The notes beneath the pieces are model-generated. The model made no database searches. It worked only from the letters and a program-made list of their open reading frames with translations, and was not told the DNA's origin. The position numbers and the translations under genes were made by a program. From an uncultured Acidobacteriota bacterium (GTDB lineage: Bacteria; Acidobacteriota; UBA6911), in NCBI GenBank assembly GCA_963827655.1, contig CAWHCF010000052.1:96001-160000 (forward strand): DNA of 64,000 bases, written 5' to 3'. Positions 1 to 64,000 of the stretch are shown here, one piece after another; the stretch's first letter is position 1; each line of letters opens with the position of its first letter.

Positions 1-511
1 CGCCGAAATGAACACGCATCTGATCTGCAGCTCAATCCTGGTGGGAGTGCTCAGGCCGATTCTCACGGAGCGAGTCACGCTCGTGAACGCGGTGGAGACC
101 GCAAGGGAGCGCGGCATAAGTTTCGTCGAGTCCACCAGCACCAGGCAGCGGAGTTACAGCAATCTCATCTCGGTCAAACTGATTACCAACCGCGGCGAAG
201 AATGGGTGGAAGGGACGGTGCTGCATCAGAATCACCTTCACCTGGTCTCTCTTTACGGCATCGATGTCGATGCGCCGCTTCGGGGAGACATGCTCATCAT
301 TCGCAATGCCGACACGCCGGGTGTTATCGGGCGGGTTGGGACTATCCTGGGAGATCAGCAGATCAACATCGCGAATTTCGCGCTCGGGCGCAGCGAGACT
401 TCGCCTCAAGCCGTGGGCGTGGTCAACGTCGATTCCGAGATCAGCGCCCAGGTGTTGCAGGCGATACGCGCCTTGCCGCAGGTGCTGCTAGCCCAGGTCG
501 TCCGGGTCTAG
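1..511 (+). CDS. serA: D-3-phosphoglycerate dehydrogenase, C-terminal ASB+ACT region (5' end outside window)
   Basis: VTLVNA..ARERGI (ASB domain) and NADTPGVIGRVGTILGDQQINIANFALGR (SerA-type ACT domain). Confidence 0.88.
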   Translation, partial: AEMNTHLICSSILVGVLRPILTERVTLVNAVETARERGISFVESTSTRQRSYSNLISVKLITNRGEEWVEGTVLHQNHLHLVSLYGIDVDAPLRGDMLIIRNADTPGVIGRVGTILGDQQINIANFALGRSETSPQAVGVVNVDSEISAQVLQAIRALPQVLLAQVVRV

Positions 512-560
512 ACCTTACACACCACCAAGACGCCAGGGCGCCCAAGGATTTTCATTCCCC

Positions 561-616
561 TTGCGAAAATTGACACTGGTTGTATAATTAGTCGCCTCTT
601 TGCATATTTATTTCGA
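561..616 (+). promoter_or_regulatory. Putative sigma70 promoter overlapped by two tandem ARG-box-like operators
   Basis: TTGCGA(561)-N16-TATAAT(583); 18-mers GTTGTATAATTAGTCGCC (579-596) and TTTGCATATTTATTTCGA (599-616), 2 bp apart, resemble the ArgR box and lie directly before argR. Confidence 0.6.
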
Positions 617-1062
617 TGGGCGGGATTTCGAAGAAGACGCGACAAAGCAGGATCCGGGAAGCGGTGGGAAGATCCCAGGTTCGCAGCCAGCGAAGTCTAT
701 CGGGGATCCTCGAGCGGGACGGGATTCACGTAACCCAGTCGACCCTGTCGCGCGACATCCTGGCGCTCGGGTTGGTCAAGGTCCGGGGAGTCTATCGTGT
801 GCCCGAAGAAGCTCAGAGTTCTCCTCCGACAGATCTCCGGCGCTCGCTCCGGCAGCTCGTCGTTGATAGCGGAGTTTCCGGCAACATTCTTATTATGAAA
901 ACAGCTCCCGGCGACGGCCACGCTCTGGGCGTGGTTCTGGATGCGGCGGGCTGGCCGGAAATTCTTGGAACGGTCGCGGGGGATGATACCGTCTTTGCCT
1001 TGCTCCGTAGTTCGCGGATCGGCAAACAGGTGCTTCGCCGGATCGAGGGCCTCAGATTATGA
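616..1062 (+). CDS. argR: Arginine repressor
   Basis: VTQSTLSRDI winged helix and ILGTVAGDDTVF arginine-binding motif; first gene of the arg operon. Confidence 0.95.
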   Translation: MGGISKKTRQSRIREAVGRSQVRSQRSLSGILERDGIHVTQSTLSRDILALGLVKVRGVYRVPEEAQSSPPTDLRRSLRQLVVDSGVSGNILIMKTAPGDGHALGVVLDAAGWPEILGTVAGDDTVFALLRSSRIGKQVLRRIEGLRL

Positions 1063-2111
1063 AGATCCCAGTGGCAGTGGTCGGCGTGACAGGCTACTCA
1101 GGCTTGGAGCTGATGAAGATTGTTCTGAGGCATCCGGCGATGGATTGCGTCGCCGTGATGGCTTCGGAGTCAACCGGCGAGAGGCCGCTGGGCGAGATTC
1201 ATCCGCAGTTGCGAGGAGCTTCTTCGTTAACCTGCGTCCCTCAGGATCCCGAACGGCTGGCTTCACTGAGGGTAGACACGGTCTTTTTATGCACTCCGAA
1301 TGAAGTCTCCTACGTTCTTGCCCCCAAGCTGCTGATCCACGGCATCCGGGTCATCGACCTCAGCGGATCGTTTCGCCTGAAGGACAGCGCCAGCTATTCG
1401 TCATGGTACGGTTTCAGCCATGATGAGCCCCAGTTGCTGCGCCAGGCCGTCTATGGTCTGCCGGAGTGGAACGGCCGCGCGCTCGCGCACGCAACCCTGG
1501 TAGCCAATCCCGGATGCTATCCTACTTCGGTATTGCTTCCTCTCCTTCCCCTGGTGAAATCGGGAATGTTGGAACCAGGATCGGATATCATCTGTGATTC
1601 GAAATCCGGAGTCACGGGCGCCGGCCGTAGTGCGAGGCTCGATTTGTTGTTTGGCGAAGTGTCGGAGAATTTCCGGCCCTATAGCCCGATCACCCATCGC
1701 CACGCGCCGGAGATCTGCCAGGAGCTCGGCTGGGACCGGACAAGTTTTCTTTTCGTGCCGCACCTTCTTCCCGTCAACCGGGGTATTCTCTCGACGATCT
1801 ACGTCACCTTCCAGCACAGGGTAAGCGCGGAGGAGATCGAGAGTGAATTCAAGCGACGCTACAGCCCTCATCCCTTCATCCGAACGCTCGGAACCGGACG
1901 ACTTCCGGAGTTGCGCGCCGTGGCTCACACAAACTTCTGCGACGTTGCGTGGTACCTGACTTCGGGCGGCCGGCGCGGACTCTTCTTTTCGGCTATCGAT
2001 AACCTGATCAAGGGAGCCGCAGGACAGGCGGTACAGAACTTCAACCTGATGCATGGTCTGGATGAAAGCGTCGGACTGCTGGAGAGGGAGCCCGTTGCGG
2101 TTCACGATTAA
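1059..2111 (+). CDS. argC: N-acetyl-gamma-glutamyl-phosphate reductase
   Basis: GVTGYSG Rossmann motif, VANPGCYPT active site, SGVTGAGR, DNLIKGAAGQAVQN. Confidence 0.97.
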   Translation: MKIPVAVVGVTGYSGLELMKIVLRHPAMDCVAVMASESTGERPLGEIHPQLRGASSLTCVPQDPERLASLRVDTVFLCTPNEVSYVLAPKLLIHGIRVIDLSGSFRLKDSASYSSWYGFSHDEPQLLRQAVYGLPEWNGRALAHATLVANPGCYPTSVLLPLLPLVKSGMLEPGSDIICDSKSGVTGAGRSARLDLLFGEVSENFRPYSPITHRHAPEICQELGWDRTSFLFVPHLLPVNRGILSTIYVTFQHRVSAEEIESEFKRRYSPHPFIRTLGTGRLPELRAVAHTNFCDVAWYLTSGGRRGLFFSAIDNLIKGAAGQAVQNFNLMHGLDESVGLLEREPVAVHD

Positions 2112-2919
2112 GCTGGGCGGGAGTGTTTTGGAGGACCCCCGCACGCGTCTCAACATCCTGGGTCAGGTATCCAGGATCTGGGGAGAAGGACATGAAATCG
2201 TTCTGGTCCACGGGGGAGGCAAGAGTCTGAGCCGGCGTCTCGATCAGCTAGGCATAGCCTCACGCTTCGTGGACGGTTTGCGGGTCACCGACGCCGAGAC
2301 TCTTCGAGTCGCCGTGATGGTTCTCGCGGGAGAAGTCAACAAGACAATCGTCGCGGAGCTGGCCGGTCTTGGAACCCGGGCGGTGGGATTCTGCGGCGCA
2401 GATGCCGGAGCCGTGTCATGCGTGCCGGCTGAGGAACCCCCGGGCGGGAATGAAAAGCTGGGTTACGTAGGCCGGCCTGTGGCGATAAATCGAAGCTTCT
2501 TCGATTTGCTGCTGGGACAGAAGCTGGTTCCAGTGGTTTCGAGTCTCGCCCTGGGCGAGGACTTCCGCTTGTATAACGTCAATGCGGACCAGATGGCATC
2601 GGTTTGCGCCTGGAGCACCCATTCGCAGGCGCTGGTTTTTCTCACCGATGTCCCTGGTGTTCGGAGCGGTAGTGGTGAGGTACTGAAAGAAATCGGACGT
2701 AAAGATATCGAAAGACTTCGAGGCCAGGGCGTGATCGCGGGAGGCATGCTGCCCAAAACACGCTCGTGCCTGGAAGCGATCGATCGAGGCGTGCCAGCCG
2801 TGTACATTGTCCCCGGCGCCGGCCACGAGGTGCTGAGGGATCTCGTGGACGGAAACTTGACGGAGGGAACATTCATTCATGGAAACGACAGAGATTCGGG
2901 ACACTTACTTGCGGATTGA
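2095..2919 (+). CDS. argB: Acetylglutamate kinase
   Basis: IKLGGS, VHGGG, GLRVTD, NVNAD, LTDVPGV, GGMLPK; TTG start at 2095 after GAGGGAG. Confidence 0.95.
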   Translation: MRFTIKLGGSVLEDPRTRLNILGQVSRIWGEGHEIVLVHGGGKSLSRRLDQLGIASRFVDGLRVTDAETLRVAVMVLAGEVNKTIVAELAGLGTRAVGFCGADAGAVSCVPAEEPPGGNEKLGYVGRPVAINRSFFDLLLGQKLVPVVSSLALGEDFRLYNVNADQMASVCAWSTHSQALVFLTDVPGVRSGSGEVLKEIGRKDIERLRGQGVIAGGMLPKTRSCLEAIDRGVPAVYIVPGAGHEVLRDLVDGNLTEGTFIHGNDRDSGHLLAD

Positions 2920-4138
2920 GCCTGCTGAAATTCAGGTCCTCGAGGAAAAGTATCTATTTCCCACCTACAAGCGATACGACCTGTCTGTGTCGCATGGCTC
3001 GGGGGCCTACGTTTACGACCTGGAAGGGAACCGGTACCTGGACTTCCTGGCCGGGATCGCGGTCAATTCGCTGGGCTACAACCACCCCAGACTGGTCCGG
3101 GTTCTGCTGGAACAGGGGCAGCGCATGATTCATTGCTCCAATCTTTTCTATCACCCGTACCAGGGTCAGCTCGCGAAGCGCCTGGCCGAAGTCTCAGGAA
3201 TGTCCCGGGTATTCTTCACCAACAGCGGTACCGAGGCAATCGAAGCGGCGCTAAAAATCGCGCGGGCGTATTCGCGCAGCCAGGGAAATGACGCGAAGGC
3301 GGTAATTCTCAGCCTCAAGAATTCGTTCCACGGCAGGACGCTTGGAGCCTTGAGCATTACCGCACAGGAGAAGTACCAGGCTCCTTTCCGCCCCCTGGTT
3401 CCAGACGTCGAAGTCGTTGAAGATTTTACGGTCCCAGCGCTGCGCCGGGCCTTCTCGGACCACACCTGCGCGCTGGTACTGGAGCCCGTCCAGGGCGAAG
3501 CCGGCGTGGTCCCGCTGCCGAAAGACTTTCTTCAGGCTGCCCGGGATCTTTGCGACCAGTTCAATGCCTTGTTGATCATGGACGAGATCCAGTGCGGGTT
3601 GGGGAGGACGGGAACCTACTTCGCCTTCCAGCACTATGGAATTCAGCCTGACCTCCTCACGCTGGCCAAGTCGCTGGCGGGAGGGTATCCGCTCGGAGCG
3701 GTACTGGGGAATGCCCGCGTCGCAGAGAGTCTGAAGCCGGGCGAGCATGGGACCACTTTCGGCGGCGGTCCGCTCGCGTGCCGGCTTGCGCTCGAGGTCC
3801 TGGACATCATCGAAGATGAGAATCTGCTTCAGAAAGTGACTGACACAGGCGCCTACCTGATCGAGGGGCTCAGGAGGCTGGCCGCGCGACACCCGTTGAT
3901 AGGCGAGATCCGGGGGGTGGGGCTCATGGTTGGGGTGGAACTCGGGGACGCAGCCAAGGAAGTGGTTCAACGCCTCCTGAAACGGGGCGTTATAGCCAAT
4001 GCGGCGCACGAAACTGTCCTGCGGCTGCTGCCGCCATTCGTGGTCTCGCGCAAGGAAGTCGACGAATTCCTCCAAACCCTCGATCAGGTCCTGGGCGAGT
4101 TCGGGGAGCCGTCACCGGCGGCGGAGAAGGGAGTTTGA
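2879..4138 (+). CDS. argD: Acetylornithine aminotransferase (class III PLP)
   Basis: NSGTEAIEAALK, FHGRTLG, DEIQCGLGRTG, LAKSLAGG, HGTTFGG; in arg operon. Confidence 0.95.
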   Translation: METTEIRDTYLRIEPAEIQVLEEKYLFPTYKRYDLSVSHGSGAYVYDLEGNRYLDFLAGIAVNSLGYNHPRLVRVLLEQGQRMIHCSNLFYHPYQGQLAKRLAEVSGMSRVFFTNSGTEAIEAALKIARAYSRSQGNDAKAVILSLKNSFHGRTLGALSITAQEKYQAPFRPLVPDVEVVEDFTVPALRRAFSDHTCALVLEPVQGEAGVVPLPKDFLQAARDLCDQFNALLIMDEIQCGLGRTGTYFAFQHYGIQPDLLTLAKSLAGGYPLGAVLGNARVAESLKPGEHGTTFGGGPLACRLALEVLDIIEDENLLQKVTDTGAYLIEGLRRLAARHPLIGEIRGVGLMVGVELGDAAKEVVQRLLKRGVIANAAHETVLRLLPPFVVSRKEVDEFLQTLDQVLGEFGEPSPAAEKGV

Positions 4139-4653
4139 CAGTGTCCAGCGCAAGCTCTGTGGTCGACCTTGCCGGCGTCAGGGTTGCGCCGGTGCAGGTT
4201 AGAAAAGCCCGCGTGTTTGACGTGGAGGCCATGCATCGCCTCATCAATCACTACGCCGGACAGCAACTCATGCTCCCAAAGACGAACCTCCAGCTGTACG
4301 AGAATCTGCGCGATTATCACGTGGCCGTAGAAACTGCCGACGACAACAAGGTCCTGGGCTGCGGCGCCCTGCACATTTACTGGACCAACCTGGCCGAGAT
4401 CCGCGCCCTGGCGGTCTTTCCGGGAACGACCCACAAAGGTGTGGGGACTCTTCTGGTGGACCGGTTAATCGAAGAGGCGCGGACATTCGAGCTCGAGCGG
4501 GTCTTCGTCTTCACTTACGTGCCGGAGTTCTTCGGCCGTTTTGGCTTCGTCCAGGTAGAACACCGATCCTTGCCGCTGAAGGTCTACAACGAGTGTTTTC
4601 ACTGTCCCAAGTTCAATTCCTGCGACGAAGTGGCCATGGTGCTTCAACTATGA
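4135..4653 (+). CDS. argA: Short GNAT N-acetyltransferase, probable N-acetylglutamate synthase
   Basis: LAEIRALAV..HKGVGTLLV GNAT motif; LPLKVYNECFHCPKF..CDE C-terminus typical of short ArgA-like proteins; operon context. Confidence 0.8.
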   Translation: MTVSSASSVVDLAGVRVAPVQVRKARVFDVEAMHRLINHYAGQQLMLPKTNLQLYENLRDYHVAVETADDNKVLGCGALHIYWTNLAEIRALAVFPGTTHKGVGTLLVDRLIEEARTFELERVFVFTYVPEFFGRFGFVQVEHRSLPLKVYNECFHCPKFNSCDEVAMVLQL

Positions 4654-5891
4654 ATCCTGCGCGCCGCCTTTCCCGCTTCGGCGCGGGTTCTGCCTGGACT
4701 CCCATCGAGGGGGGGATTACCTCCGCCCAGGGCTACCTGGCCTGCGGGGTGACCGCAGGATTGAAAAAAGGCGGCCCGGACCTGGCGCTCATTTTCTCCT
4801 CGTTGCCCGCGAACGGTTCGGCGGTCTTTACGCTTAACCAGGTACTCGCGGCGCCCGTCATCGTGAGCCGAAGACACCTGAGACGCTCTCGCGGGAAAGT
4901 CCGCGCCATCATCTTGAATTCCGGTTGTGCCAATGCGTGCACGGGGGAGAAGGGAATCCGCGACGCGATCCAGAGCGCCCAGAGGCTGGCTCTCCGGCTG
5001 CAGGTCAATCCTTATCACGTTCTGGTGGCCAGCACCGGAGTCATCGGCCAACCTCTTCACATGCGGAGGCTCCTCAAAGGGATCTCGCTGGCTGTGCCTG
5101 TTTTGAGCGCCAAGGGAGGCGAGGATGCCGCCCGAGCCATCATGACTACCGACACTCGAGCCAAGACTTACGCCGTGCAAGGGAATATCGCGGGCAAGGC
5201 CGTCCGCATCGGCGGCATGGCCAAGGGGTCCGGAATGATTCATCCCCAGATGGCCACGATGCTATCGGTAATCACCACGGACGCGGGTTTGCCGCGCACC
5301 CTGATGGATTCAATTTTTCGACGCGTGGTCGATCGAACCTTCAATTGCCTTACCGTGGACGGAGACACTTCGACCAATGACATGGTCCTGCTGATGGCGA
5401 ACGGAGCGTCCGAGGCGGAGGTGGACTCGCGCTCCGCCTCGTATTTCGAGGAGGGGCTCGAACGCGTTTGTGAGGCTCTGGCCAAGAGTATCGCGCGGGA
5501 CGGCGAGGGCGCGACCAAGTTTGTTGAAGTCACCGTGCAGAGGGCACCGAGCTTTGCCGATGCCAGGCGGGTGGCCAAGGCTATCGCGCATTCGCCTCTG
5601 GTTAAGGCCGCGCTTTACGGCGAGGAGCTGAACTGGGGAAGAATCCTCTGCGCCGCGGGCTACAGCGGCATTCCTTTCAATCCGGATAAAGTCACGTTGA
5701 AGGTATGCGGGATCCCGGTCTTCCGCAACGGGACTGGAATATCGGCCACTCGAATGCGAGCCGAGCAAGCGCTAAAATCGCGCGACATTCAGATTCTTCT
5801 CGATCTCCAGAAGGGAAACTCGGCGGCCCGGGTCTGGACCTGCGATCTCACTCGCGGTTACATCGACATCAACGCCAGCTACATCACCTAG
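4650..5891 (+). CDS. argJ: Ornithine acetyltransferase / N-acetylglutamate synthase
   Basis: NSGCANACTG, ASTGVIG, KGSGMIHPQMATML autocleavage site, VDGDTSTND, DGEGATK. Confidence 0.97.
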   Translation: MNPARRLSRFGAGSAWTPIEGGITSAQGYLACGVTAGLKKGGPDLALIFSSLPANGSAVFTLNQVLAAPVIVSRRHLRRSRGKVRAIILNSGCANACTGEKGIRDAIQSAQRLALRLQVNPYHVLVASTGVIGQPLHMRRLLKGISLAVPVLSAKGGEDAARAIMTTDTRAKTYAVQGNIAGKAVRIGGMAKGSGMIHPQMATMLSVITTDAGLPRTLMDSIFRRVVDRTFNCLTVDGDTSTNDMVLLMANGASEAEVDSRSASYFEEGLERVCEALAKSIARDGEGATKFVEVTVQRAPSFADARRVAKAIAHSPLVKAALYGEELNWGRILCAAGYSGIPFNPDKVTLKVCGIPVFRNGTGISATRMRAEQALKSRDIQILLDLQKGNSAARVWTCDLTRGYIDINASYIT

Positions 5892-5956
5892 CAACGTCTT
5901 GCTCGGTTTCGCCGCATCAACCACGAAGACGCGATGCAGAGCCTCCAAATAAGCCC

Positions 5957-5984
5957 TTGACAATCTACGGTCCATGTTTAAGAT
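5957..5984 (+). promoter_or_regulatory. Putative sigma70 promoter of the leu leader/leuA
   Basis: TTGACA(5957)-N16-TAAGAT(5979). Confidence 0.55.
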
Positions 5985-6037
5985 AACGTGACCGCGTTAA
6001 GAGGGCGAGAAGCGCCCTTGGGGGGACAAAGTCGACG

Positions 6038-6145
6038 ATGACTCTGCAACAGGAATTCCGGCTTTTTCAGATTGCATTACACCGGTCGTTCCTTCTTCGC
6101 ACCCTCATCCTTACTGGCCCTTTGCTCGGCCCGTCGTCCCTTTAG
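6038..6145 (+). CDS. Leucine-rich leader peptide (attenuator) upstream of leuA
   Basis: 35-aa ORF MTLQQEFRLFQIALHRSFLLRTLILTGPLLGPSSL with 10 Leu (five CTT, one TTA); preceded by GGGGGGA; ends 66 nt before leuA. Confidence 0.65.
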   Translation: MTLQQEFRLFQIALHRSFLLRTLILTGPLLGPSSL

Positions 6146-6211
6146 GACTGCCCGGCAAAGGGATCACAGACAGTCTCAGCCCTGTTCATCAGAAAGGTAA
6201 AGGAGCAAACA

Positions 6212-7765
6212 ATGGACAACCGCGTTTATATCTTCGACACCACCCTGAGAGATGGCGAGCAGTCTCCGGGCGCCAGCATGAACATCGAGGAAAAACTCCT
6301 GTTGGCGCGCCAGCTCGAGAGACTGCGCGTGGACGTCATTGAAGCCGGGTTCCCGATCTCTTCCGACGGCGACTTCGAATCGGTAAAGCGAATAGCCGAG
6401 GAGGTTCGCACCGTGACCATTGCCGGCCTCGCCCGCGCCGGCAAGTTGGATATCGATCGGTGCTGGGAGGCGGTACAGTACGCCGCCAAACCAAGAATCC
6501 ACACTTTCATCGCTACTTCCGACATTCATTTAAAGTACAAGCTCAAGAAAACACGAGAGCAGGTTCTGCAGGATGCCCGGGAGGCTGTCCGGTACGCTCG
6601 AACCCTTTGCCAGGACGTTGAGTTCTCGGCCGAGGATGCCTCCCGCACCGATCTGGATTATCTCTGTTCGGTGCTGGAAGCGGTCATAGACGCAGGAGCA
6701 CGCGTGGTGAACATTCCCGATACGGTGGGCTATGCCATCCCGACGGAGTTTGGCGAGAGAATCAAGTACCTTCGCGCCCGCGTGAAAAACATCGACCGCG
6801 CGATCATGTCCGTGCACTGCCACAACGACCTGGGGCTGGCGGTAGCCAACTCGCTGATCGCTATCCAGAACGGCGCCCGCCAGGTGGAATGCACAATTAA
6901 CGGAATCGGAGAACGGGCAGGGAATGCGTCGCTGGAAGAGATTGTGATGGCGCTCCAGACCCGCCGGGATTTCTTCGGCCTGGATATGGAGGTAAACACT
7001 CAGGAGATCTACCCGGCGAGTCGACTGCTCACGAATCTCACCGGCTTGATGGTTCAATCGAACAAAGCGATCGTGGGCCGCAACGCCTTCGCTCATGAGG
7101 CCGGGATTCACCAGGACGGTGTCATCAAAGAGAAATCGACGTACGAGATCATGCGTCCGGAAGCCGTGGGAATCAAAGAGAGCAAACTGATCATGGGGAA
7201 ACATTCCGGCCGCCATGCGTTGAAATTGAAATACCAGGAACTCGGTTTTGAACTGGGCAACGCCGAACTGGAGAAGGCTTATGTCCTGTTCAAGAAGGTG
7301 GCGGACAAGAAGAAGGAAGTCTATGACGATGATCTGATCGTGATCGTCCGCGATGGGCTCCGGATATTCCCGGAGGCTTACAAGTTGAAGTACATTCAAT
7401 CGAGCGGCGGCAATCAAATCATTGCTACGGCGACCATCGTTCTTGAAAGGGACGGCCAGACCTTCCGCGACTCTGCGATCGGCGACGGGCCGGTCGACGC
7501 GGCGCTCAAGGTGATCGATCGCATCACGGGAATCGAGGGGCGGCTCATGGATTACAACGTCCACAGCGTGACGCGCGGGAAGGACGCGGTGGGCGAGGTA
7601 TTCATGAAGGTCGACTTCGGAAAGGTTTCGTTTATCGGCAAAGCGGCCAGCACTGATGTGGTCGATGCCAGCGCGCGCGCATACCTGAACGCGATAAACA
7701 AGATGGCCCACTACCAGATGGCGGTGGCGGAACACAGGGAAGCGGCCGAGTCGGCCGGAGCGTAA
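6212..7765 (+). CDS. leuA: 2-isopropylmalate synthase
   Basis: [44 protein letters not shown]; C-terminal regulatory domain GDGPVDA. Confidence 0.97.
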
Positions 7766-7808
7766 GGCGCTCTCAGCTTTTGGCGTCTTCTTGGGGGTCC
7801 ATCAAACA

Positions 7809-8909
7809 ATGACTGGTCCGAAATCCATTTGTATCCTGCCTGGGGACGGCATCGGTCCTGAGGTGATCAGACCTGCGGTTGAGCTTCTGCGCCAGGTGGC
7901 ATCACTTGCCGGATTTGAGGTAGACACGCGCGAAGCCGCGATTGGCGGAAACGCGTTGGACCGTTTCGGAACTTCTTTGCCCGACGAGACCCTTCGCCTG
8001 TGCAAGTCGAGTGACGCCATCCTGCTCGGGGCTGTCGGCGGACCTAAATGGGATTCCCATCCCCAGCACCTACGACCGGAAGCGGGCCTTTTGCGACTCC
8101 GAAAAGAGCTTGGCCTTTTTGGGAATCTCCGGCCGATCCGTCAGGCTTCCTCGCTTCTGGCGTGCTCGACTCTAAAGCCTGAAATCATCCGGGACGTTGA
8201 CCTGGTGATGGTCCGTGAACTCACGGGAGGGCTGTATTTCGGAGAGCCTCGGGGAATATCCGGCGAGCCGGGAAAAGAGGTCGGGCGAAACACAATGGTC
8301 TACCAGCGCCACGAGATCGAGCGAGTCGCGCGGAGGGCATTCGAACTGTCCAGAGCGCGTCGAAAGCATGTGACCTCGGTTGACAAGGCCAATGTTCTGG
8401 ACGTCAGCCGCCTGTGGAGACAGGTCGTGGACGAGCTGCACCGGGACTTCAAAGACGTCGCGCTGGATCATCAATACGTGGATAACTGCGCCATGCAGAT
8501 GGTCCTTCGCCCAACCCAGTTCGATGTCATTCTCACGGAGAACACCTTCGGAGACATCCTCAGCGACATCGGTGGCGTACTGACCGGCAGCATCGGGACT
8601 TTGCCGTCGGCGAGCGTCGGCGAGGGTCCGCCACTGTACGAGCCTGTGCACGGTACCGCGCCTGACATCGCCGGGCAAGACCTGGCCAATCCCATCGGCG
8701 CTCTTGGCTGCATCGCCATGATGTTTGAGATCTCGTTCGAACGCCCCGACTGGAGCGCCCGCATCAACGGCGCGATTGACGCGGTTCTGGCGCAGGGATA
8801 CTGCACGCGCGATCTTGCCGTCTCGGGGGGAAAGGTAATCGGCACGCAGGATTTTGCCGGACGCGTTCAGGCCCGGGTCACGGTCGAGGAGAAGGCGGTC
8901 CAGTCTTAA
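7809..8909 (+). CDS. leuB: 3-isopropylmalate dehydrogenase
   Basis: LPGDGIGPEV, RELTGGLYFG, VDKANVL, FGDILSD, EPVHGTAPDIAG. Confidence 0.96.
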   Translation: MTGPKSICILPGDGIGPEVIRPAVELLRQVASLAGFEVDTREAAIGGNALDRFGTSLPDETLRLCKSSDAILLGAVGGPKWDSHPQHLRPEAGLLRLRKELGLFGNLRPIRQASSLLACSTLKPEIIRDVDLVMVRELTGGLYFGEPRGISGEPGKEVGRNTMVYQRHEIERVARRAFELSRARRKHVTSVDKANVLDVSRLWRQVVDELHRDFKDVALDHQYVDNCAMQMVLRPTQFDVILTENTFGDILSDIGGVLTGSIGTLPSASVGEGPPLYEPVHGTAPDIAGQDLANPIGALGCIAMMFEISFERPDWSARINGAIDAVLAQGYCTRDLAVSGGKVIGTQDFAGRVQARVTVEEKAVQS

Positions 8910-9757
8910 TGAAGCGTCCCCGAAGGCTGCATGTCCCGCGAGGCACTACGGTAGCCTTCCAGGGTGAACTGGGAGCGTTCAGCCACGACGCGACTTACAA
9001 GATCTTCGGACGTGGCATAACACCCGTCCCTTGCCACACCTTCGAGGATGTCTTCGACAGCGTCGCGCGCAAGAGGTGCGCTCTCGCCGTCATCCCCATC
9101 GAGAATTCCCTGGCGGGAAGCATTCACCAGAATTTCGACCTGTTGGCCAGGCACTCGTTGGATGCCGTCGGTGAGACTTACGTCCGCATCGAGCACAGCC
9201 TGATCGCTCATCCTGGCAGTCGCCTTGCCCAGATCAAACAGATCTATTCTCACCCCGTCGCCCTGGCTCAGTGCCAGAAGTTCCTCCGCAGGCTCAAGAA
9301 GGCTGAGAAAGTCTCGTTTTATGACACGGCCGGCAGCGTGAAATTTATTCGGGAGCAAGGATCAAAGACTGCGGCCGCCATCGCATCCGAAGGCGCAGCC
9401 CGCATCTACGGCATGAGTGTGCTGCGGCAAGGCATCGAAGATAACCGGGAGAACTATACCCGGTTCCTGGCGCTGGCGCGGCGCGGCAGGTTCAAGCGCG
9501 GCGGGGGAAAGACTACACTCGTCTTTGGTCTGAAAAACGAACCGGGCGCGCTGTTCAAGGCCCTGTCCGTTTTTGCGCTGCGCAATATCGACCTGACCAA
9601 GATTGAGTCTCGCCCGATCCACGGCAACCCATGGGAGTATCTCTTCTACATCGATCTGCACAGCGACATCCGCAGCCGGGAATGCGCCCATGCCCTGAGG
9701 CACCTTCAGGAAATGACGCCTTACTTTCAGATCCTCGGGTCGTATCCCACATTCTGA
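8909..9757 (+). CDS. pheA: Prephenate dehydratase (with ACT domain)
   Basis: AFQGELGAFS, PIENSLAGS, NYTRF, DLTKIESRP, ILGSYP. Confidence 0.95.
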   Translation: MKRPRRLHVPRGTTVAFQGELGAFSHDATYKIFGRGITPVPCHTFEDVFDSVARKRCALAVIPIENSLAGSIHQNFDLLARHSLDAVGETYVRIEHSLIAHPGSRLAQIKQIYSHPVALAQCQKFLRRLKKAEKVSFYDTAGSVKFIREQGSKTAAAIASEGAARIYGMSVLRQGIEDNRENYTRFLALARRGRFKRGGGKTTLVFGLKNEPGALFKALSVFALRNIDLTKIESRPIHGNPWEYLFYIDLHSDIRSRECAHALRHLQEMTPYFQILGSYPTF

Positions 9758-9817
9758 GAGATGTCGAAAACACTCGCCGGATGAATGTTCGCACACCGTC
9801 CCGGTGTCAAACCCACC

Positions 9818-10069
9818 CTCGAGCACGGAGGCGAGCGACCCGCCTGGAACGAAAACCAGTCCCCGCCAGTGGTGGATCTCCCCCTGAGGTACCGCGGCCG
9901 GGCGGCCGCTCGCGTCAGGCGTGCTCAGCGGCTCGATCGGCATCTCGCCCCGAAACGCCCGCGCGCGCATCCCTGGGTCGATGCCCGCAAAGCCGCGCGG
10001 CCCGCTCAGTTCCATTTGGATGCGGTTCTCAGTCAGCCGCACGTAGTTGTCCCAGGCCGCAACGGTCAC
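9818..10069 (-). pseudogene. Truncated N-terminal fragment of a conserved secreted hypothetical protein, probably once fused to the upstream GtrA ORF
   Basis: TVAAWDNYVRLTENRI..EIHHWRGLVFVPG reads like a protein up to ~9818, then the frame runs antisense into pheA; one base out of frame with the GtrA ORF end. Confidence 0.5.
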
Positions 10070-10527
10070 GGGCTCAGCTCGGCGGCCTCGGCGCGGGTCG
10101 CCGTGGCGCAGAGCGCGAGAACCGAAAGGCGGAAGACAAGCCGGTCAGTTGCCATGAAGTTCAGAACCGAGCACGCTGCAACCGCGATCAGGGTCGCGGC
10201 CAGGTAGTGGAGCCGCAAGCCTCCGACCAGCGCTGCCATCGCGGCCAGGTTGCCGCCAATCGACACCGCGCCGGTTGTCAGGTTGAAGCGAGCGAGCCGG
10301 CCCATCCATCCCGAGGGGTTAGGCCGGGTCCGGTCGCTCCAGGTCCAGCGCTCGTGCCAGAAGAAGTTGTGGAGGATCGCTCCTTCGACCGCGAGCGCCG
10401 TGGCCAGCAGGTAGTTGAAGCCGCCGACCGCCATCAACAGCCAGAGCAGTGCTGCCTGGACGCCAAGTCCGAGCGCACCAACCACATTGAATGCGCCCAA
10501 GCGCGTCATCGTCCGGTAATGCGTCAT
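10066..10527 (-). CDS. GtrA family membrane protein (putative lipid-linked flippase)
   Basis: FNVVGALGLGVQ, LHNFFWHERWTW, RLARFN, VLNF..DRLVF; four hydrophobic segments. Confidence 0.85.
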   Translation of the reverse strand: MTHYRTMTRLGAFNVVGALGLGVQAALLWLLMAVGGFNYLLATALAVEGAILHNFFWHERWTWSDRTRPNPSGWMGRLARFNLTTGAVSIGGNLAAMAALVGGLRLHYLAATLIAVAACSVLNFMATDRLVFRLSVLALCATATRAEAAELSP

Positions 10528-11204
10528 GGCTGCAGCCGTTCCTCGTGGTAAAGCGCTCGCGCGTTTCGAACCGCCGAGACAGTGAGCGCAATCATAAGGC
10601 CCGCGATCGCGACCACACCACCGATGTCGAACAAGCGGAAGGGACCGTACGAGCCCAGCCGGACCAGCGGGCGATAGAGCAGATAAAGGGTGCCGATGGC
10701 GAGGGTAATGCGCAGCTCAGTCGGGCCGAAGCCGAACGACGAGAGCCGGAAGATGCCGCGCGCGTATGTGGCGAGGAACGACTCGGCCATGACCATCAGA
10801 TAGGCGACCAGCAGTCCGAGAGCAACCAGCGGATTCATGTAACCCGAGAGAGCCAGTCCGCCGAACAGAAAAAGCGCGCTGAGGCTGTCGACGACGTGGT
10901 CGACGTAGAACCCGTAGCGGGGACGTTCGCGCTTACGGACGCGGGCGACGGTGCCGTCCAGGCTATCGCCGAACCAGTTGAGCGCCAGGCTGGCAACAAC
11001 CAGAATGAGGGCGCCCTCGTGATACCGCGATGCCCAGTAGGCGCCCCCGGCCAGGAGCATCGCGACCAGACCAAGCGCCGTCAGATGGTCGGGCCCAATC
11101 CAGCCGGGCAGGCGCTCGGCCATCCAAACGAGGGCAAGTTTCTCACTGCGAGCGAGCAGGCTGCGGTGCTCGCGGACATGGTGGGTGATCGACAGGGTGT
11201 TCAT
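10524..11204 (-). CDS. CDP-alcohol phosphatidyltransferase family protein
   Basis: PDHLT and DSLDGTVARVRKRERPRYGFYVDHVVD (DxxDGxxAR..GxxxDxxxD signature); ATG at 11204 after GGAGG. Confidence 0.92.
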   Translation of the reverse strand: MNTLSITHHVREHRSLLARSEKLALVWMAERLPGWIGPDHLTALGLVAMLLAGGAYWASRYHEGALILVVASLALNWFGDSLDGTVARVRKRERPRYGFYVDHVVDSLSALFLFGGLALSGYMNPLVALGLLVAYLMVMAESFLATYARGIFRLSSFGFGPTELRITLAIGTLYLLYRPLVRLGSYGPFRLFDIGGVVAIAGLMIALTVSAVRNARALYHEERLQP

Positions 11205-11377
11205 TCTTTTTCCTCCAGCCAGGGTCCATGCAATTGTGGGATCAGTTCGGATCCGCGGCTGGAAGATACGCGCATTCAAGCAGAAGCGCCGCGCCCGTTC
11301 CGGCCGTCCGGCCTCAGCGGCGACCATCTTCCTGGCATCTGGCGAAAGTCCTGGCACTCCTGCGAGTGATTCTTAAC

Positions 11378-11443
11378 GTCTTCGTATCTTGGTGGTTAGC
11401 GCTCCCGAACAAATATCACTTAAGGCGCGAAGGCGCGAAGGGG
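11378..11443. repeat. 9-mer REP-like hairpin element, copy A
   Basis: GTCTTCGTATCTTG-GTGGTTAGCGCTCCCGAACAAATATCAC-..GGCGCGAAGGCGCGAAG; shares its core with copies at 14636, 36566 and 42088. Confidence 0.6.
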
Positions 11444-11461
11444 TAAAATCATTGCGTTGCC

Positions 11462-12389
11462 ATGGTCGAAGCCAAAGAATCTTCGAATCCTTTCACGATC
11501 CTGACCGGCGATCCCGGTGTGCGAAACGTTCGCCGGCCACGCCCGGACTGGCTCAAGGTGCGCCTGCCAGGGAGCGAGGGCTATTTCAATCTGAAGCATC
11601 TCGTGCGTGACGCACCGACTCAATACGGTGTGCGAGGATGCCAGATGCCCCAACATTGGAGAGTGCTGGGGAGCCGGCACGGCAACTTTCATGATTCTCG
11701 GCGATGTGTGCACGCGCGCCTGCAAGTTTTGCGCGGTTAAGACCGGCCTCCCAACCGGCTACGATCTCGACGAGCCTCGAAGGGTAGCCGTGGCGCTTCA
11801 GAAACTCGGTCTCAAGTACGCCGTCATAACCTCGGTCGATCGCGACGATCTGGAGGACGGGGGGGCCTACATTTTTGCCGAGACCATCCGCCAGACCCGG
11901 GCGGCCTGCCATGGAATCAGAATCGAGGTTCTGATTCCCGATTTCAAGGGTGACCGAAGCGCCCTTCGCACCGTCGTCGCCGCCCGGCCGGACGTTCTGG
12001 CTCACAACATCGAGACTGTGGCCAGGCTCTATCCAGTCGCGCGCGCCGGGTCGCGCTACAAGCGTTCACTCGAGCATCTATCGAATGCCAAGTCCTTCGG
12101 GTTCGAGGTCACGACCAAGTCAAGCATCATGGTCGGACTGGGCGAGAGAACCGACGAGCTTCTGGAGGTAATGAACGATCTTCGGGAATCTCGCGTCGAC
12201 ATTCTGACCCTGGGACAATACCTGCAGCCGACCAGGGAGCACCTTCCGGTAGACCGCTTTTATACACCGCAAGAATTCGCCGATTTTCGCGACTACGGAC
12301 TGTCACTCGGCTTTCGGCACGTTGAAGCCGGGCCGCTGGTACGCTCGTCATACCACGCGGAGAAGCAGGCGCAATCGACCGCGATTTGA
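11462..12389 (+). CDS. lipA: Lipoyl synthase (split by a +1 frameshift near 11610)
   Basis: RPDWLKVRLP in the first frame; CEDARCPNIGEC, CTRACKFC and VRSSY in the second frame. Confidence 0.93.
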
Positions 12390-12398
12390 CCCTGGGTG

Positions 12399-12440
12399 TT
12401 CAATCGTAAATCGTCAATCGTAAATCGTAAATCGTCAATT
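12399..12440 (+). repeat. Heptamer tandem repeat (GT[A/C]AATC)x6
   Basis: TTCAATC GTAAATC GTCAATC GTAAATC GTAAATC GTCAATT; same unit as the array at 18905. Confidence 0.9.
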
Positions 12441-12484
12441 GGCTGCCCGCTGTGCTATCATGCCGGCATCGACTCCCGATGCGT

Positions 12485-13789
12485 ATGAGCCCATCAGCCC
12501 GAATCGCGTTTCTTGTTTCGGTACTGGTGTTTCCTGCCGTCCGGCCTGCCTGGTCAAAAATTGCTCGCATCGATCTGAACCGTGCGATCGACCCCATCAC
12601 GGCTGAGTTCGTGGTGAATAGTATCGAGCGGGCTGAACGCGAATCCGCTGAATTCCTCATGATCCGAATTGAAACTCCCGGCGGGTTCGCGAGCTCCATG
12701 GAACAGATCATCAGCCGCATGTTGAGCAGCAGAGTCCCGGTTGTGGTTTATGTCACCCCGAGCGGAGCCAAGGCAGCCTCGGCAGGTTTCTTCATCCTGC
12801 TCGCGGCCGACGTAGCCGCGATGGCGCCTGGCACGAACACGGGAGCCGCCCATCCTTTGATGGCCATCGGCGGTTTTCCCGTGGACGGCGGAGAAGCGGG
12901 AAAGACTTTGAAAGACAAGATCACGAGCAATGCCACGGCCTTCTTGCGCAGCATCGCGAGCAAGCGGAATCGGAACGTCGTCGAGGCGGAGAAGGGAGTA
13001 ATCGAAAGCAAATCGTTTACCGATGGGGAGGCGCTCGAGAAGAACCTGATTGATCTGGTGGCGAAGGACGAATCGGAGCTCTTGAGCCGGCTCCAGGGCT
13101 ACAAAACTCGAATGTTTTCGGGAGAGGAACGAATCCTCAACCCGGCCGGCCAGGCAGTTACCGATTACGACATGACCGCCCGGCAAAAGTTCTTATCAAC
13201 GATTTCACAGCCAAATCTGGCTTTGCTCCTCGGGCTGGCCGGGTTGATTCTTCTTTACTTCGAGTTCTCGAATCCGGGTTTCGTGGCTCCGGGGGTAATT
13301 GGAGGCATCTGCCTGCTTCTCTCCATTCTCGGTTTTTCTTTTCTGCCCATTAACTATGTAGGCGTGCTGTTGATCCTGTTCGCCATCGCGCTCTTTGTCG
13401 CGGAAGTCAAGGTACAAGGCTTCGGGGTCCTGGGTTTTGGCGGAATCATTTCGCTGGTGATCGGGATCCTCATTCTCATCGACACCCCCGATCCTGCGGT
13501 CCGCATCGGTCCCAAGACCGCGATCTTAGCGGCATTGCCGTTCGCGGTAATTTTCACCATCCTTCTGGTCGCTCTACTTAAATCGTTCAAGCAAAGAGTG
13601 AGCACCGGAAACGAGGGGATGGTCGGGCTGACAGGGATCGCCGACAACGATATTGACGCCAAAGGCCGGGTGCGGATCCGGGGTGAATACTGGTCGGCCC
13701 GCGCCGATGCTCCAATTCCAGCGGGAAGGCCCGTAAGGGTGGTCGGCGTCGACAACCTGACTCTGCGGGTCGAGGAAGTTCGGAACTAA
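12485..13789 (+). CDS. nfeD: NfeD family membrane-bound ClpP-class serine protease
   Basis: ETPGG, AASAG, MAPGTNTGAAHP, TM bundle, C-terminal OB fold GEYWSA; adjacent to an SPFH gene. Confidence 0.93.
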   Translation: MSPSARIAFLVSVLVFPAVRPAWSKIARIDLNRAIDPITAEFVVNSIERAERESAEFLMIRIETPGGFASSMEQIISRMLSSRVPVVVYVTPSGAKAASAGFFILLAADVAAMAPGTNTGAAHPLMAIGGFPVDGGEAGKTLKDKITSNATAFLRSIASKRNRNVVEAEKGVIESKSFTDGEALEKNLIDLVAKDESELLSRLQGYKTRMFSGEERILNPAGQAVTDYDMTARQKFLSTISQPNLALLLGLAGLILLYFEFSNPGFVAPGVIGGICLLLSILGFSFLPINYVGVLLILFAIALFVAEVKVQGFGVLGFGGIISLVIGILILIDTPDPAVRIGPKTAILAALPFAVIFTILLVALLKSFKQRVSTGNEGMVGLTGIADNDIDAKGRVRIRGEYWSARADAPIPAGRPVRVVGVDNLTLRVEEVRN

Positions 13790-13837
13790 CCGCAACATCA
13801 AAACCCTTCTACGTGCTCTTCTGGGGGAGAGTGGTTC

Positions 13838-14599
13838 ATGGAAAACAATCTGTTTCTCTATCTCGGCTTGGGAATCGTTCTGTTTTACCTGTTGAGCACG
13901 GTCAATATCCTCAAAGAATACGAGCGAGGTGTTGTCTTCAGGCTGGGCCGTCTTCAGCCGCAGGCATCGGGACCGGGCGTGGTTTTTATCTTCTGGCCGG
14001 TTTACAAAATGGTTCGCGTCAGCTTGCGCACGATCACGTTGGAGGTTCCGCCCCAGGACGTTATCACGCGCGACAATGTTTCGGTTAAGGTTAACGCCAT
14101 TGTCTATTTTCGCGTCATGAATGCCCCTCGCGCCGTTGTTGAGGTTGAGAACTATCTCTATGCTACCTCGCAGCTCGCCCAAACTACGCTGCGATCTGTT
14201 TTAGGGGAGGTCGAGCTTGACGATCTCCTGAGCCGCCGCGAAACCTTGAACGTTAAACTGCAGGAAATTCTGGACCAGCAGACCGACGCCTGGGGGATCA
14301 AGGTGAGTCTGGTCGAGGTAAAGCAGGTGGATCTGCCACAGGAGATGCAGCGCGCCATGGCCAAACAAGCTGAAGCCGAGCGCGAGAGGCGCGCCAAGAT
14401 CATCCATGCCGAGGGGGAGTCTCAGGCCGCGGCAAAACTCGCGGAGGCAGCTGCCGTTATGTCAAAAGAACCGATTGCCATACAGCTCCGCTATCTGCAA
14501 ACCCTGACCGAGATCGGAGTCGAGCAAAACACGACCGTGATTTTCCCGATTCCGATTGACGTGATTCGCGTCTGGCTGCAGGGGAAGTCTCAGGGCTGA
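13838..14599 (+). CDS. SPFH/Band 7 (slipin, stomatin-like) protein
   Basis: [50 protein letters not shown]. Confidence 0.95.
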
Positions 14600-14635
14600 A
14601 TTCCATCGCGTCGGTTCTTGAGTTGAAAGTGTTTT

Positions 14636-14718
14636 TAGTGTTCTTCGCGTCATCGTGTCTTCGTGGTTAGCGCTGCGGAACAAATACCACGAAGACACGA
14701 AGACACAAAGAAACACTA
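14636..14718. repeat. 9-mer REP-like hairpin element, copy B (best preserved)
   Basis: Arms of GTGTCTTCG and CGAAGACAC units around the loop TAGCGCTGCGGAACAAAT. Confidence 0.8.
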
Positions 14719-14756
14719 GGAATCTTGAGTTGCCCCGGATATGATATTATCTCGCC

Positions 14757-15434
14757 ATGGATCGACAACCGGTGGAGCCTGGCTTCGAGTTCGTCCTCGA
14801 CAATCGCAAGCTGATTGTTATCTTTGCCCTGCTCATGGCGGTTTGCGCCGGTTTTTTCGTTTTCGGATTCGTCGAAGGCAAGCGCCAGGCAGTCCAATCC
14901 GAGGTTCCGAAAGCGCCTCCTGCGCCATCTAGTGTCGAGACGCCCCCGGCCCCGGCTTCCGCCGAGGGGAATAAAGTTCCCTCAAATCCCGCTCCGGCTG
15001 CCGCGGAACCTCCGATTCGCGACCAGCTGGAATGGTATAAAAACGTCAAAGATCGTCCGGAATCCGCTGCCAAGCGGAAGGAATCCCCGGCCCGCGCCAA
15101 GGCCGCGAAGAAAGGCGAACCCACAAGCACGACCGGCGCTGCCAAGCCTGAAACCAAGACTTCGCTTCCTGCGGACTCGAGCGTCGGACTTCCGCCGGCC
15201 AACAAGGCGACCTATTCAGTTCAGGTGGCTGCCTACCGGAACCGGCGAGATGCCGAGGCCCGGGCCGCGGTGTTGAAGTCCAAGGGTTACGAATTCACCA
15301 TCGAGCCCTCGAGTACCCAGGAGCTCTACCAGGTGAAGGTCGGACGATTCGACTCCCGAGCCGAAGCGGCTGACATGGAACTCAAATTAAAGCGCGACGG
15401 GTTCAGCACACTCATCAAGAAGACCAATCCCTAG
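14757..15434 (+). CDS. SPOR domain-containing protein (DedD/FtsN-like)
   Basis: N-terminal TM helix, Pro/Ala linker, C-terminal YSVQVAAY..YQVKVGRF SPOR domain. Confidence 0.88.
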   Translation: MDRQPVEPGFEFVLDNRKLIVIFALLMAVCAGFFVFGFVEGKRQAVQSEVPKAPPAPSSVETPPAPASAEGNKVPSNPAPAAAEPPIRDQLEWYKNVKDRPESAAKRKESPARAKAAKKGEPTSTTGAAKPETKTSLPADSSVGLPPANKATYSVQVAAYRNRRDAEARAAVLKSKGYEFTIEPSSTQELYQVKVGRFDSRAEAADMELKLKRDGFSTLIKKTNP

Positions 15435-15435
15435 C

Positions 15436-16962
15436 GTGCCGATCCCAGCGTTCAAGCTGCTCTGGCTGCCCGCAGTATCGGGCCTTCTCCTGTTTTGCTC
15501 CTTTCCCACGATCAACCAGGGCTACCTGGCATGGGTAGGCCTGGTTCCTCTGGTTATTTACCTTTTCTTTTCCAGCGGGCCTGGACCGGCGTTCCTGGGT
15601 GGTTTCATCACCGGCAGCGTCCAGTTTTTCGGCTTGCTGATCTGGATACCGGCGGTGCTGGCGCAGTACGGCGGAATTCCCGTAGTTCTTGCCTGGGTCC
15701 TTTACGGGTTGCTGGTGGCGATGCAGGCGTGCTACGCCGGAATCGCGTGCGCTTTGACCCGCGTCTGCATGAAGCGTACCGGTGATGTCTTTCTGCTTGC
15801 TTTTCCGGCGGCGTGGGTAGCGCTGGAATACGTTAGAAACTTCGTTATCTTCGAAGGTTTCCCCTGGCTCCAGGTCGGATATTCCCAGACCGAGTACCTG
15901 CCGCTCATCCAGATCTCGGATCTCACCGGGGTCTATGGCGTCTCGTTCGTGATCTTGTGGATAAACACAGGCATCGCCTGGACCATTCTGAGATTCGGAA
16001 GAAAAAATGCTTTCGTACCGATCGTCGCGGGCGCCATGCTCGTTGCAGGAACCATCGCGTACGGACATCAGGCGCAGGGCCACTGGGTAAACTCGACCCC
16101 CGTCGCCCGGGCCGCCCTGCTTCAGGGAAACCTCTCTTTCGAGGAGCCGGACAACGTCCTGGCCTGGAAATTCCAGCACGGCTACGCAAAGATGGCAGCC
16201 CAGGTCTCGGCTTCGAAGGTGGACCTGCTGGTAATTCCCGAATCCCCCTCGCCTTTAACCTACCAGTATGATACTGCGTATCGTCAGACCATCCAGGATC
16301 TTGCCCGCCAGTTCCGCTATGGAGTGATTTTCAACAACATCAGTTTCGCCGATGGGCAAAGCGCGACGCGCTACTTCAACAGCGCTTATTTCCTCGATGG
16401 ACAGGGAAGAGAAGCGGGACGTTACGACAAGATTCACCTGGTCCCTTTTGGCGAATACATTCCGTGGTCACGGATTTTCTTCTTCGCCGAGTCCGTAACC
16501 AAAGACGTGAGCGCCTTCACTCCCGGAACTAACTATCGAATTGTCCACATGGGCGGGCACCCGGTGAATGCCGTGATCTGCTTCGAGATCGTTTTCCCCA
16601 ATCTGGTCCGGGAGTTCATCCGGCAAGGGAGCGAACTGATTGTGAACCTGACAAACGACGGCTGGTACGGGGACACTGCCGCCCCCCACCAGCATCTGGC
16701 TATGTCGCGCTGGCGGGCGGTCGAGAATCGTCGCTACCTGATTCGAGCGGCCAACACGGGCATCTCCGCCGTCGTGGAACCCACCGGACGCATTCAGGTC
16801 AGGACGGCGATCTTGCGCGAAGAGGTGTGCGTCGGGAATTTCGCCTTTATAGCGGAGCCGACCTTCTACTCCCGTCACGGCGACTTATTCGCAATCGGGT
16901 GTGCTATCATTATGTGTCTTTTGCTGGCCCTGGGGTTCCGGCCCCGGAGGAGTAAACTCTGA
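15436..16962 (+). CDS. lnt: Apolipoprotein N-acyltransferase
   Basis: GFPW, LQGN, PES, YDKIHLVPFGEY, ICFE, NDGW, RAVENRR, RAANTGIS. Confidence 0.96.
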   Translation: MPIPAFKLLWLPAVSGLLLFCSFPTINQGYLAWVGLVPLVIYLFFSSGPGPAFLGGFITGSVQFFGLLIWIPAVLAQYGGIPVVLAWVLYGLLVAMQACYAGIACALTRVCMKRTGDVFLLAFPAAWVALEYVRNFVIFEGFPWLQVGYSQTEYLPLIQISDLTGVYGVSFVILWINTGIAWTILRFGRKNAFVPIVAGAMLVAGTIAYGHQAQGHWVNSTPVARAALLQGNLSFEEPDNVLAWKFQHGYAKMAAQVSASKVDLLVIPESPSPLTYQYDTAYRQTIQDLARQFRYGVIFNNISFADGQSATRYFNSAYFLDGQGREAGRYDKIHLVPFGEYIPWSRIFFFAESVTKDVSAFTPGTNYRIVHMGGHPVNAVICFEIVFPNLVREFIRQGSELIVNLTNDGWYGDTAAPHQHLAMSRWRAVENRRYLIRAANTGISAVVEPTGRIQVRTAILREEVCVGNFAFIAEPTFYSRHGDLFAIGCAIIMCLLLALGFRPRRSKL

Positions 16963-16990
16963 GCAAAAAAGAAACCCACAGGAGGACAGG

Positions 16991-18110
16991 ATGCTCGAGG
17001 AATTGCGCGACAAGGTTAATGCCATCGATGAAAAAATAGAACAGATTCGAGGTTATCTTTGATGCGGAGCACAAGCGCGGCGAGATCCTTGAGCTCGAAA
17101 AACAGGTGGCAAGACCGGAATTCTGGGACAACCAGGAAGAGGCGCAGGCAACACTGCAGAATCGGCGGCGGCTCGAGGAGGACGTGGAACTAGACACCAA
17201 ACTGGCGCGCGACATTTCCGACCTTCACGCCCTTGTCGAACTGGCGGTGGAAGGTGAAGATGTCCTTAACGACCTTGCCGTCGAAGTGGATCGGCTGGAG
17301 AAAGAAGCCCAGCACACCGAGATCCGGATCTTGCTGGCCGGTGAGCACGATCGCTCCAATGCCATCATTACCATACATCCCGGCGCCGGCGGAACCGAAT
17401 CCCAGGATTGGGCCGAAATGCTGGTGCGTATGTACCTGAGGTGGGCGGAGCGGTCGGGATACGTCACCGAAATGTTCGACTACCAGTATGGAGACGAAGC
17501 CGGTATCAAATCGGTGACCTTTCTCGTGAAAGGAGAGCTTGCCTACGGCAACCTGACGGCGGAGAGCGGCGTGCACCGCCTGGTCAGGATTTCCCCGTTT
17601 GATGCCGCTGCGCGTCGCCACACGAGCTTCGCTTCAGTCTTCGTATATCCCGAAATTGACGACAAGATCGACGTGCAGATCGAAGAGAAAGACCTGCGTA
17701 TCGATACTTATCGATCTTCCGGCGCGGGGGGCCAGCATGTGAATGTCACCGACTCGGCGGTTCGAATCACTCACATTCCCACCGGGATCGTGGTCCACTG
17801 TCAGAACGAGCGGTCTCAGATCCGCAATAGGGAAATGGCCCGCAAGATTCTGCGCGCCCGGCTCTACGATCTGGAGCTGGAAAAGAAACGCCAGCAATTG
17901 CAGGAGGTCGAGGACACGAAACTCGATATCGCATGGGGAAGTCAGATTCGATCCTATGTGCTGCATCCATATCGAATGGTTAAAGATCATCGCACGAAGT
18001 ACGAGACCTCCGACACTGACCGGGTCCTCGACGGCGAGATCGACGAATTCATTTATCAGTACCTGGTCCATCGCGGCGTCAAGAAGCGCAACGGCGGAGG
18101 CAGGGCTTAG
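16991..18110 (+). CDS. prfB: Peptide chain release factor 2 (programmed +1 frameshift at 17057-17062)
   Basis: ATG 16991 after AGGAGG; MLEEL..IRGYL then CTT TGA; the +1 frame continues into the SPF and GGQ motifs. Confidence 0.97.
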
Positions 18111-18175
18111 CGATTTCGGTCTGCGTGGTGGCTGTCGTTAATCTATAAGGACACGAAGCCGCAAAGAAACACAAA

Positions 18176-18898
18176 ATGGAATCGAGAGAATTGTCCAGCT
18201 TGAAGCACCAGGCCGTCCCGATGCGCGGCGAGCAAGGGTTTTGGGGTCTGTCGCACATTTCTCGAGTTCAAGCCCGCGTCTATATGGCCCTCCTTGTGGT
18301 CGTGGTCGTCATAGGCCTCCCACTGCTCGGGATCCCTTCGCTTCGCCATCGGCTCTACACGCGGATCCACGCGCTTTATGAAGCCACCGGCCCTCTCGCG
18401 TCGCCGCCGATCTGGGCAAAAGTCGGAGAGAACCGTCACCCGTTCCCCGCGGAGTTCGAGCGTCCGGTGGTGACCCGCTCACCGTCAGCGTTACCGGGAA
18501 TGATTGATCTCACTAACAGGGTCTACCGCCCACCAGTAACCTCTTCACCGCCCGACGCCTCCAGCACGCCTGCTCCCGAATCCCAGAGTTTGCCTGAAAC
18601 CAGCGTCAGCGACGACCAGGCTCCGCCTGAATTCAGGCAGGGAAAGATCGAGCAGGAGGCCTACGACATTCTTGTGCGCTCGAGCGAAACTATTGCCGCA
18701 ATGGTGAAAGGGGGCAATCCGTCGCTGCGCTTCAAGGCCTGGTCCGCCGCGAAAAGAAGCTCAGACGCCTTTCTCGTGGACCTCACATTTACACAACTCG
18801 CAGACAACAAAGAGGTCCATTATATTTGGGAAGTGAAGATGTCTTCCAAAGAAGTGAAGCCCGAGAGTTACAATGCGCGCGCCCTGGCGCGGCCCTAA
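18176..18898 (+). CDS. Hypothetical membrane-anchored protein
   Basis: 240-aa ORF with one TM segment, a Pro/Ser linker and a globular C-terminus; fills the gap in operon orientation. Confidence 0.7.
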   Translation: MESRELSSLKHQAVPMRGEQGFWGLSHISRVQARVYMALLVVVVVIGLPLLGIPSLRHRLYTRIHALYEATGPLASPPIWAKVGENRHPFPAEFERPVVTRSPSALPGMIDLTNRVYRPPVTSSPPDASSTPAPESQSLPETSVSDDQAPPEFRQGKIEQEAYDILVRSSETIAAMVKGGNPSLRFKAWSAAKRSSDAFLVDLTFTQLADNKEVHYIWEVKMSSKEVKPESYNARALARP

Positions 18899-18904
18899 CC
18901 TTTA

Positions 18905-18990
18905 GATTGACGATTTACGATTGACGATTGACGATTTACAATTGAATCCGTGAGGTTCAATCGTCAATCGTCAATCGTAAATCGTCAATC
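18905..18990. repeat. Inverted heptamer array hairpin (GATT[G/T]AC)x6 / (GT[C/A]AATC)x5
   Basis: Direct reading; the variant order of the four outer units is mirrored across the TCCGTGAGG loop. Confidence 0.9.
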
Positions 18991-18994
18991 GCAC

Positions 18995-20035
18995 ATGATG
19001 GCGCAAACCGCTCTGGTCCTTGGCGGGTCCGGCTACGTGGGAAACGTCCTGGTGGACGAACTCATGCAGCACGGCACCCGATGCATTAACGCCGACCTCG
19101 TCCCGCCTCATGAAAAGCTCTGTCTCTACGAACGGGTCGATATCCGCAACTCGAACGAAATCCGAAACCTTCTGAAGAAGCATCGGCCGGACCTCGTGGT
19201 CAACTCGACCGCAGCGGTCCCTCTGGTCCGCTCAGAAAAACTCTTTGAAGAAATCAACGTTCACGGAGTCCGAACGCTGCTGCAGGAATGTCTTGAAGCG
19301 CGCATTCCGAAATGTATTCACATTTCAACCTGCGGAATCTTTGGCATTCCCCGCAGGGTACCGATTACAGAGCAAAGCCCGCCTACCCCAGTCGAGGGGT
19401 ACGGCCGCAGCAAAACGAAGGGCGAAGCTGTGGTTCGTGAGTTCGTGGAACGTGGATTGGATATCACGATTCTTCGCCCGCGCAGCATGATGGGTTATCG
19501 CCGGCTGGGAATTTTCCACGTCGCCTTCGAATTGATGCGGTGCGGAAGGACCATGTGGACCTTCGGCCCAGGTTCGAACAGGATCCAGTTCCTGCATGTG
19601 CGCGACTTTGTGCGTGCCGTGCGGCTGGCGAGCCAGCGCCCGGGGGCGGGCCTTTATAATATCGGCGCCGAGAGGTTCGGTACTTTGAAAGAGGACCTTC
19701 AGCAGCTGGCCGAAGCCGCGGCGACGGGTTCCAGAGTGAGCGCCTGTCCTCGCTGGCTGGCCCTTGGCGTCATGAAAGCGCTGGCCGCGCTTCGCCTGTC
19801 GCCCGTCGTTCCTTACCAGTTCCTGCTATACGCCCATGACATCTACTTCGACGTGGAGCTCGCGAAGAAAGAATTAGGGTGGTCGAGCAAGTACTCAAAC
19901 GCAGAAATGATGATTGAATCATACCGCTGGTACGTCGATCACCACCACGAACTGCATCAGGACACCGATCCATCCGTGCAGCGCGTTCCTTTGAAGCTTG
20001 GGATGCTGAAGTTACTGAAATACCTTCCGATCTGA
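18995..20035 (+). CDS. NAD-dependent epimerase/dehydratase (extended SDR)
   Basis: GGSGYVG, ISTCG, YGRSK, LHVRD. Confidence 0.9.
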   Translation: MMAQTALVLGGSGYVGNVLVDELMQHGTRCINADLVPPHEKLCLYERVDIRNSNEIRNLLKKHRPDLVVNSTAAVPLVRSEKLFEEINVHGVRTLLQECLEARIPKCIHISTCGIFGIPRRVPITEQSPPTPVEGYGRSKTKGEAVVREFVERGLDITILRPRSMMGYRRLGIFHVAFELMRCGRTMWTFGPGSNRIQFLHVRDFVRAVRLASQRPGAGLYNIGAERFGTLKEDLQQLAEAAATGSRVSACPRWLALGVMKALAALRLSPVVPYQFLLYAHDIYFDVELAKKELGWSSKYSNAEMMIESYRWYVDHHHELHQDTDPSVQRVPLKLGMLKLLKYLPI

Positions 20036-20037
20036 AT

Positions 20038-20111
20038 TAGGATCTAGGATCTAGGATTCAGGATCCAGGATCCAGCTAGACTAAATCCTAAATCCTAAAT
20101 CCTAAATCCTG
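20038..20111. repeat. Imperfect inverted heptamer array ([T/C]AGGAT[C/T])x5 / (TAAATCC)x4
   Basis: Direct reading, immediately after the SDR stop codon. Confidence 0.85.
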
Positions 20112-20178
20112 CCTGCGTTGACTCCCTTAGTCGCGGCTCCTATACTGCATGAGACACTAGCACGCAGTCGGAGGGAAA

Positions 20179-21837
20179 TTGCATCTGCGGCACGTAAGAC
20201 TTCTGCGTCGGGCGCTCCTGGCCTTGATCGTGCTGGTTCTCGTCGCCGTCTCGGCCAATTACCTGGAAAGCTGGCGGCGCCGTTCGCGCATCATAACTGA
20301 AGCGGCCAAGCTTCTCAGCGCAGACGCGCTCCGTTCAGCCGATAGCATCGAGTACTCCCAACACGAGAAGGGTCTCGTTCGTTTCAAGATTCGCGCTGAC
20401 CGGCTGCTCGAGACGCGCGAAGGCAAGAGCTACCTCGAGGGAATCGAGGCCTTCGATTTCAAGCCGGACGGCTCAATCCAGAATCATATCCGCAGTCGCC
20501 AGGCGCGGTACGACCGGGAACACAAGAAAGTCCTTTTTTCCGGAAACGTCCGGATCCAGATGGGCGAGGGCCTCGAGTTGCAGACCGACACCCTGCACTA
20601 TGATCTGCAAGCCAACCTGGGCACGACCGAGGACCGTCTAAGGCTCGCTTCGAGCGACATGGCAGGCTCGGCCAAGGGAGTGAGATATCAGCATCAGCCG
20701 AAATTCCTCGAGCTGCACAGCGAGATTGACTTCACATTGAAGCGGACCGTGACCGCGAAAGATGGTTCGTCCAAAGTAGAGAATGTGCGAATCACAGCCG
20801 CGAGGGCTACCTATTCGGAAGCCGATCAGCGTCTTCACTTTCAGGGCAATACATCGCTGGAGTCCGAGACGGATTCGCTTTCCGGTGAAGAACTCGTGGC
20901 AACTTTGAGCGCAGATAGAAAACAGATTACTTCCATGCTTTGTCGTGGGAACGCCCAATATCAGGTTAAGGATCCCTCGGAAACCCGGGCGCTCAAGGGC
21001 GACCAGATTGCATTCGCAATCAACTCCCCTTCCGGGGCTCTGGAGCGAATCGACGTCGAAGGGCATGCGGTCTTTTCGTCGAAGAGCCAGGACAACGAAC
21101 AGGAGTTGCGTGGTTCGGAGATCCATCTTGAAATGGATCCCGACCGAGGAATTGCCCGCGACGTGCAATGCCGTCACTCGGTTCAGTTTCATCTCAGGCG
21201 TGGCGCCAACGCAAGCCGGGCCGAAGGCGAAAACCTGCAAGCAGCGTTCTTTTCCGGAACCAGCTTGATGGAGCGCGTAAGAATCTGGGAACGCGCTCGG
21301 CTGCTTACCACGAATGATTCCGAACGGGGCAATGATGACCTGAGGGCCGAGGAAATACGGATTTCTTTCCGGAACTTCGAAGGTCGCAGCGTTCCGAGCG
21401 AACTCCAGGCGGAGCGTTCCGTCGAATGGAAGACACCGCCACGCAAGGAACGGCCGGGTACTCGTCCGGAGCCGGGGCGCTCTCTAACGGCTGCCTTCCT
21501 GAAAATGCTCTACGACGAGAGAGGCGAGACCCCGGACTCGGGCGAGCGCTTCCGGATCCGTGGTGGTGTCGGGCGTACCGGTTGGAGGACCTTCCAATCA
21601 GGAAATCCGCCGGTTGCAGGCCGACGGCATTCAATTCCGGATTTTTCCTGGCAGCAATCGCCTCAAGCTCTTCGAAGGCTCCGGAAATGTCAGGGTCTTT
21701 TTCCAGAAACCACCCGATCCCGCTACCGACGCTCCCGCCCAGGAATTCAATACTTCGAGCAAGGATATCCGCGCCACCTTCAGCGAAAAAGACGGGACTG
21801 CCGAAACAGTGTCGCAATGGGGCAACTTTCGTTATGA
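20179..21837 (+). CDS. lptC: LptC/LptA-like LPS export beta-jellyroll protein, N-terminal part (frameshift near 21550)
   Basis: N-terminal TM helix then repeated beta-jellyroll segments (A.YD..V.FSGNV.I..LQTDTLHYD); upstream of lptB-rpoN. Confidence 0.75.
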   Translation: MHLRHVRLLRRALLALIVLVLVAVSANYLESWRRRSRIITEAAKLLSADALRSADSIEYSQHEKGLVRFKIRADRLLETREGKSYLEGIEAFDFKPDGSIQNHIRSRQARYDREHKKVLFSGNVRIQMGEGLELQTDTLHYDLQANLGTTEDRLRLASSDMAGSAKGVRYQHQPKFLELHSEIDFTLKRTVTAKDGSSKVENVRITAARATYSEADQRLHFQGNTSLESETDSLSGEELVATLSADRKQITSMLCRGNAQYQVKDPSETRALKGDQIAFAINSPSGALERIDVEGHAVFSSKSQDNEQELRGSEIHLEMDPDRGIARDVQCRHSVQFHLRRGANASRAEGENLQAAFFSGTSLMERVRIWERARLLTTNDSERGNDDLRAEEIRISFRNFEGRSVPSELQAERSVEWKTPPRKERPGTRPEPGRSLTAAFLKMLYDERGETPDSGERFRIRGGVGRTGWRTFQSGNPPVAGRRHSIPDFSWQQSPQALRRLRKCQGLFPETTRSRYRRSRPGIQYFEQGYPRHLQRKRRDCRNSVAMGQLSL

Positions 21838-22672
21838 GGATCGTTCACGCAGCGCCACGTCCGGTAGAGCAGACTACCAGGCTGCTGCCGAAATCATGAT
21901 TCTGCGCGAGTCGCCCAAAATCGCTGATGCCAATGGGACCACGACGGGTGAGGTTGTGGAGTACGATCAAAAAAACAGGAACCTGTCTGTGAACAAGACC
22001 GTGCGCACCGTGCTTCGGCCTCAAGAAGGTGAATTGCGCGGACCGTTTGCCCCCTCCTCAAACTCGGCGTCCCCCAGCGTGGTGACTGCGGAGTCGATGC
22101 AATACTGGAGTGAGGACGGGCGAGCGCGCTACTCGGGCAGCGTCCAAATGCTCTCCGAGAATGGACAGCTCCAGTCAAAAGCCTTGGAGATTCTCGAAGG
22201 CGGAGAAAGGGTGGAGGCCGACGGCGACGTGCGCCATCTGGTTCTGCGCCATAGCGCGGCCGTCCAATCCAAAAACGAGACAACTGCGTCGCGCGCTCAA
22301 AAAAAAGAAAAGGACTCCCGGGTGTTTATTCGAAGCGATCGGCTGCGCTACGTTAGAGAGCAAAACTCCATCCATTACGCGGGGAACGTTTCGCTGAAAT
22401 CCGAAGACGCAACGATGTCATCCGAAAGCCTCGACGCTGTCTTCGACAGGGAAGGAAAGCAGATCGACCGCGCTGCCGCGCGGGGAAAGATCTTGATCCG
22501 GCAATCGAGTCGCCAGGTAAACGGAGAGTTTGCGGACTACTACCTCTCGCCCGGCAAGTTCGTGGTAACCGGAAGCCCGGCTGAGATTCTGGATCCGGAG
22601 AGAGGGAAGTCCCGGGCCGGCAGGTTGACATTCTTCAGCACCGATGATAGGATCCTGCTCGAAAACCACTAA
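21560..22672 (+). CDS. LptA/OstA-like C-terminal part of the same gene
   Basis: Jellyroll repeats (SDRLRY..IHYAGNV, GEFADY..VVTGSP); joins the upstream ORF if one base is removed at GAG C GCT TCC. Confidence 0.75.
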   Translation: MVVSGVPVGGPSNQEIRRLQADGIQFRIFPGSNRLKLFEGSGNVRVFFQKPPDPATDAPAQEFNTSSKDIRATFSEKDGTAETVSQWGNFRYEDRSRSATSGRADYQAAAEIMILRESPKIADANGTTTGEVVEYDQKNRNLSVNKTVRTVLRPQEGELRGPFAPSSNSASPSVVTAESMQYWSEDGRARYSGSVQMLSENGQLQSKALEILEGGERVEADGDVRHLVLRHSAAVQSKNETTASRAQKKEKDSRVFIRSDRLRYVREQNSIHYAGNVSLKSEDATMSSESLDAVFDREGKQIDRAAARGKILIRQSSRQVNGEFADYYLSPGKFVVTGSPAEILDPERGKSRAGRLTFFSTDDRILLENH

Positions 22673-22705
22673 GGGGCCTAAGAGCTTGGGTTTCAATGAC
22701 TTTGG

Positions 22706-23437
22706 ATGACTACTAGCACGTTGCGAGCCTCGGGTCTCTCAAAGGCCTATCGAGGCAGGAAGGTGGTCAACGAGGTCAGTCTCAGGCTCACCCAGGGAGA
22801 GGTTGTCGGTCTACTGGGACCCAACGGCGCCGGAAAAACCACGACGTTTTACATCATTGTCGGTCTCATTTCTCCCGATAGCGGGCGCGTGTTCGTCAAC
22901 GACATTGAGATTACCAGCCTGCCCATGTATCAACGGGCGCGCTCGGGGATCAGTTACCTGCCACAGGAGCCTTCGGTTTTTCGAAAGTTGAACGTCGAAG
23001 AAAATCTCAAGAGTATTGCGGAAACTATGAGCGTGACGGGCGAAGAGCAGGAGGCGCTCGTCAACGGCCTGCTTGAAGAATTCGGCATCGAGCACCTGCG
23101 CCGGCAGGGAGCTTATACGCTTTCAGGCGGAGAACGGAGACGGCTTGAAATAGCTCGGGCCCTTGTCCGGACGCCGAAGTTCATTCTGCTCGACGAACCC
23201 TTCGCCGGCATAGACCCGCTTGCCGTCCTGGACATCCAGCGGATCGTTGCCCGGTTCAAGGAAAAGAACATAGGCGTTCTGATAACCGACCACAATGTGC
23301 GGGAGACTTTGAATATCACGGACCGTGCCTATATAATAACCGAGGGTAAAATCCTGCGAGACGGGTCTCCGGAGGAACTCACCAACGACTTGGAAGTCAA
23401 GAAGGTTTACTTGGGCGAGCATTTCAGACTGAATTGA
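22706..23437 (+). CDS. lptB: LPS export ABC transporter ATP-binding protein
   Basis: [53 protein letters not shown]. Confidence 0.97.
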
Positions 23438-23441
23438 GCTC

Positions 23442-24902
23442 ATGAATACCAACCGCCGGCCGAACTTGAGACAATCGCTCGACCTACGACTAGCCCCTAG
23501 GCTCGCGCTTACTCCGTCGCTACTCCAGAAAATCGAGCTGCTGCAGCTGAACAAACTGGAACTGCAGGAAATGCTTAATCAGGAGCTGACGGAGAATCCG
23601 ATACTTGAGGAAGTACTTGAACAGGAAACCCCCAAGGAACTTGGCCTGGAGGAGCGCTCCGCAGACGAACCTGCGGTCAAAGAAGAGCCCCAGCCGGACG
23701 GGGAACGGGATTCATTTGATGAGATCGACTTCCGCTATTTTTTCGATGAGTACCTGGACACGGGTTACAAGAACCGCGAGATTGAAGACTCCGATAAGCC
23801 ATCTTTCGAATCCTTTCTCGTCCGTTCTCCCACTCTCAGCGATCATCTCTTGTGGCAACTCGGGCTTTCAGGAACCGAACCGCGGATGGCCGAGATCGCC
23901 GAGGAGATCATCGGCAACCTCAACGAGGACGGTTATCTTCTGGTTACACTCGAGGAAGTGTGCGAGCTGGCGTCATGCAATCTCGAAGAAGCTCAGCAGG
24001 CGCTCCACGTCGTCCAGGAGATGGACCCGGTGGGAGTGGGCGCGCGAGACTTGCGTGAATGCTTGTCCCTGCAGCTCGAGTCGTTGAATCTGCGGGACAC
24101 CCTGGCCTGGCGCGTGGTTCAAGAGCATCTACCTCTCCTGGAAACTCACAAGTTCAAAGAGGTGGCGAGCCGCACCGGTTCGACCTTCGAGGAGGTGCTG
24201 CGTGCGGTCGATACCATCAAACACCTCATTCCAAAGCCTGGTCAAAAACACAACTCTCAAAAAGCCGCCTATGTTCAGCCTGAGGTGACGATCGCAAAAG
24301 TGAACGACGAATTCGTCATTATCCAGAATGACGAGGGTATGCCGCATCTCAGACTCAATGCGCGCTATCGTGACCTTTTGAAGAATAACGGCGTGACCGG
24401 CGAGGCCAAGACCTTCTTAAGAGAGAAATTTCGTTCCGCGGTGGATCTTTTGCGAAGTGTCAGCCAGCGCAAGCAGACAATCTACAAGGTGTGCGCTTGT
24501 ATTTTGAACCGGCAGCGGGAATTCCTCGAGCAGGGACCTTCGGCTTTGCGTCCTATGTTGATCAAGGACGTAGCCAGCGAGCTGGGAGTTCACAGCTCGA
24601 CGATCAGCAGAGTTGTCACCAACAAATATGTGGATACGCCCCAGGGAGTCATCGAGCTGCGAAAGTTCTTCACAATGGGAGTAGAGAATCCTGATGGCCA
24701 GGAAGTATCGATAGTTCAGGTCAAACTCAAGCTAAGGAAGATGATCGAGAACGAGAGTAAATCAAAACCGTATTCAGACAACCAACTGGGGCAGCTGCTG
24801 CGCCGCGATAATATCTTCATTACCCGTCGCACCGTAGCGAAATACCGGGAACAGATGCAGATTCCAGGTTCCCGCGAACGAAAGATCGGGTATCTCTTCT
24901 GA
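23442..24902 (+). CDS. rpoN: RNA polymerase sigma-54 factor
   Basis: Gln/Leu-rich region I, DPVGVGARDLRECL, HSSTISR helix-turn-helix, RpoN box RRTVAKYRE. Confidence 0.97.
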   Translation: MNTNRRPNLRQSLDLRLAPRLALTPSLLQKIELLQLNKLELQEMLNQELTENPILEEVLEQETPKELGLEERSADEPAVKEEPQPDGERDSFDEIDFRYFFDEYLDTGYKNREIEDSDKPSFESFLVRSPTLSDHLLWQLGLSGTEPRMAEIAEEIIGNLNEDGYLLVTLEEVCELASCNLEEAQQALHVVQEMDPVGVGARDLRECLSLQLESLNLRDTLAWRVVQEHLPLLETHKFKEVASRTGSTFEEVLRAVDTIKHLIPKPGQKHNSQKAAYVQPEVTIAKVNDEFVIIQNDEGMPHLRLNARYRDLLKNNGVTGEAKTFLREKFRSAVDLLRSVSQRKQTIYKVCACILNRQREFLEQGPSALRPMLIKDVASELGVHSSTISRVVTNKYVDTPQGVIELRKFFTMGVENPDGQEVSIVQVKLKLRKMIENESKSKPYSDNQLGQLLRRDNIFITRRTVAKYREQMQIPGSRERKIGYLF

Positions 24903-25002
24903 GATCGCCGGTCTTCTTTACTCATTCCGCACTACTGGTATTCTGGATGTCCACCAGGCCCGCGAAATGATGTTTGGTCCGAGATCTCGAGGGGTAATAC
25001 CG

Positions 25003-25533
25003 ATGAACGTCGAAATAACGGGCCGGCACATTCTCATCACGCCGGCCATTCGATCTTACGTGCTGAAGAGGCTTCGTAAATTCACAAAGATTCTCGGGAG
25101 TGATCTCAGTTTTCACGTTATCATCGCGGTCGAAAAAGACCGGCACAGTGCCGAGATTCTTTTGAAATCGAAGCTGCTTGACCTTACCGGAACGAGCGAA
25201 ACCAAGGACATGTATTCTTCAATCGTCCTGGCGCTCGAAAAACTCGAGCGCCAGGCGCTTAAGCACAAGACCAAGATCATCGAAAAGAAGCGTCATCTGG
25301 CAAAAGTGAAATCGGTCGCGGAGAAAAGCGGAGTTGGGGTGGTCCCCGTCGGATTAGGCCGAAACGGCATTCTGGAAGAAGAGGCCCACAAGAAGCCGAT
25401 GGGACTCGAAGAAGCGGTGCTCGAATTGGGACAGTCAGACTACCCCTTTGTCGTTTTTCGCAGTTCCGAATCAGGCGCCGTAAACGTTCTGTACCGCCGG
25501 AAGGACGGCTCATTGGGTCTGATCCACGCTTGA
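25003..25533 (+). CDS. hpf: Ribosome hibernation promoting factor (long HPF/RaiA)
   Basis: MNVEITGRH..DMYSSI..KLERQ; C-terminal KPMGLEEAV..NVLYRRKDG. Confidence 0.93.
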   Translation: MNVEITGRHILITPAIRSYVLKRLRKFTKILGSDLSFHVIIAVEKDRHSAEILLKSKLLDLTGTSETKDMYSSIVLALEKLERQALKHKTKIIEKKRHLAKVKSVAEKSGVGVVPVGLGRNGILEEEAHKKPMGLEEAVLELGQSDYPFVVFRSSESGAVNVLYRRKDGSLGLIHA

Positions 25534-25655
25534 GAGCTGCATCACCTCTTGAGTCTTCGTGGCTGGTTTTTTCCTCTGCGCTTTGCCACGCGGGCGAAAG
25601 TTAGAAGGCTCTTCCCGTTACGAAGCAGGCCGCTTACGACCGTCACCTGAATGCC

Positions 25656-26516
25656 ATGAGTCTGCAGGATCTTGTCGTCGTCACCGGCATGAGCGGGTCC
25701 GGAAAAGGGACTGTGCTCAAAGCCTTCGAGGATCTCGGTTTCTTTTGCATCGATAACCTCCCCGTTCCACTGATACCCAAGTTCATCGAAGGAATCCACG
25801 TTAGTGGAGGCGAGGTCGAAAGGGCGGCGCTAGTGATAGACGTTCGCGCAGGCGAAAAGCTGCGCGATCTCGAGAAGATGATCACCGAGATCAGAAAATT
25901 CGAGTTCCGGTTGTTCGTCCTTTACCTCGAGGCGCGCAACGAGATTCTCGTCCGAAGGTTCAGTGAAACCAGGCGACCGCACCCTCTGGTCGGTGAAAAA
26001 TCGCTGCCCGACGCCATCCGTCTCGAGAGGAAACAGTTGCGCCCGATCCGGGAGCTTGCCGACGTGATCATCGACACATCGGAATACTCCATCCACCAGG
26101 TAAAGGCTCTGGTCATGGATCGCTTCCGGTCGCATCCGCGGGGGGCGTTGAACGTGAACCTCGTAAGTTTCGGCTACAAGCATGGGGTGCCGCTGGAAGC
26201 GGATCTCGTCTTTGATGTCCGCTTTCTCCCTAATCCGTACTTCGTTTCAGGTTTGAGATCTCTGACCGGGCAGGACCGCAGGGTGATAAAGTATCTTCGC
26301 TCGGTACCAGAGACACTGGAGTTCGTCCAGCGAGTCAAGGACTTCCTCCAATATCTCATCCCATTTTACGTCCGGGAGGGGAAAAGCTATCTGACCATTG
26401 CGATTGGGTGCACGGGAGGACGTCACCGCTCCGTCTTCGTGGTTGAAGAGTTGGCTCGGCTTCTCAAACTGCGAACAGCGTCCATTCGAATTCGACATCG
26501 CGATCCGTATCGCTGA
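25656..26516 (+). CDS. rapZ: RNase adapter RapZ (YvcJ/YhbJ P-loop protein)
   Basis: GMSGSGK, IDNLP, RFSETRRPHPL, SFGYKHG, DVRFLPNP, GCTGGRHRSV. Confidence 0.96.
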   Translation: MSLQDLVVVTGMSGSGKGTVLKAFEDLGFFCIDNLPVPLIPKFIEGIHVSGGEVERAALVIDVRAGEKLRDLEKMITEIRKFEFRLFVLYLEARNEILVRRFSETRRPHPLVGEKSLPDAIRLERKQLRPIRELADVIIDTSEYSIHQVKALVMDRFRSHPRGALNVNLVSFGYKHGVPLEADLVFDVRFLPNPYFVSGLRSLTGQDRRVIKYLRSVPETLEFVQRVKDFLQYLIPFYVREGKSYLTIAIGCTGGRHRSVFVVEELARLLKLRTASIRIRHRDPYR

Positions 26517-26630
26517 GGACGGCGGGTTTGGAGTGCCCCTTTCTTCAGTCCGGCCATTTTCGCGAGGCTCGGCGGCAAGCTCAGCAAGATTGCGCACTAT
26601 GGACAGAATGCCTGGTTGCCAGGAGGTAGC

Positions 26631-27029
26631 ATGATCGGCGCTCTAGCGGTGACCCATGGTCAACTCGCTCACGAACTCGTGGCTGCGGCAGAAATGATCG
26701 TGGGCGAAATCTCTCATATCCAGGCCGTGTCCATTGGATGGCACGATGACGTCAACGACGCGCGCAGGGAGATCGAGAGGCGTATCGCCGAGGTCGAGCA
26801 TGGCGCCGGAGTACTCATCCTCACCGACATGTTCGGAGGGACTCCCTCGAACATCGCGTTTTCCTTTCATGAGCCGGGCAAAGTCGATGTGGTCACCGGG
26901 GTCAATCTTCCCATGATCATCAGGATTGCCACGCAGAAAGAGGGAGAAACGCTCGATTCGATGGCGCGCGGTGTGCGAGATCAGGGCCGGTCCAGCATCT
27001 CAATGGCGAGCGACTTTCTCGGCGCATGA
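26631..27029 (+). CDS. PTS mannose/fructose-family EIIA component
   Basis: VTHGQLA, LTDMFGGTPSN, VTGVNLPM. Confidence 0.93.
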   Translation: MIGALAVTHGQLAHELVAAAEMIVGEISHIQAVSIGWHDDVNDARREIERRIAEVEHGAGVLILTDMFGGTPSNIAFSFHEPGKVDVVTGVNLPMIIRIATQKEGETLDSMARGVRDQGRSSISMASDFLGA

Positions 27030-27301
27030 TCCGACATCTCATCCAGGTGCAAAATCGGCTGGGGTTGCATGCCCGCGCGGCGGCCAAGCTGGTCCGGTTG
27101 ACCTCGCGCTTCAGGAGCGAGATCCTGCTCTCACGCAACGGAACCAACCAGCAGGCCGACGCCAGGAGTATTCTGGGGGTCCTTATGCTGGCCGCGTCTC
27201 AAGGGACGTCACTGGTTGTCTCGATCGATGGAGAAGACGAGGCCGAGGCTGGTGCCGCCATTCTGCGCCTGTTCGAAGAGAAGTTTGGAGAAGAGAATTG
27301 A
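27026..27301 (+). CDS. ptsH: Phosphocarrier protein HPr
   Basis: GLHARAAAKLV (His15) and DARSILGVLML (regulatory Ser). Confidence 0.95.
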   Translation: MIRHLIQVQNRLGLHARAAAKLVRLTSRFRSEILLSRNGTNQQADARSILGVLMLAASQGTSLVVSIDGEDEAEAGAAILRLFEEKFGEEN

Positions 27302-29118
27302 TCACCTCGAAACCCGAACACATCTTTCATGGAAATGGTGTTTCGCCCGGCCTGGCGATAGGTAACGCGCTGAAACTGGACACGCGCAACCATGTGGTCT
27401 TCAAAATCCATGTTGATCCATCTTTAGTGGAAAGAGAGGTAGGACGTTTCCGCCGCGCCGTGCAAGCGTCGAAAGAACAGTTGGAAGCCCGGAAATCCCG
27501 GCTGGAAGAAAAGGTGGGACATGAGCATAGCTACATTCTTGATGCCCACATCCTCATGCTGGAAGACCCGAGCCTGCTCGTGGAGATCGAATCGAACATA
27601 CAGGCCGACAAGGTGAATGCCGAATGGGCCGTTCGTCGAGCGACCGATCGCATGCGCCGCGCCTATGAGTCTTTGGAAGACGAGTATTTCCGCGACCGGG
27701 TCAGCGACATCGAAAACGTAATGGGTCGCATCCTTGTCAATCTATCCGGTGATAACCAGGTGGGGTGGGATGCGTTGCCCGATGATCTCATCCTCGTGTC
27801 GAATGACTTCGATCCGACGACCTTCGCCACACTGGATCTTCAGAAGATCAGGGGATTGGCTCTGGAGTCTGGAGGACGAACTTCACACACCGCTATCATT
27901 GCCAGGAGCCTTCGACTTCCGGCGGTCATGGAAGTACGCGAGTTTCTCAACTCCGTTACCACTGGAGATACCGTGCTGCTCGACGGAGATGAAGGCCTGG
28001 TCGTGATAAATCCTTCTCAGAGTCGAGTCCATAGCATTCATACGCGCCTGGAAGAATTCAGGTCGATGGCCGACATCCCGTCCATTCCATTAGAATCGCC
28101 CAATCTAAGCCGGGAAGGGTTGGCCATCTCGCTGCGCGCCAACCTCGAGGTACCTCACGAAGTCGAAGCCGCCAGGAAATGCGGAGCCGAAGGCATAGGG
28201 CTCTTCCGTTCAGAATTCCTCTTCTTCGCTCATCCCACCGGCTTTCCACAATTGCACGAACAAATCGCAACCTACCGGATGCTGGCCGAAGCCGTCCACC
28301 CCTTTCCCGTAACCATTCGCACCCTGGATGCGGGTCCAGACAAAGTCGCGCCGGGCACGGAGTTCGAAACCCAGCGCAATCCGAGCATGGGAATCCGCGG
28401 CATACGCATGAGCCTTCAGTCGCCGGCACTCTTTGAGATCCAGGTTGAGGCGATCTTGCGCTCTAGTTCCTCGGGCAAAATGCAGATCGTACTTCCGATG
28501 GTATCGACCCTGGAAGAAATCTGGGAAGCCAGGGCGTTGATCGATGGTGTGCGCTCTCGCCTCGACCGTTTACACCAGGGGCCAGGCCCGGTTCCGCTCG
28601 GCATCATGGTTGAGGTGCCCGCAGCGGTTCTGGCGCTGGAAGGGCTGGCCCGTGAGGTAGACTTCGTATGCGTCGGAACCAATGATCTGGTTCAGTACAC
28701 GCTCGCGGTCGATCGCAGCAATCCGCAAGTGTCCTATCTGTTTCAGCCGTTGCATCCTTCAATCCTCCAGTGTCTGAGCCGCGTAGCGGAAGTAACGCGA
28801 AATCAGAACAAGCCAGTCAGGATTTGTGGCGAGATCTCGGCCAATCCGTTCGTTGCCGTGTTGCTGCTTGGGTTGGGTTTCGGCGACTTGAGCATGAACG
28901 CCTACTCGATTCCGGTAATTCGCAGCGTGCTTAACTCGGTAAGGCTTGATTCTGCCTCCAGGCTGGCCGAGAGGGCGCTGAGTTTCGCAACCGCCAGAGA
29001 GGTTGCAGACTACCTGATCGAGACCGTGTCGGAATTGGTTCGGATCGATCTGGCGCCGTACATCAGAGAGATCAGGAATCAGAGCGAAAGCACGGGCGTA
29101 AGCACCGTACGCCCCTGA
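27298..29118 (+). CDS. ptsI: PEP-protein phosphotransferase (PTS Enzyme I)
   Basis: GGRTSHTAI, GIGLFRSEF, RTLD, MVEVP, GTNDLVQY, ICGE; TTG start overlapping the HPr stop. Confidence 0.96.
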   Translation: MITSKPEHIFHGNGVSPGLAIGNALKLDTRNHVVFKIHVDPSLVEREVGRFRRAVQASKEQLEARKSRLEEKVGHEHSYILDAHILMLEDPSLLVEIESNIQADKVNAEWAVRRATDRMRRAYESLEDEYFRDRVSDIENVMGRILVNLSGDNQVGWDALPDDLILVSNDFDPTTFATLDLQKIRGLALESGGRTSHTAIIARSLRLPAVMEVREFLNSVTTGDTVLLDGDEGLVVINPSQSRVHSIHTRLEEFRSMADIPSIPLESPNLSREGLAISLRANLEVPHEVEAARKCGAEGIGLFRSEFLFFAHPTGFPQLHEQIATYRMLAEAVHPFPVTIRTLDAGPDKVAPGTEFETQRNPSMGIRGIRMSLQSPALFEIQVEAILRSSSSGKMQIVLPMVSTLEEIWEARALIDGVRSRLDRLHQGPGPVPLGIMVEVPAAVLALEGLAREVDFVCVGTNDLVQYTLAVDRSNPQVSYLFQPLHPSILQCLSRVAEVTRNQNKPVRICGEISANPFVAVLLLGLGFGDLSMNAYSIPVIRSVLNSVRLDSASRLAERALSFATAREVADYLIETVSELVRIDLAPYIREIRNQSESTGVSTVRP

Positions 29119-29157
29119 CCCCTTGGACGGCAGGAGTCACGTTCCCGCGCTTCTCTC

Positions 29158-29400
29158 AGGGTTCGCGCAGAAATAAGTTCACATTCTGCTGCAGGCCCCC
29201 AGGCCCGCTGCCGAGGCGCGAGCGACGATGCGTACCCGGCGCGGTACGTGAGGAGCGAGCGACAATGCCAGCGGGCCTGGGGGCGGCAGCCCGATGGCGC
29301 GTCCTGAAGGTGCCAGTCTAGGCAGCCGAGAGAAACCACGGTTCAATAATGGATCACCGACTCTGGCGCCAGAATGCGAAGTTATTTCTGCGCGAACCCT
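29158..29400. mobile_element. MITE copy 1 (non-autonomous, ~240 bp)
   Basis: TIRs AGGGTTCGCGCAGAAATAA / TTATTTCTGCGCGAACCCT; homologous copies at 40868, 48381 and 54123. Confidence 0.88.
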
Positions 29401-29499
29401 TTATGTGACATAATTTTGTCGACCGGTCAGGCGGATTTGGATGAGAAATTACCAGGGATCTTACATCCAATTGAGTAGTCGCTCCGGGCGGAGAGTTAT

Positions 29500-31591
29500 A
29501 TGTCCCGCGCAGAAGAACCTTTGATGACGCTTGCCACCTTCCTAGTCCTGACTCTGTCCCTGGTCCTGGCTGCACCTTCGGCTGAAGCCCAGGACATGAA
29601 AAATTTTAGCCGGATCGTCCGGCTCTCGTACGTCGAGGGGCACGTCAGTTTCCAGCATTCGAGCGACGTCGACTGGACCGCAGCCAGCGTTAATCTGGCC
29701 CTCCAGGCGGGGGATCGAATCTACACGGGAGAAGATGGCAGGGCAGAGATTGAGTTCGACGATGGGTCGGTCTTGAGGTTGGCTGAAAAAAGCGACGTCG
29801 AAATCCTCGCCCTGAAAGATGACTTCATCCAGTTCAGGATCTTGCTCGGACTATCTACTTTGACGGTCGGGAGCAGCCTAGGTTTTGAGATTAACACGCC
29901 CGCGGCTGCTTTCAACACCCTCCGAAAAGGCGTCTACCGGTTTGACGTCCACGAAAATGGGGATAGCGACGGGATCGTTCGCAAGGGTCTCATGGAAGCG
30001 GCAAACAACAGCTTCACTGAGCGCCTGGATTCGGGTGAACTGGTCCACGTGAGCCCCGGCGATCAGGACACGCACGTCCTGTCGCGCTACACCGATAGGG
30101 ATGCCTGGGATGAATGGACCGACCGCCGAATTGCCGACGCGGTGGCCTATGACAGCAGAAAGTACGTTCCAGATTATGTTCATCCAGGCGTTCGCGAGCT
30201 CGACCGACATGGGCGCTGGACTGTGATTGACGAGTATGGTCCGGCATGGGTTCCGCAATCTGTGACCCCGGGATGGGCTCCCTACGTGGATGGGCGCTGG
30301 TGCTTTCGTCCGAATTGGGGATGGACCTGGGTATCATACGAACCCTGGGGTTGGCTCCCCTATCACTATGGCCGCTGGTTCCACAGTGTCAGCTCGGGTT
30401 GGTGCTGGATCCCCGGCCCTTCTTTCGGGTTCCACTTCTGGTCTCCAGGCCTGGTGCGTTTTTATCAGGGACCGACATCGGTCTCGTGGTGTCCGCTCGG
30501 ACCTGGCGACTACTATAACGTCAATAACTTTTACTACAATCCGGCGTACCGCTATCGTCTCAACCACCTGAGGCTGGTTCAGCGGCGCGGGCCCGACGAT
30601 TTGATCAACCGCAATGTACCCGGTGCGTTCCAGACCCTCAGAACCGAACAGTTCACGAATGGAGAGCGCGGCCTCAGAACCCGAACTCTTCCGCCCGAGG
30701 GTTTCGAACGTCCCTGGCAGCAGGGCCGATTGATCGCAGGTCAACCGGAAGTGAGGCCGACCGCGCACAGTTACGCTCCAGTTCCTGAGCGCGCAGCATT
30801 TCGCCCGCCGGCAGGTGGTAGCCGGCCGGTCGTCGTGCGCACAGAGCCCCCGGCTGTAACTGGAGGGTCGAATCGGTATGTGCGCATAGTAACCGCGGCG
30901 CCGATGCCGTTCATCCGGGGTGTGGAGCGGAATGACGCAACCCAAACCGCTGGAAGCCGCCGCACGCCTTCCAGCGGTGCGCACGGACCCGAAGCTTCTG
31001 CTTCGCCGCGCACGGGCGCCGAATCTGGAAATCGGTGGCGGCGGGAGGTCCAGTATCTGGAACCGGCGCGCTCCGAATAGTCCCGACCAGAGTGAGCGAA
31101 GCGGGGGGCGCATCTACCCGGCTCAACCGGGATTTGACGGACAAGACGGGCGCAAGGGAAGAGAAATGCCCGGAACGCCCGACGTCTCCCCCCAGTTGAC
31201 GCAGCCAGGAAGACCCTCCGAATCGCGGCGGTTTCAGAGCCGCGCAAGGGAACTGCCGGGATCCCGTCCGGATTACGGCTCGGCGCAACCATCGGAAATC
31301 CCGATTCCGCAGGCTCCTCGATACGAAAGGTCCGCACCGGAGATCACGCCTCGAGATACGAATCGCGCCCGTCCCGAATCGAGGGCGCGGCAGCCCGAGC
31401 CGGGAACGCCGCGTGATTTCGGGCATTCGCGCCCGCGGGGTGGCGACGGCGGACCTTCCAGCAGGGCGGGGTCCGCCCCCGCACACATACCGCGAGGTTC
31501 CATGGGCACCATGCGTCAGAGCGCTCCTCCTCCGGCAGCGCGGGGTGAACCTCGAGGTGGCGGCGGCACTCCACGCCGCCGTGACCAGTAA
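29500..31591 (+). CDS. FecR-domain / DUF6600-like secreted protein with Pro/Arg-rich tail (main ORF ends 31080; tail in +1 frame to 31591)
   Basis: Signal peptide, RLSYVEGHVS..GDRIYTG..RAEIEF (FecR), then W/Y/G/P-rich WAPY..GWTWVSYEPWGWLPYHYGRW. Confidence 0.8.
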
Positions 31592-31668
31592 GGACATCGA
31601 GTCTCTTGACGCCCTGGTTGTCGGCGCGGATTGACTCGCCCGCAGTGAAGACCTAGAATCCCCAAGCC

Positions 31669-33492
31669 ATGAATGAACTGCGCAGGCTCTTACCCTACGT
31701 CCAGCCCTACCTCGGATTGTTGAGCCTCTCACTTCTACTCCTGGTGTTCGCCGGCACTTTCGAGGTTCTGGTCACGGCTCTCGCCATTCCCCTGTTTGAT
31801 GACGTACTGGGGATGGGAACAGGGAATCCGCTTCACGGCAAGTTCGCATTCGTCCACCGTTACTTGTCCCTTCTGCCGGGAGACTCCATCACTCGCTTGG
31901 CGCTCGCGCTGCTGACCCTTACTCTGCTCAAGGGAGTCTGCGTCTACTTCTCCAATTCGTCGATGAACTATGTCGGACAAAGCGTGGTGATGGAACTGCG
32001 CAACAGACTCTACGGGCATGTTTTGGGACAGTCCGTAAGCTTTTTCTCTCTGAATTCGACAGGCCGCTTGATGTCGCGCATGAGCAGCGACGTCGAGCAG
32101 GTCCAGGAAGCGGTGTCTACCACGCTCGCCGAGCTCTTTCGCGAAGTGGTGCTTCTGGTTTTTTTGATCGCCTGGGTGTTCTACATCGACTGGAAGCTGG
32201 CCGCTATTGCGCTCACCATCGCGCCCGTCGCGCTGCTCGTGACCCTGACGATGGGAAGAAAGATCCGCCGCGCGAGCTGGAAGAGCCGCGAACGCATCGC
32301 CACGCTGAGCGATCTATTGCAGCAGACACTGACCGGAGTCCGGATAGTAAAGGCCTTTGGCATGGAAGCGCAGGAAGAGAACCGTTTTCGACAAGCCGCC
32401 GCCCGCCTGTTTCGCATTAACTTGAAGGCCGCGCGGATCATGTTCTTGAATTCGCCCGCGATGGAATTCCTGGGCGTCGCCTGTTTTATTCCCCTGCTTT
32501 ACTACGCCCATCACCGGATTGCAGAAGGCACGCTGACCCTCGGGGTTTTTAGCGGCTCTCTCTTCTCACTCTTTCGCATGTACGATCCAATCCGGAAACT
32601 GAGCCGGATTCACGTGCAATTCCAGCGCGTATTTGCCTCCACTTCGCGCATCTTCGAGTTGCTCGATACCCATCTCGAGATCCAGGACCGCCCGTCGGCG
32701 CGCACCCTCGAAGGCGTTCAAGGACGAATTGAATTTCGGGATGTTTGTTTCAATTACAACGATGCCAGCGGTCACGCCCGCATATTGAAGAATATCAACC
32801 TCGAGGTCGAGCGCGGGCAGGTGGTGGCGCTGGTAGGCAGCAGCGGGGCAGGCAAATCCACCCTCGTCAGCCTGATCCCGCGTTTTTATGAGATCTCGGC
32901 GGGATCGATTTGCATCGACGGCACCGACATTCGCGACTTCTCGCAGCATTCGCTGCGGAAAAACATAGCCATCGTCACGCAGGAGACTTTCCTCTTCAAC
33001 GATACGATCCGGAACAACATTACCTATGGCAGCGCGAACTCCACTGACGAACTTATTGAACAGGCGGCCCGCGCCGCTCTGGCTCACGAGTTCATCCTGC
33101 AGTTTCCTCTGAAATACGACACCCTGGTTGGAGAGCGGGGCCAGCGCCTTTCGGGGGGGGAACGTCAACGCATTGCCATAGCCCGTGCCATCCTGAAGAA
33201 CGCGCCCGTACTGGTTCTCGACGAAGCCACGTCTGCGCTCGACTCCGAATCAGAGAAACTGGTTCAGCAGGCGCTGGCGAATCTGATGCAGGATCGCACG
33301 ACCTTCATCATCGCGCACCGTTTTTCTACCATCCGGCGCGCAGACATCATCGTTGTACTCGAGGACGGGCGGATCCACGAAACGGGAACCCACGAGGAGC
33401 TCATGGCGCAGGACGGACTCTACCGGCGACTCTTCAAGTTGCAGAGCGACGAGAGCTTCGTCCCTCGCCGCCAGCTTACCCGCACTTCGTAA
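31669..33492 (+). CDS. msbA: MsbA-like ABC transporter (permease+ATPase)
   Basis: TM domain, GSSGAGKST, LSGGERQRIAIARA, DEATSALD, IAHR. Confidence 0.8.
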   Translation: MNELRRLLPYVQPYLGLLSLSLLLLVFAGTFEVLVTALAIPLFDDVLGMGTGNPLHGKFAFVHRYLSLLPGDSITRLALALLTLTLLKGVCVYFSNSSMNYVGQSVVMELRNRLYGHVLGQSVSFFSLNSTGRLMSRMSSDVEQVQEAVSTTLAELFREVVLLVFLIAWVFYIDWKLAAIALTIAPVALLVTLTMGRKIRRASWKSRERIATLSDLLQQTLTGVRIVKAFGMEAQEENRFRQAAARLFRINLKAARIMFLNSPAMEFLGVACFIPLLYYAHHRIAEGTLTLGVFSGSLFSLFRMYDPIRKLSRIHVQFQRVFASTSRIFELLDTHLEIQDRPSARTLEGVQGRIEFRDVCFNYNDASGHARILKNINLEVERGQVVALVGSSGAGKSTLVSLIPRFYEISAGSICIDGTDIRDFSQHSLRKNIAIVTQETFLFNDTIRNNITYGSANSTDELIEQAARAALAHEFILQFPLKYDTLVGERGQRLSGGERQRIAIARAILKNAPVLVLDEATSALDSESEKLVQQALANLMQDRTTFIIAHRFSTIRRADIIVVLEDGRIHETGTHEELMAQDGLYRRLFKLQSDESFVPRRQLTRTS

Positions 33493-33642
33493 CTCCATTC
33501 TGATCGCGTCTCCGGGGTGGGCGGGCAAAGACAATCAACCGTCTGGACACGAAGACGCACCCGACGCAGTGGTTGTCCTTGACGCGGCTTCAGGCCACGG
33601 GTAAGATTATTGGATTTCGGTATTGTGAGGCTTCGGCGATAG

Positions 33643-34530
33643 ATGGTTCGAAGCATGACCGGTTACGGCACCGGGTCTTGCCAGACGGACAACTTATCGG
33701 TGGTAGTGGAGGCTCGGGCCGTCAATCACCGATTCTTCGATCTCCACTTACGAATACCCAGAGAGTATCTCTTCCTTGAACCCGAGGTTCAACAACTCGT
33801 GCGCGGTTTGGTGCGGCGCGGACGCGTTGAGCTTAACGTCGGAATCCAGGCATCCCGCCGCGGGGATTCGCCGGTAGATCTGGACGCGGCCCGCACGTAC
33901 ATGGAAGCAGCCGCGAGACTGCGTGAGGAATTGCACGTCGACGATTCACTTGATCTAAAAACCCTTCTCGGCTTGCCCGGAGTGGTTTCCAACCGGGACC
34001 TCCGATCGCTTCCCGCCGTGGAGGCAACCGCAGCCGCCGCCGAACTCGTCGTGCAAAGCGTGCGCCAGGCTCTTGAGGGAGTGATCAGAATGCGCGAACT
34101 GGAAGGGGAAGCTCTCCGGAAAGATCTCGGGCAGCGACTGGAAGACATAGCTCAAAATGCGAAACAGATTCGCGCCCTGGCCCCTCAGGTCGCCATCGAC
34201 TACCGGCAAAGACTCACCGCACGGCTGGCGCAAATCGTTCCGCAGGACGGCGTCGATGCCCAACGACTGGCGCAGGAAGTCGCGCTCGTCGCAGAACGCT
34301 GCGACGTCTCAGAGGAGCTTACCAGGCTGGAGAGCCACCTGGACCAGTTTTCAGACTGGATGACATCTCCGAACGAGGTTGGGAAAAGAATGGATTTCTT
34401 GCTGCAAGAGATGCAGCGGGAGGCAAACACCATACTCTCCAAGACAGCGCATCTTGAGATTACGCGGGCGGGCGTCGCCATCAAGGTGGAAATCGAAAAA
34501 CTACGGGAACAGGTCCAAAACGTCGAGTGA
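33643..34530 (+). CDS. yicC: YicC/YloC family endoribonuclease
   Basis: SMTGYG, AVNHRF, EELTRL..H, QEMQREANT, IEKLREQVQNVE; upstream of gmk. Confidence 0.94.
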   Translation: MVRSMTGYGTGSCQTDNLSVVVEARAVNHRFFDLHLRIPREYLFLEPEVQQLVRGLVRRGRVELNVGIQASRRGDSPVDLDAARTYMEAAARLREELHVDDSLDLKTLLGLPGVVSNRDLRSLPAVEATAAAAELVVQSVRQALEGVIRMRELEGEALRKDLGQRLEDIAQNAKQIRALAPQVAIDYRQRLTARLAQIVPQDGVDAQRLAQEVALVAERCDVSEELTRLESHLDQFSDWMTSPNEVGKRMDFLLQEMQREANTILSKTAHLEITRAGVAIKVEIEKLREQVQNVE

Positions 34531-34531
34531 T

Positions 34532-35167
34532 ATGGCCCACCATGGGAATCTGTTCATAGTCTCAGGGCCATCGGGAGCCGGCAAGTCAGTTCTTGCCGCA
34601 TGCCTGCTCAAACAGGTTCCCGGACTTCGGTTTTCGATTTCGTACACCACGCGGCCCCCTCGGGGTAGTGAGAAAAATGGCGTTGAATATTATTTCGTCG
34701 ACCGGGCGCAGTTTGAGGCTCTAAGGCGCAGTGGCGAGCTTCTCGAGTGGGCCGAAGTCTATGGCAACTACTACGGTACGTCGAGAAGATTGGTTGACGA
34801 GATTCTGTCTGAGGGAGACGACCTCTTGCTGGACGTTGATGTACAAGGCGCTCAAACCATCCGCCAGGGGCGCTCGGAGGCCATAGGCATTTTCATCATG
34901 CCTCCCTCGTTTCAGGTCCTCCGCCAGCGCCTCGAAAGCCGCCGGCTCGATAAGGACTACGTCATCGAGCAGCGCCTGCAAATCGCATTTAATGAAATCA
35001 AGCAGTACAAGAATTACGATTTCTTGATCATCAACGAAGAACTAGGTAAATCCATCGAGGAATTGAGGTCCATTGTTGTCAGCTCCCGATGTCGCATGAG
35101 CCGGCGAGCAGAACCGGCAAGGTCGATTGTAGCCACTTTTGGAGGATTGGATGCAGAAGATCCCTGA
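34532..35167 (+). CDS. gmk: Guanylate kinase
   Basis: GPSGAGKS, SYTTRPPR, YYGT, DVDVQGA. Confidence 0.96.
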   Translation: MAHHGNLFIVSGPSGAGKSVLAACLLKQVPGLRFSISYTTRPPRGSEKNGVEYYFVDRAQFEALRRSGELLEWAEVYGNYYGTSRRLVDEILSEGDDLLLDVDVQGAQTIRQGRSEAIGIFIMPPSFQVLRQRLESRRLDKDYVIEQRLQIAFNEIKQYKNYDFLIINEELGKSIEELRSIVVSSRCRMSRRAEPARSIVATFGGLDAEDP

Positions 35168-35354
35168 GACTGTAGGATCAAAATACCGCTTCATCATAAT
35201 TGCCGCAGAGAGGGCCAAGCAGCTACAGAATAACGCGAAGCCGAAGATCAAAACCAGGTCAACCAAACCGGCGCACGTTGCGATGCAGGAAGTGGAGCAG
35301 GGACTCATCGGTTTCGAAATTTCACATCCGGAGCAGCCTAAAGGGGAATCGTGA
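35151..35354 (+). CDS. rpoZ: RNA polymerase omega subunit
   Basis: SKYRFIIIAAERAKQL..KPAHVAMQEV; gmk-rpoZ-coaBC synteny. Confidence 0.94.
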   Translation: MQKIPETVGSKYRFIIIAAERAKQLQNNAKPKIKTRSTKPAHVAMQEVEQGLIGFEISHPEQPKGES

Positions 35355-36553
35355 AGGTAGCCCTGGGAATCACCGGGTGCATCGCCGCCTACAAGGCGAT
35401 CGAAGTCATGCGCGGGCTGCAAAAGGCCGGCCTGTCCGTCCAGGTGGTGCTCACGCGGTCGGCGCTGAAGTTTGTTGCGCCTCTAACCTTCGAGTCGCTC
35501 TCCGGTCGACGAGTCATTACCGGCATGTTCCGGCCCGGAGACAACTCCCGGATCGAGCACATCCGAGTGGCTCAGGAAATCCAGCTGCTCGCGGTGGTGC
35601 CGGCTACAGCGAACGTTCTCGCCAAGTTTGCGTCCGGGATTGCCGACGATTTTCTCACGACACTCTACCTCTCCACGCCGGCCCCGGTGTTGCTGGCGCC
35701 GGCCATGAACGTGGAGATGTGGAATCACCCCGCCGTCCGGGCCAGCGTCGATACGCTGAACTCGCGCGGTCACACCTTCGTCAACCCCGAACCCGGGATG
35801 CTGGCCTGCGGTATGGAGGGGGAAGGCCGTCTGGCAGAGACTGACACGATTGTGTCGGAAATATTGGCTCTGGTTCGCCGCGGAGATTCACTCGCGGGTT
35901 TGAAGGTCCTGGTTACCGCCGGCCCCACCGTGGAAGACATCGATCCGGTCCGGTTTATTTCCAATCGAAGTTCCGGAAAAACGGGGTATGCCCTGGCTCA
36001 GGCCGCCCGCCTTAGGGGAGCCCAGGTCTTTTTGATATCCGGCCCCACCCATTTGACTTGTCCCTCAGGCGTGCAGTCGATCCGCGTCCGTGGCGCGGCG
36101 GAAATGAAGGACGCCGTGCTTCGTCTTTATCCCGAGATGGATATCGTAGTAAAGGCAGCGGCAGTCACTGATTACCGTCCGGCACAGTTCCACACAAACA
36201 AGGTAAAGAAGAGCGCGACTCCAACCTCTCTTCCGCTCGCTCCAACCGAGGACATACTGGCAGCGCTCGGCAAGGCGAAAGACCATCAAATATTGATCGG
36301 ATTTGCGGCCGAAACCCAGGATCTCATGGCCAATGCGCGCGACAAAATGCTTCGCAAGAACCTGGACTTGATTGTGGCCAATGATGTCTCCCGCGGAGTT
36401 TTCGGCGAAGATACCGCGACCGTTCATATCCTGACCGGCACGGGCGATGTGGTGACCCTGAATCAAGAGTCCAAGCTCTCCATCGCTCATCGACTCCTCG
36501 ATATGGCCCTGACCGCATTGGAGAATCGAAAGAGCCAGCAGGTGCCCGGCTAA
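35351..36553 (+). CDS. coaBC: Bifunctional phosphopantothenoylcysteine decarboxylase/ligase
   Basis: GITGCIAAYK, PAMNVEM, LACG, VTAGPT.E.IDPVRFISNRSSGK, GFAAET. Confidence 0.97.
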   Translation: MKVALGITGCIAAYKAIEVMRGLQKAGLSVQVVLTRSALKFVAPLTFESLSGRRVITGMFRPGDNSRIEHIRVAQEIQLLAVVPATANVLAKFASGIADDFLTTLYLSTPAPVLLAPAMNVEMWNHPAVRASVDTLNSRGHTFVNPEPGMLACGMEGEGRLAETDTIVSEILALVRRGDSLAGLKVLVTAGPTVEDIDPVRFISNRSSGKTGYALAQAARLRGAQVFLISGPTHLTCPSGVQSIRVRGAAEMKDAVLRLYPEMDIVVKAAAVTDYRPAQFHTNKVKKSATPTSLPLAPTEDILAALGKAKDHQILIGFAAETQDLMANARDKMLRKNLDLIVANDVSRGVFGEDTATVHILTGTGDVVTLNQESKLSIAHRLLDMALTALENRKSQQVPG

Positions 36554-36565
36554 GGCGTCGGTCGA

Positions 36566-36626
36566 TTCTTGGTGTTTCTTCGTGTCTTTGTGTCCTAGTG
36601 GTATTGTTTGGCGGCTGCCACAAAGA
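36566..36626. repeat. 9-mer REP-like element, copy C (reverse orientation)
   Basis: Reverse complement reads GTGGCAGCCGCCAAACAATACCAC-TAGGACACAAAGACACGAAGAAACACC. Confidence 0.7.
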
Positions 36627-36648
36627 GCCCGAATCTCTTCTGCAGGAC

Positions 36649-37539
36649 ATGAAAAGCGGCACTGTTGTAATCATCGGACGTCCGAACTCAGGTAAATCCA
36701 CACTTCTTAACAGCCTCATCGGTCAAAAAGTCTCAATTGTGTCCGATAAGCCCCAGACCACCCGGCATCGTATCCTGGGCATCCTCACCGAGCCTCGCGG
36801 CCAGAGCGTATTCCTCGATACCCCTGGTATACATAAACCGGGTTATCGTATGAACCAGCGGATGATGAGATCGGTGGTGGACTCGCTGAAAAACGTCGAC
36901 CTGGTCCTTCTGGTCGTGGATGCCTCCATCTCCTTTGGCGCCGGCGAGCGCTTTGTTCTGGACCTGGTGAAAAATGCCGGCCACAAGACTCTTCTGCTGC
37001 TGAACAAGATCGATCGAATCTCCAAGCCCCGCCTTCTCCCCATCATGCAGCGGTACAGCAATGAATTTGGCTTTCTCGAACTGATACCGCTGTCGGCTCT
37101 GACCCACGAGAATCTAGACCTGCTCATCGATAATATTTTCAAGTACCTTCCGGAGGGGCCGCCGCTGTTCGAGTCCGACCAATTCACGGATCGCACGGAA
37201 AGATTTCTCACGTCCGAGCTCATACGGGAGAAGATCCTGGCACGCACACGTGAGGAATTGCCCTACAGCACCGGAGTTGTGGTGCGAACCTTCGATGAAA
37301 GCAAGAGGGCGGGAAACGATCTCGTGCTCATCGGCGCGGACATTCTCGTTGAAAAAAAGTCGCAGCAGGGTATTATCGTCGGCAAGGGCGGGACTCTCCT
37401 GCGCGACATCGGAACCCTGGCCCGAAGAGACATCGAGCTGCTTCTCGGCTGCAGGGTGCACCTGGACCTGAGGGTCCGGACGATGAGCAAGTGGCGCAAC
37501 AACGATGTGGTCCTGGATGAGATGGAACTAGGAGGATGA
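36649..37539 (+). CDS. era: GTPase Era
   Basis: GRPNSGKST, PQTTR, DTPG, NKID, KH domain IIVGKGG. Confidence 0.96.
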   Translation: MKSGTVVIIGRPNSGKSTLLNSLIGQKVSIVSDKPQTTRHRILGILTEPRGQSVFLDTPGIHKPGYRMNQRMMRSVVDSLKNVDLVLLVVDASISFGAGERFVLDLVKNAGHKTLLLLNKIDRISKPRLLPIMQRYSNEFGFLELIPLSALTHENLDLLIDNIFKYLPEGPPLFESDQFTDRTERFLTSELIREKILARTREELPYSTGVVVRTFDESKRAGNDLVLIGADILVEKKSQQGIIVGKGGTLLRDIGTLARRDIELLLGCRVHLDLRVRTMSKWRNNDVVLDEMELGG

Positions 37540-38327
37540 CGGACGCAAGACGGCTCGCACAAGAGATACTGACCTACTTGCGCTTCTACCGAGACATCGG
37601 GATAGACTGGCTCCGGCCCGTCGCCTCGCCGGCCACGTCTCGCCCTGGCACGAGCATGAAAGTCGAGCCCGGAGTCCCTTCTTCCCCGCAGCCCGATCCG
37701 GTGAAATCTTCGAGCAGAATATTTTCACAACCGCGATCTATGTTCGAGACTATTGCCATGCCTGCCGAAAGCCTGGCGGCAATCCGTGACGATCTGGGCG
37801 AATGCCAGCGCTGCAAGCTGGCTCCGACGCGAAAAAACATTGTCTTTGGATCGGGGAATCCTCACGCCGACTTGATGTTCGTAGGCGAGGCCCCGGGGGC
37901 TGATGAAGATGAACAGGGATTGCCGTTCGTGGGTCGAGCGGGCCAGTTGCTGACCAAGATCATTGAAGCCATCGACCTGAAGAGGGACGACGTATACATC
38001 TGCAACATCCTGAAGTGCCGTCCTCCGGGTAATCGCAATCCCGAGGGCGACGAAGTAGCCTCATGCGAGCCTTTTCTCTTGCGACAAGTCGCTTCCGTGA
38101 AGCCCAAAGTAATTTGTGCGCTCGGCACCTTCGGCGCTCAAACGCTGCTGCGCACCAAAGAGCCAATCTCAAAGCTTCGCGGGCACTTGATCGATTTCCG
38201 CGGTGCCAAACTCATGGCTACCTTTCATCCCGCCTATCTCTTGAGGAATCCCAACGAGAAGCGTAAGGTCTGGGAAGACATCCAGAAAATCAGGGATTAC
38301 CTCAGGTCCTTACCTTCCGGCAAATGA
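37536..38327 (+). CDS. Uracil-DNA glycosylase family 4 (Fe-S)
   Basis: [34 protein letters not shown]. Confidence 0.93.
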
Positions 38328-40783
38328 AATATGTGGACGTCGCGGTTCCCCTAGGAGTGCGGAAGACCTTCGCCTATTCCGTTCCGGCTCAGCTCCGCGA
38401 TCAAGCCGTGCGCGGCGTGCGCGTTCTCGTTCCCTTCGGACGCAAGATAATCACGGGCTTCGTCGTCGGCGCGTCGCCCCACCCTCCGGACGGAAACTTC
38501 AAAGTGCGGTCCATTCGCGACGTTTTGGATCCTGCGCCGATGATTCCGGCAGTCTTGGTGGAGACGGCGCTTTGGGTGGCTGAGCGCTATTTCACATCTC
38601 CCGGAGAAATACTGAAGGCCGCTCTTCCGGCAGGAAGCCAGATTACAGGCTCTCAGCAGATCCGCCTCACGCCTCGCGCCGAGAGATTGCTCGCCGGCGG
38701 ACTACGCCCCACTAGCCTGAGCTCCCAGGCCAACTCCATCCTGAATACTCTTTCGCATGAAGGACCCTTGACGCTGCCACAGCTTTCCCGACACGGCGGA
38801 GTGCGGGATGCGTCCCGCTGGTTGGGTTCTCTGGCGCAAGAGGGGTGGATCACAATCGAGGAGAAATTGCAGCGGCCGCGCGTGAGCGAGAAGGAACGGC
38901 TCGGAATCCGCGCGCTTGCGCCGGCAGGACAGAATCTCGAAAGCCTGACGCCCCTTCAGCGCGCGCTTTACTCGTTGCTGGAACCCGGAGGGAAGCCGGT
39001 TCCCTTGAAAGAAACGCTGCGCGCGACGCGGGCCTCGGGTTCGGTGGCTCAAGCTCTGGAGCGCAAAGGCCTGGCGGAGATCGCGCCGCTCAAGCTTCTC
39101 CGGATTCCTGTGGACATAGCGGAGGCGCCGGCGCCGGCCACCCATGATCTCACTGCAGTCCAGCAACAGATCTTCCACGAGCTGCGCGCGGGGCTGTCAC
39201 AAGGCGTGGCCACGCGATACTTGATTCATGGCGTGACCGGAAGCGGGAAGACGGAGATCTATCTGAAGCTGATCGCGGAAGTGCTCCGGCAGGGTCACGC
39301 ATCTATCCTCATGGTGCCTGAGATCGGGCTTACCCCGCTGCTCGCGCGCATTGCCACGTCTCATTTTCCGGATCAGGTAGCCCTCATGCACAGCGCGATG
39401 TCGCCCGGCGAGAGATTCGATCAATGGCATCGCATTCGATCCGGAGAAGCGCGAGTTGTGGTCGGAACTCGCTCCGCCGTATTCGCGCCGCTGCAAGACC
39501 TCCGCCTGATCATTGTCGACGAAGAGCAAGACGCTTCCTACAAGCAGGACGAGACTCCCGTCTATCACGCCCGTGAGGTTGCCTGGCACCGAATACAGCA
39601 GTCCTCGGGAGTGCTCCTCATGGGATCCGCCACTCCTTCGATCGAGACTTTTCATAGCGCTCGGAACACAAAGGAGATCCGATACCTGGCCCTCCCTGAG
39701 CGATTCCAGGCTCGGCCTCTCCCTCAGGTTACCCTGGTCGATATGGCGCTCGAATTCCAGCGCTATGGCAAGAACAGCGTGGTTTCCAAGACGCTGCAGC
39801 AAGAGTTGAAAGAGCGACTCCGGCTGGGTGAACAGTCCATTATCATGCTCAACCGGCGTGGGTACTCCACCATGTTGCTATGCCGCAGTTGTGGCCATAC
39901 TACTTCCTGCCCGGACTGCAGTATCTCGCTGACCTACCATCAGGAACAGAGGCGTCTCATCTGTCACTACTGCGGCATCGAACAGCGACCTCCGTCGGCC
40001 TGCACCAGTTGCGGAGGCGAATACATCTACTATGTCGGAGTGGGGAGCGAGCAGCTCGAAGAGGTGCTTCGATCCTTGTTCCCCGCGGCCCGTATCGCCC
40101 GCTTCGACCGGGATTCAACCCGGCGGCGCGGTGCCTTGCGCAAGATCCTGCTCGAGTTTGCCGATGGAAATTTAGACATCCTGGTCGGCACCCAGATGCT
40201 GGCGAAGGGGCATGACTTTCCCAACGTCACCCTGGTTGGGGTGATCGGATCCGATGCCGGGCTCGCCTTTCCGGACTTTCGCTCGGCCGAACGGACGTTT
40301 CAGCTCTTGACGCAGGTTGCCGGTCGATCCGGCCGTGGAGAGACACCCGGCCAGGTTGTAATCCAATCGTTCTATCCGAATCATTACGTTCTGAGATTCG
40401 CCCGGAACCAGGACTACACGGGCTTCTTCGAGCGCGAGATCGAATACCGCAAGCTTTTGGGCTATCCCCCGTTTGCTCGTCTCGCTCAGATTGTGGTCAG
40501 CAATGCCAGCCAGGTCGAAGCCTCGAAGGTGGGCCGAAAGATTGCGGCGGCCATCAAATCCCAGAGCCAGCGTCATGAACTCAACAGCCAGCTTCGCATC
40601 CTCGGGCCCGCCGTGGCTCCACTCGAGAAGCTACGCGGAAAATACCGCTACCAGGTGCTGCTCAAGAGTCCCCCGGGAACCGACCTGACGCCGGTTTTGC
40701 GCGACGCCTTCGCTGAGTTGGGAACTCACCGCGTTCCTCTAAAGGATGTCCGGGTGGACATCGATCCGCTCTCTCTTTTATGA
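38324..40783 (+). CDS. priA: Primosomal protein N' (replication restart helicase)
   Basis: GVTGSGKTE, DEEQD, SATPS, two CxxC zinc pairs, QVAGRSGR, DIDP. Confidence 0.97.
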   Translation: MKYVDVAVPLGVRKTFAYSVPAQLRDQAVRGVRVLVPFGRKIITGFVVGASPHPPDGNFKVRSIRDVLDPAPMIPAVLVETALWVAERYFTSPGEILKAALPAGSQITGSQQIRLTPRAERLLAGGLRPTSLSSQANSILNTLSHEGPLTLPQLSRHGGVRDASRWLGSLAQEGWITIEEKLQRPRVSEKERLGIRALAPAGQNLESLTPLQRALYSLLEPGGKPVPLKETLRATRASGSVAQALERKGLAEIAPLKLLRIPVDIAEAPAPATHDLTAVQQQIFHELRAGLSQGVATRYLIHGVTGSGKTEIYLKLIAEVLRQGHASILMVPEIGLTPLLARIATSHFPDQVALMHSAMSPGERFDQWHRIRSGEARVVVGTRSAVFAPLQDLRLIIVDEEQDASYKQDETPVYHAREVAWHRIQQSSGVLLMGSATPSIETFHSARNTKEIRYLALPERFQARPLPQVTLVDMALEFQRYGKNSVVSKTLQQELKERLRLGEQSIIMLNRRGYSTMLLCRSCGHTTSCPDCSISLTYHQEQRRLICHYCGIEQRPPSACTSCGGEYIYYVGVGSEQLEEVLRSLFPAARIARFDRDSTRRRGALRKILLEFADGNLDILVGTQMLAKGHDFPNVTLVGVIGSDAGLAFPDFRSAERTFQLLTQVAGRSGRGETPGQVVIQSFYPNHYVLRFARNQDYTGFFEREIEYRKLLGYPPFARLAQIVVSNASQVEASKVGRKIAAAIKSQSQRHELNSQLRILGPAVAPLEKLRGKYRYQVLLKSPPGTDLTPVLRDAFAELGTHRVPLKDVRVDIDPLSLL

Positions 40784-40805
40784 AGAGTCTATTTTCGTCC
40801 AGTTC

Positions 40806-40843
40806 TCTTGGTGTTCCTTCGTGTCTTCGTGGCTTTGTGGTTA
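40806..40843. repeat. 9-mer repeat half-element next to MITE copy 2
   Basis: CTTGGTGTTCCTTCGTGTCTTCGTGGCTTTGTGGTTAG. Confidence 0.6.
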
Positions 40844-40867
40844 GAAATTTTCTAACAAGTCCCACTA

Positions 40868-41099
40868 AGGGTTCGCGCAAAAATAACTTCGCATTCTGGC
40901 TGCGAGGTCAATCATGAACCGGTTTCTGTTAGCCAACCACGCTGAGGATCGCGCCCCGTTCGGGCGTGCGGCCCGACAGGCCCGCTGGCTTTGTTGCTCG
41001 CTCCTCACGTACCGCCCCGGGTACGCATCGTCGCTCGCGCCTCGCCAGCGGGCCTGGGGGCCTGCAGCCAGAATGCGAACTTATTTCTGCGCGAACCCT
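40868..41099. mobile_element. MITE copy 2 (inverted relative to copies 1 and 3)
   Basis: Same TIRs; flanked TAA-GGG...CCC-TAA, a possible 3-bp target duplication. Confidence 0.88.
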
Positions 41100-41159
41100 A
41101 AGACTCAAAGACGCGAAGGGCATTGTCTTGATACCTGAGGCTGTGTTATTGGGTTTCTT

Positions 41160-42077
41160 ATGAAGGCTCACCGCGAGCGGAGCGAATCTCATGCCCCGCA
41201 CCGGCATACCAGCAACCGGGAACTTTTTCTGGCTCTCTGCATCACGGGTAGCTGGTTCGTTGTGGAGCTCCTGGCCGGGTTTCTCACCAATAGCCTGGCG
41301 CTTCTGGCCGATGCGGGTCACATGCTGACCGACCTTGCCGCGCTCTCATTGAGCCTGGTGGCAGTGAAGATCTCGGCCCGCCCCGCGACGCATGAAAAAA
41401 CATACGGCTATCTTCGAGCGGAGATCCTGGCCGCGCTCGCCAATGGAATTTTTCTGGTTCTGGTTGCCGTCTACATCTTCTATGAAGCGTACCGGCGGTT
41501 GATGGCTCCCCCCATCGTCAAGAGCGGAGCAATGCTGGCGGTAGCATCGGTCGGCCTCGTGGCCAATCTGGTTACCGCGGGCCTTCTTTACCGCAACCAG
41601 CACAAGAACTTGAATATTCGCGGCGCGTTTCTCCACGTAGTTGGCGACACGCTCGGCTCCGTCGGGGCGATCGCCGCCGGCATAGCCATGGTCGTGTGGC
41701 AGTGGTATCTGGCGGATCCGCTGGTGTCGGTTGTGGTCGCGGTTCTGGTGCTCTACAGTTCTTGGCAGCTGGTACGAGAGAGCGTGGATGTTCTGCTGGA
41801 AGGGACGCCGCGTCACCTGAATATTTCCAGCATTCTTGCCGATCTCGGCACTGTGCGGGGCGTGCTGTCGGTTCACGACCTGCACGTCTGGTCCATCACA
41901 TCGGGGATGCCGGCTATGAGCTGCCATATCATCATTCGAAGCGATGAAGATTCGTCGACCATTCTGGCGGCCCTGAGCCGGCTCATGAGAGAGAAACACC
42001 AGATTGAACACACCACGATCCAGATCGAGAGAGAAAACTGGGTTGTCCCCATGGTCGGATCAAAACCGCTCTTTTGA
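41160..42077 (+). CDS. Cation diffusion facilitator (CzcD/ZitB-like Zn/Co/Cd efflux)
   Basis: SLALLADAGHMLTD, AFLHVVGD, HDLHVWSI, HTTIQIE. Confidence 0.93.
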   Translation: MKAHRERSESHAPHRHTSNRELFLALCITGSWFVVELLAGFLTNSLALLADAGHMLTDLAALSLSLVAVKISARPATHEKTYGYLRAEILAALANGIFLVLVAVYIFYEAYRRLMAPPIVKSGAMLAVASVGLVANLVTAGLLYRNQHKNLNIRGAFLHVVGDTLGSVGAIAAGIAMVVWQWYLADPLVSVVVAVLVLYSSWQLVRESVDVLLEGTPRHLNISSILADLGTVRGVLSVHDLHVWSITSGMPAMSCHIIIRSDEDSSTILAALSRLMREKHQIEHTTIQIERENWVVPMVGSKPLF

Positions 42078-42087
42078 TTAGTTGGGC

Positions 42088-42156
42088 TGCGTGTCTTCGT
42101 GGTCAGGGCGGCGAAACAAATACCACTTGGGCACAAAGACACGAAGAAACACAAGA
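42088..42156. repeat. 9-mer REP-like element, copy D
   Basis: GTGTCTTCGTGGTCAGGGCGGCGAAACAAATACCAC..GCACAAAGACACGAAGAAACACAAGA. Confidence 0.75.
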
Positions 42157-42421
42157 GGCATTTCATTTTTTGATTGCAATTTCGCGGGCCGTGACTGAAA
42201 ATTCCCCTTTGTCCAATGACTACTCTCGCCATTTACTCGCTTGATTTCCCGCAAGCATTGCTCGCAACCGCTCGGCAAGTTTCGTGAGATCCATGTCTGC
42301 GTCTACACTCTCTACAAGCCGATGACGAGTCGACAGGATCATAGTTATTCCCGATGAACCGGCGAGCCCTCGGATTTCAACCGATAGAAAACTGTCCGTG
42401 CCCTATTCGAAGGAGAGCCTC

Positions 42422-43318
42422 ATGAAGGAGAAAGACGAAGGCCGGCCTTCCGGTCTGCGGCGAGTACTGGAAGACGAGCATCTGAGAGGTGATGATGATC
42501 CTCCGGCCTCTGCGACTCAATCGTTAGACACGCTCAAAGAGGGATACTCATGGGTGCGCTCGCTGGCGGCACGCTATCCTGGGTGGCACCTGGCCTCGGT
42601 CGACGGATTTCCGTTCACATTGCCCGTCAAGGGACTTTCCGAGTCACGAGTCTGCCTGATCAGTCTCGGAGGTGTCTATCGCAAGGGGCAAAAACCGTTT
42701 AACACCTCACCCGGCGTAGTTCCACCTCAGCTTCGCAACATGCGGTTTCGCGATCGAGGAGATTGGTCTGTTCGCGAGATTCCCGTCGACACCGACCCGA
42801 CGGAGCTCGAGATCGCCCATGCGCACTACGATCACAGCGACGCCGATGAAGACATCAACTGCGTGTTTCCGCTGGCTCGCCTGCGCGAATTGGAAGTGGA
42901 AGGTTTCATCGGTGAATGCGCCGACGTTCATTACGGCATGATGGGCTATATTCCCGAGGTGAAGCTCGTGCTTCAGACCGCCAGCGACGACATCATCCCG
43001 CGCTTGCAGCATCACAAGGTCGACGCGGTGGTAATAAGCGGAGGCTGCGAGCTAAGCCACCAGACCGCAGGCCTGATCCAAAGGGAGATCGAATCCGCCG
43101 GAATCCCCACGGTCGGAATCTCCGTATGCCAGGACATCACCTACCAGCTTCAAGTGCCGCGCGCAGCGGTCCTGGGATTTCCCCTGGGCAATCCCTTCGG
43201 CGCCGCGATGGATGCCACGATGCAATCTCGAGTTCTAAGAGACGGGCTCTCCCTCTTGCCGGGCGTTCAAACCCCCGGGGAAATCGTGAGGCTCCCCTAC
43301 GATTGGGTCAAAATGTGA
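42422..43318 (+). CDS. Glycine/betaine/proline reductase selenoprotein B (PrdB/GrdB)-family protein, cysteine variant
   Basis: HAHYDHSDADEDINCVFPLARLREL..G.IG, VDAVVISGGCELSHQTAGLIQREIESAGIPTV, VPRA..FPLGNPFG. Confidence 0.8.
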   Translation: MKEKDEGRPSGLRRVLEDEHLRGDDDPPASATQSLDTLKEGYSWVRSLAARYPGWHLASVDGFPFTLPVKGLSESRVCLISLGGVYRKGQKPFNTSPGVVPPQLRNMRFRDRGDWSVREIPVDTDPTELEIAHAHYDHSDADEDINCVFPLARLRELEVEGFIGECADVHYGMMGYIPEVKLVLQTASDDIIPRLQHHKVDAVVISGGCELSHQTAGLIQREIESAGIPTVGISVCQDITYQLQVPRAAVLGFPLGNPFGAAMDATMQSRVLRDGLSLLPGVQTPGEIVRLPYDWVKM

Positions 43319-43327
43319 GACGACCAA

Positions 43328-43904
43328 TCACGGTGCCGGCGGGCTTGGCGGCGGCGGCGGAAAATCCGTTGGCGGCGCGGGCGGATACGGTAGCGGCGGA
43401 GGTCCGCCGATGGCTCCGGGCTTGCGCTTTTCAAAGATCGCTACCCCGAGCGCGCCGCCCAGCATGCCTACGATGCTGTAGACGATCAGCGTAAAGAAAC
43501 CGCCCACAATGATGAAGAAAATTCCCGGCCCGCCCCCGTCGGCAAAAATCGAACCCAGGGCATCCTTCGTCTCCGGCGGAAGATTCGGTACTTGTTCGAG
43601 AGCTTCGCGCAAAGGCTCCATGAAATTCACGCCCATCCCTCTCATCATCAAATGCATCGGTATGGCAAAGAGGACATCGACGATGGCTCCGATAGCCCCG
43701 GTCAGCAGTCCCGAGGCCGACACCGCGACCGAGCGTGACCGCAACGGGAGAACTCTTCACATACAGGTTGGCAGCCAGCATGGTTCCACCAATCACCCAT
43801 GCGCAGCAAAGACAATTGAGCGCGCTCACGATCGGTATCGCCGACAGGATTCCTAATGTGACCCCTCCGATCAACGCCGGCTTGAGCATTCCTTCCTGGT
43901 TCAT
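43328..43904 (-). CDS. Membrane protein with Pro-rich tail (split by a +1 frameshift near 43711)
   Basis: PALIGG..LSAIP..NCLCCAW (frame 1) continues as GLLTGAIGA.. (frame 2); an extra G in CTC GGG A CTG. Confidence 0.75.
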
Positions 43905-44434
43905 GAGGCACCTCCTTGAGTGTGGGGAGCATTGACATGCGCCTGCTTCCAGGGAGCTTCACGCAGAAATTCCGAAACGCCCGGCACCAGCAGGAGCGAG
44001 AGCATGGCGCCGAAGAGGAAGCCCGTCGCGAAACGGCTTGGAGGTCCATTGGTCCAGACCCCGGTGAATGGAAGCATTACATCCAGCATGAGTGGAAGCG
44101 TCATCCCGACGACAACGGATCTGCGGGTCGAAGGGCGTACGAGTTTCTCAAAGGCCCTCCGATGAAACAGCGCGCCAGCAAAGAGTCCGAGATAAATTCC
44201 CGAACACCTCTGGCAGACCGCCCAGGGATACTCCCACAGAGTGAACGATCTTTCAGGAAGCTGATGGCAAACGGGAGCGAACACCAGATAGACGAACCCG
44301 GCCGCGGTCGAGCGACCTTGGGCCCTGCCGATCGGGGCCGCCAGGATCAATCCACAGACCAGCCCCCACAGCGCGATGAGAAAAAGCCGCGGCAGGTTGG
44401 CGCTCACCAAACGCATGAAAGATATCAGAGTCAT
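43901..44434 (-). CDS. DUF2085-type membrane protein
   Basis: CHQLPERSF and CQRCSGIYLG motifs, RFATGFLFG. Confidence 0.8.
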   Translation of the reverse strand: MTLISFMRLVSANLPRLFLIALWGLVCGLILAAPIGRAQGRSTAAGFVYLVFAPVCHQLPERSFTLWEYPWAVCQRCSGIYLGLFAGALFHRRAFEKLVRPSTRRSVVVGMTLPLMLDVMLPFTGVWTNGPPSRFATGFLFGAMLSLLLVPGVSEFLREAPWKQAHVNAPHTQGGAS

Positions 44435-44572
44435 GTCACCTGGTTTTGTGTGTCGGCGCGATCAGGCTGCGCCATTATAACCAAACGGCTCGACAATGCC
44501 AGCGTCGCGTTGCTTCGTTTGGCAGGCATTGCACGAGGGACCCCAACAAAACCGCGAAACTTTTTCTGCCGG

Positions 44573-44589
44573 CTGGCATCTCTCTTGCA
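44573..44589 (+). promoter_or_regulatory. Putative sigma54 (-24/-12) promoter
   Basis: CTGGCATCTCTCTTGCA matches YTGGCA-N6-TTGCW with exact GG-N10-GC spacing. Confidence 0.6.
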
Positions 44590-44677
44590 TCGGCAAAGTT
44601 CCATGGTTAGGACCGCAAGATTTGGTGTTAACAGCGAGTGCTTATCCACTATCTTGTGTTAATCATCGAAATAAACC

Positions 44678-44706
44678 TTGACAACTTTTTGTGATTCACT
44701 TATACA
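44678..44706 (+). promoter_or_regulatory. Putative sigma70 promoter
   Basis: TTGACA-N17-TATACA just upstream of the ATP-grasp operon. Confidence 0.55.
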
Positions 44707-44725
44707 CAAGCAAATGCGAGGGCGG

Positions 44726-45748
44726 ATGCAAATTGGATTGACGTACAACATGAAACGCGGAGCATCCGATGAAGCTCAGGACCCTCCAAGTAGTCGCGTT
44801 GAGGTTCAAGCCGAGTGGGATGATGCGGAAACCATCGAAGCAGTTCAACGCGCCCTCGCCCAACGCCACGACGTAGTTCTCATTCACGCAACTGAAAACC
44901 TCTACGACATTCTTCGCGACCGCCGTCCGGACATTGTCTTCAACATAGCTGAAGGCGAGTTCGGTCCTTGTCGCGAAGGACACGTTCCGTCGATTCTCGA
45001 GTATCTGAATATTCCTTACACGGCGAGCGACCCGCTTGCGCTCAATACGTGCCTGGACAAGGCTCGCACCAAAGAGATCCTCGCGTTTCACGGGTTACCC
45101 ACCGCGCGCTTCCGAGTCGTTTCGGAGAAGAGCTTCTCCTTCAACAGTCTTCACTATCCCTTGGTGGTGAAGCCGCTGTATGAGGGATCGAGCATCGGCA
45201 TCCGAAACGATTCTCTGGTGCGAACCCGGCAGGACATGCGTGAACGGGTTTCGTGGCTGCTGGATCGGTACAACGAACCGGCCCTGGTCGAGGAGTACCT
45301 TGGCGGCAGGGAATTCACCGTGGCGATTCTCGGCAATGGCGAGAGCGCGCGGGTCCTACCCATCATAGAAATCAAACTTGATTCTCTGCCCAGGGGTGTC
45401 AATCCAATCTACTCCTTCGAAGCCAAGTGGATTTGGGACAACAGCAGCAAACCGCTGGACATTTTTGAATGCCCGGCGCGATTGGATGCTGACCTGCAAG
45501 CCGAGATCGAGCGTATCTGCCTGAAAGCCTATCGCCTGCTTCGATGCCGCGATTGGTGCCGGGTCGATGTGCGCCTGGATTCCGAAAACCGTCCTCATAT
45601 CCTGGAACTCAATCCGCTTCCGGGCATTCTTCCTCGCCCCGAAAGCAATTCCTGTTTCCCGAAAGCGGCCCGGGCAGCGGGGTTGACGTTCGATCAGCTT
45701 ATCAATACGGTTCTCGATCTGGCTTGCCAGCGTTACGGATTAGGGTGA
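44726..45748 (+). CDS. D-Ala-D-Ala ligase-like ATP-grasp enzyme 1
   Basis: VKPLYEGSSIGI, EEYLGGREFTV, RVDVR, LELNPLPG; lacks the N-terminal GGxSxE motif of true Ddl. Confidence 0.88.
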   Translation: MQIGLTYNMKRGASDEAQDPPSSRVEVQAEWDDAETIEAVQRALAQRHDVVLIHATENLYDILRDRRPDIVFNIAEGEFGPCREGHVPSILEYLNIPYTASDPLALNTCLDKARTKEILAFHGLPTARFRVVSEKSFSFNSLHYPLVVKPLYEGSSIGIRNDSLVRTRQDMRERVSWLLDRYNEPALVEEYLGGREFTVAILGNGESARVLPIIEIKLDSLPRGVNPIYSFEAKWIWDNSSKPLDIFECPARLDADLQAEIERICLKAYRLLRCRDWCRVDVRLDSENRPHILELNPLPGILPRPESNSCFPKAARAAGLTFDQLINTVLDLACQRYGLG

Positions 45749-46788
45749 TGGGCCGATACGACTGCGTTGTACTGTTCAACGAAGCTACGATTGAAGAAAT
45801 CGAGGGCTCGCAGGAAAAGACGTACCCCTCGACGGTTCTGCGCGAAGAAGTAACCGCGATCGAGGAAGTCCTCCGCGAAGGGGGATTTAATCCTTACGTT
45901 TTCGCGGTCGAGAGTTTTTCCAAAGAATTCGTTCAGACCCTCTCGAAGCTCTCTCCCAAGTTTGTCTTCAACCTCTGTGAGCAGCTCAACGGAAAACCTG
46001 AGCTCGAGATGTGCGTGGCCGGGCTTCTGGACCTCATGGCAATACCGTACACGGGATCCGGGCCGCTCACGCTGGGATTGGCTCTGAGCAAACATCAGGT
46101 CAAACCGATGCTGCGCGCCGCCGGCATCGCCAGCGCAAGAGGCTATGTGCTTGCCCGCGGCCAGAAACCTGATCGTCGTTGGGCGCGCTTCCCGGTCATC
46201 GTCAAGCCGGCGCACGAGGACGGCAGCCTCGGAATCAACTCCAGTTCGGTTTGTTACGATTTTGCGCAACTCGAAAAACAAGCCGCGTACATCCATGAGA
46301 TTTACGTCCAGGAGGCCCTGATAGAAGAGTATCTGGACGGTAGAGAGTTTAATGTCTCTGTCCTGGGGGATCGCGCGCCTGAGGTTCTTGCCATTTCGGA
46401 AATCGATTTCAGCGGCATGCCGGAGGATGAACCCAAGATTGTCAGCTATCGGGGCAAGTGGGACGAGGAAAGCCCGATGTATCGAGGCACGGTGCCAATC
46501 TGCCCCGCCATCCTTTCCAAGCGCTTCGAGAATCGCATCAAGGACATCGCGCTGCGCAGTTACAAGTGTGTGGGCTGCCGCGACTACGCGCGTATTGATA
46601 TGCGCACGGATGCGGAGGGGCGGCTCCACGTCTTAGAGGTAAATCCCAATCCGGACATTTCACCCGTGGCAGGTTTCGCGCGCGCAGCCAAGGTGGCGGG
46701 TTACTCCTACTCGGACATCATACTGCGGATCAGTCAATTTGCCATCGAGCGAGGTGCAACCATCGCATCAACCGTGTATGCGTTCTAG
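45748..46788 (+). CDS. D-Ala-D-Ala ligase-like ATP-grasp enzyme 2
   Basis: VKPAHEDGSLGI, EEYLDGREFNV, ARIDMR, LEVNPNPD; TGATG overlap with gene 1. Confidence 0.88.
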   Translation: MGRYDCVVLFNEATIEEIEGSQEKTYPSTVLREEVTAIEEVLREGGFNPYVFAVESFSKEFVQTLSKLSPKFVFNLCEQLNGKPELEMCVAGLLDLMAIPYTGSGPLTLGLALSKHQVKPMLRAAGIASARGYVLARGQKPDRRWARFPVIVKPAHEDGSLGINSSSVCYDFAQLEKQAAYIHEIYVQEALIEEYLDGREFNVSVLGDRAPEVLAISEIDFSGMPEDEPKIVSYRGKWDEESPMYRGTVPICPAILSKRFENRIKDIALRSYKCVGCRDYARIDMRTDAEGRLHVLEVNPNPDISPVAGFARAAKVAGYSYSDIILRISQFAIERGATIASTVYAF

Positions 46789-47281
46789 TCGCCAGCGGCC
46801 AATCGCGATCAGGCCGCTGACCTCCCTGGATCGACCTGCTGTTTCGGAGATCGTCACGCTGGTCGGAAACTTCAATCAGGCCGAAATCGACTGTGCGCTG
46901 GAATTGATCGACATCTATCTCCGGGATGTCGGCCAGCGCGACTACAGAGTGGTGGTGGCCGAAGATTCCGGACCTCTCGTACAGTCTTATGCCTGCTGGG
47001 GTCCCACTCCGCTCACTCGCGGCACCTATGACCTCTACTGGATTGCAACACACCCGAATGCTCAGGGAAAAGGGTTTGGCCGCGCGCTGATGTCTTTCGT
47101 GGAGGTCAGCGTGGAACACGAAGGCGGCCGGCTCCTGGTCGTAGAAACATCCTCCAAGGAATCATATGGAAGTACTGCCGCGTTTTATCGAAGCCTCGGG
47201 TATGAACAGGCGTCGCGCATCCGAGACTTCTATGACATGGGCGACGACAAGTTGACTTTTGTGAAGCGATTTCCCCGGTAA
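46778..47281 (+). CDS. GNAT family N-acetyltransferase
   Basis: DLYWIATHPNAQGKGFGRALM (acetyl-CoA motif A), VETSS, FYRSLGY. Confidence 0.9.
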   Translation: MRSSRQRPIAIRPLTSLDRPAVSEIVTLVGNFNQAEIDCALELIDIYLRDVGQRDYRVVVAEDSGPLVQSYACWGPTPLTRGTYDLYWIATHPNAQGKGFGRALMSFVEVSVEHEGGRLLVVETSSKESYGSTAAFYRSLGYEQASRIRDFYDMGDDKLTFVKRFPR

Positions 47282-47296
47282 GGAGACCGTACGACA

Positions 47297-48382
47297 ATGG
47301 AACAATGGATGCTTGATCTCAGGAACAGCGTCACCAAGGGAGAGACTGTCAGCGAAGACTATGACGCCGACATAGGAAGCATCAACGAGGTGCGGAAGGT
47401 CTATCCCATGCGGATCCCACGTTACTACTACAACCTGATCCAGGAAAAGGGCGATCCTATCTGGCTGCAGTCGGTGCCTGCCGCCCAGGAATCGCAAGAC
47501 GAACAAGCGCCGGAAGACCCTCTCCACGAGGACGCAGACAGTCCGGTTCCGCGTCTCACCCATCGCTATCCCGATCGCGTTCTCTTTCTAATCACCGATC
47601 GCTGTCCCATGTACTGCCGGTTCTGCACACGCAAGCGCATGGTCGGTCGCGCCAGTGACATTACGGAAAAGACGATCGAAATGGGAATCGAGTATATTCG
47701 CCGACATCCGGAAATTCGGGACGTCCTGCTCTCGGGAGGCGATCCGTTGATGGTCAGCGACGCCAAGCTCGAGCATATCGTCTCCAGCCTGCGCGCGATT
47801 CCGCACCTTCAAGTCATTCGTATCGGTACGAAATTTCCCTGCGTTCTACCCAGCCGGATCACGGATAACCTTTGCAACATGCTGAAGAAGTATCATCCGA
47901 TCTATGTGAATACCCACTTCAATCATCCGCGAGAAATCACGCCGGAAGCAAAGGAGGCCTGCGAGCGGCTGGTCAACGCCGGCATTCCTGTGGGTTGTCA
48001 AACCGTGCTCATGAAGGGAGTCAACGATGATCCGGCGGTCATGAAGGATTTGATGCACAAGCTGCTCATGATGCGCGTGCGCCCCTATTATCTTTACCAG
48101 GCCGACCTGACGCGCGGAACCAATCACTTCAGAACCCGCGTCGAAGTGGGATTGCAGATCATTCAAGCCTTGCGCGGCCACACTACCGGTTTTGCCGTTC
48201 CTCAGTTCGTCATCGACGCTCCCGGCGGCGGGGGAAAGATACCGCTGATGCCGGAGTATGTTCAGAAGTTCGACGAGAAGGAAATCGTCCTGAAGAACTT
48301 CGAGGGTAAAGAGTACCGCTACCCCCAGGTCAGTGACGAGTACGTCAGGGACGCGCGCGAAATGGAATTGATCAACTTCTAG
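47297..48382 (+). CDS. KamA family radical SAM/PLP aminomutase (lysine 2,3-aminomutase-like)
   Basis: HRYPDRVL, CPMYCRFCTR, SGGDPL, HFNHPRE, YQADL, IDAPGGGGKIP (PLP lysine). Confidence 0.92.
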   Translation: MEQWMLDLRNSVTKGETVSEDYDADIGSINEVRKVYPMRIPRYYYNLIQEKGDPIWLQSVPAAQESQDEQAPEDPLHEDADSPVPRLTHRYPDRVLFLITDRCPMYCRFCTRKRMVGRASDITEKTIEMGIEYIRRHPEIRDVLLSGGDPLMVSDAKLEHIVSSLRAIPHLQVIRIGTKFPCVLPSRITDNLCNMLKKYHPIYVNTHFNHPREITPEAKEACERLVNAGIPVGCQTVLMKGVNDDPAVMKDLMHKLLMMRVRPYYLYQADLTRGTNHFRTRVEVGLQIIQALRGHTTGFAVPQFVIDAPGGGGKIPLMPEYVQKFDEKEIVLKNFEGKEYRYPQVSDEYVRDAREMELINF

Positions 48383-48615
48383 GGTTCGCGCAGAAATAAG
48401 TTCGCATTCTGCTGCAGGCCCCCAGGCCCGCTGGCGAGGCGCGAGCGACGATGCGTACCCGGCGCGGTACGTGAGGAGCGAGCAACAAAGCCAGCGGGCC
48501 TGCGGGCCGCAGCCCGAAGGGGCGCGATCCTAGCGTAATTGGCTGACAGAAAACCGGTTCATGATTGACCGCCGACTCTCGCGCCAGAATGTGAAGTTAT
48601 TTGTGCGCGAGCCCT
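48381..48615. mobile_element. MITE copy 3
   Basis: Same TIRs; TA-GGG...CCC-TA flanks; the left junction forms the TAG stop of the KamA gene. Confidence 0.88.
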
Positions 48616-48627
48616 AGGGGGGGTCGG

Positions 48628-49407
48628 ATGAAAGTTGCGGCCGTCATCCCGGCCCGGATGCAATCGGCCAGGTTGCCTGGGAAGCCGCTTCAACTGATCT
48701 CGGGCGTTCCCATGATTCTTCGAGTCCTTGACCGGGCCCGGGCCTGCCCGGAGTTGCATCGGATCATAGTGGCGACGGACAGCGAAGAAATTCTTCGCGT
48801 GGTCGAGGAGAATGGGGGCGAAGCATGGATGACTTCTCCTGAGCACCGGACGGGGTCCGATCGCGTCGCTGAAGTTGCCGAAAGGCTCGACGAGGACCTG
48901 ATCCTGAATCTGCAAGGGGATGAGCCGCTCCTTCCCATCTCTACCGTTCGCGCTCTGGTAAACCATGGGCTCGCGCGCGAAGGATTGACCATGGCTACCG
49001 CGGTAATTCCACTTCGCTGGGAGCGCGATGTGGTCAATCCCAACATTGTGAAAGCGGTGGGCACGCAAGAGGGAAGGGCTCTCTATTTTTCCCGGTACCC
49101 GATTCCTTATTGCAAGTCGAAGCCGCTGGATCTGACCGCAGGTCCGCATTCGCAGCGCGCCTGCGCGGGTTACTTCAAGCATATCGGAATCTATCTGTAT
49201 CGCCGGGACTTCCTGCTGAAGTATATAAGGCTGGCTCCCACTCCTCTCGAGATCGCGGAATCACTCGAACAGCTTCGCATCCTGGAAAACGGATATCCGA
49301 TCGATCTGGTCACGGTCGCCGAGGATTCGGTGAGCGTGGACACGGCGGAAGATCTCGCGATTGTTGAGGCTCTGATCAAGAGCTGCGAGAAAAACTCGAC
49401 CGCCTAA
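48628..49407 (+). CDS. kdsB: 3-deoxy-manno-octulosonate cytidylyltransferase
   Basis: IPARMQSARLPGKPL, GSDR, QGDEP, ALYFSR, HIGIY, ESLEQLR. Confidence 0.96.
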   Translation: MKVAAVIPARMQSARLPGKPLQLISGVPMILRVLDRARACPELHRIIVATDSEEILRVVEENGGEAWMTSPEHRTGSDRVAEVAERLDEDLILNLQGDEPLLPISTVRALVNHGLAREGLTMATAVIPLRWERDVVNPNIVKAVGTQEGRALYFSRYPIPYCKSKPLDLTAGPHSQRACAGYFKHIGIYLYRRDFLLKYIRLAPTPLEIAESLEQLRILENGYPIDLVTVAEDSVSVDTAEDLAIVEALIKSCEKNSTA

Positions 49408-49499
49408 GCGTTTCGGTCAACCTGTCGCGGTTGACCTTGCACTCAAGCGGTTCGGTCTGTAATCTGTTCAGTTCGGCTTGAGTGAAGTCAGGAGGCACG

Positions 49500-51149
49500 A
49501 TGAAATACATCTTTGTAACCGGGGGCGTCCTCTCATCGCTGGGAAAAGGGCTGGCCAGCGCGTCTATCGGCAGCCTGCTTGAAGCCCGGGGGATCAAGAT
49601 CAACTTTTTGAAGCTCGATCCTTACATCAACGTGGATCCCGGGACCATGAGCCCGTTCCAGCACGGCGAGGTGTTCGTCACCGATGACGGAGCCGAAACC
49701 GACCTCGATCTCGGCCACTACGAACGCTTCACCAACGTTCGCCTTACCCGAGACAACAACTCAACCACCGGCAAGATCTACCAGACGGTCATCGAAAAAG
49801 AGCGCAAGGGAGAGTACCTGGGCAAGACAGTTCAGGTGATTCCTCATATTACTAATGAGATCAAGAGCACAATTCGCAAGGTGGCGTCGGATGTCGACGT
49901 GGCGATCGTAGAAATCGGCGGGACGGTAGGCGATATCGAGAGTCTCCCTTTTCTCGAATCTATCCGCCAGATGCGCAATGAAGTTGGACGAGAGAGTTCC
50001 ATCTTCGTTCATTTGACCCTGGTGCCGTTCATCCCCACTTCACGCGAGCTGAAGACAAAACCTACTCAGCACAGCGTTAAAGAGCTTCGAGAGATCGGTA
50101 TTCAGCCCGACATCATTCTTTGCCGGACCGACCGGCTTCTCCCGCGTGACATCAAGGCCAAGATAGCACTCTTCTGCAACGTCTCTGAAAAAGAGGTCAT
50201 AACGGCCCTGGATGTCCAGAACATCTATCAAGTCCCTCTGGTGCTTCACAGCGAAGGTCTGGACAATGCCATCGTCCAACGTTTAGGCCTTCAGGTTTCT
50301 GAACCCGACCTGAGCCGCTGGGAGAATCTGCTGCATCTGGATCGAAATCCGAAGGACACGGTGCGGATCGGGATCGTGGGTAAATATGTCGAGTACGAGG
50401 ACTCGTATAAGAGTCTCAACGAGGCCCTCGATCACGGAGGGTTGGCCAATCAGGTCCGGGTCCAGATCAAGTGGATTGAATCTGAGAGCCTGATGGATGA
50501 AACGCTCGATGAGCAGCTGGCGGGCTACCACGCGATTCTGGTTCCTGGAGGATTCGGCAAGCGGGGAATCGACGGCATGCTGCGCGCCATCCGGTACGTT
50601 CGCACCCGTAAGATCCCATATTTCGGCATTTGCCTGGGGATGGAATGCGCCGTGATCGAGTTCGCGCGCAGCGTCTGCGGTCTGCAGGCGGACAGCTCGG
50701 AGTTTGATCCTTCGGCGCCTCATCGAGTTTTCTACATGTTGCGCGAACTCCTCGGTTCGGACATCATGGGCGGCAATATGCGGCTGGGTGCGTTCCCCTG
50801 CGTGCTGGAAGAGGGATCCCTGGCGCGCGAAATCTACCAGAAAAGAGAGATCTCGGAGCGCCATCGCCATCGCTACGAATTCAATCGGGAGTACGAAAAG
50901 ATTCTAGCCAGTTATGGAATGCGGTTCAGCGGAAATTCTCCCGACCGCAACTTCGTCGAGATGATCGAACTTCCGGAACACCCGTGGTTCCTGGGATGCC
51001 AGTTTCACCCGGAGTTCAAGTCCAAGCCCTTTCAACCTCATCCTTTGTTTGCCGGTTTCGTGAAGGCCGCCTACCAGCGAAAACTTCAGGTCGACCAGGT
51101 GGTGCGCCGTGAGTTTGACGTTCAGACGCGGACGTCGGTTCGCGCCTGA
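49500..51149 (+). CDS. pyrG: CTP synthase
   Basis: [44 protein letters not shown]. Confidence 0.98.
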
Positions 51150-51463
51150 CCTTCTCCCATGGCTTCGCCGCGGCAGGAGCCGGCGCCCCAGGCTCTCAAG
51201 TCTGGGTTTTCGGTTCACCCTCTCCAATCGTATTCCTGCTCCGACACTGGCTCTTCCGGATGGTTTCGGGCGACGCGCTGGATACCACTGCATAGTAGGC
51301 GGTTCGAAAAGCTCCGGGGGGCTACCGGCTCCTGATGGCGTTGAGACTTGATCGTCACGAGATACATCGCCCGAGAAGGAAGGGTAATGAGAGTTCAGCT
51401 GGATTCGATGATGCCCATGATGCTCGCAACCTTATCAACTCGATTCCACCGACGGAGGAATGC

Positions 51464-52180
51464 ATGGTCGACGATGCGGTCCTTGCGATGAAGAAGGCGG
51501 CGGGCGAGGCCGCCGCGCGGCGCGTCCAGTCCGGAATGCTGGTGGGGCTGGGCACCGGGTCCACCGCGATCCACGCGATCCACTGTCTCGGCCAGCGGCT
51601 GCGCGATCGTGAGCTGCGCGAGATCCGCGGCATTCCGACGTCGTTTCAGTCGAGCGTGCTCGCGCGCGAGCTTCGTATCCCGCTCGCGTCGCTCGACGAG
51701 GTCGACAGGATCGACGTCGCTATTGACGGCGCCGACGAGGTCGCTCCCGACCTCACCCTGATCAAGGGCGGCGGCGCCGCTCACACGCGCGAGAAGATCG
51801 TCGACTCCCTCGCTGACGAGTTCATCGTCGTGGTCGACGAGACCAAGCTCGTCGACAAGCTCGGCTCCAAGTCCCCGGTCCCGGTCGAGGTCGTGCCGTT
51901 TGGGCTCGTGCCGGTCCTGCATGCGCTCGAGCGCCTCGGCGGCGTGCCAGAGCTGCGCATGGGGGTGCGCAAGGCCGGTCCGGTCGTGACCGATCAGGGC
52001 AACTTCGTCGTCGATGTGAAGTTCGACTCGATTCCCGATCCGGCGGGGCTCGAGCGCACAATCAACAACATCCCGGGGGTGCTGGAGAACGGACTGTTCG
52101 TGGGCGTCGCGCACCGCGTGCTGTTCGGCGCGCTGGAAAACGGCAAGCCGGTCGTGCGCGAACGCGTCCGCAGCCAATAG
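51464..52180 (+). CDS. rpiA: Ribose-5-phosphate isomerase A
   Basis: [31 protein letters not shown]. Confidence 0.96.
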
Positions 52181-52192
52181 GCAGCTCGCGCT

Positions 52193-53620
52193 CTATCGTT
52201 TGCTCGCACCCTGCGCAGGTTGTACGCTGGTTTTTCCTCCGCGAAGGGCAATCTGCCCCTGGCGCGTGAAATTGATCGATTCGCCCAGTATGCGCACCGC
52301 TTCCTGCGGCGCATGGAATCCGTTGGAATTCTCTGCCTCGACGAAATCGAGATAGAACTGCGCCTTGCGCTGAAACTGCTGGGCCTCCGCAAGCTCCGTA
52401 TCCGACTTGGCCGCAGCTTTCGCGGCTTTTAGGTCGCTGATCAAATCCATCAATGCGTCCATCGCCAGGTTGCGCAATTTGAAAGTCCGCTCCTGAATCG
52501 CCTCGACTCGCGCCTTCAACTCTTCTTCGGGCCATCTGTGGCAGGTCTGGCACGAACGATTGATATTCAAAAGAGGCGAGCGGACATGATGGTCGCTGAT
52601 TTTGAGGCCGCCTTCCCGCTTGTAAGGCATGTGACAGTCGGCGCAGGCCACGCCCGAACGCGAGTGAATGCCCTGATTCCAGAGCTCGAACTCGGGGTGT
52701 TGAGCCTTGAGCACGGGAGCTCCTGTGTCGGCATGAACCCAGTCGCGGAATTTCTCCTCCTCGTAGTAGGCCAGGATGTCATCTATCTTGAGACCCTTGG
52801 ACCAGGGATAGACCAGCCGTTTTTCAGGACCCCTGAAATAATATTCGACGTGGCATTGACCGCATACGAAGGTGCGCATCTCCTGGCGGGTGGCCTGCTG
52901 GTTGACGTCGTAGTTCTGAACGCCCTGGGAACCCCTCAAGGCGCGAATCCCTTCGATGAATCCCGGACGAGTGACGCGAAGCTGCATGGTCGAGGGGTCG
53001 TGACAGTCGATGCAGGCGATGGGGTGCGAAACCAGCTTGCGCGCTTCGAAATAGGGCATTTGATTCATCCGCTCGAAGCCTTTGATAAGGTCGCCGCCTC
53101 CAAGAGTCTTGTAAGGCACGTAGACCGAAGCGTGGCACTGCACGCAGGCGCCGGGTTGTTTGGCGGCTTGCTGACGCTCGGTGAATGTCTGGTCGTCGAG
53201 CATGTAAGCATGGCCTCGCTCTTCGCGAAAATCTTTGGAGAATGCGTATCCCGCCCACATGATTTTCAGTCGCGGGTCTTCTTCGATCCTTGATTGCGCG
53301 ACCACCGAGCGTGGATCTGCCTTGGTAGGAGTAAGCGGCAGCGCTTCGCTGCCGCCGAATCGCGTTCGCACCTGATCCACGGTACGCCGGTAGTCGTCGT
53401 ACTGGAGTGGAAAATTCTTGCCCCACACCTCCGGATCCTGAGTTTCGTCGGTAAGTTCGACGACGCGATAGAATGGATTTCGGCTCTCCTGTTTTCGCTC
53501 GAATATATTCACGAGCATGGCCGCGCCCCCCAGGGCGGCGACCGCGGCTATGATGGTGGCGGCGAGAACGAAGCGGCGATTTCGTTTTCCTGGGTTCGTC
53601 TCCTGATTCGGTTCAGTCAT
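52193..53620 (-). CDS. nrfA: Ammonia-forming cytochrome c nitrite reductase, CxxCH-type
   Basis: Five heme motifs (CVQCH, CIDCH, CGQCH, CADCH, CQTCH), RGHAY, CHVEYYF, KAQHPEFE, ENSNGFH. Confidence 0.94.
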   Translation of the reverse strand: MTEPNQETNPGKRNRRFVLAATIIAAVAALGGAAMLVNIFERKQESRNPFYRVVELTDETQDPEVWGKNFPLQYDDYRRTVDQVRTRFGGSEALPLTPTKADPRSVVAQSRIEEDPRLKIMWAGYAFSKDFREERGHAYMLDDQTFTERQQAAKQPGACVQCHASVYVPYKTLGGGDLIKGFERMNQMPYFEARKLVSHPIACIDCHDPSTMQLRVTRPGFIEGIRALRGSQGVQNYDVNQQATRQEMRTFVCGQCHVEYYFRGPEKRLVYPWSKGLKIDDILAYYEEEKFRDWVHADTGAPVLKAQHPEFELWNQGIHSRSGVACADCHMPYKREGGLKISDHHVRSPLLNINRSCQTCHRWPEEELKARVEAIQERTFKLRNLAMDALMDLISDLKAAKAAAKSDTELAEAQQFQRKAQFYLDFVEAENSNGFHAPQEAVRILGESINFTRQGQIALRGGKTSVQPAQGASKR

Positions 53621-53651
53621 TGTTTCCTCCCCTGGAGCCTGGCGGTTTGCG

Positions 53652-54110
53652 CTAGTGCAAATGACCGACGGAAAGGTGGCAGCTCACGCACGAAGGCTTT
53701 TCTTCTTCACGGTCTGCGTGCAGGCCTTCAAGCGCGACGACAACCTCCTGGTGGCATTTGCGGCAAGCCTGCTCAGTGATTTCGCGGCTGTGCGGCTTGA
53801 TCTGGATATTGTCTTCGTAGCGGCCCGTCGTGAAATAAAATGAATGCCCGAGTCCGTTGCGGGCCTTCGTCGCGTACTTCCCGAGAAATCCTGCCGGCGT
53901 GTGGCAGTCATTACACACCGCGGCCGCGCGGTGCGACGACTTGAGCCAGCCGTCGTACTGCTCGCGCATCACGTGACAGTTGGCGCAGGCGGCAGCGTTA
54001 TCCGTGAGGTAAGACCAGCCCTGCGCATAGGCGAACGTGTAAGCGCAGATTCCAACCGCAAAGCCGATTGCGGCGCCCAGAACTATGCCTTGAACAGCGC
54101 GCAGCCTCAT
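53652..54110 (-). CDS. nrfH: Tetraheme quinol dehydrogenase NrfH
   Basis: N-terminal TM helix; CANCHVM, CNDCH, CRKCH, CVSCH; ATG 54110 after GGGAGGG. Confidence 0.93.
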   Translation of the reverse strand: MRLRAVQGIVLGAAIGFAVGICAYTFAYAQGWSYLTDNAAACANCHVMREQYDGWLKSSHRAAAVCNDCHTPAGFLGKYATKARNGLGHSFYFTTGRYEDNIQIKPHSREITEQACRKCHQEVVVALEGLHADREEEKPSCVSCHLSVGHLH

Positions 54111-54122
54111 CCGCCCTCCCTT

Positions 54123-54179
54123 AGGGTTCGCGCAGAAATAAGTTTCGCATTCTTCTGCAGGCCCCCAGACTCGCTGGCG
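54123..54179. mobile_element. Truncated MITE (one TIR plus ~35 bp)
   Basis: AGGGTTCGCGCAGAAATAAGTTTCGCATTCTTCTGCAGGCCCCCAG; second TIR absent. Confidence 0.8.
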
Positions 54180-54356
54180 GCGCACATCGGCGCGGAGCGA
54201 GACCCGCGCGTGCGGGCGGATGCGAAATTGCGCGAACAGGTCTTCATTGTTCATCAGGTTGTAGAACGGCGTTCTCGCGTAGATGCGCGGCGTGGGAAGA
54301 ACTTGAAAGAAAGTTGTGTGATCGTTGTCGGCAGGGTTGCCGGTGTCCAATTGCAC
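54180..54356 (-). pseudogene. Internal fragment of an outer-membrane beta-barrel (alginate-export-like) gene
   Basis: GNPADNDHTTFFQVLPTPRIYARTPFYNLMNNEDLFAQ recalled as typical of that family; no start, cut by the MITE. Confidence 0.5.
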
Positions 54357-54468
54357 TGCCGCTTCGCATCCCGTAACAGGATCAGTTCCACCGGGACACC
54401 TGGAGACCGTTTCGGCATTGAGAGAGACTTAAGCCCAACCCAAGCGTCCAAGCCGCCCAGGTGCGTCT

Positions 54469-56088
54469 TCACGTCGTCCCCCCCGGGCCGGTGCGCGCAT
54501 TTTTCGCCTGGTATGCCGCTGCAGCCTGTTCCACGTTGAAGAAGAGGCGCTCGCGACCCAGGGTCTTCCCCAGAGACGACCGCTGGAGGATTCGCAGCGC
54601 TTCTGGGTTGAGCGCGGCCAACCACAATGCAATTCCAGCCTGCCGCAGCTTGGCCTCGGCATCGGTCAGCATCTTGAGCGCAGTGTACTCGATATCCGGA
54701 ATCGCGCTGCAATCCAGCAATACCACGCGCGCCTTTGCCTCGTGAATCAGCGGCCAGAACTTGTCGCCGACCCGCTGCGCGTTGGCGAAATGGATCCGCC
54801 CCTCCGTTCGCACTATCAGCAGTCCGTCGAAAGTCTCATCCTCAGGGTGTTCCACCGACCGCGGGCGGAAGACATTTGTTCCAGGCTTGCGTCCCAGCGT
54901 GTAAACCGGCGGGTGATTGGCCTGGTAAATGACTTGCAGCAGCGACACGATGACAGCCACAACGATGCCTTGCAGCGAACCCAACACTACCACCCCCGCC
55001 AATGCGACCAGTGCCCACCGGAACTCGCCATGTCGAATGGCTCGAATGGCGCGGAACTCCGCCGGACTGATCAATCCGACAGTGGTCGCCACAACCACCG
55101 CGGCCAGCGTTGCCTGCGGCATCAAGCGGATGACCGGCGCGAGGAACAGCATGCCTGCCGCGACCACTGCGACGGTCACCAGTTCTGACATCTGGCTGCG
55201 TGCGCCCGCCCTGCGGTTCACAGCGGTCTGAGACGTTCCACCTCCTGCCGGCATGGCGCGAAAGAATCCTCCCCCGGTATTGGCCAGACCCAGGGCCAGC
55301 AGTTCCCGGTTTGTCTCCGGACGCGGCTCGCCGTGCCGCACAAAAGCGCGCCCCGCGGCCACCGTCTCAGTGAAACTCATCAAGGCGAGGCCAGCCGCGC
55401 CGGGCCACAGCTGTCGCGCCAGCGAGAAGTCAGGCGGAGTGAAAGCTGGAAACCCTGACGGAATCGCACCCACGGTTTCCACTCCGAGTCGCTCCAGTCC
55501 CAGGAGACCTGAAGCCACGATGCCTGCCACTACGGCCAGCAATGGCGCAGGCATTCGGTGAAAGAATTTCTCTATCAGGATCACAATTGCGATCGTGGCG
55601 AAGGCGACTATCAGGGTCGGAATGGATGATGCAGGCAAGTGTTGACCTATGGATAGAAGGTTGGTGAAAAAACCCCCTTTGACGAAATGCACGCCCATCA
55701 TCTTGGGCAGTTGATCGACCACTATGACAAGCCCGATGCCCGCCTTGAAGCCGGTCAGAACCGGCTCGGAAATGAAATTGGCGAGGAAGCCCAGTCTCAA
55801 GATCGAGGCCAGCACCAGGAAGCCGCCGGTGAGCAGCGCCAGGGTGGCTGCCGCAGACATAAGCTGTGGCGCGCTGCCGTCGGGAGCGAGGGTGGCCAGT
55901 TCGGCCCCGGTAAGTAGAGCGAGGGTGGAGGTAGTGCTGACGCTGAGCGGGCGCGACGTGCCCAGCAGGGCGTAGATTGCCATCGGCACGAAGGCGGTGT
56001 AAAGACCCACCTCCACCGGCAACCTGGAGATGGTCGCATAGGCCATCGCTTTCGGAATGACCACCGCCGCAGTCGTCAGACCGGCCAC
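54469..56088 (-). CDS. SulP/SLC26 anion transporter with STAS domain
   Basis: AGLTTAAVVIPKAMAYA..GLY, NRELLALGLAN, STAS LLDCSAIPDIEYT; the true start is probably ATG 56179, one base out of frame. Confidence 0.93.
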   Translation of the reverse strand: MAGLTTAAVVIPKAMAYATISRLPVEVGLYTAFVPMAIYALLGTSRPLSVSTTSTLALLTGAELATLAPDGSAPQLMSAAATLALLTGGFLVLASILRLGFLANFISEPVLTGFKAGIGLVIVVDQLPKMMGVHFVKGGFFTNLLSIGQHLPASSIPTLIVAFATIAIVILIEKFFHRMPAPLLAVVAGIVASGLLGLERLGVETVGAIPSGFPAFTPPDFSLARQLWPGAAGLALMSFTETVAAGRAFVRHGEPRPETNRELLALGLANTGGGFFRAMPAGGGTSQTAVNRRAGARSQMSELVTVAVVAAGMLFLAPVIRLMPQATLAAVVVATTVGLISPAEFRAIRAIRHGEFRWALVALAGVVVLGSLQGIVVAVIVSLLQVIYQANHPPVYTLGRKPGTNVFRPRSVEHPEDETFDGLLIVRTEGRIHFANAQRVGDKFWPLIHEAKARVVLLDCSAIPDIEYTALKMLTDAEAKLRQAGIALWLAALNPEALRILQRSSLGKTLGRERLFFNVEQAAAAYQAKNARTGPGGTT

Positions 56089-56220
56089 AACATCAAAGCG
56101 AAACGATTCCTTTGGATATTGGAAGAGCGAGCCGCGAATGGCGGAAGAAACGAGACCCCGTATTCTGTTTTGGACCCATAAGGTTTTGCAGGCATCACGT
56201 GATGCTGTCCCGCGTGAGAC

Positions 56221-56409
56221 TCACCGCCGCGTCTTCAGCATGCGCCGATCGGCTCCCTCATCCTTGATCAACCTGCCGGAAATATCCAGCGTTACTTTGC
56301 TGATCGTCCTCGTGAAGCGGAGCGGCGCGTGGCAATCTTGGATTTTGGCTTCTCCAAGGTTGTAACCGCAGCTCGATCCTTCGGCGCCGAAGGTCAGCGG
56401 CACAGCCAT
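56221..56409 (-). pseudogene. Degenerate C-terminal remnant of an arylsulfatase-like gene
   Basis: PLTFG.EG.SCGY..APLRFT.TI.KVTLDISG.LIKD resembles the C-terminal tail of large arylsulfatases (recognised from memory). Confidence 0.45.
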
Positions 56410-56726
56410 CTTGAATTCAGGGCGTGGTCAGGTTGGGTGTCGTCCGGCATCGCCGACTGCGTCACGGTGATCAGAGCGGTCGAAGTCACCCTGTAACAAG
56501 TTACAGTTAACAGGAGTGCATTTTCGCAGTCTAATGCGCACAGGCCGTCGGAACTCCAACACAGGCTGAGAGCGGTCTTGCGGCTGACAAATCGATCGCT
56601 TGATGATATTTGCGGCCAAAGAATGTGTATCTAGACTGTGTCGATGTCGACATTTCCCCCTGCGATTGTCGCGAGACTTCTCGTTCTTGACACGAAGAGA
56701 ATCAAGAAAAGTTTCAAGGGGACCCT

Positions 56727-57122
56727 ATGGGCCTGCTCCGGGTGTTGCTGGCTGATGACAATGAGACTGTCCTTCAGTCAGTCCAGCGGCTTTTGGAGGC
56801 TGAATTCGAGATCGTCGGAGTCGTCAAAGATGGGCAGTCTCTGGTGGCAGCGGCTCGCAAGCTCAAGCCGGACGTCATGATTGTCGATGTATTCATGCCG
56901 GGGATGAACGGCATCGAAGCGGCCAGGCAGCTCAAGAAGCGTCATGTGAAAGGTAGCATCATCTTCCTGACGGTCCACCGGGACTTGGCCCTTGCGGACG
57001 AGGCGCGCGCCATAGGTGCGATGGGTTACGTTCTGAAAACGTCGGCAGATCGCGACTTGGTCCCTGCTATTCAAGAGGCACGGGCGGGACGCTTCTTCCT
57101 CTCTTCGGCTTTGAACCTTTGA
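56727..57122 (+). CDS. Single-domain response regulator (NarL-type receiver only)
   Basis: LLADD, VDVFMPGMNG, FLT, GYVLK; no output domain. Confidence 0.88.
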   Translation: MGLLRVLLADDNETVLQSVQRLLEAEFEIVGVVKDGQSLVAAARKLKPDVMIVDVFMPGMNGIEAARQLKKRHVKGSIIFLTVHRDLALADEARAIGAMGYVLKTSADRDLVPAIQEARAGRFFLSSALNL

Positions 57123-57914
57123 GAGGTATCGTGTGTCTCAGGATGCTGCCCGTGATGACCGGAGCTTCTCCGTCGGGTCCGTGCATCTGGTGGCGGAGTT
57201 GGCCGAAGCCCTGCAGGTTTTGTTCTCCAAACTCAGTCCGATCGAGCCCTATCCAAAGAATCAGACGCGATGAAGCCCAATAACGGTTCTCTAATCAGCC
57301 GGGTCAGGCAACATCGTTTTGGTTTGAAATCCAGGTTGTGATCTGTCCGGGGCTTGCGGGCCCAGCGGCGGCCGACTGGGTCGAGTTGCATTAACACCCT
57401 CCTCAGAACCTGAGTTACCCCGGAATTGAGCCGAAAATGACTTTGTTTCTCTGCTATCCTCGTCCTTATTCTTGATCTCCCGGTTGTTCGTCCGTCTTCC
57501 GCCGCTTACCATAAAACACTAATGTCTCTACCAGAAAGATGCAGTTGTCTCCCAGACTTTTTTTAGGTTTTACCGGATCAACGCGATTTACACACCGGGG
57601 GTTACCACTCTATCTTGACGGCATCAAGCGAAGAACGTTGAACTCATCGTGATGGGCGTTCATGGAAGAAGAGAATACCTATCAGAGCAAGTTTCCCGTG
57701 AAAGACACAGACCTGACGGGTTTTCAGGAGTCCCAGTCGTCTCATTCGCTCCCAACGGTTATGGCCCGTACGACTTTTCGGTCAACCCTGGGAGTGAATA
57801 AGGGATTGGTACGCCTGGATTATTACGCGTAGCTCGCAAGAACCATTCCGGCGGACCCGATTCGTCGAGTCGGATTCCGTTCAATAACTCAGATAGCTTG
57901 GTGGGGAGCATGTC

Positions 57915-58793
57915 ATGCAAGTTTTGCAGGATGCATTTCGGCCGAGAAAGAGGAGCAAACCTACCCCGAGGCCCCGCTCCGAAGACCAGGCTCTTTCTAA
58001 CAATGGATTCAGAGCTTTGGAGTCTATTGGGAGAGACTTGGAAGGTGTTATCTGCAAGGTGGCTGCGGAGGGCAACCGTTCCGGAGTGGCCCTTAGACAA
58101 CTGACAGGAAGGCTGCTCCAGGCGCAAGAAGAGGAACGGCGGCGGCTGGCCAGAGAACTCCATGATGGACTGAATCAACAGTTGGCGATGCTGACGGTCG
58201 AGCTGGGAGTTTTGGCTCGCCAGGTTCCCGATAATCAAGCTCGGCTGCGCGACGAGATCCTGAATCTCCGGAGGCGTACGGAAGAACTCTCAAATGACGT
58301 GCGCAGCATGACGCATCATCTTCACCCCGCAACCCTTGAGCATTTGGGACTGGTGTCTGCCCTACGCAGTCACTGCGTTGATTTTAGCCGGCACCAGCAC
58401 GTTCATGTTCGCTTTACCGCACCGGGTGAAGTGGGTCACATGCCCCGTGAGGTGGCGCTCTCGCTTTACCGCGTCGCTCAGGAAGCTCTTCGGAATGTCG
58501 CCAAGCACTCCGGCGCCCGTGAAGCCTGGGTGGAAATAGCAAGGAGGGGTCATAACCTTCGTCTTCTCGTTGTGGACGAGGGATGCGGGTTCGCACCATC
58601 GAAAACCGAGGGAAACGTAGGCTTGGGTTTGATCAGCATAAAGGAACGTGTTCAGTTCGTGCATGGGTCCCTGAGCGTGAAATCGGCACCTGAGCAGGGC
58701 ACGAGAATCGAGGTTCATGTCCCCATTTCATGGAAGGAGTCAGGTAACCAATATGATCGGAAATACCAAGAGACCACGCGTATTGCTGGCTGA
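57915..58793 (+). CDS. HisKA_3 (NarX/UhpB-type) histidine kinase lacking a sensor domain
   Basis: EEERRRLARELHDGLNQ, QEALRNVAKHSGA, DEGCGF, GLGLISIKER. Confidence 0.88.
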   Translation: MQVLQDAFRPRKRSKPTPRPRSEDQALSNNGFRALESIGRDLEGVICKVAAEGNRSGVALRQLTGRLLQAQEEERRRLARELHDGLNQQLAMLTVELGVLARQVPDNQARLRDEILNLRRRTEELSNDVRSMTHHLHPATLEHLGLVSALRSHCVDFSRHQHVHVRFTAPGEVGHMPREVALSLYRVAQEALRNVAKHSGAREAWVEIARRGHNLRLLVVDEGCGFAPSKTEGNVGLGLISIKERVQFVHGSLSVKSAPEQGTRIEVHVPISWKESGNQYDRKYQETTRIAG

Positions 58794-59478
58794 TGACCAC
58801 GCCCTCGTCATCGACGGCCTGCGTCGTTTGCTGGAGCCCGAGTTTGAAGTCGTGGGTACGGCTGCGGATGGACGGGAATTGCTTACGGCTGCGGAACGGC
58901 TTACGCCCGATCTGATCGTGGCGGACATCTCGATGCCATTGCTGAACGGCATCGAGGCTCTCCGCCGCCTCAAGAAGGCGTGCCTGCGAACCAAAGTGAT
59001 TATTCTTTCCATGCATGCTGATGTCGAGTTCGGAGTGGAAGCGCTTCGCAGTGGCGCATCCGGCTACGTGGTGAAGCACTCGGCCTCGGAAGCGCTCAGC
59101 CTGGCAATTCGAGAGGCGCTGGAGGGTCGGATCTATGTCAGTCCTCGCATCTCGGTGGAGGTGCTCTCCAGGTTCACCGGTAACTCTCAGCAGCCCCGCA
59201 AGGCGCCGTTTGCACTCACCCAAAGAGAGCGGGAAGTGCTCCAGTTAGTGGCTGAGGGTCGTACCATCAGCGGCATCAGCAATATTCTCAAAATCGCTTC
59301 CCGAACCGTGGTTTTTCACAAGTCGAATATCATGGATAAACTGGGAGTTCGCACGACAGCCGAGTTGACCCGATCCGCCATCCGCCACGGACTGGTGCCT
59401 GCCCCCAACGATGACGGCACTGCCTGGGTTGGCCCGGTCCACACAGTAAACCCGAACGGCCTAAGCCAGACAGCGTAA
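58753..59478 (+). CDS. NarL/LuxR family response regulator
   Basis: LLADDH, DISMPLLNG, LTQREREVLQLVAEG..HKSNIMDKL. Confidence 0.93.
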   Translation: MIGNTKRPRVLLADDHALVIDGLRRLLEPEFEVVGTAADGRELLTAAERLTPDLIVADISMPLLNGIEALRRLKKACLRTKVIILSMHADVEFGVEALRSGASGYVVKHSASEALSLAIREALEGRIYVSPRISVEVLSRFTGNSQQPRKAPFALTQREREVLQLVAEGRTISGISNILKIASRTVVFHKSNIMDKLGVRTTAELTRSAIRHGLVPAPNDDGTAWVGPVHTVNPNGLSQTA

Positions 59479-60134
59479 GGATAGGGGCAGCTGTTCCAAC
59501 TCAAACTCGGGAGCCCGGTAACGGCCGATTATATTTGAGGGTGAGATTTCCAGTGGGCTGGAAGCCAGTGCCAATATCGCGGACAACTGGGCATCGGGCT
59601 ATCGCCATCCAGGGGCTGTGCACGCACGAGACAAATCAGAAGCTGCACGAAAACCAGGCCGCCGGACCGTTGGACTTGAACCCGGTCAAATGCGCGTCTA
59701 ACCAGCGGGCTGACGTAGAGTCGGATCTTCAATGACGCCCCGCGGACCAAGCTGAAAAAACCAGTCGTCGCCGTTTGTGACTGTGATACATTGGTTTTGT
59801 CACGAGGGAAGTGAAGTCTCCCGTTCTCCTCGTAGATCGAATACCAACGCCTTGAGTGGGTAACGGATTGGCGTCTGTTTTCGAATCTGTAAGAGGGGGA
59901 TCAAGTGGACAGGAAGGATTGTCCATCGATCCGAATAAAGTCTGAGTTTTTCGTCTAACTGCTTGAGAAGCGTGAAAGCGGGAGTAATTCAGCGGTAGGA
60001 TTTTGCACCATTTTTCGACCCACAAACAAGCGCAAGCCTCAACAAGCAACCCCAATACAATCAACATAATCCGAGCGCTTCATAGTTTTCACACTTTTCC
60101 TCGTCTGCGTATTTTTGCTGTTTCCCGCCATTTT

Positions 60135-60236
60135 TTTGTTACCCTATTGTTACTTTGGTTGTAATTCTGTATTTTGAATTACTATCCGCCCATTTTCGGG
60201 TGTAATTCAAAACCCGGGTAACAATAGGGTAACAAA
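60135..60236. repeat. Nested inverted repeats upstream of the integrase (candidate att/arm sites)
   Basis: TTTGTTACCCTATTGTTAC / GTAACAATAGGGTAACAAA (19 bp, perfect) enclosing TTTTGAATTAC / GTAATTCAAAA. Confidence 0.8.
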
Positions 60237-60246
60237 TCGGGAGACA

Positions 60247-61362
60247 GTGGTGAAAATATTCTTGAGGCAGAAGAAGCTTCTGGACGGAAGGAAGTCGATC
60301 TACCTGGATATGTACCGCCAGGGGCATCGCCGGTATGAATTCCTGAACCTGTACCTTACGGGCAATCGTGACGCCGACAAGGAAACCATGCGGCTGGCCG
60401 AAGCCATTGTGGCCAAGCGAAAGCTCGCTTCCGTGAGCGCCGACCATGACCTGCCAGCGCCATCACGACTTCAGGAAGATTTCGTGGCCTACTGCCGGCG
60501 GCTGGCAGAGGATCAGCAAGCCTACAATACACGGCTCGTCTGGAACAACGCCATTGCCCGACTCGTTTCCTATGCCGGCCCGGTGATAAGCTTTGGCCAA
60601 TTGAGCGAAGATTTCATCAAGGGATTCCGAGAAAATCTGCTCAAAGATCTGAAGCGGAATTCGGCCGCCGTCTACTTCGCAAAAATCAAAACTGCGATCC
60701 TGCGCGCTACCCGCAAGCACATCCTGCCAAGAAACCCGGCGGATGGAATCACGATCCGCACCGAAGAAACCAGCCGAGTGTATCTCACGCTGGCCGACCT
60801 GCGATGCCTTCAAAAAACCGATTGCGAAAACCAGGCCGTCAAAGACGCCTTCCTGTTTTCGGCATTTTCGGGGATGCGGTATTCGGATGTAAAGCGTCTC
60901 ACCTGGGGAAAAATAGAATCCGAAGACAATCGCTGGCGGATCGGATTCGTTCAACAGAAAACGGGGAGTCTGGAATGGCTTCCGCTGTCGGCGGAAGCAG
61001 TTTCCATCCTTCGGCATCAGAAGGATGCCCGGCCTTCCGGCCGGACCGAGAATCCTATCCCGGCCGACGCCGTCTTCAAGCTCCCGGCGCAACAGACCAT
61101 TGACAAGGCGATCAAGCGGTGGGCCGTGAGGGCCGGTCTCGAAAGGCGAATTTCCTTTCATACCGCCCGGCACACATTCGGCACACTCGGCCTGAAGCAC
61201 GGAATTGACATTTACACCATGTCCAAGCTTTTGGGGCACCGCAGCCTGGAAACAACCCAGATCTACGCAAAGGTGGTAGACGAGTCGAAGAGGAAGGCAG
61301 TTGCCCTGTTCCCGACGCTCCATCCGTCGGATTCGAAGCGGAAAAGCAGGAAGGGGAAATAA
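60247..61362 (+). CDS. Tyrosine recombinase/integrase
   Basis: Catalytic R (GMRYSD), K (QQKTG), HxxR (FHTARH), LLGH, Y (TQIYAK); arm-binding N-terminus SIYLDMY. Confidence 0.95.
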   Translation: MVKIFLRQKKLLDGRKSIYLDMYRQGHRRYEFLNLYLTGNRDADKETMRLAEAIVAKRKLASVSADHDLPAPSRLQEDFVAYCRRLAEDQQAYNTRLVWNNAIARLVSYAGPVISFGQLSEDFIKGFRENLLKDLKRNSAAVYFAKIKTAILRATRKHILPRNPADGITIRTEETSRVYLTLADLRCLQKTDCENQAVKDAFLFSAFSGMRYSDVKRLTWGKIESEDNRWRIGFVQQKTGSLEWLPLSAEAVSILRHQKDARPSGRTENPIPADAVFKLPAQQTIDKAIKRWAVRAGLERRISFHTARHTFGTLGLKHGIDIYTMSKLLGHRSLETTQIYAKVVDESKRKAVALFPTLHPSDSKRKSRKGK

Positions 61363-62240
61363 TGAGTCCTAGAGAGAATAGGGATTTTTACCGGGAGAAC
61401 GTCGAGACCCTCAGAAGCGCTTTTCAAGAAATCCTGCACCATCATTTTCTCCTGTTGTCGGCCTTTATTCCGAAAATCGTCGAAACCATCAAGGCAGCGT
61501 TATCCGAATCTCTTTCCGAGGCGTCGGAAGAACGGGGAAAGACAACGCCTGCAATCAACGCCCTTTTGATTCCGGACGCCGAGAATGCGATTTTTTACGA
61601 GACGCCCCGGGCGACGGTAATTTCCTCGATTGACGTGGCCAAGGCCATTGAATTCGATTTCCGATACCTGGAGCAGGGCGATGTTGCCGCGCTCAAAGAC
61701 GTCCTGGACCATCAACAGGAAGCACTTGAGCACCTTATGGTGATGATTCCGCCGCAACTCGGCATTGGCAGGGAAATTCTTGATCCATTTCAGATACGAA
61801 TGAATGCCCTGGTGCAAAATAGCAGGGGGGAGAAGCGCTTCCAGGTTGAATATCTGAAAGCCAAGGAAGATCTCATGCCCACGAATTTGCGTTTGTGGGT
61901 TCATAAGGCGAATGTTGCGCTAGATTATTTGCAGGACAACCCGGCGCCCGTAGCCGTGGTTGATTTGCCGGTTCCAGTATCCCGACCGGAAACAAGACGG
62001 CCGGTTTGGAGCTCGACCGATAATAGTTTTGCAGAATTGATCGTGGAACTTCATAAAAAGGGCTATATCGACGGACAAAGCCCGATGGATGTCCTGGCAG
62101 CGGTCGCCCCGCTGTTTGAAAACGTCAATCCTGACGGACGTACCTTGTGGCAGGGAATTGCCAATCGCGCTCATAAGGGGAATCGATTTGCCTCTATTCC
62201 AGCGGCTCCAAAGCCGAGAAAAAAGGCAAGGTCACGGTAG
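61362..62240 (+). CDS. Hypothetical protein with an RteC-like C-terminal domain
   Basis: TAATG coupling to the integrase; VWSSTDNSFAELIVELHKKGYI resembles the RteC motif. Confidence 0.55.
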   Translation: MSPRENRDFYRENVETLRSAFQEILHHHFLLLSAFIPKIVETIKAALSESLSEASEERGKTTPAINALLIPDAENAIFYETPRATVISSIDVAKAIEFDFRYLEQGDVAALKDVLDHQQEALEHLMVMIPPQLGIGREILDPFQIRMNALVQNSRGEKRFQVEYLKAKEDLMPTNLRLWVHKANVALDYLQDNPAPVAVVDLPVPVSRPETRRPVWSSTDNSFAELIVELHKKGYIDGQSPMDVLAAVAPLFENVNPDGRTLWQGIANRAHKGNRFASIPAAPKPRKKARSR

Positions 62241-62246
62241 AATCAG

Positions 62247-62264
62247 TGACTCAACGTTGAGTCA
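62247..62264. promoter_or_regulatory. Perfect 18-bp palindrome, candidate operator
   Basis: TGACTCAACGTTGAGTCA, ending 65 bp upstream of the excisionase start. Confidence 0.55.
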
Positions 62265-62329
62265 ATTTTGATGGCTACGGTTCTTTGAAATAATTGCGCT
62301 CGGTTAGTTGTTGTTAAGGGGAGCGCAAA

Positions 62330-62617
62330 ATGACAAAGAGCGATTTGGTTGATCTGGACGGCAGGCTCGACAGAATCGAACGGCTCGTCCTGCGCATGGG
62401 CACCCAGGAGTCTGGACCGCTCGACCTGGATGCAGCCGCGAAATATCTCGGCATCTCCAAATCTCACCTTTATCACCTAACAAGCAAAGGCCTGATCGGT
62501 CATTTCAAGCCCGCCGGGAAGAAAATTTACTTCGACAAGGCGGACCTGGATTCGTATCTCAAGCGCAAGCGAGTGATGCCGCCCTGGGAAATCGACCGTG
62601 CTGCGGCAATGAAATAG
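62330..62617 (+). CDS. Excisionase-like helix-turn-helix protein (HTH_17)
   Basis: LDAAAKYLGISKSHLYHLTSKGLIGHFKP.GKKIYF.KADLDSYL. Confidence 0.88.
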   Translation: MTKSDLVDLDGRLDRIERLVLRMGTQESGPLDLDAAAKYLGISKSHLYHLTSKGLIGHFKPAGKKIYFDKADLDSYLKRKRVMPPWEIDRAAAMK

Positions 62618-62890
62618 GAGCCGCTTGCCGGCGGAAAGAGCCCGTTCGGGCGAACCCAGGCAGGCTTCGATATAGCACGCGGTGCGATTCCGACAGATAC
62701 CGGAAGAATTCGTAATCACCGCCATCGCGGCTATCGCAACGGTCGGCAACCACTCCGGTTAATTGCAGCCTGCCCGACGGCCGATGCCTCCACAAGGGGG
62801 GGCATGACTCAGGTTTCAATCCACTCCCGTCCATTTGGAGCGGTAGGGAATGCACGGATCATCCGTCCTATTTTTAGAGGAGTCCGGAAT

Positions 62891-63658
62891 ATGAACAGAT
62901 TGCACACGTCTGACACCCAATCTCCAAATCACGCTTCTTCGACCCGCAAGAGAACCATTTTCTCCATGGGCGGTAAGGGCGGTGTCGGCAAGACCTCCGT
63001 CATGACCGGTCTGGCCGAATGGCTCCACATGAACCAGATCCCCGTCACTCTCCTGGATCTCGACACCGAGAACAAGGCGCGCGGATCGCTGACCCACTTC
63101 TTCGGGGGCCAGGTACCCAAGGTAAACATCCACACCCCGGCAGGCTTGGATGCGTTTATCGATCATCTCGCCGACGGCGCTCCCGTGGTCCTTGCCGACA
63201 TGGGAGCGGGCTCCGGCCAGGTCACCTACGACTGGTTCGATACCATGTACACCGATCTTGCAGACGCGGGAATCGCCTTCACTACGGTCGGAATCGTGAC
63301 CGCCGATCCCGCCAGCGTCGAAAGTGTCCTCTCCTGGGCCGGGCATCTGCAAAGCCGGGTTGCTTACCTTATCGTCGAAAACAGCATCACCGCCTATTGC
63401 GATTTCACTTACTGGCGGGCCACCGCCCAGGCACAGCAGTTCCGCGAGGCCTTTGCGCCCGCCGTCATTCATATCGATTACCGTCTCGCCGAGCTGGAAA
63501 ACGCCGCGCGCAATCACGGCGTTACCCTGGGCAGCGTCGCGGCAAGACGAGCCGACGTGGAGGAACTGCGTAAGGCCTCCATTGTCATGCGGGCCCAAAG
63601 CTACCGGCGACGGATGTTTGCCGAGTTCGACAGGGTGAAGGAGTTGCTGCTGCCATGA
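62891..63658 (+). CDS. ParA/MinD-type P-loop NTPase (MobD/TraA-like accessory protein)
   Basis: Deviant Walker A GGKGGVGKT, DLDTEN, LADMGAG. Confidence 0.75.
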   Translation: MNRLHTSDTQSPNHASSTRKRTIFSMGGKGGVGKTSVMTGLAEWLHMNQIPVTLLDLDTENKARGSLTHFFGGQVPKVNIHTPAGLDAFIDHLADGAPVVLADMGAGSGQVTYDWFDTMYTDLADAGIAFTTVGIVTADPASVESVLSWAGHLQSRVAYLIVENSITAYCDFTYWRATAQAQQFREAFAPAVIHIDYRLAELENAARNHGVTLGSVAARRADVEELRKASIVMRAQSYRRRMFAEFDRVKELLLP

Positions 63659-64000
63659 CTTCAAAACCGAAAGAGACCGAAATCCCTGCGCAAAAGATGA
63701 TTGACTTTCTCGCCGAGGGACAGTCCGCTGAAGTTAAAGCTGCCTTGTATCGCGAGATGACATACTGCCACTCACTTCCCCAAAATGACGAAATGCTGCG
63801 CATCATCAGCATCCTGGGGATCCTGACGGCTCTGATAAAGCAGATCCCCACCAACATTGCCGTCGAGCGCGAAGGATTCAAACGGCTTTTCGCGGAAGCC
63901 ACCTGCCTATTGAATGAGACCCTTTCGGCCAGCACAAGATATCTGAAAGATCTCAATGCCCGATTAACCAAACTCCCTGAGGAAATCGGCAGCGGAATCA
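63655..64000 (+). CDS. Hypothetical protein, 3' end outside window
   Basis: ATGA overlap with the ATPase stop; open frame MTSKPKETEIPAQKMIDFLAEGQ..NDEMLRII to the window end. Confidence 0.65.
   Translation, partial: MTSKPKETEIPAQKMIDFLAEGQSAEVKAALYREMTYCHSLPQNDEMLRIISILGILTALIKQIPTNIAVEREGFKRLFAEATCLLNETLSASTRYLKDLNARLTKLPEEIGSGI

Follow-up and report, generated by a model that had tools for sequence, protein, structure and literature searches.

A widespread four-gene operon in an uncultured Acidobacteriota bacterium as a candidate pathway for an acylated beta-lysine peptide-like compound

Two ATP-grasp ligases resembling D-alanine-D-alanine ligase (Ddl), a GNAT acyltransferase and a KamA-type radical SAM aminomutase are encoded side by side in an uncultured Acidobacteriota bacterium, raising the question of what such a set of enzymes might make. 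The locus was analysed within a window, by which we mean the whole 64,000 nucleotide stretch of contig CAWHCF010000052.1 (positions 96,001 to 160,000). Four open reading frames, all co-oriented, were present as a sequence-only reading of this DNA had claimed (Table 1). The TGA of ligase 1 (45746-45748) and the ATG of ligase 2 (45748-45750) have an A in common (read GGGTGATGGGC), the GNAT ATG lies inside the end of the ligase 2 gene with an 11-nt overlap, and a gap of 15 nt separates GNAT from kamA. The motifs reported for the four proteins were all found (ELNPLPG, EVNPNPD, the CxxxCxxC motif as CPMYCRFC, YQADL and IDAPGGGGKIP) and the Pfam domains agreed with the families proposed. The operon start had to be moved from 44573, from where translation meets two in-frame stops; the true ligase 1 start is ATG 44726, with GAGG directly 5' of it, and gives the 340 aa length shared by most of 120 homologues among the matches listed. 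Upstream of this start lie an inverted repeat (CAAGAT at 44616-44621, ATCTTG at 44651-44656) and a conserved putative promoter, TTGACA-17-TATACA (-35 TTGACA at 44678-44683, -10 TATACA at 44701-44706), both blocks being unchanged across the window and the three acidobacterial loci aligned to it (L001-L003). This stretch may act in control of the operon; an Rfam search of it returned no family match, and no riboswitch was associated with the gene set.

Table 1. Positions in the window of the putative control region and of the four genes.
Feature	Position	Strand	Basis
Putative upstream control region	44616..44706	+	Inverted repeat, then -35 and -10
Ligase 1, Ddl-like ATP-grasp, 340 aa	44726..45748	+	Pfam Dala_Dala_lig_C 2e-38
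Ligase 2, Ddl-like ATP-grasp, 346 aa	45748..46788	+	Pfam Dala_Dala_lig_C 2.4e-30
GNAT N-acyltransferase, 167 aa	46778..47281	+	Pfam Acetyltransf_7, Acetyltransf_1
KamA, short-form radical SAM/PLP lysine 2,3-aminomutase type, 361 aa	47297..48382	+	Pfam Radical_SAM + LAM_C

A neighbourhood survey of 80 loci bore out the proposal that the four genes form one co-conserved unit: 59 of the 70 assessable loci (at least 2.7 kb beyond ligase 1) carry the complete set in the same order, and 62 of the 80 do so when three loci cut by contig ends are counted. The loci span about 14 phyla, including Acidobacteriota, Ignavibacteriota, Bacteroidota, Thermodesulfobacteriota and Gemmatimonadota, together with Bathyarchaeia. 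Natural fusions also join parts of the unit. Among 150 representatives there were 35 tandem double ligases, one KamA-ligase 1 protein and one ligase 1-KamA protein, with the catalytic K, E, D and N kept by both halves in 16 double ligases, and GNAT was fused to ligase 2 in 29 of its 33 long relatives, none of which was a GNAT-KamA fusion. At eight of the 70 assessable loci kamA was absent, leaving the ligases with GNAT in six (ABG), AB in one and A in one. The ligases of seven of these eight loci (L005, L023, L033, L038, L070, L071 and L077), examined along with those of the contig-cut L021, nest within the KamA-linked ligases of the tree, and no systematic active-site change was seen in them, so beta-lysine may have another source there or may not be obligatory.

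The module stands amid housekeeping genes (RecG, RecJ, PriA, kdsB, pyrG, pyrD), and in the flanks of the related loci we found no conserved fifth gene and no co-conserved transporter, hydrolase or osmotic-stress gene. The earlier statement that efp, mur and lysine-fermentation genes are missing near the operon holds for the open reading frames scanned in the window; in addition, tblastn with E. coli EF-P (E<=1e-4) found no efp in the window or the 80 loci, and no mur or fts genes were found near the ligases. This context bears on whether the set is a specialised-metabolite cluster, producing an antibiotic-like beta-lysine compound or a microviridin-like RiPP, or serving anti-phage defence. Microviridin clusters do contain two ATP-grasp ligases and a GNAT, and streptothricin brings together beta-lysine chains and a GNAT resistance enzyme, but we consider this explanation very unlikely: the genes lie in a core, syntenic context, protein conservation is high, the ligases are of Ddl type, no conserved precursor peptide, transporter, NRPS or immunity gene accompanies them, and PADLOC defence models gave no matches to the four proteins (E<=0.001).

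Homologues of the two ligases are named 'D-alanine-D-alanine ligase' in the databases, the best PDB matches of both are Ddl enzymes (121 bits for ligase 1 against E. coli DdlB structures), and the GNAT matches PDB 2R7H (107 bits), the title of which is 'putative D-alanine N-acetyltransferase'. Together with the Pfam domain common to both ligases, these matches would fit paralogues making peptidoglycan D-Ala-D-Ala (or D-Ala-D-X), as current annotations have it. Against this, both ligases fell below the cut-off of the NCBIfam Ddl subfamily NF002378 (scores of 209 and 147.8 for ligases 1 and 2, respectively; cut-off 243) and below those of all NCBIfam Ddl and Van models, with the equivalog and Van models far below. 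The D-Ala site of DdlB, which we take to comprise GGxSxE with E15, H63, S150, Y216, G276, S281 and L282, was present in neither ligase as a residue set when aligned row by row, as H63E and Y216W occur in every row (81 for ligase 1, 75 for ligase 2; DdlB numbering). Ligase 1 retains S150, G276 and S281 and carries a 4-residue insert, whereas ligase 2 shows the family-wide changes G149D, S150A/G, G276D, S281A and L282G. The sequence-only reading had both ligases lacking GGxSxE, which stands for the GG..S part but not for the remainder: in this region, where the alignment is uncertain, an A-E that may be the counterpart of A-E15 in Ddl is conserved in the ligase 1 family (80 of 81 rows have E30), and S-E occurs in 57 of 75 ligase 2 rows, though not in the window's own ligase 2. 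The two ligases are 33% identical to one another, and in a tree with only two Ddl sequences as outgroup each forms one clade (81 rows, SH-aLRT 99, and 75 rows, SH-aLRT 98) separate from E. coli DdlA/B. Given that the ligases always occur as a pair, in linkage with KamA and GNAT, and that no cell-wall genes surround them, a Ddl function appears extremely improbable, in agreement with the earlier view that these are not ordinary Ddl enzymes.

The same alignment upheld the claim that the ATP-grasp motifs are kept. The residues for ATP, Mg and the transition state (DdlB K97, K144, E180, E187, K215, R255, D257, E270 and N272) were found in 81/81 ligase 1 rows and 70-75 of 75 ligase 2 rows, a complete catalytic set in both enzymes that makes two distinct ligation steps plausible. 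The Asp residues of G149D and G276D, invariant and new in ligase 2, point to a nucleophile of the cationic, amine type. Across phyla ligase 1 is 47-62% identical, a level on the high side for small-molecule biosynthesis and one that would fit a macromolecular substrate too.

KamA scored 317 against subfamily TIGR00238 (cut-off 199) and aligned with the lysine 2,3-aminomutase (LAM) structure 2A5H at 400 bits, with the two Asp and the Lys matching D293, D330 and K337. These residues and CxxxCxxC were at least 95% conserved among 64 module KamAs, which supports the lysine-type mutase proposed from the sequence; KamA would thus be predicted to convert L-lysine to beta-lysine. Its best-scoring NCBIfam model was the AblA equivalog TIGR03820, although the score was below the cut-off (478.5 against 525.4) and covered profile positions 13-361 of 417, so that the last ~56 positions of the profile are missing. 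KamA is far more distant from EpmB, with 236.8 against an equivalog cut-off of 369.3, and 170 bits and 32% identity to the E. coli protein.

The GNAT scored 46.4 against Acetyltransf_7 (cut-off 27) and possesses the acyl-CoA loop Q/RxxGxG of the superfamily, conserved as QGKGxG (G99 in 65/69 rows, G101 in 64/69). Its NCBIfam matches were weak, and the five at E<=0.01 were RimI-like and AAC(6') families with no AblB-type family among them, in a library that presumably includes an AblB model. This matters for the possibility that the operon holds two unrelated pairs, KamA and GNAT making N-acetyl-beta-lysine as AblA/AblB do, and the ligases an unrelated dipeptide. LAM and an acetyltransferase suffice for the osmolyte N-epsilon-acetyl-beta-lysine, AblA is the top model for the LAM-type KamA, and kamA adjoins the GNAT gene; yet GNAT remains with the ligases in six of the kamA-less loci, its fusions are to ligase 2 and never to KamA, and it is with ligase 1 that KamA forms fusions, in either order. 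We therefore reject the earlier description of the operon as AblA/AblB plus two ligases, and with it an AblB-like GNAT, because GNAT travels and fuses with ligase 2 and not with KamA, and regard two unrelated pairs as improbable.

At about even confidence, we propose a self-contained operon building a small cytoplasmic beta-lysine amide, polyamine-like or solute-like. The conversion of L-lysine by KamA would be the first step, after which ligases 1 and 2, with re-tooled substrate pockets, would each form one amide bond via an acyl-phosphate, and the GNAT would N-acylate (probably acetylate) one amino group. From the pattern of fusions, ligase 1 would handle the KamA product, and ligase 2 and GNAT would be a bifunctional 'acetylate and ligate' unit, a concrete hypothesis that is testable stepwise. 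Judged from these sequences, an N-acetylated di- or tripeptide-like compound of beta-lysine is the likeliest product, and its role would be that of a compatible solute or a polyamine-like cation; beta-lysine contains the 1,4-diaminobutane skeleton of putrescine and is in effect carboxymethyl-putrescine. The wider set of products first envisaged (a di- or tripeptide, a polymer or an envelope modification) is still something that we infer. Gene structure, residues, co-conservation and fusions are the observed part of the proposal, from which substrates, step order, product and role are deduced. Counting against it are the lack of any co-conserved transporter, hydrolase or osmotic-stress gene, the eight assessable loci that have no kamA, and the high identity of ligase 1 between phyla. 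The logic of the module resembles that of NAGGN synthesis plus AblA. The Ngg/AsnO pathway, reportedly described by Sagot et al. in 2010, is said to yield N-acetylglutaminylglutamine amide (NAGGN), and the two are likened by logic and architecture: in Ngg a GNAT joined to an ATP-grasp enzyme serves to make an N-acetylated dipeptide-type solute, and the frequent ligase 2-GNAT fusions among module relatives might do the same. Unlike Ngg/AsnO, the module has ATP-grasp enzymes of the Ddl type, no amidotransferase, a second ligase and an enzyme for beta-lysine supply.

The ligases were also found in a polyamine setting. In four loci without kamA (L005, L021, L023 and L033), ligase 1 and ligase 2, accompanied by GNAT or a methyltransferase, follow SpeY, agmatinase (SpeB) and a pyruvoyl arginine decarboxylase (ArgDC) in one operon. 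In the available text of PMC13625781 this trio makes homospermidine, and that text contains no occurrence of ATP-grasp enzymes or ligases. The polyamine link was not foreseen by the sequence-only reading and comes from four related loci, the homospermidine pathway being absent from the window itself. In addition, the module GNAT carries a fused HDAC-like protein in P0422, and an HDAC-like protein with 58% identity is encoded beside the module in L031, a deacetylase link thus consisting of one locus and one protein.

Two alternative partners of the module, KamA and in other loci a deoxyhypusine-synthase homologue, raise the alternative that a macromolecule is modified, with beta-lysine (or a polyamine) placed on carboxylates of a protein (for instance one of the ribosome or a translation factor) or an envelope precursor and the adduct capped by GNAT. 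The KamA and deoxyhypusine-synthase families include modifiers of EF-P and IF5A, and with its ATP-grasp enzymes the module would then parallel EpmA/EpmB beta-lysylation or RimK/TTL-type tagging. In the EpmA/EpmB system, as proposed here, a KamA-family mutase provides beta-lysine to a ligase, there a LysRS paralogue and not an ATP-grasp enzyme. The unusual conservation of ligase 1, the constant housekeeping surroundings, the absence of export or degradation genes there, and the GNAT and HDAC-like partners would all be compatible with such chemistry on a protein. Against it, tblastn found no efp homologue in the window or the 80 loci, no conserved candidate target gene lies near the module, and KamA belongs to the LAM/AblA branch and not with EpmB. 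Ddl enzymes, the nearest solved relatives, use free amino acids. SpeY-SpeB-ADC, moreover, is in the available text of PMC13625781 a shown homospermidine pathway and not a hypusination system. On this evidence we hold macromolecule modification to be unlikely, and prefer the small beta-lysine amide.

A full-text literature search, with one 2009 survey beyond its reach, found no paper describing the four-gene set. Thousands of database proteins named 'D-alanine--D-alanine ligase' belong to the module, and the evidence indicates that they are misnamed. As the module is widespread and sits among core genes, what it makes is probably an undescribed metabolite that is common among anaerobic microbes of soils and sediments. 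The homospermidine operons suggest an unexplored tie between beta-lysine and polyamine biology. A further reading, which we put forward tentatively as a doubtful but real possibility, is an unrecognised class of beta-lysine-based polycation replacing polyamines or grafted onto them, with the GNAT and the HDAC-like proteins as an acetylation/deacetylation switch; candidates would be an N-acetylated oligo-beta-lysine or a beta-lysyl/aminoacyl-homospermidine conjugate. If that were true, anaerobes of more than 12 phyla would share an unknown branch of polyamine physiology fed by a radical SAM mutase.

ORF calls and sequence positions bore out the reading of four co-oriented genes that overlap or nearly abut: the final A of the ligase 1 TGA also opens the ligase 2 ATG, the GNAT ATG lies 11 nt within the end of ligase 2, and 15 nt separate the GNAT stop from the KamA start. 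The operon start, which the sequence-only reading had placed at 44573, proved untenable because two in-frame stops follow that position; ligase 1 was found to begin at a later ATG, preceded by GAGG, giving a protein of 340 aa, which matches the length of most ligase 1 homologues among the 120 listed. Upstream of this ATG, a promoter-like TTGACA-17-TATACA sequence and an inverted repeat (CAAGAT/ATCTTG) were invariant in an alignment of the window with three acidobacterial relatives. A generic promoter scan did not include this promoter-like sequence among its sites (its sole forward-strand site is given in the table), and the same scan detected no terminator inside the operon. Nothing in the whole window matched Rfam at the gathering score, and a riboswitch or leader RNA was rejected for the operon, the sole match within 43800-48800 being at chance level (E 0.64).

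Both ligases matched Pfam Dala_Dala_lig_C, with Ddl enzymes as their closest solved relatives (E. coli DdlB at 121 bits for ligase 1 and 99 bits for ligase 2), and are 33% identical to each other. Neither reached any curated NCBIfam cut-off, the broadest Ddl subfamily model scoring 209 for ligase 1 and 148 for ligase 2 against a cut-off of 243, and ESM Atlas clusters for a homologue of the window protein were described only generically as 'Ddl family'. When 81 ligase 1 and 75 ligase 2 sequences were aligned with E. coli DdlA and DdlB, nine ATP, Mg and transition-state residues (K97, K144, E180, E187, K215, R255, D257, E270 and N272 in DdlB numbering) showed little or no variation in either family, and this retention suggests that both ligases should be active. 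DdlB H63 is replaced by Glu and Y216 by Trp in all rows of both families. Ligase 1 retains S150, G276 and S281, with a four-residue insert in the next loop, and ligase 2 has G149D, S150A/G, G276D, S281A and L282G family-wide. The claim that the ligases lack the GGxSxE segment stood in part: neither has the GG..S of that N-terminal Ddl motif, but a conserved A-E is still present in ligase 1. The Glu at H63 in both ligases, together with two Asp in the nucleophile region of ligase 2, suggests that their substrates may be cationic. In a quick maximum-likelihood tree a branch with strong support (SH-aLRT 99 for ligase 1, 98 for ligase 2) set each ligase apart, and the two E. coli Ddl, the only outgroup sequences, fell outside both groups; that either ligase is a true Ddl, as its closest solved relatives are, was judged extremely improbable.

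The third protein matched Pfam GNAT models and has a conserved acyl-CoA loop; its NCBIfam matches were weak and RimI-like, with no AblB family among them, and a solved relative is PDB 2R7H, deposited as a 'putative D-alanine N-acetyltransferase'. KamA matched lysine 2,3-aminomutase 2A5H with 400 bits, and the two Asp positions and the PLP lysine already noted in the sequence aligned with its D293, D330 and K337. KamA passed the KamA subfamily cut-off but missed the AblA equivalog (478.5 versus 525.4) because the last ~56 positions of the AblA profile are absent, and its identity to E. coli EpmB is only 32%. Across 64 module KamAs, conservation was at least 95% for the cluster Cys residues, the two Asp and the Lys.

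Close homologues of the ligases number in the thousands, mostly unnamed or labelled D-Ala-D-Ala ligase, the few with an organism name being from Acidobacteriota; 1,335 of 1.84 billion representatives passed E<=1e-30 in a full HMMER search. Scanning species-representative genomes with a ligase 1 alignment gave at least 600 stretches, at least 586 of them confirmed, and at least 80 loci. Among the matches listed, loci came from Ignavibacteriota (26), Bacteroidota (12), Thermodesulfobacteriota (8), Gemmatimonadota (5), Acidobacteriota (4), Bacillota (4), Myxococcota (3) and Bathyarchaeota (2), with several candidate phyla contributing one locus each and some loci having no classification. In a tblastn survey of these 80 loci with the four window proteins, the order ligase 1-ligase 2-GNAT-KamA was found on one strand at 62 of the 80 listed, and at 59 of the 70 where at least 2.7 kb follows ligase 1, in agreement with co-conservation of all four genes. 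Of the other assessable loci, six lack kamA, in two (both Bathyarchaeia) kamA precedes ligase 1 and ligase 2 is convergent, and one each has ligase 2 displaced to the opposite strand before ligase 1, GNAT and KamA, the two ligases only, or ligase 1 alone. Ten of the 80 end too early (three with the full order cut in kamA, five with both ligases, one with ligase 1, and one with both ligases and kamA). The two Bathyarchaeia-labelled MAG loci, one of which (L052) has a different GNAT next door, reflect either spread between domains or an artefact of binning. A Wallbacteria MAG carries a lone ligase 1 homologue (56% identity), without ligase 2, GNAT or KamA, flanked by an amidohydrolase and a class V aminotransferase. 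When the 1,010 ORFs of these loci were all clustered, no further gene common across lineages emerged; a conserved fifth gene or precursor peptide was rejected, as Pfam analysis of recurrent and flanking ORFs returned lineage-specific housekeeping neighbours only, and the recurrent RecG, GpsA, PlsY, IspD, QueA and NAD kinase reflect lineage synteny.

Natural fusions linked the same proteins. Among the 150 best representatives, 35 were tandem double ligases, with one KamA-ligase 1, one ligase 1-KamA and one ligase 2-GNAT fusion, and Pfam analysis of 19 long representatives confirmed these types and found six ligases that carry a GNAT of the Acetyltransf_3 type. The window GNAT had 33 long relatives at E<=1e-10, 29 of which were ligase 2-GNAT proteins in gene order and none a GNAT-KamA fusion. 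Both halves keep their catalytic residues in 16 ligase 1-ligase 2 fusions. KamA is thus fused with ligase 1, GNAT with ligase 2, and ligase with ligase, which contradicts the explanation that one operon merely holds two independent gene pairs, an arrangement we consider quite improbable. Together these comparisons point to a single conserved operon of two probably active but re-specified Ddl-fold ligases and a lysine-type aminomutase, with a GNAT that probably works with ligase 2.

The window is core acidobacterial chromosome. Before the operon lie arg and leu genes, lipA, lnt, prfB, lpt genes, rpoN, hpf and PTS, then msbA, gmk, coaBC, era, UDG, priA and a CDF transporter, and after it kdsB, pyrG, rpiA, nrfHA and a SulP transporter. 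Such a housekeeping context, with the strong conservation, would fit the tagging of a macromolecule by the module, but efp was found neither in the window nor at any of the 80 loci, and tagging seems unlikely; the earlier observation that efp, epmA, mur and lysine-fermentation genes are missing nearby held for the window ORFs scanned. No PADLOC model matched the four module proteins and a defence system was rejected on this ground; the wider explanation, that the module serves a specialised metabolite, RiPP or defence, is very unlikely. Close downstream, a cytochrome c nitrite reductase pair of the nrfA/nrfH type fits an anaerobic or microaerobic life, suited to an oxygen-sensitive KamA. A PrdB/GrdB-like ORF (TIGR04483 score 161, cut-off 300), separated from the operon by minus-strand membrane-protein genes, lies upstream of it in the window and also in the closest acidobacterial locus (L001), and reading TGA as selenocysteine gave nothing notable. 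The release factor 2 gene has a classical programmed +1 frameshift, its long ORF matching the prfB profile from position 31 onward only, and a tyrosine recombinase followed by ORFs without a family match may mark the edge of a mobile element.

Four loci of 'Deltaproteobacteria'/Thermodesulfobacteriota MAGs (L005, L021, L023 and L033) have the ligases downstream of, and on the same strand as, a deoxyhypusine-synthase homologue (SpeY), agmatinase and pyruvoyl arginine decarboxylase (ArgDC), all in a single operon, with a GNAT or methyltransferase after the ligases; at L023 the script-called ORFs of this run overlap by 4 nt each. PMC13625781 (2026) shows homospermidine to be the product of such SpeY-SpeB-ADC clusters and does not mention an ATP-grasp enzyme or ligase. 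RecJ lies upstream in L033, and likewise in L030, a KamA-containing Planctomycetota locus. kamA is absent from the available stretch of all four polyamine-linked loci, L021 ending soon after ligase 2. As ligases of kamA-less loci are interspersed with KamA-linked ones in the tree and show no systematic active-site difference from them, kamA appears to have been lost from the locus several times with no evident change of chemistry. A Desulfuromonas MAG locus (L031) has, as divergent neighbour of ligase 1, an amidohydrolase of the HDAC family whose N-terminal part is GNAT-like. It is 58% identical to the first 574 residues of P0422, a long GNAT relative carrying an HDAC-family domain, and P0422 has this protein fused to a GNAT of the module type, a hint that the module may have a counterpart for deacetylation.

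Coordinates of features in the window and at related loci
Sequence	Feature	Position	Strand
Window	Four-gene operon	44.7-48.4 kb	+
Window	Ligase 1 ATG	44726	+
Window	Ligase 1 TGA	45746-45748	+
Window	GNAT ATG	46778	+
Window	Promoter-like TTGACA-17-TATACA	44678-44706	+
Window	Inverted repeat	44616-44621 and 44651-44656	
Window	Generic promoter scan site	44628-44655	+
Window	prfB	16992-18107	+
Window	prfB ATG	16992	+
Window	prfB CTT TGA	17057-17062	+
Window	PrdB/GrdB-like ORF	42398-43318	+
Window	nrfA/nrfH-type pair	52196-54356	-
Window	Tyrosine recombinase and following ORFs	60247-63655	
L001	PrdB/GrdB-like ORF	5655-6605	
L005	SpeY-agmatinase-ArgDC and ligases	4962-10573	
L021	SpeY-agmatinase-ArgDC and ligases	5455-10072	
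L023	SpeY-agmatinase-ArgDC and ligases	2837-7449	
L033	SpeY-agmatinase-ArgDC and ligases	5395-10583	
L031	HDAC-family amidohydrolase	5927-7690	-
L052	kamA-ligase 1, convergent ligase 2	2663-5892	
L079	kamA-ligase 1, convergent ligase 2	6887-10055	
L009	Lone ligase 1 homologue (Wallbacteria)	8001-9008	

ATP-grasp ligases form one amide bond via an acyl-phosphate, and ligase 1 and ligase 2 would each contribute one such bond in this way. The GNAT/ATP-grasp enzyme Ngg makes the N-acetylated dipeptide solute NAGGN, and the closest functional parallel to the module is Ngg plus an AblA-type enzyme supplying beta-lysine. The preferred reading, given about even odds, is that the product is a small N-acetylated beta-lysine amide. 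A full-text literature search, judged by titles and the starts of abstracts, returned no paper on the gene set or its product, and the amidoligase survey of Iyer et al. 2009 may already predict this neighbourhood. Each component comes from a known enzyme family; their combination is an orphan pathway. Beta-lysine contains the 1,4-diaminobutane skeleton of putrescine; given this putrescine-like skeleton and the links to homospermidine and to a deacetylase, a polyamine-like role is as likely as an osmolyte role.
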